Shown: positions 1 to 64,000 of the stretch, piece by piece
Position numbering within the stretch: the stretch's first letter is position 1
Layout of the letters: each line of letters starts with the position of its first letter
NCBI RefSeq assembly: GCF_044324875.1
Contig: NZ_CP172188.1
Strand: one strand, 5' to 3'
From: Escherichia coli
GTDB lineage: Bacteria; Pseudomonadota; Gammaproteobacteria; Enterobacterales; Enterobacteriaceae
Length of the DNA stretch: 64,000 nt
Position numbers and translations under genes: made by a program
Notes under the pieces: generated by a model
Seen by the model: only the letters and a program-made list of their open reading frames with translations
Databases searched by the model: none
Told to the model about the DNA's origin: nothing

Positions 1-149
1 CCAGCATCTCCGGGGATATCTCCTCCTCCGTAGCGAGCGTTTCTAATCGTTCGAGTATGTGGAAGGCTTTTTCCTGGGTAATCCTGGGTAATTCAGCGTT
101 ACGCTCTGCCAGTTGTGCGGGCGTTAAACCTTCAGACTTCATACACTCT
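1..149 (-). CDS. hypothetical protein, N-terminal fragment (gene runs off the window start)
   Basis: ATG at 149 on the minus strand with the frame open to position 1 (MKSEGLTPAQLAERNAELPRITQEKAFHILERLETLATEEEISPEML...); absent from the ORF track because truncated. Confidence 0.3.
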
Positions 150-449
150 CCTTTCGAAATAAACGTACTGATTAATCATGCCCAGGGGCATTTCGAGTTT
201 TTCCGCGATCTCACGGCGGGGAACACCACACTGATGAAGCTGCCGTGCCAGTTCTATATCGCTCTGCCGGTATTTGGCTGACGGATGAAAGTCACCTTTC
301 AGAATCATTCTGATCCCCAGTTCCCGCGCTTTAGTCCTGACAGCATCTCCGGTACGCCCGATCAGCCTCCCTATACTCTCGACTGTCATAGTTCCGGCAC
401 ACTGGCGGAGTATCATGATTTCTGCCCTTCTCCATCCCCGCCATCTCAC
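132..449 (-). CDS. putative DNA-binding protein with two helix-turn-helix-like segments
   Basis: 105-aa ORF; TVESIGRLIGRTGDAVRTKARELGI and VPRREIAEKLEMPLGMINQYV look like HTH motifs; true start uncertain. Confidence 0.4.
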   Translation of the reverse strand: MRWRGWRRAEIMILRQCAGTMTVESIGRLIGRTGDAVRTKARELGIRMILKGDFHPSAKYRQSDIELARQLHQCGVPRREIAEKLEMPLGMINQYVYFERRVYEV

Positions 450-596
450 GCTGACATCCTCTTAGACATAAACTCAACAAAACGAACTGCATCTTCAGAA
501 ACAACGCCGCATGACTTCAGCGAAAAACCGCCGAGAACCCTCGCCCAATGCGGGCGGGGAGGAAAGGCGGAAAAGCCCGAAGGGCTTTAAAAAAAA

Positions 597-1022
597 TCAT
601 TCCGGCGTTGACTGGTTTTGAACGTAAGCCCTGAGTGTTTCAATCGTTGCTCCTCCGGTACTACATGCAAAGTAGGCTCTCGACCAAAGCAAGCCTGTTT
701 TGCTCTGTGTTCGTAAATGTGTGTTTTGTTGACGTAGCAGACGTGACGATACTGATTTCAAATTATTCACCATTACGCTGACTGCCAGCTTTGGCGGATA
801 GGCAACCAGTAGATGTACATGATCTGCTTCTCCATCCATTTCAAGAATTTCGCATTCAAGTTTTGCAGCAGCGGAACAAAAAGCTTCCCGTAGTTGCTCT
901 ATCATGCAGCCGTCAAAAAGTTTTCTGCGGTATTTTGTAGTGAAAATTAAATGCACAACGAGCTTACTCACGCTGTGACGTTTCCGAAGGAATCCCTCAA
1001 GGGATTCATGCTGTTCGCTCAA
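597..1022 (-). CDS. tnpA: IS200/IS605 family transposase TnpA (Y1 HUH transposase)
   Basis: 141 aa; HVHLLV (HuH) motif and the size typical of IS200 TnpA. Confidence 0.85.
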   Translation of the reverse strand: MSEQHESLEGFLRKRHSVSKLVVHLIFTTKYRRKLFDGCMIEQLREAFCSAAAKLECEILEMDGEADHVHLLVAYPPKLAVSVMVNNLKSVSSRLLRQQNTHLRTQSKTGLLWSRAYFACSTGGATIETLRAYVQNQSTPE

Positions 1023-1078
1023 TTGAAAAAACGCCTCAATTTGTTAAAATGATTGAATAATATCAATGAGCGCTGAGT

Positions 1079-2257
1079 ATGTTAAGAGCGACAAAAGTAC
1101 GCATATATCCCACTACTGAACAGGCTGAGTATCTCAATGCCCAGTTCGGTGCGGTACGTTTTGCGTACAATAAAGCTCTTCACATCAAAAAACATGCTTA
1201 CCAGCGATACGGGGTGAATTTAAGTCCGCGCAAAGATTTAAAGCCGTTGCTGTCTATAGCGAAGAAGTCCCGTAAGTATGCCTGGCTCAAAGAGTTTGAT
1301 TCAATGGCATTGCAACAGGCAGTAATTAATCTTGATGCGGCATTTTCCAACTTTTTTAATCCGAAGCTGAAAGCACGGTTCCCGACGTTTAAACGTAAAC
1401 ACGGGAGACAATCGAGCTATCACTGCACCGGAATCAAGGTGCTGGATGATGCCATTAAGATCCCTAAACTGAATCTGCCGATAAAGGCGCGTATACACCG
1501 TGTAATTACGGGAAAAGTAACGAGCATAACAATTACTCGCAATGCCGCTGGGGAATATCACGCATCCATCCTTTGTGATGACGGTATTCCCGCGCCAGAG
1601 AAACCCACGTATCTGGAAGAAGAAAAGATTACTGGTGTGGACATGGGATTAACAGATTATGCCATCAAATCGGATGGTAATAAGGTTGGTAATCCTCGTC
1701 ATCTCATCAATGCCAGTCGTAATCTGCGACGCAAACAAAAAGCGTTATCCCGCAAGCAAAAGGGAAGCGCGAACCGTAAAAAGGCCAGAATCCGTCTGGC
1801 AGCGTTACACGAACGGGTGGCTAATGCCCGTGCTGATTTTCAACACAAGCTCTCTCGTGCAATTGTTGACGAAAACCAAGCGGTAATTGTCGAGACGCTG
1901 AAAACAGCCAACATGATGAAAAACCACAATCTGGCAAGAGCGATAGGTGATGCAGGCTGGCATAGCTTCATCACAAAGCTGGAGTACAAGGCAGCGGAAA
2001 AAGGCGTTCACCTGGTAAAACTCGACCAGTGGTTTGCCAGTTCGAAAACGTGCCATTGTTGTGGTTACAAAATGCCGGAAATGCCGCTTCATAAACGCAT
2101 CTGGCGATGCCCTGAATGTGGAGCAGAGCACGACCGCGATATCAATGCGGCGCTCAATATCCGGCAAAAAGGAATACTGGAACTAAAGGCGGCGGGACTC
2201 GTCGTTTCTGTCCATGGAGGCCAGCGTAAATCCGTCGAACAGACGGTAGCGGCCTGA
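1079..2257 (+). CDS. tnpB: IS605-family TnpB (RuvC-like RNA-guided nuclease, OrfB)
   Basis: 392 aa; N-terminus MLRATKVRIYPT..., C-terminal zinc finger CHCCGY...CPECGAEHDRDINAALNI typical of TnpB. Confidence 0.85.
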   Translation: MLRATKVRIYPTTEQAEYLNAQFGAVRFAYNKALHIKKHAYQRYGVNLSPRKDLKPLLSIAKKSRKYAWLKEFDSMALQQAVINLDAAFSNFFNPKLKARFPTFKRKHGRQSSYHCTGIKVLDDAIKIPKLNLPIKARIHRVITGKVTSITITRNAAGEYHASILCDDGIPAPEKPTYLEEEKITGVDMGLTDYAIKSDGNKVGNPRHLINASRNLRRKQKALSRKQKGSANRKKARIRLAALHERVANARADFQHKLSRAIVDENQAVIVETLKTANMMKNHNLARAIGDAGWHSFITKLEYKAAEKGVHLVKLDQWFASSKTCHCCGYKMPEMPLHKRIWRCPECGAEHDRDINAALNIRQKGILELKAAGLVVSVHGGQRKSVEQTVAA

Positions 2258-2300
2258 GAAGTGGGAAGCCTCGCCCGACAGGGCGGGGAGCAGTCACATA
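2140..2300 (+). ncRNA. predicted omega-RNA (reRNA) region at the tnpB 3' end / IS right end
   Basis: Inferred from the known position of the TnpB guide RNA scaffold over the tnpB 3' end and right-end hairpin (2269-2289); not demonstrated from sequence alone. Confidence 0.3.
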
Positions 2301-2846
2301 ATTCATTGCGTCATTAGGTAGCGGATTAGTTGGTTCGGCATTTGCCAGGGATTGAGATAAACGCGTGATTAATTTGACCATTCTCCGCTGCCGGAGGTTG
2401 TATCCTTCAGCTAAAGACAGGTAACTGGAAAGGGTATTGCTTAAGCGGGCGCGAAGCTGATCCGTGCCGTGACATTCAATAGCAACATCACGTAACGCAT
2501 CGACCAGTTCACGGTAAAGATGCGCTGCCATTCTGCAATCTGTGTCAGATGGTGCTTCATAAATTACCGTCAACCCCAGTTTTTCAGCCAGAGCGTGTTC
2601 TGCACGTGCTCCTGCGGACACATCCCATCCCTTAAGCAGATAGATCGCATCAGCAGAACGCACCATTGCCAGGCAAATATCCATGTATTCACTCTGGCAA
2701 AGGCCACCAGGTAACACAGCTGGATTCAGAACGATATGCCCTTCAGACATCAGCTCGCTCGCTTTCGCATTAAACGCCGCACGGTTGTAGTCTGGATAAC
2801 CAGTCATCGGCCCCGCGATGTAAATTTTCAAAACACGTTTCACCAT
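2154..2846 (-). CDS. DUF4406 / nucleoside 2-deoxyribosyltransferase-like protein; 3' part reads into the IS605 right end
   Basis: N-terminus MVKRVLKIYIAGPMTGYPDYNRAAFNAKASELMSEGHIVLNPA matches the DUF4406 pattern; start ATG at 2846 overlaps the stop of the upstream small ORF (TGATG); the frame below ~2300 runs through the IS hairpin and the tnpB 3' end. Confidence 0.45.
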   Translation of the reverse strand: MVKRVLKIYIAGPMTGYPDYNRAAFNAKASELMSEGHIVLNPAVLPGGLCQSEYMDICLAMVRSADAIYLLKGWDVSAGARAEHALAEKLGLTVIYEAPSDTDCRMAAHLYRELVDALRDVAIECHGTDQLRARLSNTLSSYLSLAEGYNLRQRRMVKLITRLSQSLANAEPTNPLPNDAMNYVTAPRPVGRGFPLLRPLPSVRRIYAGLHGQKRRVPPPLVPVFLFAGY

Positions 2847-3001
2847 CAAAATTTCCCCAAAATCGTGACGCAAAACATAAGCACTGCGAAAAGCTCAATA
2901 CCAAGCTCAAGTAGCGCCAACGCCCCGAAAAACAACACATAGAACAGGCCAATCTCATTCACAGATGGCTGGTGGATCGCACTTAAAGCTATAAGCATCA
3001 T
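2846..3001 (-). CDS. small hydrophobic protein (51 aa)
   Basis: GGAGGA Shine-Dalgarno before ATGATG at ~3001/2998; MMLIALSAIHQPSVNEIGLFYVLFFGALALLELGIELFAVLMFCVTILGKF; stop overlaps the start of the downstream gene. Confidence 0.35.
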   Translation of the reverse strand: MMLIALSAIHQPSVNEIGLFYVLFFGALALLELGIELFAVLMFCVTILGKF

Positions 3002-3037
3002 GTCCTCCAAACAGTTATCAGGAATGATATTAATGTT

Positions 3038-3050
3038 TTGTGTTAGAAAA
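3038..3050 (+). promoter_or_regulatory. copy of dispersed motif TTGTGTTAGAAAA, ~70 bp upstream of the Ref-like gene
   Basis: One of at least nine intergenic occurrences (see findings). Confidence 0.35.
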
Positions 3051-3118
3051 TCAATTTTGAATATCTAACTGTTTTGATCAATCATAGAAAAATAGCTGAA
3101 AAGTAAGAGGCAGCCATC

Positions 3119-3697
3119 ATGCAGAAACAGAGCTATTGGGAGAAACAGAGACAAAAAGCCATGCAAAAATTGGCTGACCCAGCCTGGCGAGAGGAACAAA
3201 GGGCAAAGCGCCTTCAACAAGCTCAACGCCAGCAGCAGCGAGCGAGAGAAAAAGCCGCATCGCCTGAATATCGGCAAAAGAAAATTGAAAAAGCAAAGCA
3301 ATATGAACAGCGGAGAAAAGATAAAGCTGTATCCGCTCCGCCCAAAAAAACACGCACGTCACGCGGCCTGAAGGGCAGATCACTCACAGCCGATGAACGC
3401 CGGATACAGACCGCTATCGGTACTCTCCCCTGCATTGCCTGCCATATTCACGGGCAACATAGCCCAGTGGTATCCCTGCACCATATCTTCGGGAGAACGG
3501 CAGAGAACGCACATAAATATGTCCTCCCTTTGTGTAAATGGCACCACCAGTACGCAGCGCCAGCCGAGGTCCGAGAACAATATCCCTGGCTGGTCCCTGT
3601 TCATGCTGATGGAAAAATAGGCGGAAAAGCAGATTTCATACGGCACAATGCCGATGAAATGGCGTTGTATCAGATGGCGATTGAATTAATAAATTAG
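3119..3697 (+). CDS. Ref-family (DUF968-like) HNH-type nuclease-like protein
   Basis: 192 aa; basic low-complexity N-terminus then LPCIACHIHGQ...SLHHIFG...LPLCKWHH Cys/His motifs; GAGG Shine-Dalgarno. Confidence 0.5.
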   Translation: MQKQSYWEKQRQKAMQKLADPAWREEQRAKRLQQAQRQQQRAREKAASPEYRQKKIEKAKQYEQRRKDKAVSAPPKKTRTSRGLKGRSLTADERRIQTAIGTLPCIACHIHGQHSPVVSLHHIFGRTAENAHKYVLPLCKWHHQYAAPAEVREQYPWLVPVHADGKIGGKADFIRHNADEMALYQMAIELIN

Positions 3698-3707
3698 TTT
3701 TCTAACA
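3698..3707 (-). promoter_or_regulatory. copy of dispersed motif (reverse orientation, TTTTCTAACA) just after the Ref-like gene
   Basis: Reverse complement of the TGTTAGAAAA core. Confidence 0.3.
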
Positions 3708-4028
3708 TTTTAAGTTGAATTGTAAATTTCTCCGATGTACATTCACTACCGATTGGCACACCGGTCAACTTTTTGAGACAAACTGTTTAGTTTTTCGTAT
3801 TATTGCCCCCGCCATACCTATGGCGGTGCAATATAGGTGGCTGAAAAGCCCCCGTTGACTCACGGTGTTCCAGCCTTTATTGCGCCGCCACCAGACCGTG
3901 GAACAGTCGATGGCGGCTCCGAAAGCAAGGAGTCACTACACTATGAACAACTACAGTCTTTTCCCATCACTCGTCGTCCACCACTCACGCGATAATCTGC
4001 ATTCTTTATTCGCGCTGGGGGAGTCAAA

Positions 4029-4196
4029 ATGACTGTTCGCTACCTCAACTTTCAAATCAAGAACATTACTGGCGGTTGCTATGACTGGTTTGTCACTCTC
4101 GGAAAAGAAGTGATTACCGGGAAGCTGGATGAAGTGAAAGCTAAAGCAATGGCCTACGCCTGCAAGCAAGCCCGGAAGAAATCCGCCAAAGCATAA
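4029..4196 (+). CDS. small hypothetical protein (55 aa), coupled to an upstream 29-aa ORF at 3943-4032
   Basis: GGGGGAG before ATG; ATGA overlap with the upstream mini-ORF; followed ~100 nt later by a terminator. Confidence 0.25.
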   Translation: MTVRYLNFQIKNITGGCYDWFVTLGKEVITGKLDEVKAKAMAYACKQARKKSAKA

Positions 4197-4301
4197 AATA
4201 CTGACTGTTGCGCCCTGGCATTATCGTGGGGTATATTTCTACGGCACCTTAGAAAAACGGGTGCCGGGATTGGAACCCCGGATAATGCAAAAGGCGACAC
4301 A

Positions 4302-4323
4302 GACGCCGAAAGCGTCTTTTCTT
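4302..4323 (+). terminator. rho-independent terminator candidate
   Basis: gacgc-cgaaa-gcgtc hairpin followed by ttttctt. Confidence 0.5.
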
Positions 4324-4329
4324 GTGTCA

Positions 4330-4508
4330 TGCCATCGCACAGCCATACGTAGCGTTTAGCTCAGAGATCAATGGTAGTGCTGGCTGGGCTGCCGAAAGGC
4401 AGGCCGGTTCCCTTTTGCGCCGGTAGTTCCAACCCAGTCAGTGCTACCGCCATTGAGATTGGAACCTCACGCGGTAGCTCCTTAAATTAGCAAAAGGAGG
4501 CTGCCAAT
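4330..4508 (+). promoter_or_regulatory. structured leader of antirepressor module A (differs from the leaders of modules B/C/D)
   Basis: Hairpins ctgcc-gaaa-ggcag (~4388-4401) and gttccaa...ttggaac (~4415-4458); AGGAGG before the ATG at 4509. Confidence 0.3.
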
Positions 4509-4724
4509 ATGGCTACTATCCCTACCCCAACTCATTCTGAATTTATCTGGCGTTTCTATTCCTGCCAAAAACACCTGTATATCTGCGTCATGGCTGCAAC
4601 CGAAGCAGAAGCTCGTTCATACCTTCCTGAAGAACCCTGCATTTTTGCCGCACGCTTCACTCTTGATGCGATGGAGATCCTCAATTACTGGAATCTGCCA
4701 ATGAACTGCGTGGAGGTGCACTGA
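4509..4724 (+). CDS. small protein upstream of the antirepressor (Icd-position ORF, module A)
   Basis: 71 aa; stop overlaps the ATG of the next gene (TGATG); paralogous to 28238-28462, 38110-38325 and 63376-63600. Confidence 0.6.
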   Translation: MATIPTPTHSEFIWRFYSCQKHLYICVMAATEAEARSYLPEEPCIFAARFTLDAMEILNYWNLPMNCVEVH

Positions 4725-5665
4725 TGAATCTGTCCATCTCTCAAAAAGCGACAATGACCAGCATTGAGATCGCGGAACTGGTAGGAAGTCGCCAAGATAG
4801 TGTGAAGAGAACTATCGAAACACTGGCTAAAAAGAGTGTGATCCAATTTCCACAATCTGTGGAAATTGAAAATAAACAATCAGTTGGCCCTCGTCGATTT
4901 TCCAAGGCTTACATCTTTGAAGGCGAACAAGGCAAGCGCGATAGTATCATTGTCGTCGCACAGCTCTCTCCGGAATTCACCGCCCGGCTGGTGGACCGCT
5001 GGCGCGAACTGGAGAATGCCAGGGGACCGTTAAAATCAAAAGCCGAAATCCTGGCTGAAATGGCGCAAATGCATCTTGAGCATGAACGCCGGATCAACGC
5101 CGTAAATGCCCAGGTAGCCGAGGTATCAGCACAAGTATCGATGGTCGCTGAAACACTCGAGCAAATAAAGAAAGGCAATATGCCGGAAGGCTACATTGGC
5201 TACCGCCAGCTGGCGGCGAAATGCGGCCTGACTGAAGCCAAATGTCGCAACCTGGTTAACGCTTACCGGATACCCACTGATACGCATGAGTTTTTGACTC
5301 CCGACGGTTTGCTTGCGCGACGCTCAATTGTGGCCCTGGCCCCCTTCCGGAAAGCCTTTAAGCAGGTTATGTCGGAGGCAGAACCACGCAACAAACGCTG
5401 GTATCATCCAAAGATGGGGATGTTTCAGGCAATCCACCATCCTGTGCCTGAAAGTCCAAAGGCAAACCTGTCGTTGCATACCGCCAGAGAGAGGATTAAA
5501 ACAGGGTATGCAATCGTATGCCGTCGAGCATCTTGGCCTGAAGGTGTATGGGTATGGCCCGAAGGTGGATCACGAAAGCACTGGCGCACTATCCGGGATG
5601 GGAAAATCCATGCGATTGATTTAGCTCCAGAGGATGTTGTTGCTACGGACTGGATTGTTAGTTAA
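4724..5665 (+). CDS. phage antirepressor-type protein (Rha-like N-terminal domain plus conserved C-terminal domain), module A
   Basis: 313 aa; N-terminus ...MTSIEIAELVGSRQDSVKRTIETL... resembles the Rha regulatory domain; C-terminal ~180 aa nearly identical to the module B and C proteins. Confidence 0.6.
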   Translation: MNLSISQKATMTSIEIAELVGSRQDSVKRTIETLAKKSVIQFPQSVEIENKQSVGPRRFSKAYIFEGEQGKRDSIIVVAQLSPEFTARLVDRWRELENARGPLKSKAEILAEMAQMHLEHERRINAVNAQVAEVSAQVSMVAETLEQIKKGNMPEGYIGYRQLAAKCGLTEAKCRNLVNAYRIPTDTHEFLTPDGLLARRSIVALAPFRKAFKQVMSEAEPRNKRWYHPKMGMFQAIHHPVPESPKANLSLHTARERIKTGYAIVCRRASWPEGVWVWPEGGSRKHWRTIRDGKIHAIDLAPEDVVATDWIVS

Positions 5666-5673
5666 TTACTGTT

Positions 5674-5695
5674 GCCCCGGCCTGTCCGGGGCTTT
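5674..5695 (+). terminator. conserved hairpin / terminator after the antirepressor gene
   Basis: ccccgg-cctgt-ccgggg followed by cttt; the same element follows modules B and C. Confidence 0.5.
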
Positions 5696-5724
5696 AACTA
5701 CTAAATAACCGGATTCTCCGCACG

Positions 5725-6009
5725 ATGAAGAAAATAGATTTCACTTACTCTGCTGCCACAATCCAGCGACGTTTCAGTCTCATAAGGGAAGTGGAACTAT
5801 CAAAAAACTGGTATCAAATTCTACTGGATGAAGAGTTTTCACTGATGGTTATAGCAGAAAAATTGGCTATGCCGAATGACCGGCACAAGGTCATAGCCAG
5901 CCTGGATCTGGTGACAAACAGATACTGGGAATCCGAGGAACTACTTGAAGTTGGCTTGATACGCGAGATGATAGAACAGGCTGTTCCCCTCCACTTACAG
6001 CAACCATAA
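5725..6009 (+). CDS. hypothetical protein (94 aa)
   Basis: ORF at the start of an AT-rich segment; no recognisable motif. Confidence 0.4.
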   Translation: MKKIDFTYSAATIQRRFSLIREVELSKNWYQILLDEEFSLMVIAEKLAMPNDRHKVIASLDLVTNRYWESEELLEVGLIREMIEQAVPLHLQQP

Positions 6010-6145
6010 TTGAAAGGTCTTAACGATAGTCTGCCACGAATAGTTACTTTCACTGCCTAAAGTTATTTAATTGCATTACAAAGTGTAAATTAGTAACATT
6101 AGAATCTCACACAGCACTATAACTATATGTTTTTTATGTAAAAGG

Positions 6146-6505
6146 ATGATAATCGTGGCTACTAAAATTAAACTTGAAAACCCTCAAACTGGCGAATCAA
6201 TCACCGGTTTTTATGGTTTTTCCTGGACTACATTCTTGTTTGGTGCTTTTCCAGCTTTGTTCAGGAAAGACTTTATAACTTTTATTGGGGTATTCGTAGT
6301 GATGCTGATACTGGCATTCCTCACAGCCGGAATTGGCCCGTGGATTGCCTCATTTATCTGGGCGTTCATGTATAATAAATATTTCACCGTAAATAAGATA
6401 AAACAAGGCTTCATTTTTGCTGGTTCTCACACAGAAAATGAGTTGGCTGCTAGCAAGCTAGGATTGTCATTAAATCAAAACAACTGCAAAACTATTACCG
6501 AGTAA
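6146..6505 (+). CDS. small inner-membrane protein (two hydrophobic segments)
   Basis: 119 aa; hydrophobic stretches FSWTTFLFGAFPALF and FIGVFVVMLILAFLTAGIGPWIASFIWAF; alternative GTG start at 6155 has better Shine-Dalgarno spacing. Confidence 0.45.
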   Translation: MIIVATKIKLENPQTGESITGFYGFSWTTFLFGAFPALFRKDFITFIGVFVVMLILAFLTAGIGPWIASFIWAFMYNKYFTVNKIKQGFIFAGSHTENELAASKLGLSLNQNNCKTITE

Positions 6506-6545
6506 TAGCCAAAAAGCAGGCTTAATAGTAAGCCTGCTATGTCAA

Positions 6546-7367
6546 TCACGAATCTCTCTGACAATTCAGAAACATAAACGCCCGCTTGTCTGTTAAATCC
6601 GTAACATAATACTCTCTCATGCCTGTAGGTTTTATTCTACGAGCATATACAAACTTATGAACTGGTTGTTTTTCCCCATAACTTACATCAGTCCTAAATT
6701 CATCAACCACGCTACCATCTTTTTCGACTTCCTTCCTCACCAGCTTATTTTCTAATGCTGGCTTTAATTCGTCCATGCCACTAAAAGCATCCTGGCCTGT
6801 ACTATTGCCTCGATTTCCGCGCGGCAAATCCCAGGAGAAATAAGTGCCATAGTCAGTAATCACACGATCCCAGACTCCGGTATCCCCCATATAGTTAGAG
6901 CGCTTTCCATTGTAGGTTACAGCCACTTTACAGGAGTACGTTTCTTCATTCCCTCCAGCCTTACTCGCTGTGGTTGCAGGGATATTTTGGATAGATGCGC
7001 TTACGTCATCTTGCGTTAATTCCTCAACTGGAGCAAATTCATATATGGGTGTGCCGAGGCTATTTAAATATAACTTATATCTAACCCTAAGCGCACTTCC
7101 ATCTGAGAATTCATACGTTCCCAGGCATTGGAGCTTATTTTTTTCTCTTATCTCATTGATCTGATAATAAGCATCAATTACAGAGATTGCTTCCTGATCG
7201 TCCTTCAGCAGTTCATTATAATCATCAATTAACATCTGTCTGGTTTTAGGGGCATTGCAGTCAATTTTGCTAAAATCATAAGCAAAGGCAAATGTGGGAA
7301 CAGAGAGAGCAACAACAGTAGCAAGTATTGTTGAGGAACATCTTTTTCCATTTTTTATAAAAAACAT
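6546..7367 (-). CDS. secreted / periplasmic protein of unknown function
   Basis: Start chosen at MFFIKNGKRCSSTILATVVALSVPTFAFA (signal-peptide-like, GGAG 8 nt upstream); the ORF track extends to 7430; AT-rich. Confidence 0.5.
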   Translation of the reverse strand: MFFIKNGKRCSSTILATVVALSVPTFAFAYDFSKIDCNAPKTRQMLIDDYNELLKDDQEAISVIDAYYQINEIREKNKLQCLGTYEFSDGSALRVRYKLYLNSLGTPIYEFAPVEELTQDDVSASIQNIPATTASKAGGNEETYSCKVAVTYNGKRSNYMGDTGVWDRVITDYGTYFSWDLPRGNRGNSTGQDAFSGMDELKPALENKLVRKEVEKDGSVVDEFRTDVSYGEKQPVHKFVYARRIKPTGMREYYVTDLTDKRAFMFLNCQRDS

Positions 7368-7607
7368 TTCATTAACTCCATACTTTACCATCTTAGCCGC
7401 GAGCGCGGTCCCTAAAACCATTAACTTCACTGCACCGTTCCTTCATGCAATCAAAATGACTTTTATGTTATAAAAATAATCAGCCAAATCAACATGATTT
7501 AGGCCAAATGCGTATTCCGCTCTATTCGATCACGGATTGGCATCGAAGTCCGATCAGCGATTCGCATCCATTCGATCAACCGGGAACTTAACTTTTTCTA
7601 CCGCTTT

Positions 7608-8363
7608 TTAACGCGTTTTTTCGCTGCTTTCCACTACCGGGGGATTTTTCCTCAGTGACTCTCCCTGAAGGACCACTCGGTGTGAGTTATGTACCAGTCT
7701 GTCCAGGATGGCATCTGCTGTTGTTGGGTTCTCCATCAGACCATGCCATTTATCTACCGGGAACTGGCTTACCACTATCGTGCTGCTTTGTCCGTAACGA
7801 TCCTCTATGAGCTCCAGAAGGTCATTACACTGGGCGTTACTTAACTGTTCCAGCCCCAGATCGTCCAGGATTAGAACCTGTATTTTTTGCAACTGTTTCA
7901 GATATTTCAGCCAGCTGCCATCAACACGTCCCTGAGCCAGTTGTTCCAGTAATCGCCCGGTTCTACAGTACCGGACGCTGTGTTTCTGTCGACATGCCTG
8001 TTCGCCCAGCGCATTGGCTATCCAGCTCTTGCCACATCCTGTCGGACCGGTTATCAGCAGGTTTTTCCTGTGGGTTATGTAGTGGCCGTTCAGCAGTTCT
8101 CTCATCTGTTCAGCCCGCAGACCTCTTGAGGCCGGATAGCGCAGCCCTTCCGGTGTTGCCTGGTATTTCAGGCCGGCATTTTTTCTCAACCGTGCCACAC
8201 GGCTGTTTTCCCTGCTCAGAAGCTCGTCATCAACCAGCAGCGTCAGCCTTTCCTCGAACGACAGTTCGTCGTAGGTCTGAGGCGTTTCCCGCTGCCGTAT
8301 CAGGCTCCCGGCCATCGCCGGGAGTTTCAGTTGGGTCAGTTTGTTTAACAGGTTATCACTCAT
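7608..8363 (-). CDS. istB: IS21-family transposition helper ATPase IstB
   Basis: Walker A GPTGCGKS, DExx-like LILDDLG; start set at MSDNLL with AAGGAA Shine-Dalgarno; the ORF track extends upstream to 8606. Confidence 0.85.
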   Translation of the reverse strand: MSDNLLNKLTQLKLPAMAGSLIRQRETPQTYDELSFEERLTLLVDDELLSRENSRVARLRKNAGLKYQATPEGLRYPASRGLRAEQMRELLNGHYITHRKNLLITGPTGCGKSWIANALGEQACRQKHSVRYCRTGRLLEQLAQGRVDGSWLKYLKQLQKIQVLILDDLGLEQLSNAQCNDLLELIEDRYGQSSTIVVSQFPVDKWHGLMENPTTADAILDRLVHNSHRVVLQGESLRKNPPVVESSEKTR

Positions 8364-8379
8364 ACTGTTGTTCCTTCTG

Positions 8380-9915
8380 TCAGTGGTAGTAGCCCGGACC
8401 ACGCAGGTTTTCATGCTCTGAAGCATATGCCGGATGTTGTTCGCCCTGGCGGGATAATGGAAGCTCCAGGTTCTCCCGATGGTGACGCAGCAGATTGTCG
8501 ATAAAGCGTCTGTCAGGGGCGTTATAGTGCAGGGCAACGTAACAGGCCTTTTCCAGCCGTTCCGGGCCGTATTTTTTCTGAAGTGCCAGCAGCCCCAGAA
8601 CTGCACGATAAGCCAGTTCCGGATGGGGTTTTGCCTTCAGCATGGATTCAACCACCCGGCCTGTGGACGGGCCCGTACGTTTTCCCTGCTCGATCAGGCG
8701 TTCCGGTGTCCATGTCCCGTGCTGCCGGTGGCGCTCTGGCATGTGAAGCGGATTGGTTGTGTGTTTATATTCATGTGTGCTGCGCGGATGTTGCGCCACA
8801 CACTGCCCCTTGTGCCAGAGCTGTACCACCGACTGCCCCGCCTTCAGTGACAGACGCTGACCGACCAGTTCGTGTGGAACGGAGTACCAGTGACGGGCAT
8901 ATTCAACGTGGTAGTCAGGGCCAACCTTCACAGCTTTGTATTCCGTGTATTCATAAGGTGCCAGAGGCAGCGGAGAGAGTGCTGGCGCATCCAGTATGCG
9001 GAAGCGTTCTGCACGGGTTTGATTGCCGTACCCCTTCATTGGCCGGTTATTCATGTCTGTCAGTAACTCCCTAAGGCGCGCATTCAGCGCCCTGAGCGTG
9101 TGGAAGGTTTCATTACGGATGCGGGCAAGAAGCCATCGTTCAACGATGAGGACGCCGTTTTCTGCTTTTGGTTTATCTTTAGGTTTGCGTGGTCGGGCCG
9201 GGATGATAACCGTGCCATAGTGCTCAGCCAGTGCCTGATAACTGTCGTTGATGACAGGCTCATATCGATCGGCCTTTTTCACTGCGCTTCTGAGGTTATC
9301 GGGGATGAGCAGCTTCGGTACGCCGCCCAGGAAGGTCAGGCAACGGCTGTGGGCATTTAACCATGACATCATGTCCTGACCTTCGCACGCTTCAACGTAG
9401 GTATAGTTGGACGCCCCCATTACGGCCACGAAGATTGCCACGCGGCGTATCTCACCGGTGTCCGGATTAATAACAGGAACCGTAGGACCACAGAAGTCGA
9501 TAAAAAGCTTTTCGCCGGCACGATGCTCCTGGCGCATGGAGAGACGTCGCGTTTTTTTCCACTCCCGGTAGCAACGGCAGAAGTGCGAGTATCCCATCGC
9601 TTTGTTACCCGCCTGTGCCTTGTATTCCATCCACAACAGTTGCCGCGTCACACCTGGTTTTCTCATTTCCGTATCGAAGTACAACATGTCAGGCATTACA
9701 AGCTCTGATGCAAAGGTGTCTTTGGGCGGAAAAATGAGTTTCTCCAGCGTGTCATGGGATATATCAGCAGGTAATGGCCATGACAGAGAAGAGGCTTTGA
9801 AGCGGGCAAGAACCTCAAAAACGGTTGAGGCGCTGATGTGTAACGTCAGTCCGATACAACGGTTAGTCAGCTTCTTGTCGAACTTGAGCTGAAGGATCTT
9901 AAAACAGGTTTCCAT
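8380..9915 (-). CDS. istA: IS21-family transposase IstA
   Basis: ~511 aa from METCF... (AGGAG Shine-Dalgarno); N-terminal HTH and a DDE-type core; the ORF track extends to 10026. Confidence 0.85.
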   Translation of the reverse strand: METCFKILQLKFDKKLTNRCIGLTLHISASTVFEVLARFKASSLSWPLPADISHDTLEKLIFPPKDTFASELVMPDMLYFDTEMRKPGVTRQLLWMEYKAQAGNKAMGYSHFCRCYREWKKTRRLSMRQEHRAGEKLFIDFCGPTVPVINPDTGEIRRVAIFVAVMGASNYTYVEACEGQDMMSWLNAHSRCLTFLGGVPKLLIPDNLRSAVKKADRYEPVINDSYQALAEHYGTVIIPARPRKPKDKPKAENGVLIVERWLLARIRNETFHTLRALNARLRELLTDMNNRPMKGYGNQTRAERFRILDAPALSPLPLAPYEYTEYKAVKVGPDYHVEYARHWYSVPHELVGQRLSLKAGQSVVQLWHKGQCVAQHPRSTHEYKHTTNPLHMPERHRQHGTWTPERLIEQGKRTGPSTGRVVESMLKAKPHPELAYRAVLGLLALQKKYGPERLEKACYVALHYNAPDRRFIDNLLRHHRENLELPLSRQGEQHPAYASEHENLRGPGYYH

Positions 9916-10307
9916 AGTGCTCCTGGATTTTCTCTTTCTGGACATTGACGTCTCCACTGGTTTAAACACGGCAATGGAGACTGTGGTGAAAAGAGTTAAT
10001 TCCCGGAGTGACTGGCAGGATGCCAATCAATGATCGGAAGCATGCCAAATCGTGATCGATTGTGATGCCAAACTGTGATCGGAGATGGATGCCAAATCAT
10101 GATCGATTCGAATGCCAAACTGCGATCGATTCAGATGCCATTTTGCAGCCAAATTTCTGTCAAAAAATAAAATCCACAAAAAGTGGTTGACACTATTTTG
10201 GAAATCACAAACTGCACATAATCCATCGCGCTAACGGCTCCCGTTGAAGGTTCTTTTGACGATTAACTTTCAGCCGAAGCGCGGTAGGGAGTCATAACGC
10301 CAAAGCA

Positions 10308-10331
10308 GGCCGCCATGTGCGGCCTTTTTTT
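10308..10331 (+). terminator. rho-independent terminator candidate between the IS21 end and the next gene
   Basis: ggccgc-catgt-gcggcc followed by a T7 run. Confidence 0.4.
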
Positions 10332-10358
10332 GTATCCGTCATCCGTGGAGGAAGGACA

Positions 10359-11012
10359 ATGGAAAAGATCGCAATATTCAGCCTGACCACCAGCAAGCCT
10401 CAAATGCTCACTGCAATACTGAAAGACGGTGCTCTCATTATTAACGAAGTAAAACCCCTTCCCGCGTCAGCATTGGAGCAAAAGCAAAAAATTCCTCCAG
10501 CTATAGCAGCCCTGCGGAAAAGCAAATTTAAGGTACTGGTAGACGAAATTACGCCAACGATCTCCGCTGGCACCGGAGCAAGCCAGGTTACTCTCAAGAC
10601 CCGTCATGCCGATGGCAGAGCAGCAATCATCGTCGGGATGGAAAGATACAGAGAGTTAAAACTCCAGAAGCTATTATCCCTGCCGCAAAATAACAAAGGT
10701 GCTTTCGAAATCCCTGACTCCATCGTTGACACCGAATACAACGGTAACGGAGAAGAAGTCTACCGGGTGAACTGGCAGGATATCAGGCCGGAACATATTC
10801 TGATGGTCCTGTGTTGCTACGCGACCGTATACCACAACGTTGCCAGTGCAGATTACGTAGAGCAGATGACCGGCACAGTCGAGAAAGAGCAAAAAACAGG
10901 CATACTCGCTTCGTTCCTGTCCATTATTGGGCATGAAAAAGTTGAAGCAGGCACCTCCCAGCCAAAGTCACTGGCTGGGAAAGAAGTTGATGAAGATACC
11001 GTGATACTTTGA
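10359..11012 (+). CDS. hypothetical protein (217 aa)
   Basis: GGAGGAAGGA Shine-Dalgarno before the ATG at 10359; no recognisable motif. Confidence 0.45.
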   Translation: MEKIAIFSLTTSKPQMLTAILKDGALIINEVKPLPASALEQKQKIPPAIAALRKSKFKVLVDEITPTISAGTGASQVTLKTRHADGRAAIIVGMERYRELKLQKLLSLPQNNKGAFEIPDSIVDTEYNGNGEEVYRVNWQDIRPEHILMVLCCYATVYHNVASADYVEQMTGTVEKEQKTGILASFLSIIGHEKVEAGTSQPKSLAGKEVDEDTVIL

Positions 11013-11348
11013 TCACATTAGTAGCTTTGTTAACTCCCTCAATACCAGGTAGAAGAGTAACAAAAACACTGACGTGGATACCTGCTGAGTTAAAGAAGCA
11101 CTAATGAATTTATTCAATAAATCAATCAGCTTATTAAAAATATTCATCTTTTCGAATCCATTCGATCGGTAAATAACACCCAGCTCACTATCGAGCTGGT
11201 CCACGCCTTAAGATTAATGAAAGTCACTTGTTGACAGTCAATAAATTCCAGGGTGGCGAAAAAACTCTGTCTATACGGATAGTGCTTGCATTTTACTCTT
11301 TCTGCGTGTAGCGTATATACACAGGTTGCACGCACGAATGGAATTATT

Positions 11349-11630
11349 TTGATTAAGTCATTTCGCCATAAAGGGCTTGAACGCTTTTTCAAGACAGGTT
11401 CAACCGCAGGCATTCAGGCCAAACATGCGGTTAAGCTACGCATTCAATTGACTGCGCTTAATACAGCTAAACGCCCGGACGATATGTCTGCGCCTGGATG
11501 GGAATTGCACCCTCTAAAGGGGGCGGACCTTAAAGGTCACTGGGCAATATCGGTAAACGGTAACTGGCGACTTACCTTCCGATTTGAAGGAGAAGACGCA
11601 ATTCTAGTTGACTATCAGGATTATCATTGA
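11349..11630 (+). CDS. higB: HigB-type toxin (plasmid-killer / RelE-like fold)
   Basis: [17 protein letters not shown]...[40 protein letters not shown] closely resembles Rts1-type HigB; probable TTG start at 11349. Confidence 0.7.
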
Positions 11631-11638
11631 GGAACACT

Positions 11639-11920
11639 ATGAGTCGTATGCATAATCCCGCGCATCCAGGCGCGGTTCTTCGTGAATATTTGGGAGACAT
11701 GTCAGTCACAGACGCCGCTGCGGCATTAGGCATTACTCGCACGGCGCTTTCCCGAATTCTGAATGAAAAAGCAGGTATATCTGCTGATATGGCACTTCGT
11801 CTGGAGTCCGCTCTTGGAACCAGTGCCGAAATGTGGACCGGTATGCAATCCCAGTATGAGCTTTGGGTTGCTTCGCAAACCACTCGCCCAAACATCCGTC
11901 CATTATTTTTCCACGCATAA
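11639..11920 (+). CDS. higA: HigA-type antitoxin (HTH, XRE-like)
   Basis: [18 protein letters not shown]...[14 protein letters not shown]...; start overlaps the higB stop region; GAGGA Shine-Dalgarno. Confidence 0.7.
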
Positions 11921-12012
11921 TTTCACAGCGTCACCAGGCCTGGTGACGCTGCTTTCTCGCATTTCACACCCTGCATACAGTTTTCCCCAGGTTATGACTG
12001 AGGGGCTTTGTT

Positions 12013-12342
12013 ATGGGCTATAGCAGACTCGACGATAGGTACATTGAAGACGATATTTTTCGTGCGCTGTTTCACCAGGAAATGATTAAGCGGGTATCGG
12101 AGTATCACTCTGATAATTTCCAGTACACGATAAAGATTGATGAAGTATATCGTTCAGACCTTGCAGCCTACAGGGCGTATGGCAATGCAGATTTGCGCTG
12201 GGTATTCCGGGTGCTGGTGGGCCATGAGTCAGAAATGGAAGAAATGCCCGCCGGGACCACGTTAACTCTTCCTGATGTGGCATGGCTGAGGAATAAGATC
12301 CGTGATTACGCGAGCGCGGAACCGGAGATAGAAAATGCCTGA
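12013..12342 (+). CDS. hypothetical protein (109 aa), first gene of a two-gene operon
   Basis: ORF; its stop overlaps the start of the next gene by 8 nt. Confidence 0.45.
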   Translation: MGYSRLDDRYIEDDIFRALFHQEMIKRVSEYHSDNFQYTIKIDEVYRSDLAAYRAYGNADLRWVFRVLVGHESEMEEMPAGTTLTLPDVAWLRNKIRDYASAEPEIENA

Positions 12343-13525
12343 TTTCCTGAAAAACCAGGACGGGCGCTATATCACTGACGGCCTGTCCTCTAAGGACTTC
12401 ACGCGTTTATTCGACCTTATCAGGAAAGAACAAACCCGTAAGCGCCGGCAAGCTCACCGGACGCTGACGCCAGGTAGACTGAGGAACAAATCCGCCGAAG
12501 ATATTCTCAAGTTAGGGAAGAAAAAAGGCGGCACGTTCTTCACGCGAGACGACCTGAAAGGTTTCGAAAAGCTACGGAGTAAAACGCGCGAAAAATATGA
12601 CAGCAAGACGGCTGGCATCACATACGCCCAGCTGGTGGCATCCAGCCAGGCAATCGATATTAAGCGTGCAAATAACGCCGTGGATGACGGATCTGGTATC
12701 AAAAGAGCTACACCCGTATCTCTTCGCCACAATGTGATTAATATCCGCGTAGAAGCATCGGATATATCCGTCCACCAGCACCATATCGTCCGGATACGCT
12801 TTGAAGAATGGGATCAGATGGTTGATGATATCGCAGAAGACGATAAATCAGCTCTCAAAATCACTAAATCACTGTGCGCCGGGCGAGTGTCTTTCGATTG
12901 TGACTGTGGTCGTCATCAATACTGGTATCGTTACATCGCCACTGCGGGTAACTTTGCCCTGGCACCGCCAAAAGAATACGCCTATCCAAAAGTTCGCAAC
13001 CCGAAGCTGCAAGGCGTCGCCTGTAAACACGTGATCCACTCAATGACGCGGTTACAGTCCGCCAGTTGGCAAATGAGTATTGCTCGTGCGCTACAAAAGG
13101 CTGCAACGCAAATTGCATTTGGTGACGATCGCCGCCGTACAACCAAACACTTCTCAAAAGAAGACGAGAAGGAGTTTAATCGCAATCGTAGCAGTAAAAC
13201 AAACGTTGAAGCCGCCAAACGCGAATGGAGGCTCTATCAGAAGCGCCAGGCAGCTTTAAGTACAAAACTGGCAAAGGACAACGGCAATATCGACAAGCTA
13301 CGTGACCAATTGACCAGGGCCAGAAAGTTGTCAGACGCACAGAAAAAACGGGCGGCTGCAAAAGAAGCGGCCTTGCAACGTGAGAAACAGAAAAATAAGG
13401 AACTTCAGCAACGCCTTGCCGATCAGTTCGCACTGAAGAAGCAGGCGTTCATTGATGCGCTTGTCATGGCTGGAACACCACCAGCACAAGCTGAAAAAAT
13501 GTTCATGGAGTACATAAAAAATTAA
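12335..13525 (+). CDS. hypothetical protein with a SWIM-like zinc-finger motif and a basic coiled-coil C-terminus
   Basis: CAGRVSFDCDCGRHQ...GVACKHVIH (CxC...CxH spacing); Lys/Arg/Glu/Gln-rich C-terminal 130 aa. Confidence 0.5.
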   Translation: MPDFLKNQDGRYITDGLSSKDFTRLFDLIRKEQTRKRRQAHRTLTPGRLRNKSAEDILKLGKKKGGTFFTRDDLKGFEKLRSKTREKYDSKTAGITYAQLVASSQAIDIKRANNAVDDGSGIKRATPVSLRHNVINIRVEASDISVHQHHIVRIRFEEWDQMVDDIAEDDKSALKITKSLCAGRVSFDCDCGRHQYWYRYIATAGNFALAPPKEYAYPKVRNPKLQGVACKHVIHSMTRLQSASWQMSIARALQKAATQIAFGDDRRRTTKHFSKEDEKEFNRNRSSKTNVEAAKREWRLYQKRQAALSTKLAKDNGNIDKLRDQLTRARKLSDAQKKRAAAKEAALQREKQKNKELQQRLADQFALKKQAFIDALVMAGTPPAQAEKMFMEYIKN

Positions 13526-13526
13526 C

Positions 13527-13552
13527 AAAGGTGGGTTTATCCCACCTTTTTA
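13527..13552. terminator. bidirectional terminator between convergent genes
   Basis: aggtggg-tttat-cccacct flanked by A and T runs. Confidence 0.5.
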
Positions 13553-14277
13553 TTAGCATCGCATTTAATTTTTTCAAGTGAATCAGAAAGCTTTGAGAGA
13601 ATCTCCTCAAGTGTCTCCCTGTCATTTGTATCACCCGAACGAAAAGATGAGTTTTTCACGGCAGTAAAAAATTCATAAAAATCATCCAACGAATTTAAGC
13701 TCTCACCTTTCTCTCTATATAATTTAATAACATGACGGATATCGCTATCCACACATTCAATCTGTTCCCTAACTTCTTCTACCTTTCTTTTTAATGATTC
13801 ATGTTCTTCTTTTTCTTTTTCAAGACGCTCTTCAACGTCTTTCCGTTTCTTAGTAAGATCATTAATGTCTCTGTTAATTTTTCTTACTTGTTCTTTTTTG
13901 TCTTCAATTTTATCTATCTCTCTCAATTTAGCGTATATTGTGCCAGTCACCATAGAAATTAGTAAAGTTAACATTGGGGCTAATATTGAAGCCACAACAC
14001 CATAAATAAAAGGCAAGACAAAATGAGCTACGAATGAGGGTACAAAAACATTCCCAAATAATGGAATCTTTTCCCCAACAAACACCATAGATAATGTATA
14101 CATAACATCATCTTTTGACTTCAACAATATAAATATATCTCGCCAGTTAGAAATTAAAAATGAAATAAAAATGTAGGCAAAAACCTTATTAAACAACTTA
14201 TCTTTTACAGCATCTTCTATCAGATTTTGGGCGGATGATTTTTCATTTTCCTTTTCTATTGATGAATCAGTGCTCAT
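13537..14277 (-). CDS. membrane protein with a long C-terminal coiled coil (unknown function)
   Basis: 246 aa; hydrophobic segments (FAYIFISFLISNW; VFVPSFVAHFVLPFIYGVVASILAPMLTLLISMV) then a K/E-rich heptad-like region; visibly AT-rich. Confidence 0.5.
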   Translation of the reverse strand: MSTDSSIEKENEKSSAQNLIEDAVKDKLFNKVFAYIFISFLISNWRDIFILLKSKDDVMYTLSMVFVGEKIPLFGNVFVPSFVAHFVLPFIYGVVASILAPMLTLLISMVTGTIYAKLREIDKIEDKKEQVRKINRDINDLTKKRKDVEERLEKEKEEHESLKRKVEEVREQIECVDSDIRHVIKLYREKGESLNSLDDFYEFFTAVKNSSFRSGDTNDRETLEEILSKLSDSLEKIKCDANKKVG

Positions 14278-14337
14278 ATAATCACCAAATATTTAAACCT
14301 TGATTTTATGTAAAATCGGCCCTCCAGACTGCCAAAC

Positions 14338-14718
14338 TTAAACACCAACTAGGCTTTCAAGAGGAATGCCAAACTGGGAATGTAAACGACGAATCATAGG
14401 TAACGTTAAATTTCGTGTCCCATTTAGCACTTCGTAAACACGATTTGACTTACCAATCGCCGGTTCCAGATCCTTCACGGTCAACCCTTGCTATTCCATA
14501 CGGGATTTAATGGCTTCAATAGGTGATGGCGGCTCAATTGGGTAATGTTTTTTCTCGTACTCCTCAATGAGAAGACACATAACCTCCAAGAAATTACCTT
14601 CCGGGGTGTTCGTTTCCGGTTCGTTATCGAACATCGGTTCTACCGCACGCAGTGCGGCCTCATAATCTTGTTCTGTACGGATAGTTTTAATGTTCATTAA
14701 TTCCAAAGGAAAGCCCAC
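14338..14718 (-). pseudogene. higA-like antitoxin gene (N-domain plus HTH) interrupted by an in-frame TAG
   Basis: 75-aa ORF ...IKSRME then TAG at 14491-14493; the same frame continues QGLTVKDLEPAIGKSNRVYEVLNGTRNLTLPMIRRLHSQFGIPLESLVGV to TAA at 14338, resembling the E. coli K-12 HigA C-terminal HTH. Confidence 0.45.
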
Positions 14719-14753
14719 TTGTTAAGTGGGCTTTTTGTATGTGTTTTACTATA

Positions 14754-15092
14754 TCAGGCTGCTTTTTTATTCAGGTTCCGCTGAGAAATAAATTTTTCAG
14801 CAGTATTGATACGACTTAACTCTTCCTGAACGCGCATGTCATTTTCGACTTCCCACAGGTCTACTGCGGTCTGGAGATTAATCCAAAAATCTACAGAAGT
14901 ATCGAATGCTTTTGCCAGGCGATATGCCATATCCATCGTTAGCTTACGATTATTATTAACAAGAGCACTTACGGTGTTACGATGAACATGAAGTATTTCT
15001 GCTAACTCGTTGATCTTCAGCTCTAACGGCTCCAGGTATTCGTACAGCAGGATATCACCTACGGTCGTCGGTTTTCTGGTTGCCTGTTTCAT
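14754..15092 (-). CDS. higA: HigA-family antitoxin (HTH), second TA pair
   Basis: KPTTVGDILLYEYLEPLELKINELAEILHVHRNTVSALVNNNRKLT...FWINLQTAVDLW matches the HigA antidote pattern. Confidence 0.7.
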   Translation of the reverse strand: MKQATRKPTTVGDILLYEYLEPLELKINELAEILHVHRNTVSALVNNNRKLTMDMAYRLAKAFDTSVDFWINLQTAVDLWEVENDMRVQEELSRINTAEKFISQRNLNKKAA

Positions 15093-15162
15093 TTTTTGCC
15101 CTTACTAGCGTGCGTATTAAGTGGACTCTGGTCAGAACCCGGTCCGTAACCGGGTATCTGTT

Positions 15163-15465
15163 TTAGTATTTGTGAGGGTCGAGATACAAGTCCTCGGCCT
15201 TTCCGTTAACCCACTTAAAAATTAACCTATATTGCTTATTCACCCTTACTGATGAATAGCCATTTAGCTTCCCTGACAGTTCCTCATACCGATTACCTGG
15301 TGGTGATCTTAAATCCTTACAGGTAGTTGCGGCATTGATAATGTCCAACTTCCGTGACAATGTCATATGAATATCAGGAGGTATCTTTCTATGTGGTGTT
15401 GAAAATTCAAAAAAATCATCAAGCCACGCATCCCTGAAATCCTTTATGTTAATTTTTTTGGTCAT
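15163..15465 (-). CDS. higB: HigB-like killer toxin, second TA pair
   Basis: ...DLRSPPGNRYEELSGKLNGYSSVRVNKQYRLIFKWVNGKAEDLYLDPHKY resembles the plasmid-killer (HigB) family; lies immediately upstream of the antitoxin. Confidence 0.65.
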   Translation of the reverse strand: MTKKINIKDFRDAWLDDFFEFSTPHRKIPPDIHMTLSRKLDIINAATTCKDLRSPPGNRYEELSGKLNGYSSVRVNKQYRLIFKWVNGKAEDLYLDPHKY

Positions 15466-15627
15466 TAGTCATTTGATCCTCCGTGATGATTACCGAATGC
15501 CATAACTATAGCGCACTGTTGCACTGTGCGCAAGTGCATTTTATGAATTCCCCCTCCTTCATCCAAAATCACAATCTCCCGAAAATCTTCCTTTCGATAC
15601 CTGACAGATCGACCTTTGAGGATGCTT

Positions 15628-16419
15628 ATGGGCCGTTTTGACGAATGGTTTGCTGACGATGCAAACCTGGCAAGTAAGGAGTCAGAACATGACAGCACGC
15701 AGAGAGAAACGCCAGCACCGATTGAAGCGAATGCAGGAGGCGCGCCGGAACATGGCAATACCGGTTCGGATTCATTCAGCATTCTGGAAGAGCAACCCGC
15801 CGCCAAAGCTGATAGCCATGATAATTTTGCTGATAGCAACGGTGGCCTTACTTCGGATGCTGGCGAATCAGATATAGCCATACTTCCATCTTCCCTGGCT
15901 GGCAGAGAACCGACTCCACAGTTAAAAGCACGCTATAACGGGCATAAAGCCTTTAACGACCAAATCCGCGCAGACTGGATGCTGATTATTGAATCCAGCC
16001 CAGACGCGTTTCAGGCTCTCTTATATCGACCAGATGTTGGCACATATGGGGTAGTCAGCGACGAAACAGGAGAAGAGTCATTCACCGAACTGGATAACAA
16101 CCAACGCGAACTGACTTACCAGGAACCTGAAATCGTTTATGTGCTGGATAACCCTGACGGGCGTGACTCTTTCCATGCGATTGACGCAGACGGTGAGCAG
16201 GATGGCTTAACCGATGATGTTCTGATTCTGCGTATTGCAGCAAATAACGTCCCCGTCGGCTCAATTCTTGAATGGAATGAAGAGATGGTAAACGGCGTAG
16301 CGCGCCGCTGGTGGTACGTGCACCGTATTTTTAGCTACGGCACACAGCATGTTGGTTCGCTTTACTACTGCATACCTGCCAGGAATTTTGATACGACTCA
16401 AAACGGAGTGATCGAATGA
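15628..16419 (+). CDS. phage virion morphogenesis protein (unknown role)
   Basis: First gene of a four-gene overlapping operon that ends in a spike-like gene; GAGGA Shine-Dalgarno; start at 15628. Confidence 0.4.
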   Translation: MGRFDEWFADDANLASKESEHDSTQRETPAPIEANAGGAPEHGNTGSDSFSILEEQPAAKADSHDNFADSNGGLTSDAGESDIAILPSSLAGREPTPQLKARYNGHKAFNDQIRADWMLIIESSPDAFQALLYRPDVGTYGVVSDETGEESFTELDNNQRELTYQEPEIVYVLDNPDGRDSFHAIDADGEQDGLTDDVLILRIAANNVPVGSILEWNEEMVNGVARRWWYVHRIFSYGTQHVGSLYYCIPARNFDTTQNGVIE

Positions 16420-17183
16420 CTTCAAATAAAACCCTCCTGGCGCGAACAGGTGAATGGCAAACCTCACGCACAGGAAAATTCCAGACCACGGGCTTTGAAA
16501 ACGTGGATAACGCGTTTGCGACGCTAATCAGCAACATTTTTTCTGATATCTTACTGGTGGCCCCCGCGCCGGAAGAAAAACGCTTTGCGTCATTCCTGAA
16601 TCGTCCACCAGCAGAGCGTGTCTATGTGGCCCGTTTCGACAATGCGATCGAGTTTCTTAAAGCAGTTCGTCGCGCAAATGCCGGGCAAGGGAGAAAACCT
16701 GAAAACCAGAACATTAACCGGGATGCTCTCCCCCTGGTCAATATCTCACGCAATATGGATATCAATTATATCAACGATGATCAGCAGATTGACCGCAAAA
16801 AAGTAGCCAGTTTTTGCGAACCGGATACCGGAATGCCTTTAGCAGAACTGGAATACACCCAGGCCATTCTGACGTATGACGTTACGTTAATGGCAACTGA
16901 TAAAGCGACCATGAGTCTGATGTGTAATTCGCTGGGCGCACGGCTTCGCCTGATGACAGGTACACAATTTGAAGCAACCACTCACCTTGTTCGTGTCCCG
17001 GTCCCGCTGATTAGCTCGATACAGGATGCCAAAGAAGTCGGCTTTACGGATGTTTCAGCACCAATTGGAGAAGAGCGTATTTATGCCACACAAGCGCCGA
17101 TAAGTGTGATTGCAGACGTGATCACAGCATGGGAGTTGGACGCAAAACGTATTATTACCGAAACCTCGATATCTATGGGGTGA
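16416..17183 (+). CDS. phage structural / baseplate-associated protein (unknown)
   Basis: Overlapping start/stop coupling within the operon. Confidence 0.4.
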   Translation: MTSNKTLLARTGEWQTSRTGKFQTTGFENVDNAFATLISNIFSDILLVAPAPEEKRFASFLNRPPAERVYVARFDNAIEFLKAVRRANAGQGRKPENQNINRDALPLVNISRNMDINYINDDQQIDRKKVASFCEPDTGMPLAELEYTQAILTYDVTLMATDKATMSLMCNSLGARLRLMTGTQFEATTHLVRVPVPLISSIQDAKEVGFTDVSAPIGEERIYATQAPISVIADVITAWELDAKRIITETSISMG

Positions 17184-17186
17184 TAA

Positions 17187-18167
17187 GTGGCCCAGGAGTT
17201 ACAACAATATTTTCTACAGTCAGTGCTCATTAACGATAACAAAGTGCCACGAGACTGGATTTTTACCGCAGTATATGTAGAAAAAACCAGCCTCAAAGCC
17301 CCTTTGCTAAAACTGGAAATTCATGACGCTACCGGCACCGTAATTGATGACTGGAAAGCCAAATACGGTGCATCGCTGGTGGCTGAAATGGGCGATCCAA
17401 ACGGTAATGCAGGCACTTTTAAAACAGATTTCTTTGTTACGTCTGCAATGCTGGCTGGTGATGTTGTTACCGTTATTGCTGTCAGTGAAGACGTGCGCAG
17501 GTTTAAGATCCCCTCCCCGCGCACAAATTTACATACCAACAAAACACCAGACGCTATATTCAAGGCATATTCCGGCAAGCTTAAAATTACCAGCAGCGTG
17601 CTAAAACGCGCAGTTACATATCATCTGAATGCCGGTGACAAACCGTCAAAAATGCTTTCGGAGATAGCGCGAGACAAAGGTGCATTATGTTGGGTATGCC
17701 GGGGGGAATTTAACTTTTACACCCTGGATGATCTGATGAAGCAAACGCCATCATTTACCTACGAGGGGAATAACCCTAAAGCAGAATACACTTTGTCCAA
17801 AATGCGCCTACTCCAACAGGAACATGCGACAACAGCAAAGAATCAATATCGTTTTGTTGGGTATTCCATGACCGATGGCTACGTCGAATATGGCGATAGC
17901 TCACTCCCAGTGCGTTATATATCCGACTCTGATATGGAAACTCTTCGCAATATGCAGCTGTCTCTCGTCCCCAAAATGGATATAGAAGTCGCAGGCAATC
18001 CGGATATAAAACCGGGAATGGTAATAGAGATTATCGTATACCGCTATGACCAGGAAAACCGCATTGATGAATCAATGCCCCGCAAGCTGATAGTAAAAAA
18101 TGTTGCGCACTTTGAAGACCGCGTAGGCTACACAACACGAATGATATTAGGAGTGCCGAACAAATGA
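17187..18167 (+). CDS. baseplate / tail-associated protein (unknown)
   Basis: 326 aa; stop overlaps the start of the spike-like gene. Confidence 0.4.
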   Translation: MAQELQQYFLQSVLINDNKVPRDWIFTAVYVEKTSLKAPLLKLEIHDATGTVIDDWKAKYGASLVAEMGDPNGNAGTFKTDFFVTSAMLAGDVVTVIAVSEDVRRFKIPSPRTNLHTNKTPDAIFKAYSGKLKITSSVLKRAVTYHLNAGDKPSKMLSEIARDKGALCWVCRGEFNFYTLDDLMKQTPSFTYEGNNPKAEYTLSKMRLLQQEHATTAKNQYRFVGYSMTDGYVEYGDSSLPVRYISDSDMETLRNMQLSLVPKMDIEVAGNPDIKPGMVIEIIVYRYDQENRIDESMPRKLIVKNVAHFEDRVGYTTRMILGVPNK

Positions 18168-18817
18168 AGCGTAGAGCGCAAATTGTTGGAACTGTGCACC
18201 CGGCAGGGCTTATGCGTGCTCAGGTCCGTGTTTTACCAGACTGGAATGGCGTTCCTGATGACGATCTACCCTGGGCAGAATACCTGTTACCCATAGGTAA
18301 CGCGTTTGTACCTACAGTAAAAGGCGACCTGGTATGGGTAGAGTTTCCTTATCTGGATGTTAATGGTCGAATTGATACCAGACGCCCAATGATAGTTGGC
18401 GCAGCTCAGGATGCGCCTGGCGGAGTACCAAACGTCGCGCCGGAGGCGTCAGGCAATGGTAGCGGCTGGACGCCACCAGAAGTAGACGGAGCGCCTCCCC
18501 GCCCGCAATTTTCGGCGACAAAAGATTTCGTGATTCACCGCAACAATGTGCTCGAAGTGCGAACGGCTGGCGGTGGATATGAAATAGCGAATACGGCAGC
18601 AGGCTCAAGGATTGGAATGAATGAATCAGGGCAGATATACATCATTGGTCCGGCTGATGTAGTAGTGAATGCGGGAGGGAGTGTTAACGTCAAATCAGCC
18701 GATAACATCAGCGTTAATGGCAAAAACATTACTGTGACAGCCGACGAAAATATTGATTTCAAGGCTGGAGGCACCTTCCAGGCTATCGCAAGCAACTTTG
18801 ATTTCAAGAAGGGATAG
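18164..18817 (+). CDS. baseplate central spike protein (gpV-like)
   Basis: N-terminal region VRVLPDWNGVPDDDLPWAEYLLPIG... and a Gly-rich C-terminal repeat-like region (ISVNGKNITVTADENIDFKAGG) resembling gpV-type spikes. Confidence 0.5.
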   Translation: MKRRAQIVGTVHPAGLMRAQVRVLPDWNGVPDDDLPWAEYLLPIGNAFVPTVKGDLVWVEFPYLDVNGRIDTRRPMIVGAAQDAPGGVPNVAPEASGNGSGWTPPEVDGAPPRPQFSATKDFVIHRNNVLEVRTAGGGYEIANTAAGSRIGMNESGQIYIIGPADVVVNAGGSVNVKSADNISVNGKNITVTADENIDFKAGGTFQAIASNFDFKKG

Positions 18818-18826
18818 AAAACACAT

Positions 18827-18870
18827 CCAATTGTGTTAGATAATTGAACAGAATTTTCTAACACAATTGG
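18827..18870. promoter_or_regulatory. perfect 14-bp inverted repeat carrying the dispersed motif in both orientations, upstream of rdgC
   Basis: CCAATTGTGTTAGA (18827-18840) ... TCTAACACAATTGG (18857-18870), 16-bp spacer. Confidence 0.45.
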
Positions 18871-18876
18871 TGAAAC

Positions 18877-19782
18877 ATGAGATCAGTCGCTTTCAAAAAC
18901 ATCTTCATCTATCGTCTTTCACGTGAAGTTAACTGGAGTGCCGCAGAAGTATCCGATGCTCTTAGCAAATTCGTGTTTACTCCTTGCGGTTCTCAGGACA
19001 CAGCTAAAGTCGGTTGGACACCTGTTCTTGGTGACAACCTCACCCATGAATACCAGGGTTTTCTGCTAATACAGCATAAGCGAGAAGAAAAAATTCTCCC
19101 CTCGCAGGTGCTCAAGGAAGAGTTGCAGAAAAAAGTCCTGAAACTCGAAGAAGAGCAAGCCCGCAAGCTGAAGAAAACGGAAAGAGACAGTCTTAAAGAT
19201 GAAGTCCTGCATTCCCTTTTGCCTCGCGCGTTCACGAGAAAATCACTCGCCAAAATCCTGATCGACCGCAGCAACCATCTGGTATTCGTTGAGGCAAGCA
19301 GCGCCAAAAAGGCAGAGGACCAGCTGGCTTTATTGCGAAAATCGCTCGGCAGCCTGCCTGTCATTCCATTCACACCACGCGAACCGCTGGAAATTACAAT
19401 GACCGAGTGGTTTAAAAACGGCTTCCCTGCCGGATTTACAGCAGGTGAAGACGCCACATTAAAGGGTCTGCTCGATAATGGTGGTGCCGTTCGCTGCAAC
19501 AAAGTTGATCTACAGTCCGACGAGATTATGTCTCACATTGAGGCGGGGAAAGTAGCTACGACCGTTGCAATTAACTGGATGGAACGCGCGTCGTTCAGAG
19601 TCAACGATGATATGAGTATCAAAGCCCTGACATTCTGTGATGATCTCTATGACCAGAACGACGATATCGACCGGGAGGATGTAGCACAACGATTTGATGC
19701 TGATTTCGTGCTCTTTACGGGCGAATTATCTGCACTGTTTAACGCGCTGGTGGAGGCCATTGGCGGTGAAGCAGAACGATAA
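18877..19782 (+). CDS. rdgC: recombination-associated protein RdgC homologue
   Basis: 301 aa; near-colinear similarity to E. coli RdgC as I recall it ([35 protein letters not shown]..., [26 protein letters not shown]). Confidence 0.85.
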
Positions 19783-19798
19783 TAACCGACAGCTTGTT

Positions 19799-20446
19799 GT
19801 GAGTCTTTGTGATTTTACGGGGGCAATGGTTGCCCCCTGGCTGGAATACGGTGTCGATGCCGCTATCGTCGATCCACAGCACTTATCGACCAGTGACGAG
19901 CGGATGCAATCAGGTGCCGTTCTGACGCGTATTAGTGCGATCATCGATAGCGATGAAGTATACGCTTTTCTTCGTAAGAATTTGCAGCGCATCGTGTTTC
20001 TGGCCGGGTTCCCACCGTGTACTGACCTGGCTGTTTCCGGCGCGCGCTGGTTTTCTGACAAGGCTAATAAAGATCCGGTTTTCCAGTTCAAAGCAATGCA
20101 GGTTGTCTGGCAGTGTTACGACATTGCAAAGATGATTGGTTGCCCGTACATGATTGAAAACCCGGTCAGCCAAATATCGACATTCTGGCGTAAACCTGAT
20201 CACATCTTCCATCCTTACCACTTCACTGCATATTGCAAGGAAGACAATTACACCAAAAAAACATGCCTCTGGAGCGGGCAAGGCTTTGTCATGCCTGATG
20301 CCCTAATGGACGAATCATTAGGCAAGCCAGATAACAGAATCCATACCGCGCCACCTGGACCTGAAAGGGCTAATTTTCGAAGTGCTACTCCGCATGGATT
20401 CGCAAAGGCAGTTTTCGAAGCGAATAAGGGGGTGCTCTATGAGTAA
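19799..20446 (+). CDS. DNA cytosine-C5 methyltransferase-like protein (short; start uncertain)
   Basis: LCDFTGAM (motif I-like), GFPPC (PC catalytic motif-like), MIENPV (ENV-like); candidate starts GTG 19799 or ATG 19826; the frame is open from 19694. Confidence 0.4.
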   Translation: MSLCDFTGAMVAPWLEYGVDAAIVDPQHLSTSDERMQSGAVLTRISAIIDSDEVYAFLRKNLQRIVFLAGFPPCTDLAVSGARWFSDKANKDPVFQFKAMQVVWQCYDIAKMIGCPYMIENPVSQISTFWRKPDHIFHPYHFTAYCKEDNYTKKTCLWSGQGFVMPDALMDESLGKPDNRIHTAPPGPERANFRSATPHGFAKAVFEANKGVLYE

Positions 20447-21344
20447 ATCTATAGCAAGCATAGCCATAGAAAAACAGGATACGATGGCTGAAATTAGCTA
20501 TATGCGCACCATTCGGACTCAGGATGAATATGAGCGCCCGATCTTCAAATGGGTAGGCGGTAAATTCTCAGAGTTGCCTACAGTGCTTGAGCATCTACCA
20601 CACGGCAAGCGGTTAATAGAACCATTCGTTGGTGGCGGTTCCGTATTTACAAATGCAGGATTTCGCCACAACCTGCTTAATGATATTAACGGTGACCTGA
20701 TTAACTTCTATCAGACATTGCAGCGAGAAGGACATTCGCTCGTCACGCTGTCATATAGTTTTTTCCAAAATTACAACAACGCTGACGCTTACCTCGAAGT
20801 GCGTGAGGCATTTAACAGAGGAAAGTATGACCAGCTACATCATGCTGCCGCCTTTTTGTACCTTAATCGGCACTGTTTTAATGGCGTAACGCGGTACAAC
20901 CAAAATGGCGAGTTCAACGTGGGGTATGGCAAATACAAAGCGCCCTACTTCCCACATGCAGAGATGGAGGCATTTTTGGCTGATGACGTACTCAAAAACA
21001 CGTCCTTTGTATCAGGTGACTTTGCTGGCGTCATCGAGGCGGCTGGTGAAGGCGATGTGATTTTTTGCGATCCGCCGTATGAACCGCTGCCGGATACAGA
21101 AGGGTTTACCAGTTATTCAGGAAATAGCTTCCGTTTCGACGAACAGAAACGGCTGGTATCTCTATTGGTGGAAGCCCACCAGCGCGGCGCTAAGGTAGTG
21201 ATAACAAATAGTGGTGCGCCAAACATCCGTGAACTATATGAAGGAAACGGGTTTAAAGTACATCATATGGCAGCCAGACGGTCGGTTTCCTGCAAGGCGT
21301 CAACACGTGTAGTTGCTAACGATATAATTGCAATAATGAAGTAA
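20439..21344 (+). CDS. dam: DNA adenine methyltransferase (Dam-like, N6-adenine)
   Basis: FKWVGGK, EPFVGGGSVF, DPPY motifs; AAGGGGG Shine-Dalgarno; start overlaps the upstream stop. Confidence 0.8.
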   Translation: MSKSIASIAIEKQDTMAEISYMRTIRTQDEYERPIFKWVGGKFSELPTVLEHLPHGKRLIEPFVGGGSVFTNAGFRHNLLNDINGDLINFYQTLQREGHSLVTLSYSFFQNYNNADAYLEVREAFNRGKYDQLHHAAAFLYLNRHCFNGVTRYNQNGEFNVGYGKYKAPYFPHAEMEAFLADDVLKNTSFVSGDFAGVIEAAGEGDVIFCDPPYEPLPDTEGFTSYSGNSFRFDEQKRLVSLLVEAHQRGAKVVITNSGAPNIRELYEGNGFKVHHMAARRSVSCKASTRVVANDIIAIMK

Positions 21345-21372
21345 AAAACGCCGCAGTAGCGGCGTTTACTTT
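21343..21372. terminator. bidirectional rho-independent terminator (mainly serving glnS on the minus strand)
   Basis: aacgccgc-agta-gcggcgtt with T-runs on the minus-strand side. Confidence 0.55.
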
Positions 21373-21392
21373 TTCATGTGGCGAAATACCTA

Positions 21393-23054
21393 TTAACCTA
21401 ACTTCGCCCAGGTATCACGCAGCCCAACGGTGCGGTTAAATACCGGTTTTTCCGCCGTAGAATGGCGGCTATCGAGGCAGAAGTAACCTTCACGCTCAAA
21501 CTGGAATGCTTTACCCGCAACCGCATCTTTCAGCGACGGTTCAGCAAAGCCCTGTTTGATCACCAGCGATTCCGGGTTAATCACCGACAGGAAATCATCC
21601 GCAGCACCTGGGTTAGGCACGCTGAACAGACGATCGTACAGGCGGATTTCAACCGGCAGCGCATGTGCCGCGCTCACCCAGTGAATAACGCCTTTCACTT
21701 TACGACCATCTGCCGGATCTTTGCTTAAGGTGTCGGCGTCATAAGTACAGAAGATGGTGGTGATATTGCCTTCGGCATCTTTCTCCACGCGTTCAGCCTT
21801 AATGACGTAAGCATTACGCAGACGCACTTCTTTACCCAGCACCAGACGTTTGTACTGCTTGTTAGCTTCTTCGCGGAAATCGGCGCGGTCGATCCAAATC
21901 TCACCGCTAAACGGCACCTGACGGCTACCCATTTCCGGTTTGTTCGGATGGTTCGGCATGGTGACCATTTCGCCTTCGCCCTGGTAGTTTTCGATAACCA
22001 GTTTCACCGGATCGATAACCGCCATTGCGCGCGGCGCATTTTCGTTGAGATCTTCACGGATGCAGGATTCCAGCGACGCCATCTCAATGGTGTTGTCCTG
22101 CTTGGTCACGCCGATGCGTTTGCAGAACTCACGAATAGAAGCCGCAGTGTAACCACGACGACGCAGACCGGAAATGGTCGGCATACGCGGGTCATCCCAG
22201 CCTTCAACGTGTTTGTCGGTCACCAGCAGGTTCAGCTTACGCTTGGACATCACGGTGTATTCCAGATTCAGGCGCGAGAATTCGTACTGGCGCGGGTGAA
22301 CAGGAATGGTGATGTTGTCCAGCACCCAGTCGTACAGGCGACGGTTGTCCTGGAACTCAAGCGTACACAGAGAGTGCGTAATACCTTCCAGCGCATCGCT
22401 GATGCAATGGGTGAAGTCGTACATCGGGTAGATGCACCACTTGTTGCCAGTCTGGTGGTGTTCAGCAAATTTAATGCGGTACAGCACCGGATCGCGCATT
22501 ACGATAAATGGCGACGCCATGTCGATTTTCGCACGCAGGCAGGCTTTACCTTCTTCAAAACCACCGGCACGCATTTTTTCGAACAGCGCCAGGTTCTCTT
22601 CAACGCTGCGATCGCGGTACGGGCTGTTTTTACCCGGCTGCGTCAGGGTGCCGCGGTATTCGCGGATCTGTTCCGGCGTCAGTTCGTCAACATACGCCAG
22701 GCCTTTGTTGATCAGTTCAACAGCATAGGCGTGGAGCTGATCAAAATAATCGGAGGAGTAACGGATGTTGCCAGACCAGTGAAAACCTAACCATTCAACG
22801 TCGTTTTTAATCGACTCGACGTACTCGATATCTTCTTTTACCGGGTTAGTGTCGTCGAAACGCAGGTTGCACTGGCCTTTATAGTCCTGGGCGATCCCGA
22901 AGTTCAGGCAGATAGATTTCGCATGACCAATATGCAGATAGCCATTCGGTTCCGGCGGGAAACGGGTATGTACTGTGGTGTGCTTACCACTGGCCAGATC
23001 TTCATCGATGATCTGACGAATAAAGTTAGTCGGGCGGGCTTCTGCCTCACTCAT
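21393..23054 (-). CDS. glnS: glutamine--tRNA ligase (GlnRS)
   Basis: 553 aa, colinear with E. coli GlnS over the whole length as I recall it (HIGH motif, VMSKR motif); C-terminus ...WAKLG. Confidence 0.95.
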
Positions 23055-23224
23055 TGTGGATTCCTCAAAGCGTAAACAACGTATAACAGCGTATGATCTT
23101 ATAAGCCGAATAGGCTGACAACCACTAGTTGATTAGAAATTGCTTTCTATCGTTATTTCAATAATGAGCTTTTTCATTAAGCCCACTTTTGCGCATAAGT
23201 AAATTAATGACAAATGGTACACAA

Positions 23225-23289
23225 TTGGAACCAAAAAGGATGTAAAGGTGCACCAAATTAGTGGTGTATTGGTGCACCTTTGGTTCAAG
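23225..23289. promoter_or_regulatory. palindromic partition-site-like element downstream of the parA/parG operon
   Basis: TTGGAACCA ... AAAGGTGCACCAA-12 bp-TTGGTGCACCTTT ... GGTTCAAG; related 9-mers recur upstream of parA (24270-24480). Confidence 0.4.
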
Positions 23290-23322
23290 ACTTTTTAAGT
23301 TCTAAAACCAACCTGAAAGACT

Positions 23323-23610
23323 TTATTTTGCTTCCTCAGACTCCGCTAACATGAGGATAGCATGGCGGATCATATTCAATTTGCTACGATTATGCTTTTT
23401 ACTTAACGCATCAAGTACCTGGTACTCGTATTCATTGAAACCAACACGAATAGATTTAAAATCACGTGGAGCGTCCTTATCGAGCACTTTGTTGTCTTCT
23501 GGTTGCTCACCCGGCACCAAATCAGCCTTACTTGCAAAATCCTCAATTCGGCGTTCAAGATCGGGGTCTTTTACTTCGGGGGCTTTTACCGATTTACGAG
23601 GCTTAATCAC
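23323..23610 (-). CDS. small partition protein (ParG-like, second gene of the ParA operon)
   Basis: 95 aa, directly downstream of and overlapping the Walker-type parA; C-terminus ...LNMIRHAILMLAESEE consistent with a ribbon-helix-helix-type centromere binder. Confidence 0.6.
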   Translation of the reverse strand: MIKPRKSVKAPEVKDPDLERRIEDFASKADLVPGEQPEDNKVLDKDAPRDFKSIRVGFNEYEYQVLDALSKKHNRSKLNMIRHAILMLAESEEAK

Positions 23611-24244
23611 TTAATAACTCCTTAACCAACATCTGGATTTCACCTTTAGCTTTCCCGTTGTCCATCTCAACAACGCCCTTCCCTTCAGCCATGCAATCGC
23701 GGTAAACCTTACGATCACGAATGATGGTTTTCAGCAACTTCAGTTGCGGATATTCAGCCAGGTACTCTTTGGCCTCATTGGTTTCATTCACAACCGGATT
23801 GGATGGGGCCATTGTTAAGACTGCGAACGCCTTAATGCTAGGATTAGGCATCAGGTCCAAAGCCTCTTCAAACACTTCAACAAAGTGTGCCAGCGTGTCT
23901 AAATCTGGTTGAGATGGTCTGAATGGGACCAACACAATATCTGCAGCGGTTATGCCTGTACGCATCTCTTTGCTATCGCGCCCGGCTGTATCAACAACTA
24001 CAAATTCATAACGCTTATCCAGATCGAGAAGTGTTTCTCGAATATTACCAAACTTCTGGACACAATGAATTACAGGAGAAACCTCTGCCGTGTTACGGTC
24101 AGCGGCCCAGCGGGCAGCTGTTCCTTGCTTGTCTGCATCTAGTAACACTACATCCTTATTTTCGCGGGCAAGCTCCGCACAGATGTTTACGCTTGTGGTT
24201 GATTTTCCACAGCCACCTTTTTGGCTGACTACCAATATAATCAT
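23603..24244 (-). CDS. parA: ParA-family partition ATPase (small, type Ib-like)
   Basis: KGGCGKST deviant Walker A; 213 aa. Confidence 0.8.
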   Translation of the reverse strand: MIILVVSQKGGCGKSTTSVNICAELARENKDVVLLDADKQGTAARWAADRNTAEVSPVIHCVQKFGNIRETLLDLDKRYEFVVVDTAGRDSKEMRTGITAADIVLVPFRPSQPDLDTLAHFVEVFEEALDLMPNPSIKAFAVLTMAPSNPVVNETNEAKEYLAEYPQLKLLKTIIRDRKVYRDCMAEGKGVVEMDNGKAKGEIQMLVKELLSD

Positions 24245-24269
24245 ATCCGTTCCTCGGTGTTATTTTGGT

Positions 24270-24480
24270 ATCAAACTGGTTCCAAACAGAAGCCTTATTG
24301 ATGCGGTTTTGGCTCTATAGTGGAGTCATTATGCTTTGCAAAAGTATAACACTAATCATTCTAAATTTGCCCTCTGTTGCATCCTGTTTAACACGAAATC
24401 AGCACTAAATTGGAACCAGATACAAAGCAGCACCATAACAACACCGTTTTGGTACTAAAAGAGCACCAAACTAGAACCAT
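24270..24480. promoter_or_regulatory. parA upstream region with repeated TGGTTCCAA / TTGGAACCA and GCACCAAA motifs
   Basis: Short repeats shared with the element at 23225-23289. Confidence 0.35.
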
Positions 24481-24488
24481 AACGGTAT

Positions 24489-24516
24489 AAAAAAGGCTGC
24501 AAATTGCAGCCTTTGA
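24489..24516 (-). terminator. rho-independent terminator after parR
   Basis: Perfect palindrome GGCTGCAAATTGCAGCC flanked by A6 (plus) / T6 (minus). Confidence 0.55.
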
Positions 24517-24529
24517 AGATGTAGATTGG

Positions 24530-24901
24530 TTAATCAGGGAGTGAGTTTGCCAAATTCTGAGCAGAGCGGCTTTTCGGAACGCCTGGTTTTTTTACATCCT
24601 CTGAGACAGAGGTTTTTCCTTCAGTAGGTTCCCGAACTTCATGCGAAATTTCAAGAAACGAAACCAGCATTTTTCTGATCACTTCAGAGCTATTATCACC
24701 GGATAAAAGCGATGCCAACATGGGAGGTAATCTGCTATCAACCTCGCCAAGAGCGATACCTGCAAGCATCGCAGTGCGCACCATATCATTGCGATCACTT
24801 AATGGATGGGCCTCAATTTTTGCCACAGCATATTGCTCACTGGCGTAAGCGTTAAGATCTGAACGAAGATAAAACATTATTTTTCGACGTTCTTTAGACA
24901 T
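24530..24901 (-). CDS. parR: ParR/StbB-like centromere-binding protein
   Basis: 123 aa directly downstream of parM; similar in size and N-terminal character to plasmid R1 ParR. Confidence 0.6.
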   Translation of the reverse strand: MSKERRKIMFYLRSDLNAYASEQYAVAKIEAHPLSDRNDMVRTAMLAGIALGEVDSRLPPMLASLLSGDNSSEVIRKMLVSFLEISHEVREPTEGKTSVSEDVKKPGVPKSRSAQNLANSLPD

Positions 24902-24911
24902 GGCAACCTCA

Positions 24912-25871
24912 TCAACCGATAGATTTTAGACCATATACAAGAGCAAGTTGTGGATCATCAGCAACGAAAAACCTATCGTCACGAATGTTTACCTGCTCAC
25001 GGATAGCATCAGCAACAAGCGGCGCGCCGCCACCAATTACCATAACATGTGTGTATCCTTTGAAATCACTGATCACATCCAGTACGCGTGTACGGAGTCG
25101 CTCTATGCTTGACGAAATGGCTTTCTTAACATCATCAATAGCAGACGGATCGTTAATATTGTCGGTCAGATAATCCTCATCATCTCGATTAATGATTAAT
25201 TGATCGACGTTATAATTAGAGGTTTCGGTATTAGCTTTTGCAAGTGCCTGTCTGACCTCTTTAGTTACCAGCGAAACGCCGAGATTAGAATCGCCAAATA
25301 CGCGAGAAACGGCGGTCATTTGCCCGGCAACCATCGACACATCCAGAGTAGTCCCGCCAAGATCAACAATAAGCACAGAATGCGCTGGCACAAGGCTGTC
25401 GCACAGACCGATCCCTGCGGGTATTGACTCCGGGCGCACAGTCACTTTTTTGATAGTAAAAACCTGACCTTTGTTAAGGGTGACTGGTCGCATCAGGCTG
25501 GCCTTTTTCCGCTCAATATTTTTCATGTTGTATTGTGCGTCGTCGTCATAAAACTCTGCCAGTGGCAACGTGACTACTATTTCCACTTCTTGAGGCTCAA
25601 TGCCACTTGTAAGCAGGGCATGATGAACAGCAAGCACATTAAGCGGGCTGTATTGCCATTCAACGTTATTCGTTGGCAGAGCATCCGGCGAGATCAAGTC
25701 ATATGAATATTTTTCGTCATCAATGATGTAGTTAAACGTTTTTCCTGCGCCAAATGTGGCGGACCATCCACGTTTAAAACTGTTCGGGCAGATATGGGTT
25801 CGAGTTTCCCCGTCTTGTTCCCACAGCATTTTGATATTGGTAGAACCATCGTCGATAAAAATGCGCATCAT
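24912..25871 (-). CDS. parM: ParM/StbA actin-like plasmid segregation ATPase
   Basis: MMRIFIDDGSTNIKM..., WQY..NV.AVHHALLTSG, ESIPAG, IVDLGGTTLDVS, GYTHVMVIGGGA: colinear with R1 ParM as I recall it; start at MMRIF. Confidence 0.85.
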   Translation of the reverse strand: MMRIFIDDGSTNIKMLWEQDGETRTHICPNSFKRGWSATFGAGKTFNYIIDDEKYSYDLISPDALPTNNVEWQYSPLNVLAVHHALLTSGIEPQEVEIVVTLPLAEFYDDDAQYNMKNIERKKASLMRPVTLNKGQVFTIKKVTVRPESIPAGIGLCDSLVPAHSVLIVDLGGTTLDVSMVAGQMTAVSRVFGDSNLGVSLVTKEVRQALAKANTETSNYNVDQLIINRDDEDYLTDNINDPSAIDDVKKAISSSIERLRTRVLDVISDFKGYTHVMVIGGGAPLVADAIREQVNIRDDRFFVADDPQLALVYGLKSIG

Positions 25872-25964
25872 ATTGCTCCACTTCTGAGACACATTTGAGA
25901 AAGAATTGAATCTTATATGAGAAAACAAAATAAAACCAGAAGTTGAGAGAGCAAAAAGCACCAG

Positions 25965-26032
25965 ATTTGAGACAAACCAGAGACAAACCAGAGACAAACT
26001 AGAGACACACTAGAGACAAGTATGAGAAACAA
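25965..26032. repeat. parC-like centromere iterons upstream of parM
   Basis: Five to six tandem ~11-bp units GAGACAAACCA / GAGACAAACTA / GAGACACACTA / GAGACAAGTAT. Confidence 0.6.
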
Positions 26033-26090
26033 GAAATCTTAAGAGTGAAAATCACAAAGTGGAGAAGATTTAAGAAAAAGGAGGTGTTAG

Positions 26091-26375
26091 ATGAGTGCAA
26101 TAGCGACCTGTGACACAGTTTGTTCCGGTCATGGAGGATTCCCTCCGCGACCTGTAGCAGAAACAGTTTCCTGGTTTACCGTAAATGGAAAGCCAGTTGT
26201 TGTAGATGGTGCCATGTTTCCCAGTCACACTGACGGTAACAGTGCACATCCAGGGGCAGCTGTATCGACGCGAGTATGGTTTTCGATAGGTGGAAAGGGA
26301 GTTGTCTGTGTAGGCGATCCGCTTTCTTGTGGTTCTGTTATCGCCAACGGCGAGGATATTTTTCAGGTTGCATAA
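26091..26375 (+). CDS. PAAR-like spike-tip protein
   Basis: 94 aa; Cys/His/Gly-Pro pattern CDTVCSGHGGFPP...HPGAAVS...GDPLSCGSV typical of PAAR-repeat proteins; strong AAGGAGG Shine-Dalgarno. Confidence 0.55.
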   Translation: MSAIATCDTVCSGHGGFPPRPVAETVSWFTVNGKPVVVDGAMFPSHTDGNSAHPGAAVSTRVWFSIGGKGVVCVGDPLSCGSVIANGEDIFQVA

Positions 26376-27181
26376 TGCTTGATTCAATAGGTGAAGTTAA
26401 AGCCTTCAAAATTCTGTCAGATGCCGGTATCTCTACACCAGAATCTATAACCATAAGCCGGGCAGCTTCTGTAAAAGCCTCATCGCTCGCCAGCGCCATA
26501 CAGGGAATAGTTCACGCCGATAAAACCTATCCTGATTCTGTTTCGGCCTGGACTACTCAATTGCTTGGCTTTTCTGAACAGCTCAATGAGGCCAGCAAAG
26601 CGTCTTCATCACTGGCTGATTCTCTTTCCCCATACACCAAGCCATCAGAGCTGTTACAGATGAAGATTGGCTGGGAATGCTACGCAAAAGGTAACGAGCT
26701 GACCCCCATACCTGCTTTCGCCCTTGTTGAGGGAATGGGGAATGTTTCCATTCCGCAATCTCTAACGGACGCATTGACGGCGCTAAAACTTGATGCTCTG
26801 AAAACCGCCATGAACGCCATTAACGCAAAAATTGAAGCTGCCGGAAGTGCTGGTGGTGGTGAAAGCAATGGTGGACAGGGTGGTGCTGGGGGCGCTCAGG
26901 CTCCAGTCATTACTCAGGATGAAATTGATGCTTTACGGGAAGCAGTGACAGCCGCCGAAGTTTTACTCTCCGAAATTAACTCAGCAAGTGAGGGTGTCGT
27001 AGCCCTTACAGGTCGCATTAAAACGTCAACCACTCAGGCAACCAAAGGTTTAGAGAACGCTGTCGCCATCACGTTAACTGGTTCTCTACTGGATGATGCA
27101 GTAATGAGTCCGGCAATCAGTTTAATCATGCCACAAGGCGTTATTGATGCGCTCCAAAAGAACACCAAAAAGGAACCATAG
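26375..27181 (+). CDS. hypothetical two-domain protein with a Gly-rich linker, coupled to the PAAR gene
   Basis: Start ATG overlaps the PAAR stop (TAATG); internal linker AAGSAGGGESNGGQGGAGGAQAPV. Confidence 0.45.
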   Translation: MLDSIGEVKAFKILSDAGISTPESITISRAASVKASSLASAIQGIVHADKTYPDSVSAWTTQLLGFSEQLNEASKASSSLADSLSPYTKPSELLQMKIGWECYAKGNELTPIPAFALVEGMGNVSIPQSLTDALTALKLDALKTAMNAINAKIEAAGSAGGGESNGGQGGAGGAQAPVITQDEIDALREAVTAAEVLLSEINSASEGVVALTGRIKTSTTQATKGLENAVAITLTGSLLDDAVMSPAISLIMPQGVIDALQKNTKKEP

Positions 27182-27206
27182 AAACACCACTTAGGCACAC
27201 AAAAGG

Positions 27207-27710
27207 ATGTATATTGGTACATGTTTAACACCAAAAATGAACCTGAAGAGGATGGTTTTGAAAAAGATAATTTTGATTGTAATTGCGCTTTTAGCCATTT
27301 CTGGAATTTACCGAACAACGACGGCAGTTATCGAACACATCAGGTATGTCCGATCGCTTGAAGACTCAAAATCACAACTGGAAAGCACGAACAACACGCT
27401 TTCTACCGCATTACAGTTAAGTGAGAACGCTCGCTCAGCCATGCTGACCGAAAACGAAAGAATTAAAGCACTGGAAAAGGAGTACCAGCGCAAAACAGCA
27501 GAACTGAATGCCAACCTAATCAAACAACGAGAGGAAAGCCAGAATGAAATCACTCGCCTTGAAAATGCGTTGCGCCGTGCTGGGATTAACGATGTGCGTG
27601 TGCCTGATGACGTTATCAGGATGCAGCGGGAACGGGCAAAAGCCATCAACCAGCGTGCCAGTGAAAATTACCGTAGAAGCCACCAGCAAGCCGCAGGCAA
27701 ATCTGATTGA
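27207..27710 (+). CDS. i-spanin (Rz-like): N-terminal membrane anchor plus coiled coil
   Basis: Hydrophobic IILIVIALLAISGIY then heptad-rich region; start ambiguous (27207, 27237 or 27252). Confidence 0.55.
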   Translation: MYIGTCLTPKMNLKRMVLKKIILIVIALLAISGIYRTTTAVIEHIRYVRSLEDSKSQLESTNNTLSTALQLSENARSAMLTENERIKALEKEYQRKTAELNANLIKQREESQNEITRLENALRRAGINDVRVPDDVIRMQRERAKAINQRASENYRRSHQQAAGKSD

Positions 27711-27870
27711 TTACTCCCCTTGTTTAGTGCCAGAGGACACGCCAGTGCTGTTAAACAAGTATCCGACATACGCTGAACAGTTATTCAGCACGATCGACGA
27801 ATGCAACCAACGAAACGCACTGAATAACCAAAGAAACAGGGAGATTTGGGAAGGGAAGGGGCGGCAGTGA
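27544..27870 (+). CDS. o-spanin (Rz1-like lipoprotein), overlapping Rz in another frame
   Basis: Signal peptide with lipobox LSGC; Pro-rich mature part; begins inside the Rz gene in a different frame and extends past it; GAGAGGAAAG Shine-Dalgarno. Confidence 0.6.
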   Translation: MKSLALKMRCAVLGLTMCVCLMTLSGCSGNGQKPSTSVPVKITVEATSKPQANLIDYSPCLVPEDTPVLLNKYPTYAEQLFSTIDECNQRNALNNQRNREIWEGKGRQ

Positions 27871-27896
27871 GCTTCACAAAATCTATATAGCTATTT

Positions 27897-27909
27897 TATG
27901 TTAGAAAAA
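27897..27909 (+). promoter_or_regulatory. copy of dispersed motif (TATGTTAGAAAAA) ~50 bp upstream of the module B promoter
   Basis: See findings. Confidence 0.35.
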
Positions 27910-27961
27910 TAATTTGAATTTTCGAACATAAACAATAAAATAAATCATCAAAAATTTGATG

Positions 27962-27990
27962 TTGATCTTCCATGTTTTCAGGCTTATATT
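27962..27990 (+). promoter_or_regulatory. sigma70-like promoter of module B
   Basis: TTGATC - 17 bp - TATATT; identical sequence in module D and, reverse-complemented, in module C. Confidence 0.5.
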
Positions 27991-27996
27991 CACGCC

Positions 27997-28237
27997 GTTG
28001 CAGCAAATTCTGCGACCGGGTTTAGCAGCCTGAATGTACATGCGGACAACCGCAGATATCCGATATTGCGGTATTTTTGTGTCCGTAAAACCATGTTACG
28101 CCCGAATTATGGTGGGGCGTGATGGGGAGGCTTCGGCCTGCTGGTTTCATGTACGCCAGTCTGCTAACCCCGTCACGTCCTGCCACCCGTTTAGCAGCGG
28201 GTAGCAGGTTGTTAAACCTGTACATGAGGCCGTAACT
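27997..28237 (+). ncRNA. structured leader with an embedded c4-like antisense regulator and two target sites (module B)
   Basis: Elements TTAGCAG/GTACATG at 28022-28042 and 28191-28226 (the second abuts the GAGG Shine-Dalgarno) are complementary to CATGTAC/CTGCTAA at 28148-28167; the complementarity is kept by compensatory changes in modules C and D. Confidence 0.5.
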
Positions 28238-28462
28238 ATGGTTAATGCCAATCCTTGCTCACGTCCAGAATTCATCTGGCGTTTTCACTCCCTGCAAAAA
28301 CACTGCGATCACTTCGCAATTGCCGCAACTGAAAAAGAAGCCCGTTCTCTGATCCCTGATCAGTATGGTGTTCTTACTGGTCGTTTCTCTACTTCCCCAC
28401 AACCAAACACTAATCCCTGGTATCGCAATATTACCAATCCCGGAATTGCGGAGGCACACTGA
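28238..28462 (+). CDS. small protein upstream of the antirepressor (Icd-position ORF, module B)
   Basis: 74 aa; TGATG coupling to the next gene. Confidence 0.65.
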   Translation: MVNANPCSRPEFIWRFHSLQKHCDHFAIAATEKEARSLIPDQYGVLTGRFSTSPQPNTNPWYRNITNPGIAEAH

Positions 28463-29382
28463 TGGATATCTGCATTCTTGAAAAGCCATCAATGACCAGC
28501 ATTGAGATCGCGGAGCTGGTGGGAAGTCGTCCAGATAACGTAAAAATATCAATAGAGCGCCTGGCTAAATCTGGAGTTATTCAACTTCCTGCATTGCAGG
28601 TTTTCGAAAAAATCAATAACTTAGGACTACGCCGTAGTGTCGAGGCTTACGTCTTCGAAGGCGAGCAAGGCAAACGAGACAGCATTATTGTCGTTGCGCA
28701 GCTCTCTCCCGAATTCACCGCCCGGCTGGTGGACCGCTGGCGCGAACTGGAAGAACAAGTACGCCAGCCGTTGACCGAAATAGAGATGATCGCCGCAATG
28801 GCTGCAAATGCAGTTCAGCAGCAAAAGCGGCTTCATGTTGTTGAGTCAAAGGTTAGCCAGGTTGCTGAAACCGTCGAGCAGATCAAGAAGGGCAACATGC
28901 CAGAAGGTTACATTGGCTACCGCCAGCTGGCGGCGAAATGTGGCCTGACTGAAGCCAAATGTCGCAACCTGGTTAACGCTTTCCGGATTCCCACCGATAC
29001 GCATGAGTTTTTAACTCCAGATGGTTTGCTTGCGCGACGCTCCATTGTGGCCCTGGCCCCCTTCCGGAAAGCCTTTAAGCAGGTGATGTCGGAGGCAGAA
29101 CCACGCAACAAACGCTGGTATCATCCGAAGATGGGGCTGTTTCAGGCAATCCATCATCCTGTGCCTGAAAGCCCAAAGGATAATCTGTCACTACATACCG
29201 TCAGAGAGAAGATCAGGACTGGATACGCAACAGTGTGTCGTCGTTCTTCCTGGCCTGAAGGTATATGGGTGTGGCCCGAAGGTGGATCACGAAAGCACTG
29301 GCGCACTATCCGGGACGGGAAAATCCATGCTATTGATTTAGCGCCAGAGGATATTGTTGCTACGGACTGGATTGTTAGTTAA
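28462..29382 (+). CDS. phage antirepressor-type protein (Rha-like N-domain), module B
   Basis: 306 aa; N-terminus ...MTSIEIAELVGSRPDNVKISIERL...; conserved C-terminal domain. Confidence 0.65.
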   Translation: MDICILEKPSMTSIEIAELVGSRPDNVKISIERLAKSGVIQLPALQVFEKINNLGLRRSVEAYVFEGEQGKRDSIIVVAQLSPEFTARLVDRWRELEEQVRQPLTEIEMIAAMAANAVQQQKRLHVVESKVSQVAETVEQIKKGNMPEGYIGYRQLAAKCGLTEAKCRNLVNAFRIPTDTHEFLTPDGLLARRSIVALAPFRKAFKQVMSEAEPRNKRWYHPKMGLFQAIHHPVPESPKDNLSLHTVREKIRTGYATVCRRSSWPEGIWVWPEGGSRKHWRTIRDGKIHAIDLAPEDIVATDWIVS

Positions 29383-29389
29383 TTACTGT

Positions 29390-29413
29390 TGCCCCGGCCT
29401 GTCCGGGGCTTTC
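29390..29413 (+). terminator. conserved hairpin / terminator after module B
   Basis: ccccgg-cctgt-ccgggg followed by cttt. Confidence 0.5.
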
Positions 29414-29417
29414 GTGA

Positions 29418-29822
29418 CTAAAAATCTGTTCGCTGTCGCCATGCGTTTTTTAACTCAGGAATATCCGCCATTTCAATTAACTTGCGAAGTCCAGCACTGA
29501 CTTTCCCATTGCCAACCATAGCAAGCCAATCTCTTACAGCTTTCGGCATGTAGAGCGTTGCAGTTACCGGCTCTTCAACCCTGGCAGGACATCCGCATAC
29601 AGGCCATTTAATTGATTCCATAACTTCGGATGCCGGGGTGAGGGCGGGGACATTGAGTATATCTCTACCAGAAAACTGGATAACGATCCGTTCAGCGAGC
29701 GAGAGTATCTCACTTTCGGCAAGAATTGATGCCAACTGCGCCTCAACAAGAAAGCGACTTGTTGTGTTCAGAGAGTGGCTCTTAGCGCCATTTTTATACG
29801 AAACAAAGATTCGATACGCCAT
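29418..29822 (-). CDS. hypothetical protein (134 aa)
   Basis: ORF; its start lies 12 bp from a copy of the dispersed motif (29834-29848). Confidence 0.45.
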   Translation of the reverse strand: MAYRIFVSYKNGAKSHSLNTTSRFLVEAQLASILAESEILSLAERIVIQFSGRDILNVPALTPASEVMESIKWPVCGCPARVEEPVTATLYMPKAVRDWLAMVGNGKVSAGLRKLIEMADIPELKNAWRQRTDF

Positions 29823-29980
29823 AACTCTAATGATTTGTGTTAGAAAACTAAAATTAAATCACATAACAACATGTGTGTTAATAGATTTTATTTTACTAAA
29901 CCTATTGACTAAATCACAAAGTAGGTATTGTTAGCCCGTCAAAAGAACCTTCACGCCGCGCCCGAATTTAGGGCTTAACC

Positions 29981-31678
29981 GTGAATAAAAACATTCAGCC
30001 AGCTCGTGATCGCGAGCGCGAGATTATGAATCGGGCGGCAAGCGTCATGGCTATGACCGTCGATCCGACCACCGATGCAGCAGGCAACATGATTGCTGAC
30101 CAGGCAGTAATGATGGAAAACCTGGATAAAGCAATCCAGAAAGTGCCTATGTTTGAAGGCGTAAATCCAGAGGTCGCTCGTCAGATCACTGGTGGGTGGG
30201 CTATGTCTCTGCATGAGTATAAACGTCAACATGGTCATTACCCGGCAAGTGACATCCTGGCGAACGCACACATGGCTCTTGAACGCCTGATGACTGAATG
30301 TGCCAGTGATACCCATGAAGGCACGGGTAAGGCAATGTTTGAGTCTGTCGCGCAATCAATGCGTAGCTCTGACGGCGTAATGAAAGTTGCTCAATATGCT
30401 GCTCTAATTCTGCCTGCCTCTCTGGGCGCTGCTACCAGTGATGCCTGTACTTTTGTTCCTTGTGATCGTGACGAGTCAAATATTTATGAACTGGTCAACG
30501 TAGCAGGCACAAAATTCGGCACCTTCAAACAAGGTGACGAACTGAATATGCAGTCAGCTGGTGTTTATTCTCAAATGAAGCGCCTGTATACCCTTTCCAC
30601 TAAAGGGGATGGCAGCACCAAAACCTTCCAGTTCGACATCCAAAATTTTGAGGGACAATCCTGCCCGCTTCGCGCTGGTTATAACAAACTGCTGATCAAC
30701 CGCAAACCGTCCAAAGTTGACGACGGCGATGGCAACCTTTATTTCAATGCTAAAGACAGCAAAGGTAATGCTTTCTCAGCGACTGCCAAAGTTGCCTATG
30801 ACACTGGTGTCATTGACATTACATTTACCCAGGCTCCGCCAGAAGGTACTGAAATTGCTGTTCAGGTCGAAATTAACATCGAGCGCAATCCAAGCCTGAT
30901 TCCGGTGATCAACCAGGCTATGCGTAAGTACGAAGTTCGTCCGTCCCAGTACGTAATTGCTTCCGAACACACCGTAATGTCCGCTTCCGATTTAAGCCGT
31001 GAACACGGCCTTGAATTGGCGGCACTTCAGTTCTCCGCAATGCGGAACTGGATCTCCCATGAAACCGACATCATGCGTCTGCGCACCCTGGTATTCCATA
31101 CCGTTTATGGTCGTGAATTTGATGTGGCTCTGCCTGAAGCTCAAAACTATGAGTCCTGGGTCGGCCTCCTGCGCCACGCAGTAAACGCCCTGTCTCAGGA
31201 AATGGCAAACCGCACCCTGACCACAGGTATTCGCGGTGGCTTCGCAGGTGGTGACGCAGCTAACTTCCTGCGTTCTCTGCCTCCACAGCACTTCCAAATC
31301 GCGCCGGGCTACGTTCAGTCACCGTATGTGCAGTACATCGGCACCCTGTTTGGCACGATTCGTATTTACGAAGTGCCGCAGCCTGTGTGTGAGCAATTCA
31401 AGGCTCAGGGATATGACTTAGGTCTGGATGACATTTATTTCTATGGTCGCGGTGAAGGCATCGGTAAAGCCGGGCTGATCGCTGGTGATGCGGTCCCAGC
31501 AATCCCGTATGTGCACGAAACCAATCCATCTCTCGTTAACCGCACCACTCTCTGGGGTAGTGCTATCAACGAAGTCCACCCGCGCAACGGTGAGAATTAT
31601 TTCGCCCGCCTGCGTCTGACTCGTGCCAAAGAAGGTGCTATCGACATGCTGACAGGCAAGGTTAACGAAAAAAAGTGA
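29981..31678 (+). CDS. large virion structural protein (possibly major head protein)
   Basis: 565 aa; GTG start with AGGG Shine-Dalgarno; function inferred from position at the head of a structural operon and from size only. Confidence 0.35.
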   Translation: MNKNIQPARDREREIMNRAASVMAMTVDPTTDAAGNMIADQAVMMENLDKAIQKVPMFEGVNPEVARQITGGWAMSLHEYKRQHGHYPASDILANAHMALERLMTECASDTHEGTGKAMFESVAQSMRSSDGVMKVAQYAALILPASLGAATSDACTFVPCDRDESNIYELVNVAGTKFGTFKQGDELNMQSAGVYSQMKRLYTLSTKGDGSTKTFQFDIQNFEGQSCPLRAGYNKLLINRKPSKVDDGDGNLYFNAKDSKGNAFSATAKVAYDTGVIDITFTQAPPEGTEIAVQVEINIERNPSLIPVINQAMRKYEVRPSQYVIASEHTVMSASDLSREHGLELAALQFSAMRNWISHETDIMRLRTLVFHTVYGREFDVALPEAQNYESWVGLLRHAVNALSQEMANRTLTTGIRGGFAGGDAANFLRSLPPQHFQIAPGYVQSPYVQYIGTLFGTIRIYEVPQPVCEQFKAQGYDLGLDDIYFYGRGEGIGKAGLIAGDAVPAIPYVHETNPSLVNRTTLWGSAINEVHPRNGENYFARLRLTRAKEGAIDMLTGKVNEKK

Positions 31679-31824
31679 TGGTGGCGAACGTGTCGGTATC
31701 ACCAACGTCACTTGACGTAGATGAAGGTGAAACTATCGCCGCGAACACTTCAAAGGCACAGAAAAAAACAAAGCAGAAGTAAGGCAAAAACACGCCCCTG
31801 ATTAAGGGGCGTTCAGGAGAAAAA

Positions 31825-32103
31825 ATGGCAAACATTCAAGTAACTATCACGCCATCTGACGCAACAGACAAATCTTTCACTGTTGAGTCAGATCACCCTG
31901 AAATTGTCCGGGTTGATGGCACTACATGTACCGCTCTTAAGGCCGGGCAGGCAGTGCTGACAATCAAAACAAATGACGGCAATAAAACCGCACAGTGCAC
32001 AGTCACTGTTAGGGAGGCACATAAAAGCGTAAGCACCGTCAGTGTTGAACCAACTACGAAAGAAGTAACCGTAGGCGATAACTTCACGGTAAGCGAATCC
32101 TGA
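31825..32103 (+). CDS. Ig-like (Big_2-type) domain protein, possible capsid/tail decoration
   Basis: 92 aa; beta-rich pattern ...FTVESDHPEIVRVDGTTCTALKAGQAVLTIKTNDG..CTVTV. Confidence 0.45.
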   Translation: MANIQVTITPSDATDKSFTVESDHPEIVRVDGTTCTALKAGQAVLTIKTNDGNKTAQCTVTVREAHKSVSTVSVEPTTKEVTVGDNFTVSES

Positions 32104-32170
32104 TCAGAGGCTGCCCATTAACCGTGGGTAGCCTTGCCTCGTTCTCTCGCTTTAGAGGATAAGAACCAGC

Positions 32171-33829
32171 ATGAATAAGATTAGTTTTTCGGTAGGGCAG
32201 GCAGCTGGCGTTGCTGTAATGTCAGTAAATGCTGACGCTACCCTCACCAATACCAGCGGTGGCGCATCCGTCTTTGCTGGGCTTGTAATATCGCGTCGTG
32301 GCGCACCGGGTAAGGTACTGAAAGTTGACGATGCGACTTATCAAAGCGTATTAGGTTCACCGATTCACCCTCGCCAGGGCGCGGCATTTGAACCATATCG
32401 CCACGTGGAGCGTGCAGTAAAAGGCGGCTCTGGATATGTCGTTCGAGTTTGCGCTAAAGACATGAAGGTGCCGGGTATTTCTGTTTCCGTTGTGGGCAGA
32501 GCAAAAGCGGCAAAGGCGAGTAAAGAACTTTCCGTTGAACCAACTGAAACCACAGTAAATCCAGGTGACACATTAAGCGTTGGTGTTGCTTCAACTGCAA
32601 CGACTCAATCAGTGACCTTCACACCCAAAGAGACGCCCCAGATTAAAGGTGGAGAGAAGGCATTATTCTTCATCAAAGATGGTGATGCATCTCAAAATCG
32701 CACGTTATCACTAACTCGCGATGATGAAGAAAGCGAACTCTTTACGCTGACGCTGAAAGAAAAACAAACCGATGGGTCCATTGAGGTGCTGGAAAGCCAC
32801 CAAGTGTCTTTCAATCCAGAAGGCACCAACGACATGGGCCAACCAGCATGGATTCCGACACTGCTTGAAAGCCAGTCCTCTCGCATTGGTGCCGTACTGG
32901 CAGATAATGCAGAAGCATCCGCTGCTCAACTCATTTTTGAGGATGTAGCTTTTGAAGGTGGTACTGATGGAAATCTGTCCGAAATTAACGCTGCAGACTA
33001 TCTGGAAGCATTAAAGGTTCTCGAAGCTTCAGAGGTTAATTACACCGCATTGCTGTCACTGGGTTGTTATGACGCATCCGCCTTAGCCGCAATCAAAAAG
33101 CTGGCTGAAGATGTTCGCGTAGACATGTTCTATGACCTGAAGGGCAACCAGACACCTGAAAACGCTATTTCAGAAGCGAAAAGCCATAGTTTTGGCGGCT
33201 CACATCAACCAAGCCGTTACTACTTCCCACTTTCCTGCCGAGATACCTTCACTGGGATGAATGTCGTCTATGGCATTAGTTGCGACGCATTCGTAGCGAA
33301 AGCAAAAGGAGTTGCGCTGGTACCGGATGTTGGTGGTTGGCATTACGCACCCGCAGGTATATCACGCGCGATTATTGATCGACAGAACATTGCCCGAATT
33401 CCAAATATCGGTGCGGTTGATCGTGAAGCGTTCGTTCTTGCGCGCATTAATCCAGTTTCAGTTGCTGCTGACGGGTCCGTTTACATTGACGACTCTTTAA
33501 CAACTTACAGCAAAAACAACTATCTGCGATTCCAGCATGTGTCTTCCTTGATGAACGCCATCGCCAGAGATTTCTATGAAGTAGCTCAGGCGATTAAGCA
33601 CGAACCGGATGGCATTACCAAAGAAACGCTAATGAAAGCAATGACTGAATTGCTTGACCGTTACGTTGCAGCCGGTGCGCTGGTTACTCCACGTGACAAG
33701 TCCCAGGGTGAAGATCCATATGTTGTTCAGGTTGTCCAAAAGGACATCGATCTGTGGGAAGTGTCCTGGTCTGTTTGTCCGACCGGTACAGCTCGCCGAA
33801 TCGTCGGTAAGCCAATTCTGATGCGCTGA
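32171..33829 (+). CDS. tail sheath-like protein
   Basis: 552 aa; C-terminal region GGWHYAPAGISRAIIDRQNIARIPNIGAVDREAFVLARINPV resembles the conserved sheath C-domain; PAAR and spike genes elsewhere fit a contractile tail. Confidence 0.45.
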   Translation: MNKISFSVGQAAGVAVMSVNADATLTNTSGGASVFAGLVISRRGAPGKVLKVDDATYQSVLGSPIHPRQGAAFEPYRHVERAVKGGSGYVVRVCAKDMKVPGISVSVVGRAKAAKASKELSVEPTETTVNPGDTLSVGVASTATTQSVTFTPKETPQIKGGEKALFFIKDGDASQNRTLSLTRDDEESELFTLTLKEKQTDGSIEVLESHQVSFNPEGTNDMGQPAWIPTLLESQSSRIGAVLADNAEASAAQLIFEDVAFEGGTDGNLSEINAADYLEALKVLEASEVNYTALLSLGCYDASALAAIKKLAEDVRVDMFYDLKGNQTPENAISEAKSHSFGGSHQPSRYYFPLSCRDTFTGMNVVYGISCDAFVAKAKGVALVPDVGGWHYAPAGISRAIIDRQNIARIPNIGAVDREAFVLARINPVSVAADGSVYIDDSLTTYSKNNYLRFQHVSSLMNAIARDFYEVAQAIKHEPDGITKETLMKAMTELLDRYVAAGALVTPRDKSQGEDPYVVQVVQKDIDLWEVSWSVCPTGTARRIVGKPILMR

Positions 33830-33866
33830 TTTATAACCCCCGCTAAATGATGCGGGGGAGAGAGGT

Positions 33867-34607
33867 TTGAATATGAAAAATTATACTGCTGATCCTTTTA
33901 TGCGTGCGATTTTCGGTTCTGGCTGCTTTGAAAGCGGTGATAAATCCACGCAGGACAATAATGATAACGCCATGCTGGAAAGCGCAGGACAGAAAGGAAA
34001 GGACACTCAACCAAAGCCCAAAGACGACATTGAAACCGCGATGATGGAAGCGGTTGAATCCCGTGCACAAGGTGATATGCGCAGCCTGGCAGCTTCCATG
34101 ATTGCTGGTTGGGTTGAAGATGGTGATCCGGAGGCTGACTCATTTGATGCATTAGCAATCACTATGGCTGGCCTGGCTGATATCGATGAAGACACCGATT
34201 TCACCGATGAGCAAATCGATGCTTATAACGATGCTCTCGCAGCTCTTGCTGATGCAGCTGTTGCGCTTGGCGCTGATCAGGACGATGTAACCGAAATGAT
34301 CGACGATGAAGATGACTCAGCTGCCGAACGTGTTTATGACGCTCTTTCCGAAAGCGACACCGACATGATGGAAACAGCTATTGCCATTTACACCGTTGCT
34401 GGTGGTGATAGCGCAATGCTGGAAGCGGTACGTAAAAAAGTGGTTCGTGATGGCAAGGTTACCATCATCCGTAAACGCCCGCGTCCTCGCCGCATGACGT
34501 CATTGCAAAAACAGGCGCTGAAAAAAGCACGCCGCAAAGCACATACATCCGTAGCGAATATCAACCGCAAAAAATCAATGCGCATTCGCAAAAAACGCGG
34601 TTTGTAA
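33867..34607 (+). CDS. acidic protein with a basic C-terminal tail (unknown; possibly internal virion protein)
   Basis: 246 aa; D/E-rich body, C-terminus RKRPRPRRMTSLQKQALKKARRKAH...KKRGL. Confidence 0.4.
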   Translation: MNMKNYTADPFMRAIFGSGCFESGDKSTQDNNDNAMLESAGQKGKDTQPKPKDDIETAMMEAVESRAQGDMRSLAASMIAGWVEDGDPEADSFDALAITMAGLADIDEDTDFTDEQIDAYNDALAALADAAVALGADQDDVTEMIDDEDDSAAERVYDALSESDTDMMETAIAIYTVAGGDSAMLEAVRKKVVRDGKVTIIRKRPRPRRMTSLQKQALKKARRKAHTSVANINRKKSMRIRKKRGL

Positions 34608-34655
34608 GTGACATAGGCCGCCTGCAAAGGTGGCCTCTACCTGGGAGAAATAGCT

Positions 34656-35252
34656 GTGTATTGCGGAGCAAGTTTAGCTGATGGCATAAGCCCTTTTTTA
34701 AAGGTTTATATTATAAACGAGTCCAATACAGATATGGTGGTCGGCTATATTGGAGAAGGTTCGTCGGCGGAATTAGCATCACTATGGCAATCCCCATTTG
34801 AAGATAAAGCTATGGGAAGTTTGTTAGGCTCAATTAGTGAAGCAGCGTCATCATTTGCCAGCATAGTTCAAAATTTAAGTGGACTGACAAGCAAAAGCCG
34901 ATTCAATTCCACGTTAATCTGGGAAGGACAACAGCCACCAGAGTTCAATCTTGTGCTGGATTTCTTAGCAACATCCAATGCAAAAATTGAAGTTAATGAC
35001 GCAATTACAACCTTATTGAAAATGGCCTCTCCAGAGTTAAATGACGTTGCGCCAATGGGAAGGATTCCTGAAACAGTCACAATTAATATTGGCAGAAACG
35101 TCCTGCTAACTGGCGTTGTTATCAAAAGCGTGAGTTACCAACTGGACGCCCCGCGCACACCGGAAGGCTATTTCACTCATAACACGGTAACCCTGCAATG
35201 CAGCGGTAACACATCGATCAACCGTAGCAATATCTCATCTGTTTTTGTGTAG
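34656..35252 (+). CDS. tail tube-like protein (tentative)
   Basis: 198 aa, downstream of the sheath-like gene; size and position only. Confidence 0.3.
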   Translation: MYCGASLADGISPFLKVYIINESNTDMVVGYIGEGSSAELASLWQSPFEDKAMGSLLGSISEAASSFASIVQNLSGLTSKSRFNSTLIWEGQQPPEFNLVLDFLATSNAKIEVNDAITTLLKMASPELNDVAPMGRIPETVTINIGRNVLLTGVVIKSVSYQLDAPRTPEGYFTHNTVTLQCSGNTSINRSNISSVFV

Positions 35253-35260
35253 GAGTATTT

Positions 35261-35752
35261 ATGTCCGGTTTTGCAAATACAAAAGCCGATATGGCCTTTC
35301 TAAAATCCCGGTTTAATAAAAACCTGGCTGCAGGCGAAAAACTTATTGGTTCTGAATATTGGATGACCATTAAGGGTTACGAACATCTGTCTGTACTAGT
35401 TCGTACAGCTCAGTTACCAGAAATGACACGTGAAGATGTGGAGGATTACGCCCCTGGTGGCATGAAATTCAACCAGCACGGACCATTACGCAACTCTGGT
35501 GAATTTCAGGTCACATGCGCGGAAACTATCGAAGGCGCAGTTCTCGCCGCTGTAAAACAGATGGTATACGGAAAAGAATATCTGGAAATTACCTTACAGG
35601 CGGCGGCTGAATCGAATAGCGGTAACCATAAAGGTCTGATCCGCACATATTCTCATTGCAAAGTGTATTCCGACGCCGTGGACTTCTCATCCGAAGACGT
35701 AACGGCGGTCGTTAAACCTTCCCTGCGCATTGTTTACAACTGGGCGGAATAA
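35261..35752 (+). CDS. hypothetical phage structural protein
   Basis: 163 aa ORF in the structural operon. Confidence 0.4.
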   Translation: MSGFANTKADMAFLKSRFNKNLAAGEKLIGSEYWMTIKGYEHLSVLVRTAQLPEMTREDVEDYAPGGMKFNQHGPLRNSGEFQVTCAETIEGAVLAAVKQMVYGKEYLEITLQAAAESNSGNHKGLIRTYSHCKVYSDAVDFSSEDVTAVVKPSLRIVYNWAE

Positions 35753-35806
35753 TCCCTATCCCGCCCTTGTGGCGGGAACATCCTTGTTATTGAGTTGTAG
35801 GCAACA

Positions 35807-36358
35807 ATGACACCAATTGAATTATTAGAAAGCGTTAAAGAGCGATTTAATCCGCTGCTTGTGCGTGAAGAAGAAACGTTGAAAGCATTCCTGATCAAAG
35901 CTCTGACCACGTATCAGGACAGGGCAGGGGTAGTGAAAACGTTAAAACTTGAAAGAGCTGGTGGTACTGCAATCCCGTTGCCAGAAGATTATCTCTCTCT
36001 GGTTCATGTTACCGACAACAACGGCCTGTTGGTCTATTCGGATGAATTATCCGGCTTTATTGAATTAGAGCTAACAGGTTCAGAACGCTGGCCTTTTCGA
36101 ATGCTGTATCTGGTTAATCTACGCGACAGAAAGCTGGATGAATGGCAAGTGCCTCCTGCAATCATTGGAATGCTAGAGGAATATCTGGAGGCGCTTATCA
36201 ATGTAAGAAATGTCGCCCGGCAGCGTAGAGCGTCCATCGACGGGAAATTTGACTACTCCGATCTGCCCGATGAAGCCACGCTATATGCCCGCGTGCAGGA
36301 GATTGAGGAAAAAATGTCCTCAAACCGGGCCATTATTCCGGGGGCTACCATTTTTTAA
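35807..36358 (+). CDS. hypothetical phage structural protein
   Basis: 183 aa ORF in the structural operon. Confidence 0.4.
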   Translation: MTPIELLESVKERFNPLLVREEETLKAFLIKALTTYQDRAGVVKTLKLERAGGTAIPLPEDYLSLVHVTDNNGLLVYSDELSGFIELELTGSERWPFRMLYLVNLRDRKLDEWQVPPAIIGMLEEYLEALINVRNVARQRRASIDGKFDYSDLPDEATLYARVQEIEEKMSSNRAIIPGATIF

Positions 36359-36373
36359 CGCTGGAGGCGCAGA

Positions 36374-37081
36374 GTGAGTATTTTCAGCAGCGTTGGTAGA
36401 ACGTTGACCACCGCATTGTCATTTAACACGAAATCATTCACCAGCAACCTCATTAGCGACATTCTTGATAAAGCCATATCAGGCGGCGGGGTAAGCGGGA
36501 ATTACAGTAGCGATATTGCCTACGGGAAAAATATTGTTGCTGCCGCTATGCGCATCCGTTACGCCCAGGGGTGGCAGTGGACCGTTGAAGTGGATGGTCT
36601 GAACGGCTTCGATATGTTCGTGAAGGATATCACCTACAGCAGTGGGAACATCGAGACAGAAAGCAAGGTGATCGGTAGCGTAGAATTCAGCAAGCCAACC
36701 TATGTTAGCGCCGGACCGGTCACTATGACCGTGAGGGATACCGAAGATGGCAAGATCATGGACTGGTTCAAAGAGCGTCGTTCTCGTGTAACAAATCCTG
36801 ATGGAACAATAAACCTTCCTCCGGAATATCTGATGAAAATCCGTGTCTACCGGGTAACTCAGGACGGCGGAAAAGAACTGGAAGAAGAAATGCGCGTATT
36901 TCCTACACAACTTGGGGAAATCACTCGCTCACGTGATCAGGTGTCAGAGTTCTTGTCATACCCAATCACTTTCCAGAAATACACATCCGCAGGCTCAGGT
37001 GTTTCTGCTTTGGTCAACGGTGCCGCTGGCATGGCTACAAGTGCCCTGAAAAATACTGCCAGTAACATAATTAAATTTTAA
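36374..37081 (+). CDS. hypothetical phage structural protein
   Basis: 235 aa ORF in the structural operon. Confidence 0.4.
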   Translation: MSIFSSVGRTLTTALSFNTKSFTSNLISDILDKAISGGGVSGNYSSDIAYGKNIVAAAMRIRYAQGWQWTVEVDGLNGFDMFVKDITYSSGNIETESKVIGSVEFSKPTYVSAGPVTMTVRDTEDGKIMDWFKERRSRVTNPDGTINLPPEYLMKIRVYRVTQDGGKELEEEMRVFPTQLGEITRSRDQVSEFLSYPITFQKYTSAGSGVSALVNGAAGMATSALKNTASNIIKF

Positions 37082-37083
37082 AA

Positions 37084-37106
37084 AGCCCCGGACAGGCCGG
37101 GGCAAC
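37084..37106. terminator. conserved hairpin / bidirectional terminator (shared by the structural operon and module C)
   Basis: ccccgg-acagg-ccgggg between convergent genes. Confidence 0.5.
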
Positions 37107-37111
37107 AGTAA

Positions 37112-38110
37112 TTAACTAACAATCCAGTCCATAGCAATAACATCCTCTGGAGCTAAATCAATAGCATGGATTTTCCCGTCACGGATGGTGCGCCAGTGCT
37201 TTCGTGATCCACCTTCGGGCCATACCCATACACCTTCAGGCCAGGAAGAACGACGACACACTGTTGCGTATCCAGTCCTGATCTTCTCTCTGACGGTATG
37301 CAGTGACAGATTATCTTTTGGGATTTCCGGTAAAGGATGATGGATTGCCTGAAACAGCCCCATCTTCGGATGATACCAGCGTTTGTTGCGTGGTTCTGCC
37401 TCCGACATAACCTGCTTGAAGGCTTTCCGGAAGGGGGCCAGGGCCACAATGGAGCGTCGGGCAAGCAAACCATCTGGAGTTAAAAACTCATGCGTATCGG
37501 TGGGAATCCGGTAAGCGTTGACAAGGTTGCGGCATTTGGCTTCAGTCAGGCCACATTTCGCCGCCAGCTGGCGGTAGCCAATGTAGCCTTCCGGCATATT
37601 GCCTTTCTTGATTTGCTCGACGGTTTCAGCGACTTTGGACACTTGTGCCGATACCTCGGCTACCTGGGCATTTACGGCGTTAATCCGGCGTTCATGTTCA
37701 AGATGCATTTGCGCCATTTCAGCCAGGATTTCGGCTTTTGATTTTAGCGGTGAGTGCTCCGGTATTAATTGCTTAATACGAAAATAGCTGTTTACCAGCT
37801 CACGTTGCACTTGCCAGGCCAGATCGTCATTGAATGACTTAACAATCATTAGATAACCGGACTCAGTGAACACGCGCAAACCGCGCGGGGGGACATTAAT
37901 TCCAAAAGTGTCAAAAACGCCCTTTTCAGAGTAATCAATAAGATAGGTATCTACACCATCAACAAAACGGTGCTTGTTACGATGGAAAGTTGTTTTAGCT
38001 AATCCTTTTGGTCGCTCGTGCACCTCATCAATCATCTCAAAGGTCACTACACGCTGATTTTTATATTCGAGAGTCGGGAATGGTTTGTTATTGATAGTTA
38101 CTGCGTCCAT
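37112..38110 (-). CDS. phage antirepressor-type protein with a KilA-N/ORF6N-like N-domain, module C
   Basis: Start at MDAVTINNKPFPTLEYKNQRVVTFEMIDEVHERPKG... (TAATG coupling with the upstream small ORF); C-terminal ~180 aa nearly identical to modules A and B; the ORF track extends to 38197. Confidence 0.6.
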   Translation of the reverse strand: MDAVTINNKPFPTLEYKNQRVVTFEMIDEVHERPKGLAKTTFHRNKHRFVDGVDTYLIDYSEKGVFDTFGINVPPRGLRVFTESGYLMIVKSFNDDLAWQVQRELVNSYFRIKQLIPEHSPLKSKAEILAEMAQMHLEHERRINAVNAQVAEVSAQVSKVAETVEQIKKGNMPEGYIGYRQLAAKCGLTEAKCRNLVNAYRIPTDTHEFLTPDGLLARRSIVALAPFRKAFKQVMSEAEPRNKRWYHPKMGLFQAIHHPLPEIPKDNLSLHTVREKIRTGYATVCRRSSWPEGVWVWPEGGSRKHWRTIRDGKIHAIDLAPEDVIAMDWIVS

Positions 38111-38325
38111 TAATGCACCTCCACGCAGTTCATTGGGCGGTTCCAGTAGGTCAAAACGTCCAGGGCATCGAGTTTGAAGCGAGCCGCAAAAATGCACGGA
38201 TCTGTAGGAAGAAATGAACGCGCTTCAGCCTCAGTAGCTGCCATTACGGTGATATAGGTGTGTTTTGTGCAGGAATAAAAGCGCCAGATGAATTCTGGAC
38301 GTGAGCAAGGATTGGCATTAACCAT
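38110..38325 (-). CDS. small protein upstream of the antirepressor (Icd-position ORF, module C)
   Basis: 71 aa; paralogue of 4509-4724. Confidence 0.65.
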   Translation of the reverse strand: MVNANPCSRPEFIWRFYSCTKHTYITVMAATEAEARSFLPTDPCIFAARFKLDALDVLTYWNRPMNCVEVH

Positions 38326-38566
38326 AGTTACGGCCTCATGTACAGGTTTAACAACCTGCTACCCGCTGTCAAACAGGTGGCAGGGCGTGACAGGGTTGAC
38401 AGACTGGCGTACATGAAACCAGCAGGCCGAAGCCTCCCCATCACGCCCCACCATAATTCGGGCGTAACGTGGTTTACGGACACAAAAATACCGCAATATC
38501 GGAAATCTGCGGATGTCCGCATGTACATTCAGGCTGTCAAACCTGGTCGCAGAATTTGCTACGACG
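38326..38566 (-). ncRNA. structured leader with a c4-like antisense regulator (module C)
   Basis: Minus-strand elements TTGACAG/GTACATG (targets) and CATGTAC/CTGTCAA (antisense) in the same arrangement as module B. Confidence 0.5.
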
Positions 38567-38571
38567 GCGTG

Positions 38572-38600
38572 AATATAAGCCTGAACATCTGGAAGATCAA
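38572..38600 (-). promoter_or_regulatory. sigma70-like promoter of module C
   Basis: Reverse complement of TTGATC-17-TATATT. Confidence 0.5.
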
Positions 38601-38653
38601 CATCAAATTGTTGATGATTTATTTTATTATTCATGTTTGAAAATTCAAATTAT

Positions 38654-38666
38654 TTTTCTAACACAA
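38654..38666 (-). promoter_or_regulatory. copy of dispersed motif upstream of the module C promoter
   Basis: TTTTCTAACACAA on the plus strand = TTGTGTTAGAAAA on the minus strand. Confidence 0.35.
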
Positions 38667-38789
38667 TACGAAAGGGAGTGAAAATTATTCTCCAGCGTTA
38701 ACCCAAACAAAATTATGTGTGCTGGAGGGTTGCTCATTTCCCGTCAGCACCCACGCCCTCAACGATAGCGGGTAGGGAAGGAAGCGCAA

Positions 38790-39088
38790 TTTTGAGGGCA
38801 TTTTTTACATCATCAATCCATATGTAATGAAGGCATTCTTTACACATTTCAATAATATCAATCAGTTAGCACAGTGAATGATAATAAAAAAGCGCAATAA
38901 GAATGCACGATACGCACGATATTGGTTGAGGGTAATTTTTACATAATCCTTATATATCAATATGTTATATAAAAACACAACTTACCAATAACAAGATACA
39001 TGCAATTAAGATGTAAAAATTGCCCTCAATTGCCGATCGTTAAGGGCAAATTCTACACCTTGAGAGGGGTGTAAAAATTGCCCTTAAG
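38790..39088. repeat. iteron cluster downstream of repE (copy-control / incompatibility-type repeats)
   Basis: Repeats of TGAGGGCA(A/T)TTTTTACA and inverted copies (for example 38791-38812, 38926-38946, 39010-39029, 39041-39088) in an AT-rich region. Confidence 0.55.
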
Positions 39089-39839
39089 ACTGCTGATAGG
39101 TAAATTTTATCCTGGTAACTTTGCCGCCTTCCGTCACCTCTGAGAAGACTATTTTCATTTTTGTATTTTTTTCAATCTCTGCTACAGCCTTCGTTAAAAA
39201 ACTTCTCTTAAATTCGGCATACCGCTGATAGCTTTTTGGTAACCCATAACGCTCCCGCATCCATTCGACGCCAAGTATGGCAAAGCCGCTTCCATCATCC
39301 TTCCTGTACTGGCATAAGGACTCATAAAGCCGCATAGAATAAGGATTTGTAAGGCGAGATACTTCGGTAAAATTCAGCCTTGTGAATCTCTTATCAAGCA
39401 GAGTAAAAAACGGCATGAGATATGGATTAAGATGAATAATGTAAGTCCCACGCCGTGGTGAATAGGCATCCTTAATCATCCAAGGATAAGACTCATAACT
39501 GTCTTCTGATTCGGTCGATTCATCAGGGTTATATATCGTAACTTTCTTCTCGCTAAGACCTGAAATGGCCTTACGAATATCCTTGCTGGCTTCAGCAGAG
39601 GGCAAATTATACATCTCTGCATATTCGTTGACCGTCAACTCACAGGCACCTGAACCAAGAACGCCATCCTTAGAAGCATAGCGAAGCCTTCCCACCACAA
39701 TAAACAACAGTCGCTTTTGGTCGCGAGTCAGGTGATAAGCAGCCTCCGTGATCTCATTGGCTTGTGCCAAACTACGACTAATAGGTGTCGCTGACTCAAT
39801 CAGGCTGACGGCTTTTGCTGTTAATTCCGCTCTGTTCAT
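39084..39839 (-). CDS. RepE-like iteron-binding replication initiator (mini-F type)
   Basis: ...EAAYHLTRDQKRLLFIVV..., FGLTSAEASKDIR-like NLPSAEASKDIRKAISG, YESYPWMIKDAYSPRRGTYIIHLNPYLMPFF, NPYSMRLYESLCQYRKDDGSG closely resemble F-plasmid RepE as I recall it; start at 39839 (ATG) or 39872 (TTG). Confidence 0.75.
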   Translation of the reverse strand: MNRAELTAKAVSLIESATPISRSLAQANEITEAAYHLTRDQKRLLFIVVGRLRYASKDGVLGSGACELTVNEYAEMYNLPSAEASKDIRKAISGLSEKKVTIYNPDESTESEDSYESYPWMIKDAYSPRRGTYIIHLNPYLMPFFTLLDKRFTRLNFTEVSRLTNPYSMRLYESLCQYRKDDGSGFAILGVEWMRERYGLPKSYQRYAEFKRSFLTKAVAEIEKNTKMKIVFSEVTEGGKVTRIKFTYQQS

Positions 39840-39863
39840 AACCCTGTGTGATCCTTCAAATGG

Positions 39864-40125
39864 TGAGGGCAATTTTTACATCACTTTGAGGGCAATTACT
39901 ACACCTTTTGAGGGCAAATCTTACACCTTCTGAGGGCAAATCTTACACCGATCGTATCTAATTGAGGGCAAATCTTACACCAGACTCCTCTACAGCCCGC
40001 GCCACTACTGGCTCCAGCGACGCCTAAAAAGGATCTAAAAAGGATTAAAAATGGAAAAAGGTTTATAAAAATACTCTGTGGATATGTGAGTAGCGTCACT
40101 TAAGGTGTAAAAATCACCCTCAATA
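39864..40125. repeat. origin-type iterons, AT-rich tract and DnaA-box-like site upstream of repE
   Basis: Five direct ~19-22-bp iterons TGAGGGCAAATCTTACACC (39864-39981), one inverted copy (40105-40123), A-rich tract 40030-40075, TGTGGATAT (~40078-40086) one mismatch from a DnaA box. Confidence 0.6.
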
Positions 40126-40227
40126 ATCGCTTCTCGACCGGCAAAGATCTTCATTCAATCCCCATCGCAAATCACACACTCCCTATCCTCTGGAAAATGA
40201 ACAGATACCTGCTTTTCGGAGGAATAA

Positions 40228-41049
40228 TTGAACATTCCAAAATTTCCATTGCCTTCCCGTCCTGAGACAGAAATTCAGTTCCACGCCCCTACCGTGAAGG
40301 ATGCGCTGAAATATTCTGACCTGAACCCGGCAGAAGATGAGGCAACTACTACAGAGTACCTTAACTCGATGCAGGATGGTGAAATTAACGACAGTGCTAA
40401 CTGGACAGTTCAGGATCGCAGAACTGCTCTTTGGTGGATATTTGTTAATTCGCGCCCCGATGCAGTAATGACCTACTCCTATGAGTGCAGTCACTGCGGT
40501 AATACGCATCATGCAGATATTAACCTAAGCGACCTGGCCCAAACAGTAGAAATACTCACTGTACCTCCTTACGTGAAAACCAACGTACCAGTAAATGGAG
40601 TACCAACTAACTGGATACTTAAACCATTAACCGGGAAAGGCGCGGAACTCCTTGAACGAATGCGAGCGTCACTTCCTGATATGAAAAGCCCCGAATACAG
40701 TGCTGGCGTGGCACGGATGCGGATTGCTGAACTCGCTTTATGCACGGCGCTTGAAGACGATCCGGAGGACTTCACGCAGGCCGCTAACCGACGCTTTGAC
40801 ATCATTGAAAGCATGGCGCTTGAAACCGAATTTACACCGCTTGTGGCTCGCATACAGCTTATGCAAAAAGACCTACGCCACGGCCTGAAGATGTCTATTG
40901 AGAGAGGCAAAAGCCGCCTGATCCTGCCTCCGCAACATTGCAAAAACGCTAAGGAGGGTGCAGACGTGACTACCACGCTGTACGTCACCTTTCACAATAG
41001 AGAGTTTATCCCATCAATTAGATCTGAATGGATGGCTAACCATTATTAA
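40228..41049 (+). CDS. hypothetical protein with a Cys/His cluster
   Basis: 273 aa; TTG start with strong GGAGGA Shine-Dalgarno; CSHCGNTHH. Confidence 0.45.
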   Translation: MNIPKFPLPSRPETEIQFHAPTVKDALKYSDLNPAEDEATTTEYLNSMQDGEINDSANWTVQDRRTALWWIFVNSRPDAVMTYSYECSHCGNTHHADINLSDLAQTVEILTVPPYVKTNVPVNGVPTNWILKPLTGKGAELLERMRASLPDMKSPEYSAGVARMRIAELALCTALEDDPEDFTQAANRRFDIIESMALETEFTPLVARIQLMQKDLRHGLKMSIERGKSRLILPPQHCKNAKEGADVTTTLYVTFHNREFIPSIRSEWMANHY

Positions 41050-41103
41050 CAACCTGACTCTGTATGGATATCAGCCCGTTAGTGACGTTGAACAATTGCC
41101 ACA

Positions 41104-44100
41104 ATGGCGAGCACTCCATATGTCAAAAGCCCTAGAAGAAAAATACAAAGCTCAAGCCGGGAAACGTTGATCGCCGCTGGCAAAAGAGAGGTTATTTTGA
41201 AAGAGAATAAAGACCGTATCGCAATAATTGACGCTATTCAGGGGGCGAGCACAAACGAACTTAAGGCTCTTGCTGAGATCAAAGACGCCATTCTCTCTGG
41301 TAGAGGGTCTATAACTCAACTTGGTGAAAATCAAGGTAAAGTAAGTCAAAGACTATCCCGTAGACGCATAGCAAGCGAACCCTATGTCTCTGGTGATGCC
41401 AAGAATACCCAAGCTAACCCATATATAAAACGCCTTCCGATGAAAAAAGGGAGGACGCAGGTCAACAACGGAGAAGAACGTCTCATTGTTGCAACCAACA
41501 CATCAGAGCGCGTTCATTTTGCGTCATCACGCCAGTCCGCCCAAAAGTTGAAAGGTTCTGTGCCAGTAGCCGCTAATTCTGCTCCTCTTGAACCACAATC
41601 CCCCCAAAGCCAAAAAGGACCGCTTCGGGATAGTAATGGACGCTTTGTATCCCAGAAAAACAACGAAGATATAGCCAGAAAAAAAGAATGGCAGAACGCA
41701 CGTAAGGCCGACGCCAAACTACAAGAAGGCTTCCTCCGGAAATTAGGCTCCATTATAGGGGTAGATGGCAATCAGTCTTCCAGTGAAGAGTCTTTAACAG
41801 ATGCCGCAGGTGTCGGCGCTGGTGGTCCGTTGTGGATGGCTGCTCGCGGCATGTACGACATTACTAAAGAGATCACAGGTAAAGCAGAATCTCTTAAAGA
41901 ATGGGTAGAAAAGGGGAAAGGTGAGGCTTTATCTTCGAAAGCGACATCACCAGCTATCACTTATCCGGCGGTGGTGAATACTCAAAAAGCAACCTCTGCA
42001 ACAGCATTTAATAATGCTGTTGAGACAAAATCAGCACAAGCAGTAGAAGAGCAAACAAAAATTCTTCAGACCAATGACAACAAAATAATTGATGGTCTGG
42101 AAAATGTCTCCGACGAAGTAGTTAAGCTACGCAAATCAGTATCTTCTGGGAATAAGTTCGGCTTAAGTGATCTCTGGAGAAATCGAGCAAGCAGAAGAAA
42201 TAAAATCAATATTGGCGATCAGGCTGGTAAAAATAAACGGAACAAACCGAAAAGGAAAGGTCGCAATCTGGGGAAAAATGCCCTTTCTGTTGGTGAAAAA
42301 GCCGCTGCCGGAACCGCTGCTGCTGGAGCTGGTGCCGGAGCTGCAAAGACTGTTAAAACAAAGGTTAGTAAAGCCAAAGACATCAGCACCACAAGCGACG
42401 CATCTAAGGGTATTGCTAAAGAAACAAAAAACACAGCAAAGGCAGTTAAGCCAGCAGGTGTTGTTGCCGAAGAGGCCACAATTAAAACAGGTGAAACTGT
42501 TGCAAAGAAAAAAACCGAATCCGTAGCCCTCAAAAGTGCTGCAAAAATAGGTGTTAAATCAGCTGCTTCTACAGCTGCAAGAGCTATCCCGATCATCGGA
42601 TCGCTGGCTATGGCGGGATATGACGCTATAGATGGTTACACTGATACAGATGCGCAAAAGGCAGCCTTTGGATTAAGTGACGATGATGCTGTATCCGAAC
42701 AGCAAAAAACGGCTTACGCAACAGCTAATGTGCTCGATATGGGGGGCTTGGTGTCGGGCGCAACGAACTTGATAGGGAAAGGAATTTCTGCGCTAGGATT
42801 TGAAAGAGCAGGTGAAAAACTTCAGAATTTTGATACCGGAGATATTGCTCGTGGTGTTAACGGCGCGGTAGATATCACCAAATCTGTTTTTGGTAACCTT
42901 AAGGATACATTTTTATCCACTGACGAAAACACGAAACAAGTAAAAAAAGCTGTTGAAGACGGCACAAAAAAAACTGTCGATGCGATTCATTCTCTTGGTG
43001 AACAATTACAAGGTGGGCGTAATGGCGAGGATGGAGTTGGTGAGCACGGGTATACTTCTCCAACTGAATTTAGTGCACCTGCCAACAACACCATTGCAGC
43101 GGATCTGAATATTGGCGGCAGCAACGCTAAAAACCGCAATTACCGAAATAATAATCTCGGCAATCTTGTTTTTGCCAACCAGGAAGGGGCGACGCTGGAA
43201 TCGCCAAATGCAAAAGGTGAACAACGTTTTGCGCGATTTAACACACCTGAAGAAGGGATCAGGGCACTGGCAAACCAGGTTTCCAGCTATTACAACGGCA
43301 CCAGTGCCGCAGCGGGATATCAGAAGTTACAGACGGTATCCAGCATCATTTCAAAATGGGCACCGCCAAATGAGAACAATACTAACCAATATATTGATAA
43401 CGTCAGTAAATATCTTGGTGTATCGCCTAATGAAAAAATAGATGTCAGCAAACCAGAAGTTATGACGCAATTAGTTCGTGCAATTGCGACGAAAGAAGGC
43501 GGAAATCCGGCAGTTAATAATGAGTTCATTAAGAACGCACTTGGAGCATTTAACACAAACACTGGTCGATGGGAGGGACAATTCTCTGACGAAACATTGG
43601 CGCGGATTAATAAAATTCAGAAAGAAAATGGTGGTCAGCTAATTGCCCGCGATTCGCAATATAGTGTTGGTCGCAAGGTAAAATATGCTAATGGAAAATC
43701 TCCAGCTCAACCAGTTTTGAATGCCGTTCCGACAGCAACACAACAGCCAATTGAGGTTGCACAACATGCCCAGGCAGTCAAAAAGCCACAAAAAACAGGT
43801 AACCAACCACAACCGATTAATCCAGAGAACGCTGATGTTAATACCGGCTCTCCATCGAGTTTGCTTGAGCGGTTAATCACAATAAATGAAAGCGGAATCA
43901 GTGGTGCAAGTAATTTATTTGGCGGCGCGGCTACCAGCCTTGCTGGAACAAGTCTGGACCTGGTAAAGGATTTTGCGTTAGCTACTTCGTTTGGTTCTAT
44001 ATCTTCGCTTTCCGAAAAAGCGAAAGGAATGGATCAGGCTCTTACTGAAAAGATATCCAGCTTAACCGGTAAATCTTTTGGATTTAAAAAAGCTTCTCAA

Positions 44101-45168
44101 GTGGCTGATATCGCAACAGCCATACAACAAAAACGCACTGTTAATCACGATACAGAAATCATTGATCTACTTCCGGGAGATCAAGTATCCCCTTCTACTC
44201 CGAAAACTCCACAGCAGGAGCAGGCTCTGGCAATCAACCAGGCTATGGAGGGCTTTTCGTCTGCAGCGCCAGCACCGAAAACCCCACAGCAGGAGCAGGC
44301 TCTGGCAATCAGCCAGGCTATGGCGGGCTTTTCGTCTGCAGCGCCAGCACCGAAAACCCCACAGCAGGAGCAGGCTCTGGCAATCAACCCGGCTATGGAG
44401 GGCTTTTCGTCTGCAGCGCCAGCACCGAAAACCCCACAGCAGGAGCAGGCTCTGGCAATCAGCCAGGCTATGGCGGGCTTTTCGTCTGCAGCGCCAGTAG
44501 TTACCTCTGGAAAACGAACTATCACGGCACCAAGTGATGTGCAGATTTATGACAACGGCTACAAGGTGGTTACAGGTGAGGATAAGAGCTTCTTTGGTTC
44601 GCTATTTGATTCCACGGTGTCAGGGCTTAAACAGACAGGAACCGCAGTAATTCCTGCCGTTGGCGATAACCTTTCACGACTTGTTGGGGGGATTGATAGT
44701 ACAGGGATATTGAACGATCTTGTAATGCAGTCTACTGGGCAGAATAGTGCGATTGCGCGAGCTATTAGCCCATTAACAAGAAATGTTGGAGACTGGTTGA
44801 ATGGGGGGATTCAACAAACCGCTAATAGCATTAGGGGAATAGCAACTGGTGCCAATAACGCCATATTTGGCTCTGCTTCAGCTGTGCAAGAACCTTTTCT
44901 TGCTATGCCGCCACAACTCCCTACTGTAACCGATCTCGCACGAAGCGGAATAAGACAACCATTAACTACTGACACTATAAATAACGATCCTGCTATGTTG
45001 AAGGCGCTGGATAACATCTGCTCTATCCTGAACGATCTGCTGAATGTGAACAAGAACAATACAAAAGGCGATCCGGATAATGTTGTCAAAACATCGCAGC
45101 CGCAGCCGCGACCACGTGCGAGCACAACTATTAATGACCAGTCGCTGGATGCTCTGCTTGAGGATTAA
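41104..45168 (+). CDS. tail tape-measure-like protein with an internal putative peptidoglycan-hydrolase-like region
   Basis: 1354 aa; Ala/Gly-rich helical stretches, internal 25-aa tandem repeats, and the region NRNYRNNNLGNLVFANQEGA...GGNPAVNNEF; located immediately upstream of baseplate genes. Confidence 0.55.
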   Translation: MASTPYVKSPRRKIQSSSRETLIAAGKREVILKENKDRIAIIDAIQGASTNELKALAEIKDAILSGRGSITQLGENQGKVSQRLSRRRIASEPYVSGDAKNTQANPYIKRLPMKKGRTQVNNGEERLIVATNTSERVHFASSRQSAQKLKGSVPVAANSAPLEPQSPQSQKGPLRDSNGRFVSQKNNEDIARKKEWQNARKADAKLQEGFLRKLGSIIGVDGNQSSSEESLTDAAGVGAGGPLWMAARGMYDITKEITGKAESLKEWVEKGKGEALSSKATSPAITYPAVVNTQKATSATAFNNAVETKSAQAVEEQTKILQTNDNKIIDGLENVSDEVVKLRKSVSSGNKFGLSDLWRNRASRRNKINIGDQAGKNKRNKPKRKGRNLGKNALSVGEKAAAGTAAAGAGAGAAKTVKTKVSKAKDISTTSDASKGIAKETKNTAKAVKPAGVVAEEATIKTGETVAKKKTESVALKSAAKIGVKSAASTAARAIPIIGSLAMAGYDAIDGYTDTDAQKAAFGLSDDDAVSEQQKTAYATANVLDMGGLVSGATNLIGKGISALGFERAGEKLQNFDTGDIARGVNGAVDITKSVFGNLKDTFLSTDENTKQVKKAVEDGTKKTVDAIHSLGEQLQGGRNGEDGVGEHGYTSPTEFSAPANNTIAADLNIGGSNAKNRNYRNNNLGNLVFANQEGATLESPNAKGEQRFARFNTPEEGIRALANQVSSYYNGTSAAAGYQKLQTVSSIISKWAPPNENNTNQYIDNVSKYLGVSPNEKIDVSKPEVMTQLVRAIATKEGGNPAVNNEFIKNALGAFNTNTGRWEGQFSDETLARINKIQKENGGQLIARDSQYSVGRKVKYANGKSPAQPVLNAVPTATQQPIEVAQHAQAVKKPQKTGNQPQPINPENADVNTGSPSSLLERLITINESGISGASNLFGGAATSLAGTSLDLVKDFALATSFGSISSLSEKAKGMDQALTEKISSLTGKSFGFKKASQVADIATAIQQKRTVNHDTEIIDLLPGDQVSPSTPKTPQQEQALAINQAMEGFSSAAPAPKTPQQEQALAISQAMAGFSSAAPAPKTPQQEQALAINPAMEGFSSAAPAPKTPQQEQALAISQAMAGFSSAAPVVTSGKRTITAPSDVQIYDNGYKVVTGEDKSFFGSLFDSTVSGLKQTGTAVIPAVGDNLSRLVGGIDSTGILNDLVMQSTGQNSAIARAISPLTRNVGDWLNGGIQQTANSIRGIATGANNAIFGSASAVQEPFLAMPPQLPTVTDLARSGIRQPLTTDTINNDPAMLKALDNICSILNDLLNVNKNNTKGDPDNVVKTSQPQPRPRASTTINDQSLDALLED
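44200..44500 (+). repeat. four in-frame tandem ~75-bp repeats inside the tape-measure-like gene
   Basis: Unit encodes APAPKTPQQEQALAI(N/S)QAM(E/A)GFSSA; read directly from the sequence. Confidence 0.8.
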
Positions 45169-45173
45169 TACTG

Positions 45174-45548
45174 ATGCTTTACGAAATAGACGCAAGACTT
45201 CAAACGAATGAGAGCGGTGTCATTATTGCAGAAGGAAGTACCGCAGCATGGATGGCCCGACTTGACGAGTGGCTACGAACCCCTGAAGGGAGTGTTTATG
45301 GTTTACCCTCTTGGGGGAGTCCAATGGAAGAATTTAAGCATGAACCATTCGGCTCTGAAACTTCGCACATAGTTGAAGTGGCTATTGAAGGGAGAATGAT
45401 GAAAAAACTACGACAAGACTTGCCAGGTTTGGATGTGCAGGGGATTCGTTGCACATCAATTTCTGAAGATTCTTTATTAATTAGTTTTTATGCGAAAGGT
45501 GGGAGCATGGATATTGTTATGCAGAAATCAAGTGGGGTGGGCGCGTGA
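45174..45548 (+). CDS. baseplate wedge protein (gp25/GpW-like)
   Basis: 124 aa; LRTPEGSVYGLPSWGSPMEEFKHEP resembles the GpW/gp25 motif. Confidence 0.45.
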   Translation: MLYEIDARLQTNESGVIIAEGSTAAWMARLDEWLRTPEGSVYGLPSWGSPMEEFKHEPFGSETSHIVEVAIEGRMMKKLRQDLPGLDVQGIRCTSISEDSLLISFYAKGGSMDIVMQKSSGVGA

Positions 45549-46975
45549 CGATTACAGAATTACTGGACAAATTTAACGCTAAGTTAAATGAAAACACATG
45601 GTGGTCACGATTTGTAAATAGTCAGTTTGTGCAGATGCACGCTATATTCGGATCACAGCTTATTTATATTGCCCGTACATTTGCAAGCCGCGGCCTCACT
45701 GAGGGACTTATTTCAACGGCTACGCGCCGCTCAAGTATTTTAGCGGTTGCTGAAGACCGTAGCTACGTAGGGCGATTTGTTAGTGCTTCATACGGAACAA
45801 CGTCTATAACCAATAAAACTGATCGGGATATTACATTACCAGCCGGGGCTGAATTGCTTGCCAATGACCAAACACCTTTGGCAATTATTAACAGTGTTGT
45901 AATTCCTGCTGGAGGAACTGTTTCTGGCGTAGAAACTAAACAGCATGAAGCTGTTAGCGTTACATTTGATATTGAGAAGGAAACTTTATTTCTGACATTG
46001 TTGCTTTCCAGAGAGTTAACAAAAGAAGTCTCTAGCCTGGATGTTTATGTTATTACAGATGGCGTAGAAGAAAAATGGACATATAACCCATTATTTAGAA
46101 TGTCCAGAGACAAGAGTAAGCACTATTCATTGGCATATAAACCTACAGAACAACTTGGAGTCAAGTTTGGTGATGGTTCTATGGGTATGATGCCTCCAGC
46201 AGGCTGTCAGGTTCGAATCGATGTTATGGCTAGCCTTGGCGACTATACTTTGGCTGAAGGACAAAAGTTAGAACCGGCTGGAAATATCGCTCAATATGTG
46301 GAGTCACTTGAGTTTAAAACTGATTCGATCATTACCGGTGGTAGTGGTATGGAAACTACAGAAGAAACTCGAAATCGTGCTCAGTATTATGTTGCATACG
46401 ATGAACAAGTGGTATGGGGCGGTGATTATCGCCAATTCATTCAGAATGTTGTTCATGGAACTTCATGGTTGAACGTTTGGGGCGAAGCGTTACAAGAGAA
46501 AATAACTGGGTTTGACGTTCGAAACATCAACAAAATTTTCTTTTGCGGACATAAGCCGGGTGTAAGCCAGGCTCAGCTAAAATCAGAAATACTGAAAGCT
46601 CTAGAGAATGTTCCAAATGAGTTGAACAAGCGGTTCGAGTATGTAGATACAAATGAACAGCCATTTACTATAAATTTTACAGGTATTGCACGTAAAAATG
46701 TTCTGATAGACGACGCTCAAAATGCTATTAAAGCAGCATTGGAAGATAATTTTGGTCGTGATTCGTCATCATTTAGTTTATTACTACAGAGTGATGATGA
46801 TTCTCAGCAATGTTATGCACAGGTAAAAGTTAAAGATATTTGGCGAGTAATAGAATCGCTGGATATGTTTCTCTCTTATGACATAACAATACAAAATATG
46901 AAAGATGCAGTTTACTTTAATGACTTCATTTATCTTGACGTGAAATCTTCCACGTTCAGCATTTCTTACCCGTAA
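45545..46975 (+). CDS. baseplate J-like protein
   Basis: 476 aa, directly after the gp25-like gene with overlapping start; order and size typical. Confidence 0.4.
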   Translation: MTITELLDKFNAKLNENTWWSRFVNSQFVQMHAIFGSQLIYIARTFASRGLTEGLISTATRRSSILAVAEDRSYVGRFVSASYGTTSITNKTDRDITLPAGAELLANDQTPLAIINSVVIPAGGTVSGVETKQHEAVSVTFDIEKETLFLTLLLSRELTKEVSSLDVYVITDGVEEKWTYNPLFRMSRDKSKHYSLAYKPTEQLGVKFGDGSMGMMPPAGCQVRIDVMASLGDYTLAEGQKLEPAGNIAQYVESLEFKTDSIITGGSGMETTEETRNRAQYYVAYDEQVVWGGDYRQFIQNVVHGTSWLNVWGEALQEKITGFDVRNINKIFFCGHKPGVSQAQLKSEILKALENVPNELNKRFEYVDTNEQPFTINFTGIARKNVLIDDAQNAIKAALEDNFGRDSSSFSLLLQSDDDSQQCYAQVKVKDIWRVIESLDMFLSYDITIQNMKDAVYFNDFIYLDVKSSTFSISYP

Positions 46976-46985
46976 TGAGGTTAGC

Positions 46986-47831
46986 ATGAAAGATAATTGG
47001 CTTAAGGAACGATTAACTAAAGTAAAGCAGGATTCACATCTCTGGAGTGCCTTTATAGACGCTTTACAGGATGTCTGGAATGAGGCAGTAGAACCAATAT
47101 TAACAAGAATAAGTAACAGAAAATCCTTCTTCACTATGGACAGTGAGGATATGGATGCCCGCATTGCTGAATACGGGCGTTTTTTCGTTATCACTGAAAA
47201 AGATAATGCCCGTAGGCCAATGCTTCTGGCGCAGCGTTTAGATGAAGTGCACTTTAAAGGTACTATCTTGCCTATTGAGCAGACATTCTGGCGTGAATTC
47301 GGTTGTATTCCTGTTAGTTGGGAACCGCTGTATGCACCTGTAAATATAGAAAAACACCCCTATGGTTCATATTTTGCGACCGAAATAGAAATACCTACGG
47401 CACAGGCTCAATTCGGTGAGTTCTTCCTGACATCAAGGGGGCTGGTCGTTGTTGATCAGAACAAGCTATATCGCTCATATGGAGAGCAGGATAAAGAAGC
47501 CGCTGTGCAGAAATTGTTATCTGACTTCGAAACAGTAATAGCCCCTTTGTTGCCATTGCATATTGTTTTTGATGGCGTCTCGTTTCGGCTTAGTGCTGTA
47601 TTCCCTGAAGTGGCAGAAATACTAAATTGCCTGTCTACGGATGTTTCGGTAATTGAAGGTGTTTATGTTACTGAGAGTATGGCTGATATGCTATCCCGTA
47701 GTGATACCTCCTGCCAGGTAAACAATATTTCTCTTAACGCCATACCGAACAGAACGGCAGAAAAGCAATTACATCTTGATGTAACCCCACTCGATGCGTG
47801 GCCTTTGGATTACCACCTTCAACCTGTTTAA
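46986..47831 (+). CDS. baseplate / tail-fibre attachment protein (tentative)
   Basis: 281 aa ORF in the baseplate operon. Confidence 0.35.
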   Translation: MKDNWLKERLTKVKQDSHLWSAFIDALQDVWNEAVEPILTRISNRKSFFTMDSEDMDARIAEYGRFFVITEKDNARRPMLLAQRLDEVHFKGTILPIEQTFWREFGCIPVSWEPLYAPVNIEKHPYGSYFATEIEIPTAQAQFGEFFLTSRGLVVVDQNKLYRSYGEQDKEAAVQKLLSDFETVIAPLLPLHIVFDGVSFRLSAVFPEVAEILNCLSTDVSVIEGVYVTESMADMLSRSDTSCQVNNISLNAIPNRTAEKQLHLDVTPLDAWPLDYHLQPV

Positions 47832-47925
47832 TAATTCTTCCCCCAAATGCGGGGGAAGAACAACGGAAATCACAAACTGAGCATACTCTCCTTTGGTTCA
47901 TTGCTTATGAAGGGGCTATGTTCGT

Positions 47926-48372
47926 ATGGCTGAAAATTTAAAGGCAAGAGATGGTAACCGCCTGTATAAGGCGCAATTGCTTTCCTACTATTATTCACGC
48001 CGCGCTGAGTCGGCGATCGGCAAAGGTGCGCGTTTTGTTATCTCTAAGGCGTATTGGTGCAAATCTAGTCTGGTAACTGCTAATGGTGCAGGAGGCTGGA
48101 ATATAGCGGACATTCCACTCGATTTTAAATTGAGTAACGCTCAACAGTTTGCTGTGTCCGATCTGATATTGTCCAGTGTGGATGGGATTATCACTATCAA
48201 TGCAGCCTTCCCTCAAGAAAGAATGCCGGATAACACGCCTTACGACTTTAACACGCTTGTGCTTGTGGATGCTGAGGAACAGGCTTTTGCTGTGCTTTGC
48301 ACCCAGCAAGACACCCTCTATAAAGGTAAACGTTACAGTATTCTCATGACAATCGAGCAAGTTGAGGGTTGA
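47926..48372 (+). CDS. hypothetical tail protein
   Basis: 148 aa; stop overlaps the tail-fibre start. Confidence 0.35.
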   Translation: MAENLKARDGNRLYKAQLLSYYYSRRAESAIGKGARFVISKAYWCKSSLVTANGAGGWNIADIPLDFKLSNAQQFAVSDLILSSVDGIITINAAFPQERMPDNTPYDFNTLVLVDAEEQAFAVLCTQQDTLYKGKRYSILMTIEQVEG

Positions 48373-51257
48373 TTATGGGTGCTGATAAAACGAACAACAT
48401 AATGACACTATCCTCTGGTGTCTCACAGCCGTTGCTTGCTGATGTTCAATATTTCGAACTCTATAGTAGTTCGGCTCTTAACAGAAAACTTAAAAATATT
48501 GTTTTGCCGGGCTTTTACTGTGGATTTGAACCGGTTCCCGGCACAGGGTTGAGTGTCCGTATAACTTCTGAAAACTCAGAAGGTAAAGGGGCTGCTTCAG
48601 TAGATGTAAATAATGTTCAGATATCCGTTCAGCAAATAGAAGATGTGACTGTCTCGGTAAAGGCAGGGGCTACCAACATTATTGTGCTGGAAGCCAATTT
48701 TGAACATGGTGTAAAAACGACACAGGTAGATAGCGCATCTTCTGTCAGTGCTGCAAGAATTTACGCGCGTACGGACAATACTATTGGGCAGAATCAAATT
48801 GAATTATGTCGAGTTATCGTGCCTAGCGGCGCAACGGCTGTGACTAAAGAAATGATTGTGCTTAAATACCGGGTTAACCGTGCTGTTGGTGTCGAATTCT
48901 CTAATGAAATAAGCAGTACAGAAGAAAGAAAAGCGGCTACACCTCTGGCTGTCAAAACTCTCCATGATTTGGTTGATACAAAAGCCCCGATCAACAGCCC
49001 GAATCTGACAGGAACGCCAACAACACCAACAGCGCCACAGGGGACTAATAATACCCAGATCGCAAGCACGGCTTTCGTTATGGCCGCGATTGCCGCACTT
49101 GTAGATTCGTCACCTGATGCACTTAACACTCTGAACGAACTGGCCGCCGCGCTTGGTAATGATCCGAACTTTTCCGCGACAGTGACTCGCCTGATTGGAG
49201 AAAAAGTTGCCAAAGATGGCGACACCATGACAGGTAAACTTAATCTGCCGCAGACCTCTGCATTCGGCATCAATACCAACAACAGACTGGGGGGGAACTC
49301 TCTGACGCTGGGCGATCACGATACCGGAATTAAACAGGAAGGAGACGGCGTATTGTCCGTGTTCGCCAACGGCCAGCGTGTGTTCCTTTTCACGGAAAGA
49401 AGTATTACCTCATTAAAAGAGCTTCTGATAGGGGATGCACGTTATAGCACCGGTGGTGATGTGTATGGCAGTCAGTGGGGAGACGGTTGGTTGAGTTCCT
49501 GGTTAAGTGCTCGCTTTGCAGAGTGTGCCAACGCCAGCCATAACCACCCTTGGAGCCAGATTACCGACGTACCAGCAGCCAGCCTCACTCAGAGCGGCAT
49601 TGTACAACTTAGTAGTGCCATCAACAGCACTTCTGAAACATTAGCTGCAACTCCAAAAGCGGTTAAAGCTGCATACGATCTAGCAGCCGGAAAGGCACCA
49701 TCCAGTCATACACACCCCTGGAATCAGATCACTGGTGTGCCAACAGCTTCATTGACAGCGAAAGGCATCACTCAGCTCAGTAGTGCTACTAACAGCACGT
49801 CTGAAGTGCTGGCCGCCACACCAAAAGCTGTCAAGGCTGCATATGACCTGGCTAACGGGAAGTATACAGCCCAGGATGCAACCACGACACAAAAAGGGAT
49901 AGTTCAGCTCAGTAGCGACACCAACAGCACTTCTGAAACATTAGCTGCAACTCCAAAAGCGGTTAAAGCTGCATACGATCTAGCAGCCGGAAAGGCACCA
50001 TCCAGTCATACACACCCCTGGAATCAGATCACTGGTGTGCCAACAGCTTCATTGACAGCGAAAGGCATCACTCAGCTCAGTAGTGCTACTAACAGCACGT
50101 CTGAAGTGCTGGCCGCTACACCGAAAGCGGTTAAAGCTGCATACGATCTAGCAGCCGGAAAGGCACCATCCAATCATATACATCCCTGGAATCAGATCAC
50201 TGGTGTGCCAACAGCTTCATTGACAGCGAAAGGCATCACTCAGCTCAGTAGTGCCACTAACAGCACGTCTGAAGTGCTGGCCGCTACACCGAAAGCGGTT
50301 AAAGCTGCATACGATCTAGCAGCCGGAAAGGCACCATCCAGTCATACACACCCCTGGAATCAGATCACTGGTGTGCCAACAGCTTCATTGACAGCGAAAG
50401 GCATCACTCAGCTCAGTAGTGCTACTAACAGCACGTCTGAAGTGCTGGCCGCTACACCGAAAGCGGTTAAAGCTGCATACGATCTAGCAGCCGGAAAGGC
50501 ACCATCCAATCATATACATCCCTGGAATCAGATCACTGGTGTGCCAACAGCTTCATTGACAGCGAAAGGCATCACTCAGCTCAGTAGTGCCACTAACAGC
50601 ACGTCTGAAGTGCTGGCCGCTACACCGAAAGCGGTTAAAGCTGCATACGATCTAGCAGCCGGAAAGGCACCATCCAATCATATACATCCCTGGAATCAGA
50701 TCACTGGTGTGCCAACAGCTTCATTGACAGCGAAAGGCATCACTCAGCTCAGTAGTGCCACTAACAGCACGTCTGAAGTGCTGGCCGCTACACCGAAAGC
50801 TGTCAAGGCTGCATACGATCTGGCAAACGGAAAACAACCGGCAGATGCCACGCTCACTGCTCTGGCAGGACTTGCCACTGCAGCAGATCGGTTGCCTTAT
50901 TTTACCGGAGCAGACCGCGCAGCGCTGACAACCCTTACAGCTATTGGTCGCGCTATTATCGCTAAGGGCAGTATAAAAGATGTCCTCAATTACCTTGGTT
51001 TAGGAGAAGGCTCGGCGCTACCCGTTGGTGTGCCTGTTCCATGGCCCACCGCCACACCGCCAGCAGGCTGGTTAAAGTGCGACGGGCGCGCCTTTACAAA
51101 AGAACAATATCCTGTTCTGGCCAGAGTCTACCCGACCCTCCGTCTTCCCGATTTACGCGGTGAGTTTATCCGTGGATGGGACGACGGGCGAAAAGTTGAT
51201 ACAGGGCGCGATTGCTTTCACGGCAAGGGGTACAAGTTTTTCTCATTACGGAGGTAA
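48369..51257 (+). CDS. tail fibre protein with variable C-terminus encoded in the invertible segment
   Basis: 962 aa; about seven tandem ~60-aa repeats containing ATPKAVKAAYDLA...H.HPW.QITGVP (classic fibre repeat); the last ~85 aa lie inside the invertible segment. Confidence 0.7.
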   Translation: MIMGADKTNNIMTLSSGVSQPLLADVQYFELYSSSALNRKLKNIVLPGFYCGFEPVPGTGLSVRITSENSEGKGAASVDVNNVQISVQQIEDVTVSVKAGATNIIVLEANFEHGVKTTQVDSASSVSAARIYARTDNTIGQNQIELCRVIVPSGATAVTKEMIVLKYRVNRAVGVEFSNEISSTEERKAATPLAVKTLHDLVDTKAPINSPNLTGTPTTPTAPQGTNNTQIASTAFVMAAIAALVDSSPDALNTLNELAAALGNDPNFSATVTRLIGEKVAKDGDTMTGKLNLPQTSAFGINTNNRLGGNSLTLGDHDTGIKQEGDGVLSVFANGQRVFLFTERSITSLKELLIGDARYSTGGDVYGSQWGDGWLSSWLSARFAECANASHNHPWSQITDVPAASLTQSGIVQLSSAINSTSETLAATPKAVKAAYDLAAGKAPSSHTHPWNQITGVPTASLTAKGITQLSSATNSTSEVLAATPKAVKAAYDLANGKYTAQDATTTQKGIVQLSSDTNSTSETLAATPKAVKAAYDLAAGKAPSSHTHPWNQITGVPTASLTAKGITQLSSATNSTSEVLAATPKAVKAAYDLAAGKAPSNHIHPWNQITGVPTASLTAKGITQLSSATNSTSEVLAATPKAVKAAYDLAAGKAPSSHTHPWNQITGVPTASLTAKGITQLSSATNSTSEVLAATPKAVKAAYDLAAGKAPSNHIHPWNQITGVPTASLTAKGITQLSSATNSTSEVLAATPKAVKAAYDLAAGKAPSNHIHPWNQITGVPTASLTAKGITQLSSATNSTSEVLAATPKAVKAAYDLANGKQPADATLTALAGLATAADRLPYFTGADRAALTTLTAIGRAIIAKGSIKDVLNYLGLGEGSALPVGVPVPWPTATPPAGWLKCDGRAFTKEQYPVLARVYPTLRLPDLRGEFIRGWDDGRKVDTGRDCFHGKGYKFFSLRR
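49540..50830 (+). repeat. tandem ~180-bp in-frame repeats in the tail-fibre gene
   Basis: Near-identical units with few substitutions (for example SSHTHPW versus SNHIHPW). Confidence 0.8.
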
Positions 51258-53036
51258 TTTCGACATTGGGTCTGGTTATTCAATCAATAACTACGACCAA
51301 TAGTTGTTTCTAACAACCAAGATTTTCCCGACCTTCATGAGGGCCTTTAACGAGGTGATGGGGTTAACATGTAACCATTCGTCCTGGTAACATTGTTTAA
51401 TTATATGGTATGCAGGCTATAAACGTTGGTTTAGGAGAAGCGGCGCTATGCGTTGGTGTGCCTGTTCAGTGGCCCCCGCCACACCGCCATTGCAGGCTTA
51501 ATTAAATTGTGAGGGCGCGTTTACAAAAGAACAATATCAGTTCTGGCCAGAAAACCCGACCCTCCGCTTCCCGATTTAGCGGTGCGATATCCGTGGATCA
51601 CTATGACGAGACGAAAGGTTGATACACGGGCGTGCCTCTTTGGAGTTTCGCCCTTGGGACTATCGTATCCGGTTTTGATGCGCCGATGCATACCGGAGAT
51701 TTCAGGTTACGTGGTCGGCTGCCACACAAACGGATGGTGACGCATTTAACCTGATCACCTGGGGGTATAAATGGCAAAAAGTGGATATTTGATGCATCCC
51801 AACCGGTGCACAAAGATATGACTGGCGGACTTACCACCAGCAAAACAGCCTGCCACAATATGGGATTTAACTATATCGTGAAGGCGGCGTATACCGTTAC
51901 TGAACGGCATAGAGCCGCAGTGGCGCTGGCCAGCTGCAACGCCAGAAACCTTGTGATATCCAGGCGTTCAGCTCGTCGATATAATCCAGCACGGCGGGCA
52001 GTTTTGCCGTTTCTTCCAGTTTCAGACTGCGACCTGCCCGCCGTTTGGGTTGATAGGTCGACGGCTTCACGCCTGGATCCACCCGGCACTGGCGTTGCAG
52101 TTGGCAAGTCTCCAGCTCTGCGGCTCTATGCCGGCTCAGTATCACGCCGCCCACGATTACCGTTCCAGGTATCCCATGGTGTGGCAGGCTGTTTTGTGGT
52201 GGTGTCCGCCGGTAATCACCCGGTTGAGGTGCATCAGAACGGGGTTCCCGTTTTCCGTTTATACCGTCTCCCGCGGTGATTAGGGTTACATGCGTCCCAA
52301 ATCCGTTCAGTGTGGCAGTCCGAAACCACGTAACCCGATATCCTCCGGTATGCATTATCATCACGAACCGGAGTACGATAGTCCCAAGGGCGAGATACTG
52401 AAAGTAGCGCACGCCCGGTATCAACCTTTCGTCCGTCATATCCACGGATAAACTCACCGCGTAAATCGGGAAGACGGATCGGTTAGACTCTGGCCAGAAC
52501 AGGATATTGTTCTTTTGTAAACGCGCCCTCACAATGTAACCAGCCTGCTACGGCGGTGTGACGGTGATACCCTTCGCATACAGGCTTCTGATAGAGGTCA
52601 GAATAGTAGCCTGCATACCATTGTCTGACATTACCACGATGTTACGAGGATCGCTGAATGTTGTCCCGTCCGGCATTTTGAAGGCCCTCACGAAGGTCTG
52701 TAATGGAATCTTCATTGTTGAATCCCATGCCGACTATCCCCGAGGTTCCCGTAGTGTCCTGGTTATAATAATCCAGCATTGCTGTTCTTAACAGCGTTGC
52801 CCCTTGTGCGGACAGCAACTTACGTCCTGTATCAACTTTGCGCCCGTCGTCCCATCCACGGATAAACTCACCGCGTAAATCGGGAAGACGGAGGGTCGGG
52901 TAGGCTCTGGCCAGAACAGGATATTGTTCTTTTGTAAAGGCGCGCCCGTCGCACTTTAACCAGCCTGCTGGCGGTGTGGCGGTGGGCCACGGAACAGGCA
53001 CACCAACGGGTAGCGCCGAGCCTTCTCCTAAACCAA
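50995..53036. other. invertible tail-fibre segment (Cin/Gin-type) with ~210-bp inverted repeats plus two degenerate internal repeat copies
   Basis: IR-L 50995-51205 and IR-R 52826-53036 are near-identical inverted copies beginning with TTGGTTTAGGAGAAGG; degenerate copies at ~51425-51640 (direct) and ~52440-52570 (inverted, partial); invertase gene starts 67 bp beyond IR-R. Confidence 0.6.
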
Positions 53037-53102
53037 CGTTTATCTCTCAAATCCTCCCCACATTATCTCAGTACTTTAACCACTCAAAAGGGAGTATTTT
53101 TA

Positions 53103-53675
53103 ATGCTGATTGGCTACATACGTGTGTCAACAAATGACCAAAACACAGATTTGCAACGCAATGCATTAATGTGCGCAGGATGTGAACAGATTTTTGAGGA
53201 CAAAATGAGCGGAACCAAGTCGGAACGACCAGGCCTGAAACGCGCTTTAAAGTGCCTTAAAAGAGGGGATACATTGGTGGTCTGGAAGCTGGATCGGTTG
53301 GGTAGAAGAATGAAACACCTCATTGCTCTCACAGAAGAGCTACGCGCAAAAGGTGTCAATTTTCGCAGTCTGACGGATTCAATCGATACCAGCACTCCGA
53401 TGGGAAGGTTCTTTTTTCATATGATGGGTGCACTGGCAGAAATGGAGCGTGAACTGATAGTTGAGCGCACGCTGGCAGGACTGGCTGCTGCGCGATCACA
53501 AGGAAGAGTTGGAGGACGTCGCCCGAAACTGACGAAGGAGCAGCATGAGCAGATCGCAAGATTGCTCCAGAAAGGGTATGACAGAAAGCGGCTGGCAATT
53601 ATCTATGATATTGGACTGTCAACGATCTACCGCTATCACCCTGTTGGGACTGTCATAACGCAACCTGAAATGTAA
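53103..53675 (+). CDS. serine DNA invertase (Hin/Gin/Cin/Pin family)
   Basis: MLIGYIRVSTNDQNTDLQ..., RPGLKRAL, LVVWKLDRLGR, C-terminal HTH; 190 aa. Confidence 0.85.
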   Translation: MLIGYIRVSTNDQNTDLQRNALMCAGCEQIFEDKMSGTKSERPGLKRALKCLKRGDTLVVWKLDRLGRRMKHLIALTEELRAKGVNFRSLTDSIDTSTPMGRFFFHMMGALAEMERELIVERTLAGLAAARSQGRVGGRRPKLTKEQHEQIARLLQKGYDRKRLAIIYDIGLSTIYRYHPVGTVITQPEM

Positions 53676-53891
53676 TTCTTTTTCAAATAATGAAACGCCG
53701 CGTGGATGCCATTTATCGCACAAGATAGAGTGCATTTATCGCGCGGCGCATCATCATTTGTTGATATGCGAATGTATCCAATAAGCATATGTCTCCCTTG
53801 TATGCTAAGGATACGATCCTAGAAGATGTCCTGTAAGGAAATAACAAACTGACTAAGTTAGTGGCGCATTAGATGTTATTTCTGGAGGGGT

Positions 53892-54218
53892 ATGTTTGCA
53901 GATTATGAAAATCTGGCTGTAGTAGTCATAACATCCCTACTAAGTGGAACCGGCGTATTCCTTCTCGGAGTTAGAGACGGGCGCATTTCTGCGTCCCTGC
54001 TCAATCTTGCGAGTGAATTGTTTACTGCGGTAACAGCCGGGCTTGCGGGGTATGGGGTGGCGGTTAGCCAAGAATGGCCTGAAGGTATCATTTTCTGCGT
54101 TGTTCTGATTGCCAGTAACAACGGTAGTGAAATTTTACAGGGCTTGAAGTCCAGAGCTAGTAACGTCTTGAATCTCTTAAGCGTAATAGCGAATGGGGGA
54201 AAAGGTGGAGAGAAATAA
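53892..54218 (+). CDS. holin-like small membrane protein (LydA-position)
   Basis: 108 aa with ~3 hydrophobic segments; first gene after the invertase, as in the P1 lydA position. Confidence 0.4.
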   Translation: MFADYENLAVVVITSLLSGTGVFLLGVRDGRISASLLNLASELFTAVTAGLAGYGVAVSQEWPEGIIFCVVLIASNNGSEILQGLKSRASNVLNLLSVIANGGKGGEK

Positions 54219-54664
54219 TGGGTAACTTTGGAAATTATTTCATTTTTATCATGGCATTTGTTGCCATCATTGACCGTTTCATTTTTCGTCGCAAGAGTGT
54301 TGAGATTTTGAGTATTGGTGACGCTGTAGTGAAAGAATCCGCTATAGCATTTCCTGTTTCGCTACGTGTTAAGCGAAGCTGGGTCAGCAATGCTCAAATC
54401 GAATATTGGTTGCAAGACCTGAAAAATCCATCTGTGGTTATTTCAGGGAAAACGCGACCAGTTGACGCCTCAAAACGCGGTGAGAGAGAAGAGTATTTGC
54501 TCATCGATACGAAATATCTTGAGCCAACGAAGTGGGATCTGAAAGTCACATTGACTAACGGTAACTGCCGACTGAATCCGCTTTATCGCATTTTCCCTAT
54601 CAATGACTGCATAGAGCGCCAGTTTACGATCGAAAAGCGTAAAGGAGACTGGGATGTCAAATAA
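54218..54664 (+). CDS. membrane-anchored protein (antiholin / LydB-position, tentative)
   Basis: 148 aa; N-terminal hydrophobic segment NYFIFIMAFVAIIDRFIF; ATGA coupling. Confidence 0.35.
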   Translation: MGNFGNYFIFIMAFVAIIDRFIFRRKSVEILSIGDAVVKESAIAFPVSLRVKRSWVSNAQIEYWLQDLKNPSVVISGKTRPVDASKRGEREEYLLIDTKYLEPTKWDLKVTLTNGNCRLNPLYRIFPINDCIERQFTIEKRKGDWDVK

Positions 54665-55274
54665 GAATAATTATGTTCTTCTTAATTATGATGAGTTAAA
54701 CGAAAAGGGGCTGGCAAAACTCGTCAAAGAAATCAGCAAAGGTGGTTACAAGATAGCGAGGGTGATCCCTGCAAGTAATGGCAGGAAGAAAGATGGGATC
54801 ATGACGCGCACGTTTACCCTTATTGGTATTGATGAACAGACAATGGAAGTTCAGGTTAACGATACCGGTGATATATCTGGGATCAAACTGAATGGTAAAA
54901 CAGTACCGTTCAAGCCAGTAAAAACAATGTCGGCTTTGGGGCAATCTCTTGCGGCTTTATTTAATCGCGGAGCAACTTCTTTCCAGAAGTCATTAGCTCG
55001 AAAACTTGCTCGTGCAGCAAAAAATATTGATGACGGAAATAAGAAGCGGCAGGGAGTTAAATCTAACGCTCAGAAATTAGCTGAAGCGAAAGAATCACGT
55101 GATGCACTCCGTGAAGATATCGCTAATGCTAACGACAAACTGTCTAAACTCCAGAGCAAGTCAGACAAAGTAATACAAGATACGGGTAACGTTAAAGCTG
55201 CCTTGTCTCAGGAAGTAGCTAAGACACGTGCTCTTAAAGAAGAAATCGCGCGCCTGGAGGATGAGCATGATTAA
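54654..55274 (+). CDS. hypothetical protein (Hdf-position, tentative)
   Basis: 206 aa; coiled-coil C-terminus; assignment by synteny with the P1 darA operon as I recall it. Confidence 0.3.
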   Translation: MSNKNNYVLLNYDELNEKGLAKLVKEISKGGYKIARVIPASNGRKKDGIMTRTFTLIGIDEQTMEVQVNDTGDISGIKLNGKTVPFKPVKTMSALGQSLAALFNRGATSFQKSLARKLARAAKNIDDGNKKRQGVKSNAQKLAEAKESRDALREDIANANDKLSKLQSKSDKVIQDTGNVKAALSQEVAKTRALKEEIARLEDEHD

Positions 55275-57192
55275 CAATCCTTTACGAATTAATATTCAGT
55301 CTACTTTTGCTGATACGATCCCCGGCTATATGCCAAGTCGCTGGTCTTCAGAAGAATTAAGCGAAGATGACCTGATTTTTGAGGCGGCGACCTTAGAAGA
55401 TATTGAGCTTGCCTATATGGGCAATGAAATTCTGGTTGTGTCTGACGAAGCTATGTTTGAGTCCATAACTACAACCAGAATTCGGTTAGCTCAAACAATG
55501 CGAGCTTTCGTCCGTGCGCTGAATCGTGGCCTGAATGGTACGAATATTATGGCAGGGACTGATGAAGCTGGGACCGATGAAAATGGACGTAATTGTATTG
55601 GAGGTGCGATTATCGGTCGTGTACGTCGGGTAGCTAATATCCCTGTTTTGACCGCGCAGATACCGCTTACTGACGGGCAGAGTACAAGCATAATTTTCCA
55701 CTCTCCAACAGCTGACGGGGCAAAAATAAAGAGTAACGACGAGCTTGTTGCATTTCAGTTTTTACTTAATAAACGTAACGTAACTCACGTTGTCGCCCCG
55801 ATTGGTGGGAGAGATGTTTCTTTAAGCCAGGTATGCCAGGCGCTATCTAATTTGATTGAGCGTAACAGCGAAAAATTTAAGAAAGCAAAAGAGCGCCAGG
55901 ACAAAATGAAGGCAGATATTGAGAGTTATCTCAATGAAGCAGATAAACTGGCAGAAGAACGGTCAATAATGATTGATCAGGTGGAAGTTGCGCAACGTGG
56001 GCTGACTGAAAAGCGTGCTGCTCTTACGGAGATGCAAAAAAAACTTGATGCCCAGAAAGCCATCAACGAGGAATTACAAGCAAAACGCGATAAATTGTTG
56101 TCTGCTAAAGGTGAAAAAACGAAAGAACGAGCGTTTAGTGACCAGCTGCGACATGTAAAACATAATCTTGCCATTGACGGAAAAACAGTGCTGGATAATG
56201 GCGCTGAAGTTAATTATGTCACGTCCGGCAGTGATAATTTCGTTACGATAGTAGCACCTGAAGGTAAATTCAGTATTGATGCCAGTGCTGTCAAAGGAGG
56301 CAGTTTGGCAGATGCTGCAACTAAATTACTTAAAGCCTACCGAGAGCATAACGCAGATAAATATAAAGTTGATGTGTTACCAGGCCAGCAGGAAGACCCC
56401 GAACCACCACAGACAGACCCCGAGACGAACCCAGTATCACAACCAGAGAGCCAGGATGTAGGTAAATACCACTATGCACTTCAATCTCGCCCGGCTGGTG
56501 TTGGTGCTGTGCCGGATGGAAATAAAGCCGTGCTTGATCGTCCTGACCAGGCTGATCAGTATTACGAATATGCTCGTCACGGTATCATTACGTATGACCG
56601 TAAACTGACAGATGAAGAAGTCAGCCAGTACGAGTTGCTCTATCTTCCTGATGAAGATGAGCTGAAAGATTTTGCAGGCCAATTGGTTGTGTCCAGCATG
56701 TCGAAACATATTGATGGCTATGTAGACCTGTTTGGCAGTGACCTGAAAACATTCAAGGCGCAAGTGAAAATTCTTTTCCGCAAAGCGTTTCCAAATGTGG
56801 CGTATCCACTTGGTGATGGGGAGAACCTTTTCATTATGGACGTGTATAACGCCCTTCAAAATCATTCAAGCGAAGTAAAAACAGAGCATGTGGTTGAGCC
56901 GGAATCACAACCACAACCAGCACCAGAACAGGAGCCGGAGCCAGAAGAAGTTGGTGAATCAGCAAGTGAAGCTGATCAGGAAGCAGATAAAGCGCTGGAG
57001 TACCTGAAATCCGTGCCGGAGCAGTTTACATCCCGCGATCTGACGGTCATCAGTGCTGAACTTGATCATGTGCAGGAAGCAGCGAACGCTCTAATCAGTG
57101 CAGGTCGATACGACGAGAACGAAGCCACTGTGGGTGCAGCAGTTGACTACCTGATCAATATTCTGGCTGAAATTCAGCAGGGAGGTGTTTAA
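55267..57192 (+). CDS. large protein in the DarA position (possible antirestriction / capsid-associated protein)
   Basis: ~641 aa; assignment by synteny and size only (P1 DarA is ~639 aa as I recall it); start overlaps the upstream stop. Confidence 0.3.
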   Translation: MINNPLRINIQSTFADTIPGYMPSRWSSEELSEDDLIFEAATLEDIELAYMGNEILVVSDEAMFESITTTRIRLAQTMRAFVRALNRGLNGTNIMAGTDEAGTDENGRNCIGGAIIGRVRRVANIPVLTAQIPLTDGQSTSIIFHSPTADGAKIKSNDELVAFQFLLNKRNVTHVVAPIGGRDVSLSQVCQALSNLIERNSEKFKKAKERQDKMKADIESYLNEADKLAEERSIMIDQVEVAQRGLTEKRAALTEMQKKLDAQKAINEELQAKRDKLLSAKGEKTKERAFSDQLRHVKHNLAIDGKTVLDNGAEVNYVTSGSDNFVTIVAPEGKFSIDASAVKGGSLADAATKLLKAYREHNADKYKVDVLPGQQEDPEPPQTDPETNPVSQPESQDVGKYHYALQSRPAGVGAVPDGNKAVLDRPDQADQYYEYARHGIITYDRKLTDEEVSQYELLYLPDEDELKDFAGQLVVSSMSKHIDGYVDLFGSDLKTFKAQVKILFRKAFPNVAYPLGDGENLFIMDVYNALQNHSSEVKTEHVVEPESQPQPAPEQEPEPEEVGESASEADQEADKALEYLKSVPEQFTSRDLTVISAELDHVQEAANALISAGRYDENEATVGAAVDYLINILAEIQQGGV

Positions 57193-57560
57193 TGACCATC
57201 TCTGTTTTAGACCGCCTGAAATTAGGTAAAGAGCTATCAGATCTAATGCAGGCGCAGAAAACTGCGCCAGTATTGCAACGCGTCACCATTGGTAAGCAGA
57301 TTGTTGATGTGATGCTGAAATTGGGCCTGGGGACTGCCGCGCAACCGGCAGCGGAACCGCAACAACAGGCTGATCCTGTTGTAGATGAAGTCCCTAAGAT
57401 AGTGACTGACTTCCTGGGCGGTGTGTTCACAAAGTCCACACAAATGGAATTTATTGATGCGCTGCGTGGGATCTCAAACTATGTTGGCGAGTTCCTTACG
57501 TTGGAGCAGGCTAAAGAGCAGACCATAAGCTGGGTGAAAGCTAACGGTTATGCCGGGTAA
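57192..57560 (+). CDS. hypothetical protein (DdrA-position, tentative)
   Basis: 122 aa; start overlaps the upstream stop. Confidence 0.3.
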   Translation: MTISVLDRLKLGKELSDLMQAQKTAPVLQRVTIGKQIVDVMLKLGLGTAAQPAAEPQQQADPVVDEVPKIVTDFLGGVFTKSTQMEFIDALRGISNYVGEFLTLEQAKEQTISWVKANGYAG

Positions 57561-57642
57561 TCAAAAGGGGCTGAAATGCCCCTTTCACTTATCTGTTCTC
57601 ACATAAATCACACACTTTTTACACTCACAGCTTTCTCTATAG

Positions 57643-59040
57643 TTGGAGTGTATTTTGAACAAATCAGTTACTTCTGCGCTTTCCGAGGCCGCAGATATTA
57701 ACAGCGTCATTGCTCTGGTTTCTTCATTAGAGAGGAAAGAAACACGCCTGGGGCGAAGTAGCTACGTAGTCACCAGCAAAGGTGCAGAGGTAAAGACGGC
57801 TTTTAAGGTCGTTGATGCCAGCAGTCTGATCATTTCGAACAACCTTGACGGTACGATTAACCCGGCCTTCCCGGAAGAACTCCAACCACGAGATCGTACC
57901 CGGCTATCCAGCAAACTCCAGGTTAACCGTATTGCCTCCAATTTACGCCCGGCACAATTAACGGATTCCGGTATGAGCAGCCACGGAGCGCCGATAGTTG
58001 GTCCGGACAACGTTGTTGAATCCGGCAACGGAAGGAGTATGGGTATCTGGCGTGCCTATGAGCAAGGACAGGCGGATGAGTATCGCCAGTACCTGATCGA
58101 CCATGCGAAAGAGTTTGGTCTGAATCCTGACGAAATTTCGCAAATGTCTATGCCTGTACTGGTGCGAGAAAGACTCACAGATGTAGACCGCGCTCAATTT
58201 GCCCGCGATTCAAACATTAGTGATCTGCAAGAGATGGCAGCAAGTGAAAAAGCGTATGCGGATGCGCAATTTCTCACTGAGAGCGTCATGGCGCTATTTA
58301 ATCCTTCAGATGATGGAAATCTGCTGGCGCGGTCCAATGATGCGTTTATTCGTGCGTTTTTGCGCGAAATTGGCGATACAGCGACGGCAGGCTTGCTTAC
58401 TGCCGATGGGCGTCCCACGAAACAGCTTATCGATCGCATCCAGAATGCAATTTTTGCCAAAGCGTACAAGGATGAAAGGCTTGTTCGGCTGGTGTCGGAA
58501 GAGCCAGATCCGGAAATGCGTAATATCCTGACCGCATTAAATACGGCAGCCAGCGATTTTGCGCAAATGCAGTCGCTGTCTGGCGACGCTCACCATGACG
58601 CAGTAACAGGCTTAGTGGACGGTATAGAGCAGGTTAATGGCCTGGATACACAGGCGATAGCAGCACTCCAGGAAGCAATTAATCTTGTTCGTGAAGCCAA
58701 AGACAACGGTCAGGCCGTTGAAGAAGTGATCGCCCAAAGGGGGTTATTCGGCGACAGTACACCGGAAGCTGAGGCATTGGCGTTATTCATCGTAGCAAAT
58801 AATCGCAGTGCGAAGCGTATGGGGGCAGCATTCAAAAAAATGGCGCAAAAAATCAACGACGAGCTGACTCATAAACAACAGGCATTGGGCGATATGTTCG
58901 GCGGTGGCGATGTTGATCTGCGTCGTATTTTGTCTGCTGTATCTGATGAAATTGAGGGTGAATTTGGCGAAGGGAAAGGTCTGAACTTTGCTATGTTTGA
59001 AAATTCTACAGATCTAAATAATTGCCGTACGGAAAACTAA
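57643..59040 (+). CDS. hypothetical protein, possibly virion-associated
   Basis: 465 aa; TTG start (alternative TTG at 57655); segment HGAPIVGPDNVVESGNGRSMGI is faintly ParB/Srx-like. Confidence 0.35.
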   Translation: MECILNKSVTSALSEAADINSVIALVSSLERKETRLGRSSYVVTSKGAEVKTAFKVVDASSLIISNNLDGTINPAFPEELQPRDRTRLSSKLQVNRIASNLRPAQLTDSGMSSHGAPIVGPDNVVESGNGRSMGIWRAYEQGQADEYRQYLIDHAKEFGLNPDEISQMSMPVLVRERLTDVDRAQFARDSNISDLQEMAASEKAYADAQFLTESVMALFNPSDDGNLLARSNDAFIRAFLREIGDTATAGLLTADGRPTKQLIDRIQNAIFAKAYKDERLVRLVSEEPDPEMRNILTALNTAASDFAQMQSLSGDAHHDAVTGLVDGIEQVNGLDTQAIAALQEAINLVREAKDNGQAVEEVIAQRGLFGDSTPEAEALALFIVANNRSAKRMGAAFKKMAQKINDELTHKQQALGDMFGGGDVDLRRILSAVSDEIEGEFGEGKGLNFAMFENSTDLNNCRTEN

Positions 59041-59104
59041 ACCAACCGCTGAAATCACATACTGATTATGCTGCCGCAAAACTGGAAACAATTTGCGGTG
59101 ATTC

Positions 59105-60787
59105 ATGGCAACGAAAGACAAAAACAAAGGCTTTCTGTCAGCATTGAAGAAAGCCTTCAACGGTGGTGATGTTACGCCCGCCGATCCGGTCGTTTTTACG
59201 AGCGGGCATAGTGTCGTTGCTCGTTCCGGCCTGTCTGCTTTACGTCCAGGTATACTGGGGAGCAACAGCGATGGCATGACGAGTGCAGCAGATTCAATTT
59301 CTTTATCCGCTGAACTGCCCGGCGAGCGCCTGCAAAAGTACAACATCCTGGAAACGATGGCTAAAAGCCCGACTATCTCGACGGCTTTAAATATTCACAT
59401 TGCACATGCGCTTGCGCCTTCAAAAAAAACCGGACAAGCATTCATCCTTTCGCCAAAGGATGGTTCCGATGCTGAGGCAGTAAGTAGATGTGAAGAGTTA
59501 ACTGCTGATTTGGGGGCGATGATTAATGACGGACTTCCTTCATGGGCCATGATTATGGCGATCTTTGGGGTGTCTTATGTCCGCCCTTATGCTGAACAGG
59601 GCAGGGGGATAACAGGCATTGAGTCCAGTTATTACACTCTGCCACACTTCGTCCAGGAGTTTTATCGTGGTAGCCAGCTGGTAGGTTTCAGTGGTGATTA
59701 CATCCTGGATACGCATAGTTTGCGCAGAGTAATAACCGAACCGTGGAATCTGGTTTCCATGAAAAATCCCTATTGGACGCCACAGCATAAAGTTATTCCG
59801 GTTAGCTACGGCACAAAAGGGTACTCACTGTTAAGTGATCAGGCTGATAAGCCGTTAATGGAGACGCAGAATTACGGGACTTCATTCCTGGAATACAGCT
59901 ATGAACCTTACCTTAATTTATGTGCTTCGCTCGCCGCGCTGAAATCAACGCGAAATAATGCAGCCAAAATTGACCGCCTGATTGCTCTTACGACGAACAC
60001 ACTGGACCCGGTTAATGCGGCGAACTATACGCGTGGCGTCAGCCAGGCATTGAAGCGTCATAGTGACTTGGTGGCGCAAAGGTCGATTAATGCCAACGCT
60101 ATTCCGACTGTGCTTAACCATCTGATACCTGTTATGGGAGACGGGAAGAACGGCATCACCATTGATACGCAATCCATACCCGCAGATATCAGTGGTATCG
60201 AAGACGTTATGTTTCACCTCCGGCAGCTTGCTGCAAGCCTCGGCATTGACGCAACAATGCTTGGCTGGGCTGATCAGATGAGCGGAGGGCTTGGAGAAGG
60301 CGGCTGGCAGCAAACTGCTATCCAGGCTGCATTGCGTGCGAACTGGATCAGACAGGCCGCCCAGCGAACTATTTATCGGCTTCTGGACATTCACCTCGCT
60401 TATAAATACGGCAAGGTTTACACCGAAACAAACCGCCCTTATGACGTGCAATTCAACTCAATGAACACTGCTATCCAGGAAGAGGAAAACCGAGAACTGG
60501 ATGCACGCGCCAACTTTGTTGCTGTCATCTCCCAAATTATGGACCAGATCCAGAATAACCCGAAACTGGCTGGTAGCGACGCGTTTATGCGTTATCTGTT
60601 CACTGAGCAGTTGCACATCGACGATGACACTCTCAACACCATGATCAAAGAGTTTAAGGCGAATGAATCAGAGCAAAACAACGAGCATGGTATGTACGAA
60701 TCCGCGCCGTTGTCGTCCGGTGACGATCCGGAAAACTGGACGCCAGAACAGTTAATAAACTTTGCAAAATTTGTGATGAGCAATTAA
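59105..60787 (+). CDS. portal-like protein (tentative)
   Basis: 560 aa immediately upstream of a protease/scaffold-like gene; size and position only. Confidence 0.4.
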   Translation: MATKDKNKGFLSALKKAFNGGDVTPADPVVFTSGHSVVARSGLSALRPGILGSNSDGMTSAADSISLSAELPGERLQKYNILETMAKSPTISTALNIHIAHALAPSKKTGQAFILSPKDGSDAEAVSRCEELTADLGAMINDGLPSWAMIMAIFGVSYVRPYAEQGRGITGIESSYYTLPHFVQEFYRGSQLVGFSGDYILDTHSLRRVITEPWNLVSMKNPYWTPQHKVIPVSYGTKGYSLLSDQADKPLMETQNYGTSFLEYSYEPYLNLCASLAALKSTRNNAAKIDRLIALTTNTLDPVNAANYTRGVSQALKRHSDLVAQRSINANAIPTVLNHLIPVMGDGKNGITIDTQSIPADISGIEDVMFHLRQLAASLGIDATMLGWADQMSGGLGEGGWQQTAIQAALRANWIRQAAQRTIYRLLDIHLAYKYGKVYTETNRPYDVQFNSMNTAIQEEENRELDARANFVAVISQIMDQIQNNPKLAGSDAFMRYLFTEQLHIDDDTLNTMIKEFKANESEQNNEHGMYESAPLSSGDDPENWTPEQLINFAKFVMSN

Positions 60788-60800
60788 CCGGAGGGAAATA

Positions 60801-61799
60801 ATGCAATCACTGAATACTGTTACGGATCGCTTCTCCCTGGTAGAGAAAATCCGCAAACACACACCGCAGAACAACCGAAATTACGTCATTCAGTCGGTAC
60901 GAGACACATTCAACTCGCCAGAAACAAAAGAGCGTATCGCGCTGGGTGAGATGTATGGTTATTACGGTCATGGTCGCCGGGCGATGCACTATAACAAAAC
61001 GAAAAGCCTGAACTTGCCGGAAGTCTCTGTTGTGATGGTAGATGGGAAGCCTGTTGTATTGGAGAACGTGCCATCCAACAGGACTATCGACATTTCGATT
61101 GACGACAACGGCATTGTTACCCATACGCAGGAAATACTGGATACAGACACCGGGCGTATTGTTCAGGGGATGATAAATTCTGGCGCCGGTGGTTGGTCAT
61201 GGGCTACATCTGGTCCAGACTCATCGGTATCCCTGGTAAAGTCTTTCCACGGCTTTGATTACGTAACTGTGCCTAACTATATCAGCCTCGACAAGAAAAG
61301 CCTGATGCTTGAATCAGCAGAAGAGCGCGATGCGGCTATTCATGCAGCACTTATCGAACAAGGTTTTACCGATAACGCTGCCACGGATCTGGTTCACCAC
61401 TTTTCAGCGATGAAAAATCAGCAAGCCATGCTCGAGTCTGCACATCGTGAAGCCCTGGAATCAGAATTAATGCTCCTTGAAGCGGAAAATATGCAACTTC
61501 GCGACAAATTACGAAACCAGGCTGCAATGATGGAAAGCCAGGGCGAAGATGCGAAGAAATGCCGCCGTATTTTGCGTGATGCTATCCAGGAAATGCCTGT
61601 TTTTATCAGTGCAGAACAACGCCGGGCGCTCTGCCGTATGCAGTCTGAAGATGATGCTCGCATAGTGGCTGCGATGCTTGAATCTCTGGGGGCAAATGCG
61701 ACTTATGGCTTACCGATATCAGGCAAGAAAGAGGCGGAGTTATCACCGAAGGAGAACAAAAATACCACACCGTTACTCTTCGTTTCGCGACGGGCGTAA
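60801..61799 (+). CDS. prohead protease / scaffold-like protein (tentative)
   Basis: 332 aa; GEMYGYYGHG motif near the N-terminus and a helical C-terminal half. Confidence 0.4.
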   Translation: MQSLNTVTDRFSLVEKIRKHTPQNNRNYVIQSVRDTFNSPETKERIALGEMYGYYGHGRRAMHYNKTKSLNLPEVSVVMVDGKPVVLENVPSNRTIDISIDDNGIVTHTQEILDTDTGRIVQGMINSGAGGWSWATSGPDSSVSLVKSFHGFDYVTVPNYISLDKKSLMLESAEERDAAIHAALIEQGFTDNAATDLVHHFSAMKNQQAMLESAHREALESELMLLEAENMQLRDKLRNQAAMMESQGEDAKKCRRILRDAIQEMPVFISAEQRRALCRMQSEDDARIVAAMLESLGANATYGLPISGKKEAELSPKENKNTTPLLFVSRRA

Positions 61800-61815
61800 C
61801 CGTTACATGAAGTTA

Positions 61816-61828
61816 AATTTCTAACATA
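61816..61828 (-). promoter_or_regulatory. copy of dispersed motif (reverse orientation) after the protease-like gene
   Basis: AATTTCTAACATA = reverse complement of TATGTTAGAAATT. Confidence 0.3.
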
Positions 61829-61911
61829 GTGTATTTATATACACTGTTGATCCTGTTCGATGTGATCGAGTAGGATCGCGGTCACTGCTCCGGTAGCGAC
61901 TGCCAAAAAAG

Positions 61912-61937
61912 CAAAAGCCGCTGAGAAGCGGCTTTTG
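61912..61937 (+). terminator. rho-independent terminator candidate
   Basis: agccgc-tgagaa-gcggct followed by TTTT. Confidence 0.55.
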
Positions 61938-61999
61938 GGTGTATAAATCCTCGGACATAGATTTATACGGTAGATAGATTTTTTTCACGGAACTATCTG

Positions 62000-62962
62000 G
62001 TGAGTATTTTAAATTCAGTTTCAGTAACTTTCAACACTTCTGAGTATAAAAACAACACTGAATACCACAAAAAAATCAAAGGTCATCAGTTGAGTTTTTT
62101 TGCTCGCCACTGTGGTTTTCTTTCCCCTTCACATAGCGCCATTATTGCCGAGTTCGCCAACCTGGCAGGGGCTACCGATGAATACATGATCCGTCGTTCA
62201 TATGCTGATATGTCCGAGATTACAGGACGCAGTATTTCTACTGTGCGCCGGGCATTTGCTGAAGCGACGAAGTGCGGAATGCTTGTTAAGCAACATCAGG
62301 TAGCGAATAACAATGCTCAGGTGTGTAACGTATACCGGTTTACAACACAATTTCTCCACTTCATTCATGTAGCAATGGAGATAGGGGGTAAGCAGGGCAT
62401 CAAATTTGCGAACGCCACAAAACTGGTTAAGCAGTTGATTTCAAATGTTCGGTATTTTTTTGAAACTGGGAACCCCCTGTTCAAATTGAACAAGTCCCCC
62501 CATGTTCAAAATGAACAGCCAATAGAAAATAAGAGTCACTCTATAGCCAAAAGAAGAGAAAGATCATGCGCGGTTCAGCCAAAGGCTTCACCAGCAGATA
62601 GTTCCCAAGCGGATAATGGATTACTGGATAAAAAACCAGTAATCAGGGAGGAACATACCAACCACTGCCTGGCGGCGGCAAAAGCGAGAGCTGCAAAGCG
62701 TCGTTCAGACGAGGGGCACGCAAAACGGCAGGCTCTGTATCGTACCGCTGAAAAGCTGGCAAAAAAATTTGCATGGATACGTAGTGCCGCTACCGCAGTG
62801 AATAAGCCTAAACAATCCAGTGCCCTGGATTTCTCAATGGATTATTCTGGCTCCCAGGGGTGTGCAACCATTGGTGAAGCCTTTGACCTGATGAAACAGC
62901 GTGGCTATCGGTCTGAATTTGACCGGGAGGATTGGTCAATCCCTGCGGGATTTAGGGGATGA
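62000..62962 (+). CDS. HTH-containing protein, possibly a replication initiator or regulator
   Basis: 320 aa; MSEITGRSISTVRRAFAEATKCGML HTH-like; basic C-terminal region; preceded by palindromes and a GATC cluster. Confidence 0.35.
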   Translation: MSILNSVSVTFNTSEYKNNTEYHKKIKGHQLSFFARHCGFLSPSHSAIIAEFANLAGATDEYMIRRSYADMSEITGRSISTVRRAFAEATKCGMLVKQHQVANNNAQVCNVYRFTTQFLHFIHVAMEIGGKQGIKFANATKLVKQLISNVRYFFETGNPLFKLNKSPHVQNEQPIENKSHSIAKRRERSCAVQPKASPADSSQADNGLLDKKPVIREEHTNHCLAAAKARAAKRRSDEGHAKRQALYRTAEKLAKKFAWIRSAATAVNKPKQSSALDFSMDYSGSQGCATIGEAFDLMKQRGYRSEFDREDWSIPAGFRG

Positions 62963-63012
62963 CCTGTGTGTCTACAAAGCATCCCAATGATCGGAAAATG
63001 CTCGCTCGATGA

Positions 63013-63027
63013 TTTGTGTTAGAAAAT
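63013..63027 (+). promoter_or_regulatory. copy of dispersed motif upstream of the module D promoter
   Basis: TTTGTGTTAGAAAAT. Confidence 0.35.
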
Positions 63028-63100
63028 TAATTTGCTGTTTCTAAATCGGAATGTATGATCTGCATCATCGACTGAAGTCATCCATTGCTGAAATTTTTAG

Positions 63101-63129
63101 TTGATCTTCCATGTTTTCAGGCTTATATT
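63101..63129 (+). promoter_or_regulatory. sigma70-like promoter of module D
   Basis: TTGATC-17-TATATT, identical to module B. Confidence 0.5.
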
Positions 63130-63135
63130 CATGCC

Positions 63136-63375
63136 GTCGTAGCAAATTCTGCGACCAGGTTTGACAGCCTGAATGTTAGTGCGGACAACCGCAGATTTCC
63201 GATATTGCGGTATTTTTGTGTCCGTAAACCGCGTTACGCCCGAATTATGGTGGGGCGTGATGGGGAGGCTTCGGCCTGCTGGTTTCACTAACGCCAGTCT
63301 GTCAACCCTGTCACGTCCTGCCACCTGTTTGACAGCGGGTAGCAGGTTGTTAAACCTGTTAGTGAGGCCGTAACT
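63136..63375 (+). ncRNA. structured leader with a c4-like antisense regulator (module D)
   Basis: TTGACAG/GTTAGTG at 63161-63181 and 63329-63364; complementary CACTAAC/CTGTCAA at 63286-63305. Confidence 0.5.
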
Positions 63376-63600
63376 ATGGTTAATGCCAATCCTTGCTCAC
63401 GTCCAGAATTCATCTGGCGTTTCCACTCCCTGCAAAAACACTGCGATCACTTCGCAATTGCCGCAACCGAAAAAGAAGCCCGTTCTCTGATCCCTGATCA
63501 GCATGGTGTTCTTACTGGTCGTTTCTCTACTTCCCCACAACCAAACACTAATCCCTGGTATCGCAATATTACCAATCCCGGCATTGCGGAGGCACACTGA
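63376..63600 (+). CDS. small protein upstream of the antirepressor (Icd-position ORF, module D)
   Basis: 74 aa, near-identical to the module B copy. Confidence 0.65.
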   Translation: MVNANPCSRPEFIWRFHSLQKHCDHFAIAATEKEARSLIPDQHGVLTGRFSTSPQPNTNPWYRNITNPGIAEAH

Positions 63601-64000
63601 TGGATATCTGCATTCTTGAAAAGCCATCAATGACCAGCATTGAGATCGCGGAGCTGGTGGGAAAACGTCATGACAATGTGAAGCGTACCATTGAAACATT
63701 AGCCGAATCCGGCGTTATTGTTCGTCCTCAAATTGAGGATGAACCAAAAATAGATGTAATGGGGCGTTCTCGATTAATTCAGGTGTTCCGATTTAGCGAC
63801 GAGCAAGGCAAACGAGACAGTATCATTGTAGTCGCACAGCTTTGTCCTGAGTTTACTGCCCGGCTGGTGGACCGCTGGCGCGAACTGGAAGAACAAGTAC
63901 GCCAGCCGTTGACCGAAATAGAGATGATCGCCGCAATGGCTGCAAATGCAGTTCAGCAGCAAAAGCGGCTTCATGTTGTTGAGTCAAAGGTTAGCCAGGT
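63600..64000 (+). CDS. phage antirepressor-type protein (Rha-like N-domain), module D, truncated by the window end
   Basis: MDICILEKPSMTSIEIAELVGKRHDNVKRTIETL...; frame open to position 64000. Confidence 0.6.
   Translation, partial: MDICILEKPSMTSIEIAELVGKRHDNVKRTIETLAESGVIVRPQIEDEPKIDVMGRSRLIQVFRFSDEQGKRDSIIVVAQLCPEFTARLVDRWRELEEQVRQPLTEIEMIAAMAANAVQQQKRLHVVESKVSQ

Follow-up and report, generated by a model that had tools for sequence, protein, structure and literature searches.

Described two-component spanins and the D6-type locus

The closest described counterparts of the gene pair analysed here are the two-component spanins of phages lambda, T4 and P1; spanins breach the outer membrane as the last step of phage lysis. 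In lambda, the i-spanin Rz spans the inner membrane in type II orientation and has two helices joined by a linker in the periplasm; the o-spanin Rz1, a lipoprotein of the outer membrane, is read from the same DNA in the +1 frame, its gene lying wholly inside Rz. The lambda pair ends a contiguous S-R-Rz/Rz1 cassette. Mature Rz1 is about 40 aa long and roughly 25% proline, and it has no predicted helix; Rz carries two periplasmic cysteines and Rz1 one. The T4 genes PseT.3 and PseT.2 stand separate from each other and lie away from the holin and endolysin genes. The T4 o-spanin is larger and has a predicted C-terminal helix; with two periplasmic cysteines in it against none in the i-spanin, T4 shows the distribution most frequent in SpaninDB. 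In P1 the gene order is upfC (PAAR)-upfB-ppfA-mlp, with mlp starting inside ppfA, sharing 167 nt with it and running 166 nt beyond. RefSeq names P1 mlp ‘Rz-like spanin’, and the SpaninDB supplement (Kongari et al. 2018) lists P1 (NC_005856) under class ‘ovl’ with gp064 (PpfA) as i-spanin; PpfA/Mlp is also the predicted overlapped spanin of P7. A 2022 paper on P1 lysis treats ppfA and mlp as the P1 spanin genes, whose sequences partly overlap and whose operon is not linked to the remaining lysis genes; it bases this assignment on predicted features, and the ‘i’ and ‘o’ labels are swapped in its text. Both genes scored as non-essential in a P1 CRISPRi screen.

The pair described here lies in a 64,000-nt stretch of Escherichia coli DNA (the window) that is ~98% identical to Escherichia phage D6 (NC_050154), a 91-kb circular plasmid prophage and relative of P1. 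The window also matches non-mobilizable plasmids of ~90 kb, over 120 in number, from E. coli, Salmonella and Shigella; the locus of the pair is present in 123 plasmid records. A direct comparison places the window collinear with D6 from 77.8 kb down to 20.3 kb, with a few module replacements and with a recombination junction at ~27861. From the features set out below we regard it as highly likely that the pair, borne on a D6-like phage-plasmid, is that element's two-component spanin and corresponds to P1 PpfA (i-spanin) and Mlp (o-spanin). The features of the locus, and the holin and antiholin genes further along the window, are as follows.

26049..26069, + strand: candidate late-promoter element AAATCACA-N7-GAAGAT, upstream of the PAAR/UpfB/spanin operon
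26091..26375, + strand: PAAR-domain gene, homologue of P1 upfC, first gene of the apparent operon
26375..27181, + strand: UpfB-like gene, second gene of the apparent operon (phrog_1559, 3.3e-110, ‘unknown function’)
27245-27251, + strand: Shine-Dalgarno sequence GAAGAGG, 6 nt 5' of TTG 27258, kept in orthologues
27258..27710, + strand: putative i-spanin gene, PpfA/Rz analogue, 150 aa from TTG 27258 (start inferred)
27267..27311, + strand: predicted transmembrane anchor of the i-spanin, IILIVIALLAISGIY, following Lys-Lys (Kyte-Doolittle 19-residue maximum 2.48)
27529..27535, + strand: Shine-Dalgarno sequence GAGAGGA inside the i-spanin coding sequence, 8-9 nt 5' of the o-spanin ATG at 27544
27544..27710, + strand: dual-coding overlap of 167 nt; one frame gives the linker and second helix of the i-spanin (AGINDVRVPDDVIRMQRERAKAINQRA...), the other the signal peptide, lipobox and Pro-rich N-terminus of the o-spanin
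27544..27870, + strand: putative o-spanin gene, Mlp/Rz1 analogue; 108-aa precursor, mature form of 82 aa with Cys60 and Cys87
27613..27624, + strand: lipobox L-S-G-C, precursor residues 24-27, with Ser at +2
53892-54218, + strand: LydA holin gene (phrog_1527 holin, 8e-39)
54218-54664, + strand: LydB antiholin gene (phrog_1898, 6e-69; Pfam LydB, 1e-24)

How does this locus compare with the described pairs? It shares the gene order of P1, and the synteny of upfC (PAAR), upfB, i-spanin and o-spanin genes with a 167-nt overlap is present in the window, in P1 and in all orthologous loci; downstream of the pair, P1 has upfA and the window a c4-icd-ant module. With lambda it has in common a predicted type II i-spanin whose periplasmic part has two helices and a linker, together with a lipoprotein gene that uses the +1 frame of this i-spanin's DNA, and profiles phrog_214 and phrog_2466 point to a weak relatedness; the membrane-fusion mechanism is presumed to be alike. 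It differs from lambda in that the o-spanin gene extends past the i-spanin gene, in its cysteines (none in the i-spanin and two in the o-spanin), in its distance of 26 kb from the holin gene and in its longer mature o-spanin of 82 aa with ~9% proline and a predicted C-terminal helix. The cysteine distribution, the larger o-spanin and the separation from holin and endolysin genes are those of T4, whose spanin genes are separate whereas those of the window overlap. As in P1, where ppfA and mlp are unlinked from lydA/lydB and from the endolysin gene, the D6-type pair stands apart from the other lysis genes.

Architecture and conservation of the gene pair

An earlier note on this DNA, made from the sequence, had described a spanin pair in which a proline-rich lipoprotein frame begins inside a membrane-anchored, coiled-coil frame that was read from 27207. 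The overlapped architecture stands as claimed: the open reading frame list and the sequence place 27544-27710 in two + strand frames, of which the second, 27544..27870, lies in the +1 frame of the i-spanin, shares 167 nt with it and extends 160 nt past its end. The start of the first gene needs correction. Its longest reading is 27207..27710 on the + strand, 167 aa, and further in-frame ATG codons lie at 27237 and 27252. We rejected ATG 27207 and ATG 27237, both of which lack conservation and a usable Shine-Dalgarno sequence. The most likely start, judged from the 5' DNA alignment, is TTG 27258, which would give a protein of 150 aa beginning M-KK-IILIV; in the orthologues a GAAGAGG, AAAGAGG or GGAGG box precedes, by 6 nt, a TTG or GTG codon aligned with 27258. 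Two loci (L009 and L010) differ, with an ATG start three codons further upstream behind its own GAGG box, and two lineages have CAG or CTG in place of ATG 27252. The GenBank annotation of D6 orf55 uses the same start as the TTG 27258 reading.

The i-spanin has a single hydrophobic segment, with its Kyte-Doolittle maximum over MVLKKIILIVIALLAISGI; the hydrophobic stretch is kept in orthologues and forms part of a continuous helix in the AlphaFold2 model. This anchor predicts a type II topology, N-in/C-out. Beyond the anchor the protein is highly charged (33% charged residues) and helical, and it contains no cysteine. The AlphaFold2 model, built on eight sequences and with a mean pLDDT of 86, has residues 2-114 in a first helix and 124-154 in a second, with a break at 115-123 (RAGINDVRV) between them; a crude heptad score gives positive values for both. 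One anchor, two modelled helices and this score fit the description of the first product as membrane-anchored and coiled-coil. A BFVD fold search with the model returned a single match, at E 7.5, and was uninformative because a long-helix model carries no fold signal.

The second product has the makings of an outer-membrane lipoprotein. Its signal peptide, MKSLALKMRCAVLGLTMCVCLMT-LSGC-S, comprises a basic n-region, a hydrophobic core and a canonical lipobox under the consensus [LVI][ASTVI][GAS]C without Asp at +2 (from the SpaninDB literature). The residue at +2 is Ser, not Asp, and the protein therefore lacks an inner-membrane retention signal. A six-frame lipoprotein scan of the whole 64 kb yielded this frame as the sole credible candidate, the other matches being antisense frames within larger genes. 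The LSGC lipobox of the earlier note is present as claimed and is invariant in orthologues; its description of the protein as proline-rich holds only moderately, with seven prolines among the 82 mature residues (~9%), six of them in the first 47. In a model of low confidence (pLDDT 64.9) the signal helix is followed by an unstructured region and by C-terminal helices at 66-72 and 74-103.

We compared the window, D6, seven further D6-type loci and phage P1. Over the D6-type loci the i-spanin ranges from 86% to ~42% identity to that of the window (D6, 100%), with dN/dS of 0.2-0.35. The second frame is open over 101-126 aa in D6, in the seven further loci and in P1, always from the same ATG start. 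Residues L24 S25 G26 C27 S28 are unchanged in nine sequences, P1 Mlp among them; loss of the lipobox in orthologues, which the earlier note had named as grounds for giving up its reading, was looked for, and the motif proved invariant instead. Cys60 is kept in all orthologues and both Cys60 and Cys87 in all D6-type sequences, Cys87 being absent from P1 Mlp. In the segment that belongs to the o-spanin alone (27711-27867, 157 nt), pN is 0.06-0.29 against a pS of 0.25 to ~1.0 or saturation, and dN/dS is 0.06-0.2 where computable. On these ratios the segment is under purifying selection. Within the overlap, 27544-27710, both frames show less synonymous change than the single-coding parts do, the pattern that dual coding would produce.

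These data bear directly on whether the lipoprotein frame is merely a chance opening within and beyond one real gene. The databases might be taken to favour such a reading. In the RefSeq plasmid records examined, annotated by PGAP, the i-spanin is called as ‘hypothetical protein’ and the o-spanin is omitted; the GenBank/RefSeq entry of D6 has orf55 (the i-spanin) and a truncated orf54, both ‘hypothetical’, and orf54 starts at an internal GVG-type codon and so has no signal peptide. Gene callers are biased against overlapped o-spanin genes (Kongari et al. 2018), and the omission and truncation here are instances of that documented artefact. The frame is open and carries LSGC-S in every orthologue, its ATG follows a good Shine-Dalgarno sequence, its product is homologous to P1 Mlp, and the synonymous sites of its single-coding segment approach saturation at low pN. 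A frame that is open everywhere, with pN far below pS, is therefore a real gene, and the conserved frame and lipobox together with the selection data effectively refute the chance reading, to which we attach next to no probability.

The same evidence weighs on a second alternative, namely that the pair is an inactive relic of spanin genes and that the outer membrane is disrupted in another way. Spanins are dispensable in shaken laboratory cultures, and the recombination junction at ~27861 has left the window with a difference from D6 in this region, both of which would suit a decaying locus. Against decay, both frames are intact in nine of nine loci, pN/pS lies well below 1 in the single-coding parts, and the lipobox, the cysteines and the C-terminal helix of the i-spanin are invariant or nearly so across sequences of ~42-100% identity. 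Given such strong purifying selection, we consider a relic very unlikely.

Relationship to known spanins and alternative roles

Profile searches place both proteins among spanins. The i-spanin matches three PHROG families labelled ‘Rz-like spanin’ (phrog_214, 3.4e-16; phrog_89, 2.6e-7; phrog_2466, 2.5e-4), and the o-spanin matches phrog_456, likewise ‘Rz-like spanin’ (2.6e-5), and phrog_30284, the P1 Mlp family (6.8e-4). Diverged orthologues match the same families, one of them (L007) reaching 5e-8 against the Mlp profile. Known proteins fall into these families too: P1 PpfA belongs to phrog_89 (5e-25), P1 Mlp to phrog_30284 (6.5e-79), and lambda Rz matches phrog_2466 and phrog_214. The top-scoring PHROGs, 17671 and 17138 (‘unknown function’), reach the C-terminal parts only and evidently derive from truncated D6-type calls. 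Pfam and NCBIfam scans of the pair gave no match at curated cut-offs, the best Pfam hit being O_Spanin_T7 at 16 bits against a cut-off of 25.

Searching both proteins against the phage collection by tblastn matched D6 alone and missed P1; the link to P1 is drawn from synteny, pairwise comparison and PHROG profiles. In pairwise comparison the o-spanin is 31% identical to P1 Mlp (E 1e-8), and the two are alike in the L-T/M-L-S-G-C-S-G lipobox region (LTLSGCSG) and in a Cys-x-x-P-E motif. The i-spanin aligns with PpfA from end to end at ~20-21% identity, with a marginal E of 0.04, and both have an AG...(V/I)P-D..R..R motif around the linker and second helix. By these comparisons, clear for the o-spanin and pairwise only marginal for the i-spanin, the pair is probably a divergent member of the P1 PpfA/Mlp lineage and an ordinary spanin of the overlapped class.

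The pair has all the sequence-level hallmarks of a two-component spanin of the overlapped class. These are the N-terminal anchor, the paired helices of the periplasmic domain, a lipoprotein signal for the outer membrane, the +1 overlap and periplasmic cysteines, each read from sequence or models. At least one periplasmic cysteine, serving homotypic intermolecular disulfides, occurs in 507 of 528 known spanin pairs (Kongari et al. 2018), and here the i-spanin contributes none and the o-spanin two. The pair very probably functions as a spanin, a role deduced from these sequence criteria. No other spanin is annotated in D6 and no other candidate was found in the window. None of the papers searched links D6-like phage-plasmids with the term ‘spanin’, and no D6 sequence is among the SpaninDB supplement entries searched.

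Could an inner-membrane protein and an outer-membrane lipoprotein that are both real serve the prophage or the virion in some way other than lysis? Superinfection exclusion, the blocking of entry, envelope modification of the kind carried out by Bor/Cor-type prophage lipoproteins or a role linked to PAAR and UpfB would be examples. The setting lends this idea some colour, with the pair sharing an operon with a PAAR spike-tip gene and a gene of unknown function, far from the holin and endolysin genes; ppfA and mlp of P1 are, moreover, non-essential by CRISPRi, and their own spanin function is itself predicted. The CRISPRi result counts neither way, since many laboratory conditions allow a phage to do without spanins; unlinked spanin genes have precedents in T4 and P1. 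Both partners match specifically the Rz-like spanin profiles, and the +1-frame overlap, the two-helix periplasmic domain and the conserved periplasmic cysteines form a spanin signature. In addition, a phage of Gram-negative hosts with holin and endolysin is expected to have a spanin, and there is no rival for that part in the window or in the D6 annotation. Taken together, these points make a non-lysis role improbable.

The linkage of the PAAR spike-tip gene, UpfB and the spanin pair, kept in P1 and in all D6-type phage-plasmids examined, also raises a wider proposal. D6 orf56 is annotated as ‘similar to P1 upfB’, and the UpfB-like protein matches no family of known function. There is a slight chance that the pair, or UpfB together with it, might act beyond lysis at the end of the cycle, in membrane fusion or envelope remodelling coupled to the tail tip, or that UpfB might be a lysis accessory. 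Our preferred reading remains that of a two-component spanin for end-of-cycle lysis.

Lysis genes, expression and proposed mechanism

The earlier note had seen no endolysin gene immediately upstream of the pair and had placed holin-like genes at 53892-54664, from which it took the lysis genes to be dispersed. Profile searches agree on the first point, the upstream neighbours being the PAAR (UpfC-like) and UpfB-like genes. PHROG and Pfam matches bear out the second and allow the two genes to be named, as those of the LydA holin and the LydB antiholin, with D6 orf30 and orf29 as the LydA/LydB counterparts. The putative peptidoglycan hydrolase of D6, orf16, maps past the window's right end, and nothing inside the window matches it. 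Dispersal is thus the arrangement found here as in P1 and T4, with LydA/LydB distant and the presumed endolysin gene outside the window. The 26 kb between the pair and the holin and antiholin genes mean that it is not part of a lysis cassette, a location that is typical of spanin genes and not defining.

How might the pair be expressed? The window contains 12 copies of the 8-mer AAATCACA where 3.4 would be expected, and none of 100 shuffles reached 12. Nine copies lie just 5' of structural or late operons with a -10-like hexamer 7 nt later; the operons associated with the element are those of gene 7, capsid gene 23, pmgB, R, ddrB, prt, a mat-like gene and the PAAR gene. In diverged orthologues the element keeps its place upstream of the PAAR gene, with the core AAAT(C/A)ACAAA and a hexamer ending in AAT or GAT; the remainder of the spacer is not kept. 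From this pattern we infer only that the element could be a D6-type late promoter driving the PAAR, UpfB and spanin genes. A further copy of the 8-mer at 27369, within the i-spanin gene, was considered as an internal promoter and is treated as a chance occurrence because its downstream hexamer is poor. The -22 box of P1 late promoters, AAGTGACTT, was dropped in favour of this 8-mer, as it is not enriched, with 30 copies found in the window against 27 expected and none upstream of the operon. In P1, sigma-70 promoters for ppfA are annotated inside upfB, whereas the window has its late-promoter-like motif 5' of the PAAR gene. A simple sigma-70 and terminator scan of 25900-28500 found sites no more often than in shuffles, and none was placed informatively between upfB and the spanin genes.

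Based on these observations and on analogy with lambda Rz/Rz1 and T4 PseT.3/PseT.2, we propose the following course of events. The spanin genes would probably be carried on a late transcript starting 5' of the PAAR gene. The i-spanin would be anchored in the inner membrane, its helical domain reaching into the periplasm, and the o-spanin, with a lipid attached at C27, would be delivered to the outer membrane's inner leaflet. Contacts between the periplasmic domains may then join the two partners into a complex that crosses the periplasm by way of the murein mesh. As cysteines are confined to the o-spanin, covalent dimerisation would occur through this partner, as in T4. When the LydA holin, under the control of LydB, allows the endolysin, by release or activation, to destroy the wall, the spanin complexes would be freed. 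The freed complexes would collapse and fuse the inner and outer membranes, and lysis would be complete.

What are the implications of the pair? Its main value lies in the correction of annotation, as phage-plasmids of the D6 type are frequent among E. coli, Salmonella and Shigella. The pair would also supply the missing outer-membrane step of the D6 lysis set, which otherwise consists of LydA, LydB and the peptidoglycan hydrolase. To the P1 PpfA/Mlp family it would add a divergent branch, ~20% identical in the i-spanin and ~31% in the o-spanin with the same 167-nt overlap, and this branch is a useful natural data set on the evolution of dual-coding spanin genes. The general understanding of spanins is unchanged by it. 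The imbalance in annotation extends to the protein collection, where the i-spanin cluster has 445 members and the clusters of full-length o-spanin have between 1 and 20. One of these full-length clusters carries the UniRef name ‘Lipoprotein’.

Module replacement at the end of the predicted spanin genes

Directly after the predicted spanin pair, a c4-icd-ant module of ~1.55 kb (27861-29433) stands in place of orf53 of Escherichia phage D6, the 91-kb plasmid prophage related to P1. The module is 90% identical to the one at 20.0-21.2 kb in D6, and the same arrangement after the spanin pair is found in some plasmids, for example pAPEC201603. The replacement junction lies within the final codons of the overlapping o-spanin gene, whose product is altered at its C-terminus from ...GKGDQGS to ...GKGRQ. 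At the D6-type orthologous locus L005 (2895-3275 of plasmid NZ_LR890273.1), the o-spanin frame extends to 126 aa, and the C-terminal extension contains a cysteine (...VKAPEARCPGCQLLRNRDRR). This extension, together with the differences between D6 and the window, shows that the predicted o-spanin's outermost C-terminal end is free to vary among D6-type loci.

The gene 5' of the spanins encodes a UpfB-like protein (26375-27181, +) with a Gly-rich low-complexity stretch, which is conserved in P1 and in all D6-type elements and is always flanked by the PAAR gene on one side and the spanins on the other. The protein has no Pfam match and its PHROG matches are exclusively of unknown function.

Multiple immI-type modules

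Rfam model RF01695 identifies four C4 antisense RNA genes in the window (69-77 bits), three of which have a1/b1 target sites:

4367-4454, +, C4 antisense RNA gene
28105-28190, +, C4 antisense RNA gene
38373-38458, -, C4 antisense RNA gene
63243-63328, +, C4 antisense RNA gene
27984-28036, 38526-38578, 63123-63175, a1/b1 targets

As icd-like or ant-like ORFs also follow the C4 modules examined, the window contains four immI-type modules. Two icd/ant pairs are annotated in the D6 record, and one is known in P1. Directly 5' of the first C4 RNA gene lies a match to the Hfq-binding sRNA isrK (4244-4322, +; Rfam, 59 bits against a gathering score of 50).

A candidate late-promoter motif and a synthetase gene

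The motif AAATCACA occurs 12 times in the window against 3.4 copies expected and recurs 5' of structural or late operons, with a -10-like hexamer 7 nt after it:

10202, 15566, 26049, 29856, 29911, 40169, 47867, 57605, 59052, +, AAATCACA with hexamer

It is unlike the -22 box of P1 late promoters, AAGTGACTT, which is not enriched in the window. AAATCACA with its hexamer is a candidate late-promoter signature of D6-type phage-plasmids.

The window also contains the counterpart of D6 orf62, a phage-plasmid-encoded, GlnS-like gene that the D6 record already notes:

21393-23054, -, 553-aa ORF, glutaminyl-tRNA synthetase

Follow-up and report, generated by a model that had tools for sequence, protein, structure and literature searches.

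Upstream of a short open reading frame near the middle of a 64,000-nt stretch of Escherichia coli DNA (this whole stretch is referred to here as the window), the 7-nt elements TTAGCAG and GTACATG occur twice in sense and once as reverse complement, which raises the question of what kind of constraint holds the three copies of each element together. A first-pass annotation of the sequence had proposed that this module (B) and two similar ones (C and D) contain an RNA-RNA pairing interface like that of the c4 RNA of phages P1 and P7 with its a and b target sites, rather than a protein-coding constraint, and that the three modules would be partly or wholly hetero-specific. The element positions given for module B, including a second GTACATG that adjoins GAGG, were all confirmed by reading of the sequence and by motif search, and positions 27997-28237 are the untranslated leader of a small operon.

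By BLAST, the window is a D6-like phage-plasmid, of a group known from E. coli and Salmonella. Matches to P1 and P7 in BLAST cover only 27977-28349, at 88-89% identity, from the promoter to the first icd codons. A whole-window scan with Rfam models placed the C4 family (RF01695, clan CL00128) at four of four loci, with full-length model matches of 68.8-76.7 bits, above the gathering score of 45. The four cassettes of the window lie at about 4.3 kb (A), 28 kb (B, between upfB-like genes and the capsid gene), 38 kb (C, on the minus strand, between a RepA-like gene and the tail tube gene) and 63 kb (D). All share one order of parts: a leader with the sense elements a1 and b1, the c4 RNA with the complementary elements b' and a', a second sense pair a2 and b2, an icd-like ORF and an antirepressor gene (Table 1). 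In the same scan the c4-a1b1 motif (RF03163) passed in B, C and D (53.5-55 bits against a gathering score of 46.7), and in module A it is replaced upstream of c4 by isrK (RF01394, 59.4 bits against 50).

Table 1. Features of the four c4 cassettes in the window.
Module	Feature	Position	Strand	Basis or remark
A	isrK-type leader	4244-4322	+	RF01394, 59.4 bits; terminator-like hairpin 4301-4317 at its end
A	a1 TTGGAAC, b1 GCAAAAGG	4270-4276, 4287-4294	+	within isrK leader
A	c4 RNA	4367-4454	+	RF01695, 76.7 bits; b' CCUUUUGC 4411-4418; a' GUUCCAA 4426-4432
A	a2, b2	4459-4465, 4490-4497	+	b2 overlaps AAGGAGG
A	icd-like ORF	4509-4724	+	phrog_1426
A	Rha-type antirepressor	4724-5665	+	Ant-family phrog; Rha-type N-terminal domain
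B	promoter-like site	27962-27990	+	TTGATC, 17-nt spacer, TATATT; aligns with the annotated, constitutive sigma-70 promoter P1c4 (formerly P51b) of P1
B	c4-a1b1 leader motif	27984-28036	+	RF03163, 53.5 bits; two hairpins
B	a1 TTAGCAG	28022-28028	+	predicted in or beside loop of the leader's second hairpin
B	b1 GTACATG	28036-28042	+	predicted single-stranded
B	c4 antisense RNA, 77 nt	28111-28187	+	extent from alignment to annotated P1 c4; RF01695, 71.7 bits, match 28105-28190
B	b' CAUGUAC	28148-28154	+	9-nt hairpin loop (fold)
B	a' CUGCUAA	28161-28167	+	7-nt junction (fold)
B	a2 TTAGCAG	28191-28197	+	hairpin loop, then spacer hairpin (fold)
B	b2 GTACATG	28220-28226	+	last base is first G of GAGG Shine-Dalgarno 28226-28229, 8 nt before ATG 28238
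B	icd-like ORF, 74 aa	28238-28462	+	phrog_1426, E 5.7e-39; aligns with P1 Icd; stop overlaps ant start (TGATG)
B	antirepressor, 306 aa	28462-29382	+	phrog_63 anti-repressor Ant, E 3e-64; weak Rha-type N-terminus, Pfam Phage_pRha, E 0.002
C	c4-a1b1 leader motif	38526-38578	-	RF03163, 55 bits
C	a1 TTGACAG	38534-38540	-	motif search
C	b1 GTACATG	38520-38526	-	immediately 3' of c4-a1b1 motif
C	c4 RNA	38373-38458	-	RF01695, 69.9 bits; b' CAUGUAC 38409-38415; a' CUGUCAA 38396-38402
C	a2 TTGACAG, b2 GTACATG	38366-38372, 38337-38343	-	b2 adjoins icd Shine-Dalgarno
C	icd-like ORF, 71 aa	38110-38325	-	phrog_1426
C	antirepressor, 332 aa	37112-38110	-	Pfam ORF6N N-terminal domain, E 1.3e-11
D	c4-a1b1 leader motif	63123-63175	+	RF03163, 54.4 bits
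D	a1 TTGACAG, b1 GTTAGTG	63161-63167, 63175-63181	+	b1 begins on last base of motif
D	c4 RNA	63243-63328	+	RF01695, 68.8 bits; 77-nt core 63249-63325; b' 63286-63292; a' 63299-63305
D	a2 TTGACAG, b2 GTTAGTG	63329-63335, 63358-63364	+	motif search
D	icd-like ORF	63376-63600	+	phrog_1426
D	ant	from 63600, cut at window end 64000	+	present part aligns with B antirepressor

Icd homologues of 71-74 aa are encoded in all four cassettes (phrog_1426, E 1e-37 to 1e-41), and the icd stop codon overlaps the start of the Ant-family gene. The three complete antirepressors (A 4724-5665, B 28462-29382, C 37112-38110) are near-identical over their last ~190 aa and carry N-terminal domains of Rha, Rha and ORF6N type, respectively; the Icd of C is close to those of A and P1, and the Icds of B and D are alike. 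Judged from these comparisons, the cassettes are mosaic, and their breakpoints lie within icd and ant.

Several other elements were seen around the cassettes. An IS21-like element (7608-10128, with 47-nt terminal repeats at 10018-10128) lies ~2 kb downstream of module A and has istB-like (7608-8606) and istA-like (8380-10026) ORFs, both on the minus strand. An iteron-like 22-bp repeat is present four times at 39864-39949, directly upstream of the RepA-like ORF (39084-39872, minus strand), and marks a probable plasmid origin adjoining module C. In-frame tandem repeats occur in a 1354-aa ORF at 41104-45168, in the position of the sit-like gene of D6 and P1 (75 nt x 4, 44200-44497), and in a 962-aa tail-fibre-like ORF at 48369-51257 (168 nt x 5.5, 49904-50833), and two direct-repeat pairs (45 and 51 nt, 92-96% identical, spacing ~415 nt) are found at 52434-52943. 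Directly upstream of the -35 element of B (27946-27961, plus strand) and of C (38601-38616, minus strand), and not of D, there is a 16-bp palindrome (CATCAAAAATTTGATG and CATCAACAATTTGATG, respectively), possibly an operator for some regulator.

If the a/b pair of a module is taken as its address, A reads TTGGAAC / GCAAAAGG, B TTAGCAG / GTACATG, C TTGACAG / GTACATG and D TTGACAG / GTTAGTG, the last being P1's own pair. The joint change that had been described for module D is present at every copy (sense 63161-63181 and 63329-63364, reverse complement 63286-63305), as is the mixture of TTGACAG with GTACATG and matching antisense described for module C (sense 38520-38540 and 38337-38372, reverse complement 38396-38415, minus strand). 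Module A, not covered by the proposal, obeys the same rule (4270-4294, 4411-4432 and 4459-4497). The consensus a-b pattern has three matches in the window against 0.03 expected. Aligned over 247 columns, B, C and D differ at 25, of which 15 fall inside the 42 element columns (hypergeometric P = 2.6e-7). When 27 distinct leaders were compared, all cells were Watson-Crick (100%) for a1b1:c4 and for c4:a2b2, with no wobble intermediates; in both partner sets 7/14 pairs had changed on both sides and 0/14 on one side only. Alignment of the leaders with covariation scoring, the check suggested alongside the original proposal, gives strict covariation, with an observed score that was reached in 0/500 shuffles, and registers slid by 1-3 columns pair at 25-50%. 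Homology, predicted structure, site positions and this strict compensatory covariation are what the present data show directly.

A protein-coding reading of the leader, for which ORFs at 28034-28204 (plus strand) and 28022-28225 (minus strand) are available, was considered and rejected, given that the variation is Watson-Crick compensatory and that c4 is a known RNA. The c4 region (28034-28225 of the window) has been entered as a protein in CP043746.1, FO818745.1 and X15639.1 ("transcriptional regulator", "c4: CDS"); this annotation in public records is a persisting old misreading of an RNA gene. The window was also searched for extra trans targets of the c4 RNAs, and no cognate a-b pair was found in it outside the four modules except at 50759-50806 (minus strand), where TTGACAG, a 34-nt gap and GTTAGTG lie antisense to the tail-fibre repeats. 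This candidate was set aside as probably due to chance.

Predicted folds agree with a pairing role for the elements. For each of the four c4 RNAs the canonical long stem and its two hairpins are predicted, at -42 to -46 kcal/mol (z -5.3 to -5.5; c4-B -45.3 kcal/mol, z -5.5), with agreement of minimum-energy and centroid folds; in these folds the loop of hairpin two contains b', and a' is a 7-nt junction, both unpaired. In module B, the full 266-nt leader is predicted to form a chain of independent domains, in which the very stable c4 domain (z -5.1) leaves a' and b' free, a2 lies in a hairpin loop, and b2 and the Shine-Dalgarno sequence are single-stranded. In the isolated pieces and in the whole leader alike, a' and b' are unpaired and a2, b2 and the Shine-Dalgarno sequence are exposed. 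No intrinsic terminator was called by a simple scan after b1 in the P1-type leaders, where the folds show a compound hairpin, not a clean terminator. The isrK leader of module A is built like the P1-type a1b1 leader, with a hairpin, a hairpin with a1 in its loop, a single-stranded b1 and a terminal hairpin.

Energies of inter-segment pairing, the second check suggested with the proposal, are ~-7 kcal/mol per bare element for cognate duplexes, and non-cognate duplexes range from ~+1 to -3. Between the two a alleles, the effective difference amounts to a single A-C mismatch plus a G-U wobble. The c4 RNAs differ from one another only in a', b' and 1-2 stem bases, and on sequence grounds specificity would reside almost wholly in two variable bases of a and four of b, so that the four c4 RNAs are expected to address different targets. 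The b element is common to B and C, and the a element to C and D; B and D have no element in common, and A is orthogonal to the other three. The earlier description of the modules as partly or wholly hetero-specific fits this complementarity and these duplex energies, and would hold by analogy with the P1/P7 precedent.

The repertoire of addresses was surveyed in public collections. In IMG/VR, a search pattern with a constant c4 backbone and unconstrained a' and b' gave at least 80 loci, from which allele frequencies are rough; the loci listed, together with P1, P7 and the window modules, form a set of 86 modules. All six combinations of a (TTAGCAG, TTGACAG) with b (GTTAGTG, GATTGTG, GTACATG) occur among the matches listed, and a seventh type with b = GTTCAAG, also internally matched, is represented by one locus (L041). 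Among the IMG/VR matches listed and the references, 83/83 modules that are readable on both sides are consistent throughout: a1 and a2 are the same and complementary to a', and b1 and b2 are the same and complementary to b'. In an independent sample drawn from metagenomes and genomes (24 modules), 22 are readable on both flanks and 21/22 of these are matched, giving fully matched elements in 104/105 modules readable on both flanks among the matches listed and this second sample. The exception (L090, 12290-12510, contig ERZ779880 NODE-979, ~4x coverage) has a' CTGCTAA against TTGACAG in its own a1 and a2, with b matched, and could reflect either chimeric assembly from two near-identical modules in the same host or a natural half-mismatched cassette in which the a mismatch is tolerated. 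Four scans of all IMG/VR yielded no non-cognate c4/target combinations, and two cognate versions with the same spacers matched 42 and 19 of the IMG/VR loci already collected. Two more IMG/VR scans, which took one half of the sequence space each, looked for additional variants of a' or b' on this c4 backbone and found none. The GTDB representative genomes contain only 2 matches, too few to judge co-residence, and in PLSDB the leader is present in 575 plasmids at 685 places, most plasmids having one copy and a minority two or three.

Co-resident modules were available in 8 contig or genome sets (the window included), and in 14/14 pairs the modules differ in at least one element, a difference that is only suggestive because the sets are related plasmids. 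Because the order a1-b1-b'-a'-a2-b2 is interleaved, one crossover is not enough to produce a new a/b combination, and several exchanges are needed. That all six are nevertheless present, and in matched form, argues for selection on pairing. Address and cargo are uncoupled: each of the six addresses occurs with P1 Ant1-type genes, and several of them also with genes of Rha and ORF6N type, so that specificity is not tied to antirepressor type.

The system is the known P1/P7 c4 mechanism with new alleles, and the observation is a rediscovery of a classic, Rfam-curated system. In phages P1 and P7, c4 is the immunity factor that genetic work has defined as acting in trans (Citron and Schuster 1990, cited in PMC12197685), and the c4 mechanism, in which a few variable bases set immunity specificity, has been known since that work (Citron and Schuster 1990, cited in PMC12197685 and in the supplement of PMC2864571). 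The leaders of B, C and D have 93% mean column identity to the immI leaders of P1 and P7, and the features of the P1 record (the P1c4/P51b promoter, a1, b1, c4, a2, b2 and icd) fall on homologous columns. In module D, c4 is identical to that of P1 (77/77), and the leader matches at 241/243 positions. Part order, c4 structure, the conserved N-terminus of Icd and the overlap of icd stop and ant start are likewise those of P1 immI. The proposal of an RNA-RNA interface of the P1/P7 c4 type is hence borne out by the Rfam C4 and c4-a1b1 matches, the colinearity of the leaders with the P1 features and the identity of c4-D with P1 c4. In P1, c4 is processed by RNase P, and Rho-dependent polarity acts on ant.

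The window departs from P1 in other respects. Homology to P1 ends inside icd; the antirepressors are of Rha and ORF6N type rather than Ant1/2 and are only ~24% identical to P1 Ant1; and the replicon has four cassettes as opposed to one. The P1-type C1 operator (Op51, ATTGCTCTAATAAATTT) has no match within 3 mismatches anywhere in the window, and therefore none upstream of any module, so the connection with the primary repressor may be unlike that in P1; this absence concerns the wiring of P1 and not the RNA family. P7, which is heteroimmune to P1 through c4, shares the a element TTAGCAG with module B and follows the same principle, in that a few bases in a' and b' and their targets set the immunity specificity. 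The b element of modules B and C (GTACATG) is that of neither P1 (GTTAGTG) nor P7 (GATTGTG).

Module A resembles the isrK-orf45-anrP region of Salmonella prophage Gifsy-1 in having isrK, a terminator-like hairpin and a small ORF coupled to an antirepressor gene, and its isrK part carries the sense copies a1 and b1; unlike in Gifsy-1, a canonical c4 sits between isrK and the ORF. In Gifsy-1, IsrK activates translation of anrP in trans, and in the long transcript the isrK part pairs in cis with downstream sequence (PMC4825925); c4 is not described in the accessible part of that paper. The arrangement in module A suggests that IsrK RNAs belong to c4 systems, as their a1b1 partner, and by analogy the isrK of module A may serve as an anti-c4 decoy. 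Phage D6 (MF356679) has the same backbone as the window, module A (orf82/83) and one P1-type module beside repL, in the position of D; it has no cassettes at the positions of B and C and thus two in all. One D6-like plasmid has been described in print as having a second c4/icd region, without specificity analysis (PMC6799933). No description of the allele repertoire or of the stacking of hetero-specific cassettes was found in the searchable literature.

In the ColE1 RNA I/II, R1 CopA/CopT and P22 sar/ant systems, too, short exposed loops set the partners, and few changes suffice for mutually blind specificities; in P22 the antirepressor is likewise under antisense RNA control. These systems are not homologous to c4, which is encoded upstream on the strand of its own target, not opposite it, and uses two separate recognition elements.

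Very probably, each of the four loci is a self-contained secondary-immunity cassette of the P1 immI type in which c4 blocks icd and ant. By analogy with P1, the promoter would drive one transcript comprising the a1/b1 leader, the 77-nt c4, a2/b2, the icd-like ORF and the translationally coupled antirepressor, and c4 would be excised from it, with b' displayed by a hairpin loop and a' by a single-stranded junction. Pairing of a' and b' with a2 and b2 would cover the icd ribosome-binding site and block translation of Icd, and through coupling and polarity also antirepressor synthesis. This scheme draws on the P1/P7 work for the action of c4 in trans, its processing, the block of translation, polarity, and how far half-matching modules really cross-talk. 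The upstream pair a1/b1 (in module A, within the isrK RNA) would be a second cognate partner able to compete for c4, as has long been proposed for a1/b1 against a2/b2 (supplement of PMC2864571). Since a1 and b1 covary as strictly as a2 and b2, these upstream sites, long called "putative", are likely to be functional partners of c4.

Other explanations of the matched elements can be weighed against this scheme. The elements might act in cis only, as alternative helices of one leader (an attenuator or switch), in which case there would be no antisense RNA to diffuse and the modules would not differ in immunity specificity. Such pairing is geometrically possible, as a1-b1-b'-a' and b'-a'-a2-b2 are each perfectly nested, and the cis pairing of the isrK part in the long Gifsy-1 transcript (PMC4825925) gives it a precedent; yet the minimum-energy fold of the whole leader keeps c4 independent (z -5.1) with a' and b' unpaired, and the leaders have 93% identity to those of P1 and P7, where c4 acts in trans (PMC12197685), with c4-D identical to P1 c4. 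We therefore regard a purely cis-acting role as very unlikely. It is hardly credible, in turn, that modules B and C have no separate function, being recent duplicates or remnants of recombination in which the matching stems from descent and gene conversion and not from selection on pairing. The near-identical C-terminal halves of the Ant proteins of A, B and C, the mosaic build of the modules, the lack of B and C in D6 and the single copy in most leader-bearing plasmids (575 records, 685 places) would all suit such an origin. However, every ORF is intact, and 110-170 nt separate the three sites of an element, with a and b interleaved, so that several separate exchanges are needed per new combination, and all six combinations exist, with 104/105 modules matched among the matches listed and the second sample; furthermore, variation is concentrated in the elements (P = 2.6e-7), and one specificity is found with different Ant cargo.

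The repeated 7-mers could also be read as operator-like DNA sites for a protein, in keeping with short direct and inverted repeats near a promoter and a ribosome-binding site. This reading is almost certainly wrong: the inverted copy is always in a loop or junction of an RNA that matches Rfam C4, direct repeats need no inverted partner at fixed RNA positions, and the changes are strictly Watson-Crick compensatory, which protein binding would not demand. Antisense RNA cassettes of the P1 immI type thus remain the preferred interpretation of all four loci.

As a mechanism this adds nothing beyond the P1/P7 c4 paradigm and would not surprise a specialist. What is new here is modest, namely a third b allele, GTACATG, and the stacking of several hetero-specific cassettes on one replicon, which holds three P1-type cassettes and one of isrK type, all differently addressed. 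The natural two-element code is combinatorial, with six a x b combinations, each matched, uncoupled from the type of antirepressor. More tentatively, and as a possibility that we do not favour over others, D6-like phage-plasmids may stack c4-icd-ant cassettes under a combinatorial two-key code (at least two a alleles and three to four b alleles on a near-invariant backbone) in an immunity arms race of multiple locks and multiple keys. If this were true, the set of c4 RNAs would define which antirepressors of related phages a prophage silences, including that of P1 via module D, and the set of antirepressors, with their different addresses, would determine the resident relatives that the phage can override on infection; the half-matching pairs (B/C and C/D) would give graded, not all-or-none, cross-immunity. 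As the address of module D is identical to that of P1, cross-immunity of D6-like plasmids and P1 is predicted. From their sequences, the cassettes would offer a natural set of near-orthogonal antisense regulators, and the code yields testable predictions of superinfection immunity for phage-plasmids that are widespread in E. coli and Salmonella.

Follow-up and report, generated by a model that had tools for sequence, protein, structure and literature searches.

An ORF6N-for-Rha domain replacement in one P1-immI-type cassette of a D6-like Escherichia coli phage-plasmid, on a shared back half with a putative Tad2-like end

How has one of several related phage cassettes come to encode a large protein with a different front on a common back, and what might the two parts do? 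The question arises in a 64,000-nucleotide stretch of the Escherichia coli contig NZ_CP172188.1 (the window), which is a D6-like phage-plasmid. The window contains four modules of the P1 immI type, A to D, each composed of a c4 antisense RNA, icd and a large ORF. An Rfam scan found C4 RNAs and a1b1 elements (four in the window) and an isrK-type element in module A. The initial annotation described the large ORF of module C, AntC, as the product of domain shuffling on a constant effector domain, combined with a hybrid antisense specificity.

AntC is encoded on the minus strand. A tblastn search with it against the window returned two paralogues, at 4637-5662 (E 7e-146) and 28450-29379 (E 1e-120), and the identity does not extend beyond the C-terminal portion of AntC. 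AntA (313 aa; 4724..5665, plus strand) has a Rha-family N-terminal domain and a type 1 linker, and AntB (306 aa; 28462..29382, plus strand) a Rha-family N-terminal domain and a type 2 linker. Both continue into the shared middle and terminal domains. Residues 111-332 of AntC are 90.5% identical to AntA and residues 124-332 are 83% identical to AntB; the C-terminal stretch common to A, B and C comprises about 165-210 residues at 83-93% identity. Only the first 133 aa of AntD (63600..64000, plus strand) lie in the window, covering a Rha-type N-terminal domain and a type 2 linker. In its N-terminal segment D is 75% identical to B in DNA, and its Rha type is assigned by sequence. The N-terminal strings that had been quoted for all four proteins are correct. 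The accompanying claim that all four share a C-terminal region of about 180 aa is demonstrated only for A, B and C, because D runs off the window. Judging from synteny with D6 orf18/orf17 and with two related loci (L033 and L035), the AntD ORF probably stops behind the middle domain, and a separate gene would encode the final ~65 aa.

Module C adjoins tub and is complete. Its a1/b1 target element lies 5' of c4 (38526..38578, minus strand; Rfam RF03163, 55 bits), with b1 TTGACAG at 38540-38534 and a1 GTACATG at 38526-38520, both on the minus strand. The hexamers at 38648-38621 and 38600-38572 are promoter-like by match to the consensus only. The c4 RNA follows (38373..38458, minus strand; RF01695, 69.9 bits, E 1.5e-11, and alignment); both Rfam matches exceed the gathering score. 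Within c4, a' is CATGTAC (38415-38409), as in B, and b' is CTGTCAA (38402-38396), as in D, both on the minus strand. Exact complements of b' and a' form the target sites in the icd leader (38337..38372, minus strand), b2 at 38372-38366 and a2 at 38343-38337, and a2 is directly beside the icd Shine-Dalgarno sequence. The icd-like ORF of 71 aa (38110..38325, minus strand) matches NCBIfam NF033153 at 46.6 bits (cut-off 25) and phrog_1426 at 2.5e-37. AntC itself, 332 aa plus stop, occupies 37112..38110 and is 92% identical to RefSeq clusters named ‘ORF6N domain-containing protein’. Its true start is the ATG at 38110; this codon overlaps the icd stop (TAATG) and gives the 332-aa length of the RefSeq homologue. 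A mechanically called GTG-start ORF of 361 aa (37112-38197) overstates the gene. An intrinsic-terminator-like hairpin 3' of the gene (37085..37103, minus strand) is kept after AntA and AntB in the alignment.

The a/b complementarity is exact in all four modules. In module C, exact 7-nt complements are found at all a/b sites, and the proposed hybrid specificity holds without exception: a-type sites correspond to B and b-type sites to D at a1/b1, a'/b' and a2/b2. Segment identities indicate that the icd of module C is a mosaic as well, with a B/D-like 5' part and an A-like 3' part. The upstream c4 region is B/D-like and itself recombinant, with the a-site of B and the b-site of D.

The N-terminal domain of AntC (aa 1-113; 37772..38110, minus strand) is the swapped cassette. 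Residues 14-92 match Pfam ORF6N (PF10543) over model positions 4-86 of 86 with an i-Evalue of 1.3e-11, and the closest homologues of AntC carry the same domain. The segment had been called KilA-N/ORF6N-like; the ORF6N half of that assignment stands, whereas KilA-N (PF04383) has no Pfam match in AntC even at E <= 10. AntA matches Phage_pRha (PF09669) at 8.6e-6 over model positions 1-91. The match of AntB is marginal (0.002), and its homologues carry PF09669. The two N-terminal domain families show no significant profile-profile similarity (hhalign probability 0.2%), and fall into different PHROGs when scanned alone. Between A and C, DNA identity is about 0.30 in the N-terminal domain, compared to 0.69 and 0.83-0.94 on the flanks. 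Such low identity between high-identity flanks shows that the change in module C is a recombinational replacement, a clean cassette, rather than divergence, as the proposal of domain shuffling had supposed.

Whether the exchanged domains are unrelated is a separate matter. They may be distant homologues with the same fold, members of one Bro-N-like winged-helix superfamily, so that one family replaced another within a single domain class; we give this reading a considerable chance, somewhat short of even. A relaxed hhalign comparison is co-linear over 86 columns and aligns HTH to HTH, pairing ‘vFtESG..YLMIVKS’ with ‘YVFEGEQG..SIIVVAQ’, at a non-significant level. The AntA N-terminal domain is marginal to ORF6N-type PHROGs (0.03), and Rha domains show weak winged-helix matches in Pfam and the PDB. 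Fold evidence was obtained for the N-terminal and middle domains of AntC, and the ORF6N model resembles the winged-helix-like DHD and Orf22 domains. In addition, ORF6N and Rha are treated as interchangeable members of one network (PMC10111431). The lack of significant similarity by hhalign, Pfam or PHROGs argues against a common fold, and PDB searches with AntC 1-259 and the Rha profile returned nothing significant. Even if the fold is common, the DNA breakpoints show a replacement by recombination.

Similar exchanges are found elsewhere on the same middle domain. Both the ORF6N and the Rha architecture occur on it in lambdoid phages: the ORF6N protein of phi467 is 56% identical to AntC over residues 1-256, and L14 of phiP27 is of the Rha type. 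APSE-7 has a P1-Ant1-like N-terminal domain there, and p59 of Serratia phage BZS1 is the only case of KilA-N, by annotation. The Rha domain of AntB is 98-100% identical (85% query coverage) to the N-termini of E. coli proteins named as KilAC-domain proteins, one of which (99% identical) has a precomputed PF03374 match. The ORF6N variant is already labelled in RefSeq, and the ORF6N/Rha exchange is an instance of published ‘Bro network’ domain swapping. ORF6N and Phage_pRha are members of that network, and its N- and C-terminal domains recombine freely (PMC10111431). The network, which comprises domain-swapping regulators of phages and satellites, is also credited to Iyer, Koonin & Aravind 2002.

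The part behind the exchanged domain is a composite. Residues 114-170 (37601..37771, minus strand) form a linker and a long helix, probably a coiled coil (AF2 helix 125-168). AntC and AntA have the type 1 linker in common, and type 2 is found in B and D; linker identity is 0.83 for A-C versus 0.39 for B-C. Residues 171-258 (37337..37600, minus strand) form the shared middle domain, a Roi-type winged helix-turn-helix of the excisionase/MerR kind that appears to bind DNA. It is 73-76% identical to the C-terminal ends of proteins that carry the annotation Roi or DNA-binding protein, and matches phrog_63, phrog_1726 and phrog_6610. No NCBIfam model matches the large ORFs. The last ~70 aa (aa 259-332; 37115..37336, minus strand) form a divergent Tad2-like domain (PF11195/DUF2829), assigned through phrog_7385 and homologues. 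The ‘constant effector domain’ of the initial annotation is an assumption; the common part consists of a coiled coil, a Xis/MerR-like winged helix and a Tad2-like domain for which relatives have a gene of its own.

This common part is a real protein region under selection. Differing codons in the middle domain are 14 synonymous to 1-2 non-synonymous for A-B and A-C, and 10:1 for B-C. In the terminal domain the counts are 16-17 to 8-10 for A-B and A-C and 7:6 for B-C. An objection that the shared C-terminus might merely be low-complexity sequence fails, given 83-93% identity with mostly synonymous differences.

The terminal domain was previously unlabelled, and we assign it as a putative Tad2-like, anti-Thoeris-type end of the back half shared by AntA, AntB and AntC. 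The predicted homology to Tad2 is transitive, through closer relatives. The domain of AntC matches phrog_7385, a stand-alone family of 65 aa, at 7e-16. Among 1.84 billion representatives it reaches two homologues, P0121 and P0123, at 2e-6 and 1e-5. P0123 in turn matches the Pfam Tad2-like family PF11195 at 3.5e-5 over model positions 2-71 of 73, and four of the seven members of the terminal-domain family match PF11195 at E <= 0.1. The segment DGKIHAIDLAPEDVIAMDW aligns with DNKIHAWVPSQTDVLAEDW of SPO1 Tad2, and at most 1 of 2000 shuffles does as well as the alignment of the C-terminal 19 aa. In the Pfam search PF11195 has no match in AntA, AntB, AntC or the terminal domain alone. Neither the terminal domain and its family alignment nor P0121 and P0123 led to Tad2 as queries in sequence and profile searches of the PDB. 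The Tad2 PDB chains (8sme segments) were retrieved only via a DUF2829 consensus-like probe, and only the returned PDB segments were then used.

Structure prediction is of limited help here. MAFFT misplaced the short terminal-domain homologues at the N-terminus, so the full-length AF2 alignment excluded these sequences, and a separate model of the terminal domain was made from its own family alignment. Its pLDDT is 58 alone and below 50 in the full-length model. The low-confidence model contains alpha1 followed by four strands, and its order of elements, with 4-5 beta strands behind alpha1, agrees with the published Tad2 topology (bioRxiv 10.1101/2023.05.01.538930). The Tad2 fold has alpha1 and a five-stranded antiparallel sheet and forms a tetramer. 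A Foldseek search with this model returned no Tad2 structure, and its matches are meaningless.

In Tad2, gcADPR is contacted by W25, N26, W73, S76, T78 and D79, and D67 and H71 coordinate waters (bioRxiv 10.1101/2023.05.01.538930). A hand-extended alignment to 8sme shows W25, D67, H71 and D79 kept and four residues changed (N26 to P, W73 to I, S76 to A, T78 to E). The terminal domain also lacks the ~25-aa beta2-beta3 loop and alpha2 of Tad2. Because of these changes and the missing elements, gcADPR binding like that of SPO1 Tad2 is unlikely. The terminal domain resembles Tad2 as a small, predicted alpha1 and beta-sheet domain; conserved in both are G...R..W close to the N-terminus and a C-terminal ‘KIHA....D..A.DW.IV’, and both families include stand-alone phage proteins, of ~65 aa in ours. 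They differ in length (89 aa for Tad2, the anti-Thoeris sponge of phage SPO1, and about 65 aa here), in half of the gcADPR-contacting residues, including W73, and in the fusion to a regulator here. P1 Coi was considered as kin of the small terminal domain and rejected, as it shows no similarity.

Three arrangements of this domain occur in related phage-plasmids. A small Tad2-like ORF may follow c4 alone (two loci, L037 and L038), or a separate 65-aa ORF may overlap the end of a c4-icd-ant cassette with an ant of 235 aa (L033, L035 and D6 orf18/orf17). The domain is fused in D6 gp82 and in A, B and C of the window. Together with the stand-alone PHROG family, the nearly end-to-end match of P0123 and the other similarities to Tad2 described above, these arrangements raise the alternative that the Tad2-like piece is the conserved payload of c4-gated cassettes. 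It would be made at entry and silent in lysogeny, and would act alone, for example as an immune signalling nucleotide sponge or small inhibitor, with the Roi/Rha-type part as an accessory joined to it in D6-like elements. We regard this alternative as unlikely, as the direct Pfam, PDB and Foldseek searches miss Tad2, the AF2 model is weak, and the four contact residues, the loop and alpha2 are not retained.

Module C is an infrequent element. D6 lacks it, with a tub-repA spacing of only 380 bp, and its locus is covered in 5 of 592 matching plasmid records. The ORF6N-type large ORF is carried by only 10 plasmids among the records searched, and the PLSDB gene tables of the two closest plasmids omit the large CDS. 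Such rarity would fit a decaying surplus copy that has no function of its own. We consider this very improbable. The ORF is intact in those two plasmids, and the 332-aa ORF is intact both here and in NZ_CP127300.1. The c4 RNA, the six a/b sites, the icd coupling and the terminator are all complete, and the shared part has an excess of synonymous differences. Furthermore, a second ORF6N allele, 86.7% identical, is retained at a different module site in 8 plasmids.

P1 and P7 immI follow the same cassette logic, and their RNA and icd parts are homologous to those here. A C4-family RNA carries a'/b' against the targets a1/b1 and a2/b2, and behind an Icd-like ORF comes a large ORF that overlaps its stop codon. 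P1 immI likewise adjoins tub. In P1 and P7 the large ORF is the non-homologous Ant1/Ant2, and there is one cassette and specificity compared to four cassettes with four specificities in the window. According to the P1 annotation, c4 represses icd/ant, and Ant antagonises C1. A blastp comparison of P1 Ant1 and KilA with AntA, AntB and AntC gave a best E of 0.11, with no similarity to Ant1/Ant2. Since similarity to P1 Ant1/Ant2 or KilA is lacking, the label ‘antirepressor’ rests on gene position and database names, and it is from position only that we infer such a function for the large ORFs. No C1 homologue was found within the window, and the C1 operator consensus, which is P1-type, has no match there at up to 3 mismatches. 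The N-terminal and middle domains look like DNA-binding folds, and Roi is annotated ‘DNA binding protein’; a transcription factor is no worse a fit than a repressor-binding protein.

Other systems share parts of this design. Lambdoid proteins of the Roi (HK022/HK97-type) and Rha families, such as phiP27 L14, PhiR49_2 ‘Roi’ and the phi467 protein, have the same N-terminal domain families, linker and middle winged helix at 56-76% identity. They end after the middle domain (235-248 aa) without a Tad2-like end, and the examined genes lie in early/nin regions with no icd annotated 5'. C4/isrK RNAs adjoin Bro-network genes, with ORF6N and Phage_pRha among those listed, and the Tad2-like module is missing from the network's list of ten Pfam domains (PMC10111431). 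In Gifsy-1 isrK-orf45-anrP, an sRNA of the C4/isrK clan precedes a small leader ORF with an overlapping stop/start and a translationally coupled antirepressor-like gene that drives induction (PMC4825925). Unlike the shut-off by c4 proposed here, IsrK activates translation in trans (PMC4825925). A phage search with the middle domain gave no Salmonella/Gifsy record among the matches listed or the organism tallies.

Taken as a whole, the modules are, with moderate confidence, best explained as P1-immI-type cassettes with Bro-network large ORFs, one of them swapped in module C, that encode a c4-gated lytic or anti-immunity protein. Each cassette would form one transcript comprising a1/b1, c4, b2/a2 over the icd ribosome-binding site, icd, and the translationally coupled large ORF. 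The large ORFs are Roi/Rha-type members of the Bro network. They combine a variable N-terminal domain of DNA-binding type with a coiled coil, a winged-helix middle domain and, fused at the end, a Tad2-like piece. In module C, recombination inserted an ORF6N-family domain in place of the Rha-family domain within an A-like gene. In the prophage, pairing of c4 with a2/b2 would silence icd, and coupling would extend the silencing to the large ORF. The protein would be made when the element enters a cell that has no matching c4, or when control by c4 is lost, and would promote lytic development or anti-immunity. If the domains divide the labour, the swapped N-terminal domain may decide which DNA site or partner is recognised, and dimerisation, a second DNA- or partner-binding surface and the Tad2-like function may come from the constant part. 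More speculatively, and in our view improbable, the c4 cassettes of D6-type phage-plasmids could be ‘express on entry, silence in lysogeny’ switches that conserve as cargo a minimal Tad2-like protein, an anti-defence or signal-sequestering factor for a ligand other than the gcADPR of SPO1 Tad2. The distinct and hybrid c4 specificities of the paralogous cassettes, and their exchanged N-terminal domains, would then be traces of an arms race among related phage-plasmids that co-infect.

The exchange in module C is textbook modular exchange among phage antirepressor-like, Bro-network regulators, and alone it changes little. The window nevertheless offers a natural experiment. Three paralogues in one genome have a common back end under purifying selection, with the front domain, linker type and antisense specificity reassorted, which would allow a test of which part recognises the repressor or DNA. 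As the Tad2-like module is found fused to c4 cassettes, beside them or as their sole cargo, immI of the P1 type may gate anti-defence as well as anti-immunity functions.

Megablast searches indicated that the window is a D6-like phage-plasmid. The region 36500-39000 is 99.9% and 97.6% identical to the E. coli plasmids CP099081.1 and NZ_CP127300.1, respectively. Its match to phage D6 is the flanking tail-tube gene, and the c4/icd part of module C is 88-91% identical to immI of P1 and P7. Rfam located a C4 antisense RNA in each module: A, 4367-4454 (+); B, 28105-28190 (+); C, 38458-38373 (-); D, 63243-63328 (+). Three a1/b1 elements are found in the window. Module A has instead an isrK-family element at 4244-4322 (+; Rfam, 59.4 bits), its c4 RNA shares only ~46-48% DNA identity with those of the other modules, and its a/b motifs, GCAAAAGG and TTGGAAC, are its own. 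The module C terminator is conserved in all three complete copies (A, B and C). Module C as a whole (~1.5 kb; 37082-39083) is an insertion relative to D6 (L006 3082-3464), in which 380 bp separate tub from repA with no module between. The locus is covered in only five of 592 matching plasmid records. Five copies of the iteron-like TTGAGGGCAATTTTTACA, in both orientations, lie at 38792-39087 between module C and a RepB/RepA-family initiator gene (39084-39872, -). This region is presumably the plasmid origin, so that the module C promoter region would abut it.

The start codon of AntC is the ATG at 38110, which shares bases with the stop of icd (TAATG). The protein has 332 residues, the length of its RefSeq homologue 'ORF6N domain-containing protein'. 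A mechanically called ORF at 37112-38197 was rejected as its gene; the GTG start falls inside icd. Searching with the module C ORF, tblastn found exactly two further copies in the window, at 4637-5662 (E 7e-146) and 28450-29379 (E 1e-120), near-identical to it in the C-terminal part only. Residues 111-332 of AntC are 90.5% identical to AntA, and residues 124-332 are 83% identical to AntB. The initial annotation had described this shared C-terminus for all modules. It is real in A, B and C; the AntD ORF, which starts at 63600, is cut after 133 residues by the window end and its C-terminus lies outside. In the middle domain, the A-B and A-C pairs have 14 synonymous versus 1-2 non-synonymous codon differences, and in the last 75 codons 16-17 versus 8-10; for B-C the ratios are 10:1 and 7:6. 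With mostly synonymous differences, the shared region is not mere low-complexity sequence, and the excess indicates diverged copies under purifying selection, not a very recent duplication.

The N-domain of AntC is of a different family from those of AntA and AntB, in line with the proposal. Pfam identified ORF6N in AntC (1.3e-11) and Phage_pRha in AntA (8.6e-6) and, marginally, in AntB (0.002). KilA-N, the alternative label, had no Pfam match in AntA, AntB or AntC and is dropped. In a search for a common fold, 27 ORF6N and 108 Rha N-domain sequences showed no similarity when compared as profiles (probability 0.2%). Scanned alone, the N-domains match different PHROGs, with marginal cross-matches (0.03), and the co-linear 86-column alignment of ORF6N and Rha from relaxed hhalign is not significant.

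To place the exchange, the four modules were aligned as DNA and identity was scored segment by segment. The module C upstream region, c4 and b2/a2 leader are B/D-like (0.86-1.00). The 3' half of icd is A-like (0.69, versus 0.42 to B and D). The ant N-domain is unlike every other module (0.30-0.33), the linker is A-like (0.83, versus 0.39 to B and 0.38 to D), and the remainder of ant is common to A, B and C (0.86-0.96). These identities bear out domain shuffling and show the swap to be a recombinational cassette, with ORF6N inside an A-like gene downstream of a B/D-like c4 region. The icd gene (38110-38325, -) is a mosaic too: ~23 codons at its 5' end are B/D-like (0.83-0.84) and the rest A-like (0.69).

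The hybrid antisense specificity claimed for module C is exact. At a1/b1, at a'/b' within c4 and at a2/b2 in the icd leader alike, its a-motif equals that of B (GTACATG) and its b-motif that of D (TTGACAG), and the a/b complements are self-consistent in every module. The motifs span 4270-4497 in A, 28022-28226 in B, 38366-38540 in C and 63161-63364 in D. By motif pairing, the c4 RNA of B or D could each pair with just one of the two target sites in C. One genome thus holds four c4 specificities.

This kind of exchange is common in other elements. In lambdoid phages, both N-domain types precede the same middle domain, without the last ~75 residues: the phi467 ORF6N protein (248 aa) is 56% identical across AntC 1-256, and phiP27 L14 and PhiR49_2 'Roi' (235 aa) are of the Rha type. 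Two further N-domain types precede this middle domain: KilA-N in Serratia phage BZS1 and, in APSE-7, one that resembles P1 Ant1. The N-domain of the APSE-7 protein, a 'putative transcriptional regulator' (L007 799-1497), is by eye close to residues ~115-200 of P1 Ant1 (L036 1334-2377). This protein would link P1 Ant with the D6-type proteins via a domain network, though no domain is directly common to them. The AntB Rha domain (28462-28770) recurs, 98-100% identical across 85% of the query, at the start of E. coli proteins named for a KilAC domain; the phage-plasmid and other elements of E. coli may thus have exchanged it recently. One such protein (99% identical to the AntB N-domain) has a precomputed PF03374 match. 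AntC-related ORF6N domains also lie under clostridial plasmid CDSs annotated as KilAC- or ORF6C-domain.

The AntC N-domain swap is an instance of a phenomenon already in the literature, the 'Bro network' of regulators that exchange domains (PMC10111431, citing Iyer et al. 2002); ORF6N and Phage_pRha are both listed there, and adjacency to C4/isrK immunity RNAs is noted. D6 gp82 is itself annotated 'putative anti-repressor; similar to Rha/Roi/KilA'. The domain-shuffling reading is right but ordinary, as published work and RefSeq annotation already cover such exchange. The ORF6N variant is rare, found in only 10 PLSDB plasmids. Its N-domain is 100% identical in two, one confirmed at the tub-repA site; an 86.7% allele is present in eight, one confirmed at the capsid-side site, module B's place here.

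Compared with the P1 annotation, module C has every immI element: c4 RNA, its paired sites over the ribosome-binding site of icd, icd itself, and coupling of the icd stop to the next start. In the prophage, c4 would silence icd and the coupled large ORF. The large-ORF protein would be made where matching c4 is absent, and may favour lytic growth or anti-immunity. Gifsy-1 isrK-orf45-anrP is an experimentally studied parallel (PMC4825925). The antirepressor label is positional. Because P1 Ant1/2, KilA and Coi have no similarity to the D6-type proteins of the window, and these have two DNA-binding-looking domains, repressor binding is no more plausible for them than action as a Roi-like transcription factor.

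The C-terminal region had been regarded as a constant effector domain. It is shared by A, B and C; it is a composite of three parts, and the effector role is putative. It has no Pfam match in AntA, AntB or AntC. The first part is a long helix (residues 125-168), present in two linker types. The last ~70 residues of AntC are not resolved in the full-length AF2 model. A domain-only model is weak (pLDDT 58), with alpha1 and four strands, and a structure search with it did not find Tad2. The terminal domain matches a stand-alone 65-aa PHROG family (7e-16), and only P0121, P0123 and P0124 proved true relatives when 1.84 billion representatives were searched exhaustively. P0123 aligns with nearly the full length of the Pfam Tad2-like model (PF11195; 3.5e-5), which four of seven family members match at E <= 0.1; AntA, AntB and AntC themselves do not. 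'DNKIHAWVPSQTDVLAEDW' in SPO1 Tad2 (PDB chain) aligns with 'DGKIHAIDLAPEDVIAMDW' in AntC; no more than 1 of 2000 shuffles scored as high. Besides the weak model and the lack of direct Pfam matches, the absence of the ~25-residue beta2-beta3 loop from AntC speaks against membership of the Tad2 family. The gcADPR contacts of Tad2 include W25, N26, D67, H71, W73, S76, T78 and D79 (bioRxiv 10.1101/2023.05.01.538930). By alignment, W25, D67, H71 and D79 are identical in AntC, whereas N26, W73, S76 and T78 differ. The terminal ~70 residues of AntC (37115-37336, -), AntA (5440-5662, +) and AntB (29157-29379, +) thus appear to be a divergent Tad2-like module, a lead and not a demonstrated function.

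D6 gp82, like AntA, AntB and AntC, carries this piece as a fusion. In the phage-plasmid relatives L033 and L035 (IMG/VR loci), the large ORF stops after the middle domain (235 aa), and a 65-aa gene of its own, overlapping the large ORF, encodes the Tad2-like piece (L033 3028-3225; L035 3031-3228). Next to repL in D6, orf19 (icd) and orf18 ('similar to HK97 Roi', 235 aa) are likewise accompanied by hypothetical orf17, a separate overlapping 65-aa Tad2-like gene (L041 1774-1971). A repL-sized ORF (62000-62962) similarly precedes module D (AntD, 63600-64000), which is therefore probably also unfused, with a 235-aa ant and a separate 65-aa ORF. Two ~90-kb relatives that are more distant have the small Tad2-like ORF immediately after a1b1-c4 (L037 4001-4291; L038 4001-4207), without icd or ant. 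A copy that stands alone there as the sole cargo is an argument for a function of the small domain's own, beyond a role in oligomerisation. As a lead, its function putative, what is new here is a Tad2-like module that occurs behind c4 in fused, adjacent and solo arrangements.

Follow-up and report, generated by a model that had tools for sequence, protein, structure and literature searches.

A RepE-like, iteron-type replicon as the probable plasmid-maintenance origin of a D6-like phage-plasmid

Introduction

Which origin maintains a D6-like phage-plasmid as a plasmid, and how is that origin likely to be controlled? The 64,000-nucleotide stretch of Escherichia coli contig NZ_CP172188.1 that we analysed (the window) is a D6-like phage-plasmid of the P1 family. 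It carries partition genes (ParM/ParR together with a ParA-like ATPase) and a separate RepL lytic replicon at 62000-62962, and the presence of both ParM/ParR and a separate lytic RepL fits a plasmid-prophage lifestyle. About 13 kb from the partition genes lies a 1.5-kb cassette, set between the tail genes tub and pmgB, which we take to be adjacent in the P1 gene order. A first-pass annotation had read this cassette as a RepE-type iteron replicon. Our analysis finds every element of that description at the coordinates given and bears out its main reading: the encoded protein has both Rep3 domains and 50% identity to F RepE, and the DNA in front of its gene aligns with F ori2. With a probability of roughly 85%, this region is what maintains a D6-like P1-family phage-plasmid as a plasmid prophage: a replicon with an iteron-controlled theta-type origin and a RepE-like initiator.

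Results

A catalogued replicon shared by D6-like plasmids

At the DNA level, positions 38700-40200 match E. coli plasmid CP099081.1 at 100% identity and phage D6 at 99%. The region recurs at 99-100% identity in about 110 plasmid records from Escherichia (E. coli), Salmonella and Shigella, nearly all of them non-mobilizable and about 90 kb in size. MOB-suite assigns the D6-like plasmid records examined to rep_cluster_1704 as their sole typed replicon, whereas F is typed as IncFIA. The corresponding gene of phage D6, orf42, is annotated as "putative plasmid replication initiation", and the D6-like prophage pYU39_89 has been described with repB and iterons (PMC6799933). The replicon is therefore one that is already known and catalogued (rep_cluster_1704), and it is ordinary in kind.

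Common replicon-typing databases lack the D6 replication gene (2025 preprint), so PlasmidFinder would probably return nothing for this replicon. We considered and dropped a p0111 identity: in the literature p0111 and IncY are alternative P1 repA types, and D6 repB is treated as distinct from both and as absent from typing databases, that is, separate and untyped. The region likewise shows no sign of belonging to the P1 RepA/oriR (IncY) type, its initiator having no significant similarity to P1 RepA; the separation from p0111 comes from the literature only.

Subfamily-alignment scans of viral and genome contigs returned only copies that were 98-100% identical, and diverged relatives were obtained by protein search and contig look-ups. 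The diverged Rep relatives lie in differing backbones, one of them a Nissabacter plasmid and the others large contigs that carry phage-like or plasmid genes, which argues that the replicon module moves between elements. One record, NZ_CP027382.1 (36 kb), was rejected as a natural mini-replicon, as it is linear and incomplete.

An intact initiator from a sister branch of RepE

The initiator gene occupies most of the cassette:

39084-39839, minus strand: rep gene, ATG at 39839; intact, encoding a 251-aa RepE-like Rep_3 initiator (WH1+WH2); from the ORF call with domain, structure and BLASTP matches

The replication initiator noted in the first-pass annotation is thus present as an intact reading frame, which disposes of the concern, named beforehand, that the gene might be a pseudogene. 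The protein belongs to the Rep_3 family (PF01051/PF21205), with two winged-helix domains detected by Pfam: Rep3_N, or WH1 (102.7 bits, E 2.9e-29, cut-off 22.4), and Rep3_C, or WH2 (58.3 bits, E 9.1e-16, cut-off 21.1). A search of solved structures gave F RepE entries as top matches (E ~1e-73), with R6K pi and pPS10 RepA far below, and BLASTP aligned the protein to F RepE at 50% identity across 228 aa. The claim that it closely resembles F RepE stands in so far as RepE is its nearest characterised homologue. It does not extend to membership of the same family: the score against the NCBIfam RepE equivalog model NF010305 is 280.6 bits, below the cut-off of 342, the type is rep_cluster_1704 and not IncFIA, and PGAP names the protein RepB family.

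The initiator is 100% identical to the phage D6 orf42 protein. In a large protein collection its near relatives are few, forming clusters at 78, 71, 63, 60, 57 and 55% identity, and the large RepE group comes only after these, at ~50% identity. This distribution indicates that the initiator represents a small sister branch of RepE and not RepE proper. Residue 118 of F RepE (Arg; the position of the copy-up change R118P) is Asp in the D6-type protein. We found no significant similarity between the initiator and P1 RepA (best E 0.057), and we read the D6 annotation "similar to P1 repA?" as a note on function and not on homology.

Thirteen iterons confined to the cassette

To define the repeats we scanned the window with the 19-bp pattern TGAGGGCAAWTYTTACAYC, allowing up to 3 mismatches. 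All 12 matches fell within 38793-40122, against an expectation of 0.08 for the 64-kb window and a maximum of one match in any of 100 shuffles. Adding one degenerate copy (38828-38846) gives a full set of 13 iterons: five direct copies upstream of rep, one inverted copy beyond the AT-rich tract, six downstream copies in both orientations, and one copy inside the gene. The elements on the origin side are as follows:

39864-39981, plus strand: origin iterons u5-u1, five direct 19-bp copies, reading TGAGGGCAA... on the plus strand and GGTGTAAGATTTGCCCTCA in gene orientation
39982-40025, no strand: G+C-rich spacer between the iterons and the AT-rich tract; 33-47% A+T, 28/44 positions invariant, similar in length to the F spacer
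40026-40076, no strand: AT-rich tract, presumed DNA-unwinding element; 72-78% A+T, 48/51 positions invariant
40077-40093, minus strand: DnaA-box-like site, ATATCCACA (40085-40077), preceded by a degenerate second box, CTACTCAC
40104-40122, minus strand: inverted iteron u0, a single copy matching the pattern, on the far side of the DnaA box and AT-rich tract

Reading in the direction of the gene, one therefore meets the inverted iteron (40122-40104), the DnaA boxes (40093-40077), the AT-rich tract (40076-40026), the 44-bp G+C-rich spacer, the five direct iterons (39981-39864, spaced 32, 22, 22 and 23 bp), 24 nt, the ATG, the intragenic iteron (39615-39597), an iteron overlapping the stop codon, and five more iterons ending at 38793.

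The five direct upstream iterons had already been reported, and three of the five read exactly TGAGGGCAAATCTTACACC. They start at 39864, 39887, 39909, 39931 and 39963. Iteron-type theta replicons have at least three direct repeats in helical phase beside rep, and here there are five, spaced 22-23 and 32 bp. The single inverted iteron u0 was overlooked in the earlier annotation; relative L011 has three inverted iterons at the equivalent place. A P1 late-promoter-like AAGTGAC beside u0 was considered and dropped, as it lacks a usable -10 at the right distance.

An origin that aligns with F ori2

In the F ori2 model, melting starts at an AT-rich 13-mer, and the origin also has two DnaA boxes and four iterons to which RepE binds (PMC13028717). 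The corresponding DNA in the window aligns with it throughout: the DnaA boxes pair as GTTATCCACTTATCCAC in F against GCTACTCACATATCCAC in the window, and the alignment also runs through the motif TATTTTTATAA, the 13-mer region, the spacer and the iterons. The A-rich tract of the first-pass annotation is present as the AT-rich tract at 40026-40076, where a GATC at 40032 sits within the 13-mer-like TTTTTAGATCCTTTTTAG, aligned with TTTTTAGATCTTCTTTTTTAG of F ori2.

The DnaA-box-like TGTGGATAT is found at 40077-40085 with one mismatch to TTATCCACA. With 116 such boxes in the window, a match with one mismatch is common, and the sequence of TGTGGATAT taken by itself is not significant. The site is, however, the positional homologue of a known F DnaA box, aligning with the second box of the tandem pair in F ori2; it is invariant at 9/9 positions among relatives, and relatives L009, L013 and L017 have a perfect DnaA box, TTATCCAC, at the equivalent position. 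An AT-rich tract and a DnaA box beside the iterons, as judged from the 72-78% A+T and the alignment with the F boxes, are what a theta replicon would be expected to carry.

We examined conservation in five sequences: the window, phage D6, and three D6-like plasmids that are only ~85% identical in DNA over the region, yet encode Rep proteins 98-100% identical. The origin iterons are 95-100% invariant (18-19 of 19 positions each), against 2/13 positions in the spacer between u1 and u2, and u0 is invariant at 19/19. Downstream iterons are 74-89% invariant, and the spacers between iterons 12-25%. This contrast between iterons and spacers shows that each repeat, including the degenerate copy at 38828-38846, is maintained by selection.

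These observations bear on whether the replicon might be a relic, the element being maintained by another origin. The RepL replicon at 62000-62962 offers a candidate for that other origin, and we found no experimental report on the D6-type replicon in the literature searched. We nevertheless consider a relic extremely unlikely: the gene is intact and identical across >100 records, strong purifying selection acts on the cis sites, typing of these plasmids finds no further plasmid replicon, and in P1 RepL serves lytic replication, the plasmid replicon there being repA/oriR.

For a functional maintenance replicon, homology with F ori2 and RepE suggests how initiation might proceed. Rep monomers would bind the five phased 19-bp iterons; host DnaA would bind the adjacent box and, with Rep, open the AT-rich tract for helicase loading.

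A downstream iteron cluster suited to copy control

A second repeat cluster in both orientations had been placed at 38790-39088, and we find it as six copies:

38793-39086, both strands: downstream iteron cluster d1-d6, four copies in one orientation and two in the other (pattern scan)
39068-39086, minus strand: d1, overlapping the stop codon
39041-39059, plus strand: d2
39010-39028, minus strand: d3
38955-38967, plus strand: IHF-consensus site 1, TATCAATATGTTA, between d3 and d4; exact WATCAANNNNTTR match
38927-38945, plus strand: d4
38892-38917, minus strand: two overlapping terminator-like hairpins downstream of rep, within the cluster; the spacer is not conserved in relatives and their function is uncertain
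38856-38868, plus strand: IHF-consensus site 2, TATCAATCAGTTA, between d4 and d5; exact consensus match
38828-38846, plus strand: d5, degenerate
38793-38811, plus strand: d6

In the window, in F and in all relatives examined, the downstream iterons begin at the stop codon, the first one overlapping or abutting it. Relatives differ in how many downstream iterons they carry, from 1 to 13, so the cluster is accessory, and it fits a copy-control or incompatibility element.

The two IHF-consensus sites had been overlooked. Site 1 keeps its consensus positions in A1 while the N positions vary, and site 2 keeps the consensus in all five aligned sequences, again with differing N positions. The consensus is not enriched across the window (5 found against 3.6 expected); the evidence lies in the occurrence of two sites within 112 bp and in their pattern of conservation.

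In F, incC lowers copy number by looping (PMC13028717). By analogy with F incC and P1 incA, and judging from the layout, the six downstream iterons with their two IHF-like bends, together with the inverted and intragenic copies, may act as extra Rep-binding sites that titrate Rep and pair with the origin iterons (looping or handcuffing), and so keep copy number down. Handcuffing is proposed here by analogy with F and P1; its prerequisite, a conserved second array of the same 19-mer, is present.

The two IHF-like sites and the mixed orientations, unlike F incC, could instead point to another role for the cluster, for example as a centromere-like or transcription-insulating element, and no par genes are adjacent. 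This seems improbable to us: the cluster repeats the 19-mer of the origin iterons, and its position after the stop codon matches F incC. A ParM/ParR centromere is expected beside its par genes, and here ParM/ParR is 13 kb away. Copy control remains our preferred function for the cluster.

A predicted rep promoter within the iterons

The best promoter candidate for rep is the following:

39872-39901, minus strand: candidate rep promoter, weak but the best found; -35 TAGTAA, 18-nt spacer, extended -10 TGtAAAAAT, inside iterons u4/u5 (PWM scan)

Neither a consensus promoter scan nor a weighted PWM scan found a strong sigma-70 promoter for rep. The candidate scores 6.3, compared with 11.4 for the best in F (TTGACT-16-GACAAT with extended TG, at the inverted-repeat operator segment), and this arrangement also ranks first in relative L009.

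RepE dimers repress F repE at an inverted repeat (PMC13028717). The F segment of ~85 nt that holds this promoter (PrepE) and operator is an alignment gap in the window, L009 and L011; L013 has extra sequence at this position, which is a further iteron-like copy and not the F operator. A search near the rep start for an inverted pair of the GTGTAA half found none, and the F-type inverted-repeat operator is absent. Because only 24 nt separate the last iteron, u5, from the ATG, and the F-type operator segment is missing, the rep promoter must, on this sequence, overlap the gene-proximal iterons. Rep would then repress its own gene by binding those iterons, as annotated for P1 PrepA.

An iteron within the rep coding sequence

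One further copy of the repeat, overlooked in the earlier annotation, lies inside rep:

39597-39615, plus strand, the same orientation as u1-u5: intragenic iteron, GATGTATAATTTGCCCTCT in gene orientation, over codons M76-S81 (MYNLPS); two mismatches to the pattern

It is present at homologous codons in L011, L013, L015 and L016 (57-72% protein identity) and absent in L009 (78% identity), L017 and F, which has only ATTGACCTCTG there. A second iteron-like sequence within the gene, TATGTATTTTTCGCCCTGA in L015 and L016, was judged a coding by-product: it corresponds to a conserved F(Y/F)RP(E/D) peptide that F also has.

Could 39597-39615 itself be something other than a Rep-binding site, either a by-product of the conserved peptide MYNLPS or an internal promoter? 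Lineages with the site do conserve the peptide, the site contains a perfect TATAAT, with a TTGACG upstream in the window, and L009 and L017, which lack the site, presumably still replicate. Codon choice argues against a by-product. Across five lineages only 9/115 amino-acid-invariant degenerate codons are also codon-invariant, and three of the nine are Y77, N78 and P80, the sole run of such columns in the gene. The chance of these codons under each gene's own usage is 0.0025-0.046 per lineage, or ~10^-10.8 jointly, and CCC is used at 0/8 of the other prolines of the window gene. The only synonymous change in the site, TTG to CTG in L015, matches a variant among L015's own iterons. An internal promoter is the weaker alternative, as the conservation extends through TTGCCCTC, which a -10 element does not need, and the TTGACG is 21 nt away and not conserved. 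We therefore regard these alternatives, taken together, as rather unlikely.

The codon data instead indicate that selection on synonymous sites holds the intragenic iteron in place, in lineages whose protein identity falls as low as 57%. Going further, we tentatively suggest, at somewhat under even odds, that the D6-type branch lost the F-type dimer operator and has instead a selected Rep-binding iteron within its own coding sequence. If Rep does bind there, rep would sense its own product within the transcribed region, with the site acting as a transcription roadblock or as an origin-looping partner. We know of no such control element in enterobacterial iteron plasmids, and we found no description of the intragenic iteron in the literature searched, an incomplete collection; it is the sole feature of the replicon that might be new.

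The adjacent antirepressor module is a recent neighbour

Beyond the downstream cluster, and outside the replicon, lies a P1 immI-like module:

37112-38648, minus strand: immI-like module (Rfam, promoter scan, NCBIfam, PHROG)
38572-38648: promoter-like sites
38526-38578: c4 a1b1 targets
38373-38458: C4 RNA (Rfam)
38110-38325: icd-like gene (NCBIfam Icd-like)
37112-38197: antirepressor gene (PHROG anti-repressor)

Its position had suggested read-through or shared regulation between replication and the antirepressor module, an idea that our data do not support. Homology to D6 and relatives breaks at 38711, and in D6 and the diverged relatives tub lies directly beside the downstream cluster; the junction between rep and the module is spanned in only 5 plasmid records (the window and 4 others). 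We therefore conclude that the adjacency is a recent minority insertion with its own control and not part of the replicon.

The two do share a strand, and only 375 bp separate the rep stop codon from the module's first promoter-like site, so co-regulation by read-through from rep has some basis. It is nonetheless very improbable, given the module's own promoter-like sites, a1b1 targets and C4 RNA, the terminator-like hairpins and six predicted Rep-binding sites that lie between rep and the module, and the place of tub beside the cluster in D6 and most relatives. In P1, moreover, a single transcript yields both c4 RNA and its target, and read-through would therefore not be enough to free the antirepressor.

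Discussion

D6-like phage-plasmids occur widely in E. coli, Shigella and Salmonella, and the typing gap (2025 preprint) makes them easy to mis-score in plasmid surveillance. The replicon map given here (rep, 13 iterons, DnaA box, AT-rich tract and IHF-like sites) supplies a target for typing and defines a minimal fragment that vectors or incompatibility tests could use. The comparison with F suggests a well-studied control circuit rewired in a close relative, with the operator lost, the promoter within the iterons and an iteron inside the gene.

Comparison with known systems

The closest system is that of phage D6 orf42 and of repB in D6-like prophages such as pYU39_89. This is the same replicon, with 99% DNA and 100% protein identity to D6; unlike D6, the window and 4 other plasmid records have a c4-icd-ant module between the downstream cluster and tub.

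F RepFIA (ori2/oriS, incB, repE, incC) is the nearest characterised relative. Its initiator is 50% identical and of the same length, 251 aa. The two share an order of DnaA boxes, AT-rich 13-mer with GATC, G+C spacer, phased 19-bp iterons, rep, and iterons from the stop codon; the AT-rich tract, DnaA box and iterons align base for base, and the iterons share the TTGCCCTCA half. The other half is GGTGTAAGA in the D6-type, where it sits 1 nt closer, and TGTGACAAA in F. The D6-type has five origin iterons where F has four, and only one good DnaA box; it lacks the ~85-nt segment with PrepE and the inverted-repeat operator, and it has two further iterons that F lacks, one inverted and lying beyond the DnaA box, the other intragenic. 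Downstream, F has five iterons in one orientation followed by sopABC, whereas the D6-type has six, split four and two between orientations and accompanied by IHF-like sites; sopABC is not adjacent, the neighbours being the ant module or tub.

P1 oriR (DnaA box, GATC-rich AT tract, five incC iterons, repA, nine incA iterons) resembles the D6-type in its host, a P1-family phage-plasmid, in its five origin iterons, in a promoter that necessarily lies within them, and in a second iteron cluster past the gene. The AT tract, however, has one GATC in the D6-type against five in P1, the replicon lies between tub and pmgB and not beside parAB, partition is by ParM/ParR 13 kb away, and the initiator has no significant similarity to P1 RepA (best E 0.057).

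Repeats inside an initiator gene also occur in the RepA_N plasmids of Gram-positive bacteria (pAD1 repA, pCF10 prgW), where initiator-binding repeats lie within the initiator coding sequence and the whole origin is intragenic. The protein family is unrelated, and the D6-type differs in having a single extra copy within the gene, with the origin proper upstream.

C4 antisense RNAs and antirepressor modules

An Rfam search of the 64-kb window identified four C4 antisense-RNA genes, which we designate A to D in the order listed:

4367-4454, +, C4 antisense-RNA gene (copy A)
28105-28190, +, C4 antisense-RNA gene (copy B)
38373-38458, -, C4 antisense-RNA gene (copy C)
63243-63328, +, C4 antisense-RNA gene (copy D)

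The same type of search detected c4-a1b1 target elements for three of the four. Copies B, C and D are almost identical to one another, with one loop setting copy D apart from B and C (TTTCACTAACG versus TTTCATGTACG), and copy A is diverged. The presence of four C4 genes, together with the loop difference in copy D and the divergence of copy A, suggests that the window carries multiple antirepressor modules whose immunity specificities are partly distinct. Rfam also reported a match to the Hfq-binding sRNA isrK (59.4 bits; 4244-4322, +) directly 5' of the first C4 copy.

Partition, lytic replication and other genes

Domain and annotation searches of the window, and a coordinate offset to the E. 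coli plasmid CP099081.1, located the following genes:

24912-25997 and 24530-24901, -, ParM/ParR-type partition system (domain/annotation search)
23603-24244, -, ParA-like ATPase, separate from ParM/ParR
62000-62962, +, putative RepL ORF (coordinate offset)
41104-45168, +, sit-like transglycosylase ORF, 1354 aa

The partition genes (23603-25997) lie ~13 kb from the replicon and do not adjoin it. By offset, ORF 62000-62962 matches CP099081.1 24491-25453, annotated as "lytic replication protein" (RepL), and both encode 320 aa; a Pfam search of this ORF returned no match. A C4/icd/Rha module lies directly 3' of it.

The sit-like transglycosylase contains tandem repeats of ~29 aa (APAPKTPQQEQALAI...), and is 1354 aa long in the window. 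In CP099081.1, which is otherwise almost the same, its length is 1451 aa; repeat number therefore varies. The phage-plasmid also carries a full-length glutamine-tRNA ligase gene (21393-23054, -; 553 aa), in which all three class-I E/Q synthetase domains were found.

Related replicons and comparison with F RepE

In L015, a relative whose Rep is 63% identical to that of the window, 13 downstream iterons lie in a single orientation (L015:3245-3941). Most of them follow one another at 43-45 bp, and each second or third copy is followed by a wider interval of 74-89 bp, a layout far more regular than in the window. The replicon copy in the 169-kb Salmonella plasmid pSa1423-160k (L008; NZ_MK356558.1) has many single-base indels through rep and the iterons and no annotated CDS, and represents either low-quality sequence or a decayed copy.

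Among relatives, the residue at Rep position 120 is R, K or D. The aligned residue of F RepE is Arg118, and its substitution by proline (R118P) yields a monomer-prone, copy-up RepE (PMC13028717). Unlike F RepE, the window Rep has Asp at this position (codon 120, 39478-39480; MIKDAYSP versus FIKRAHSP).
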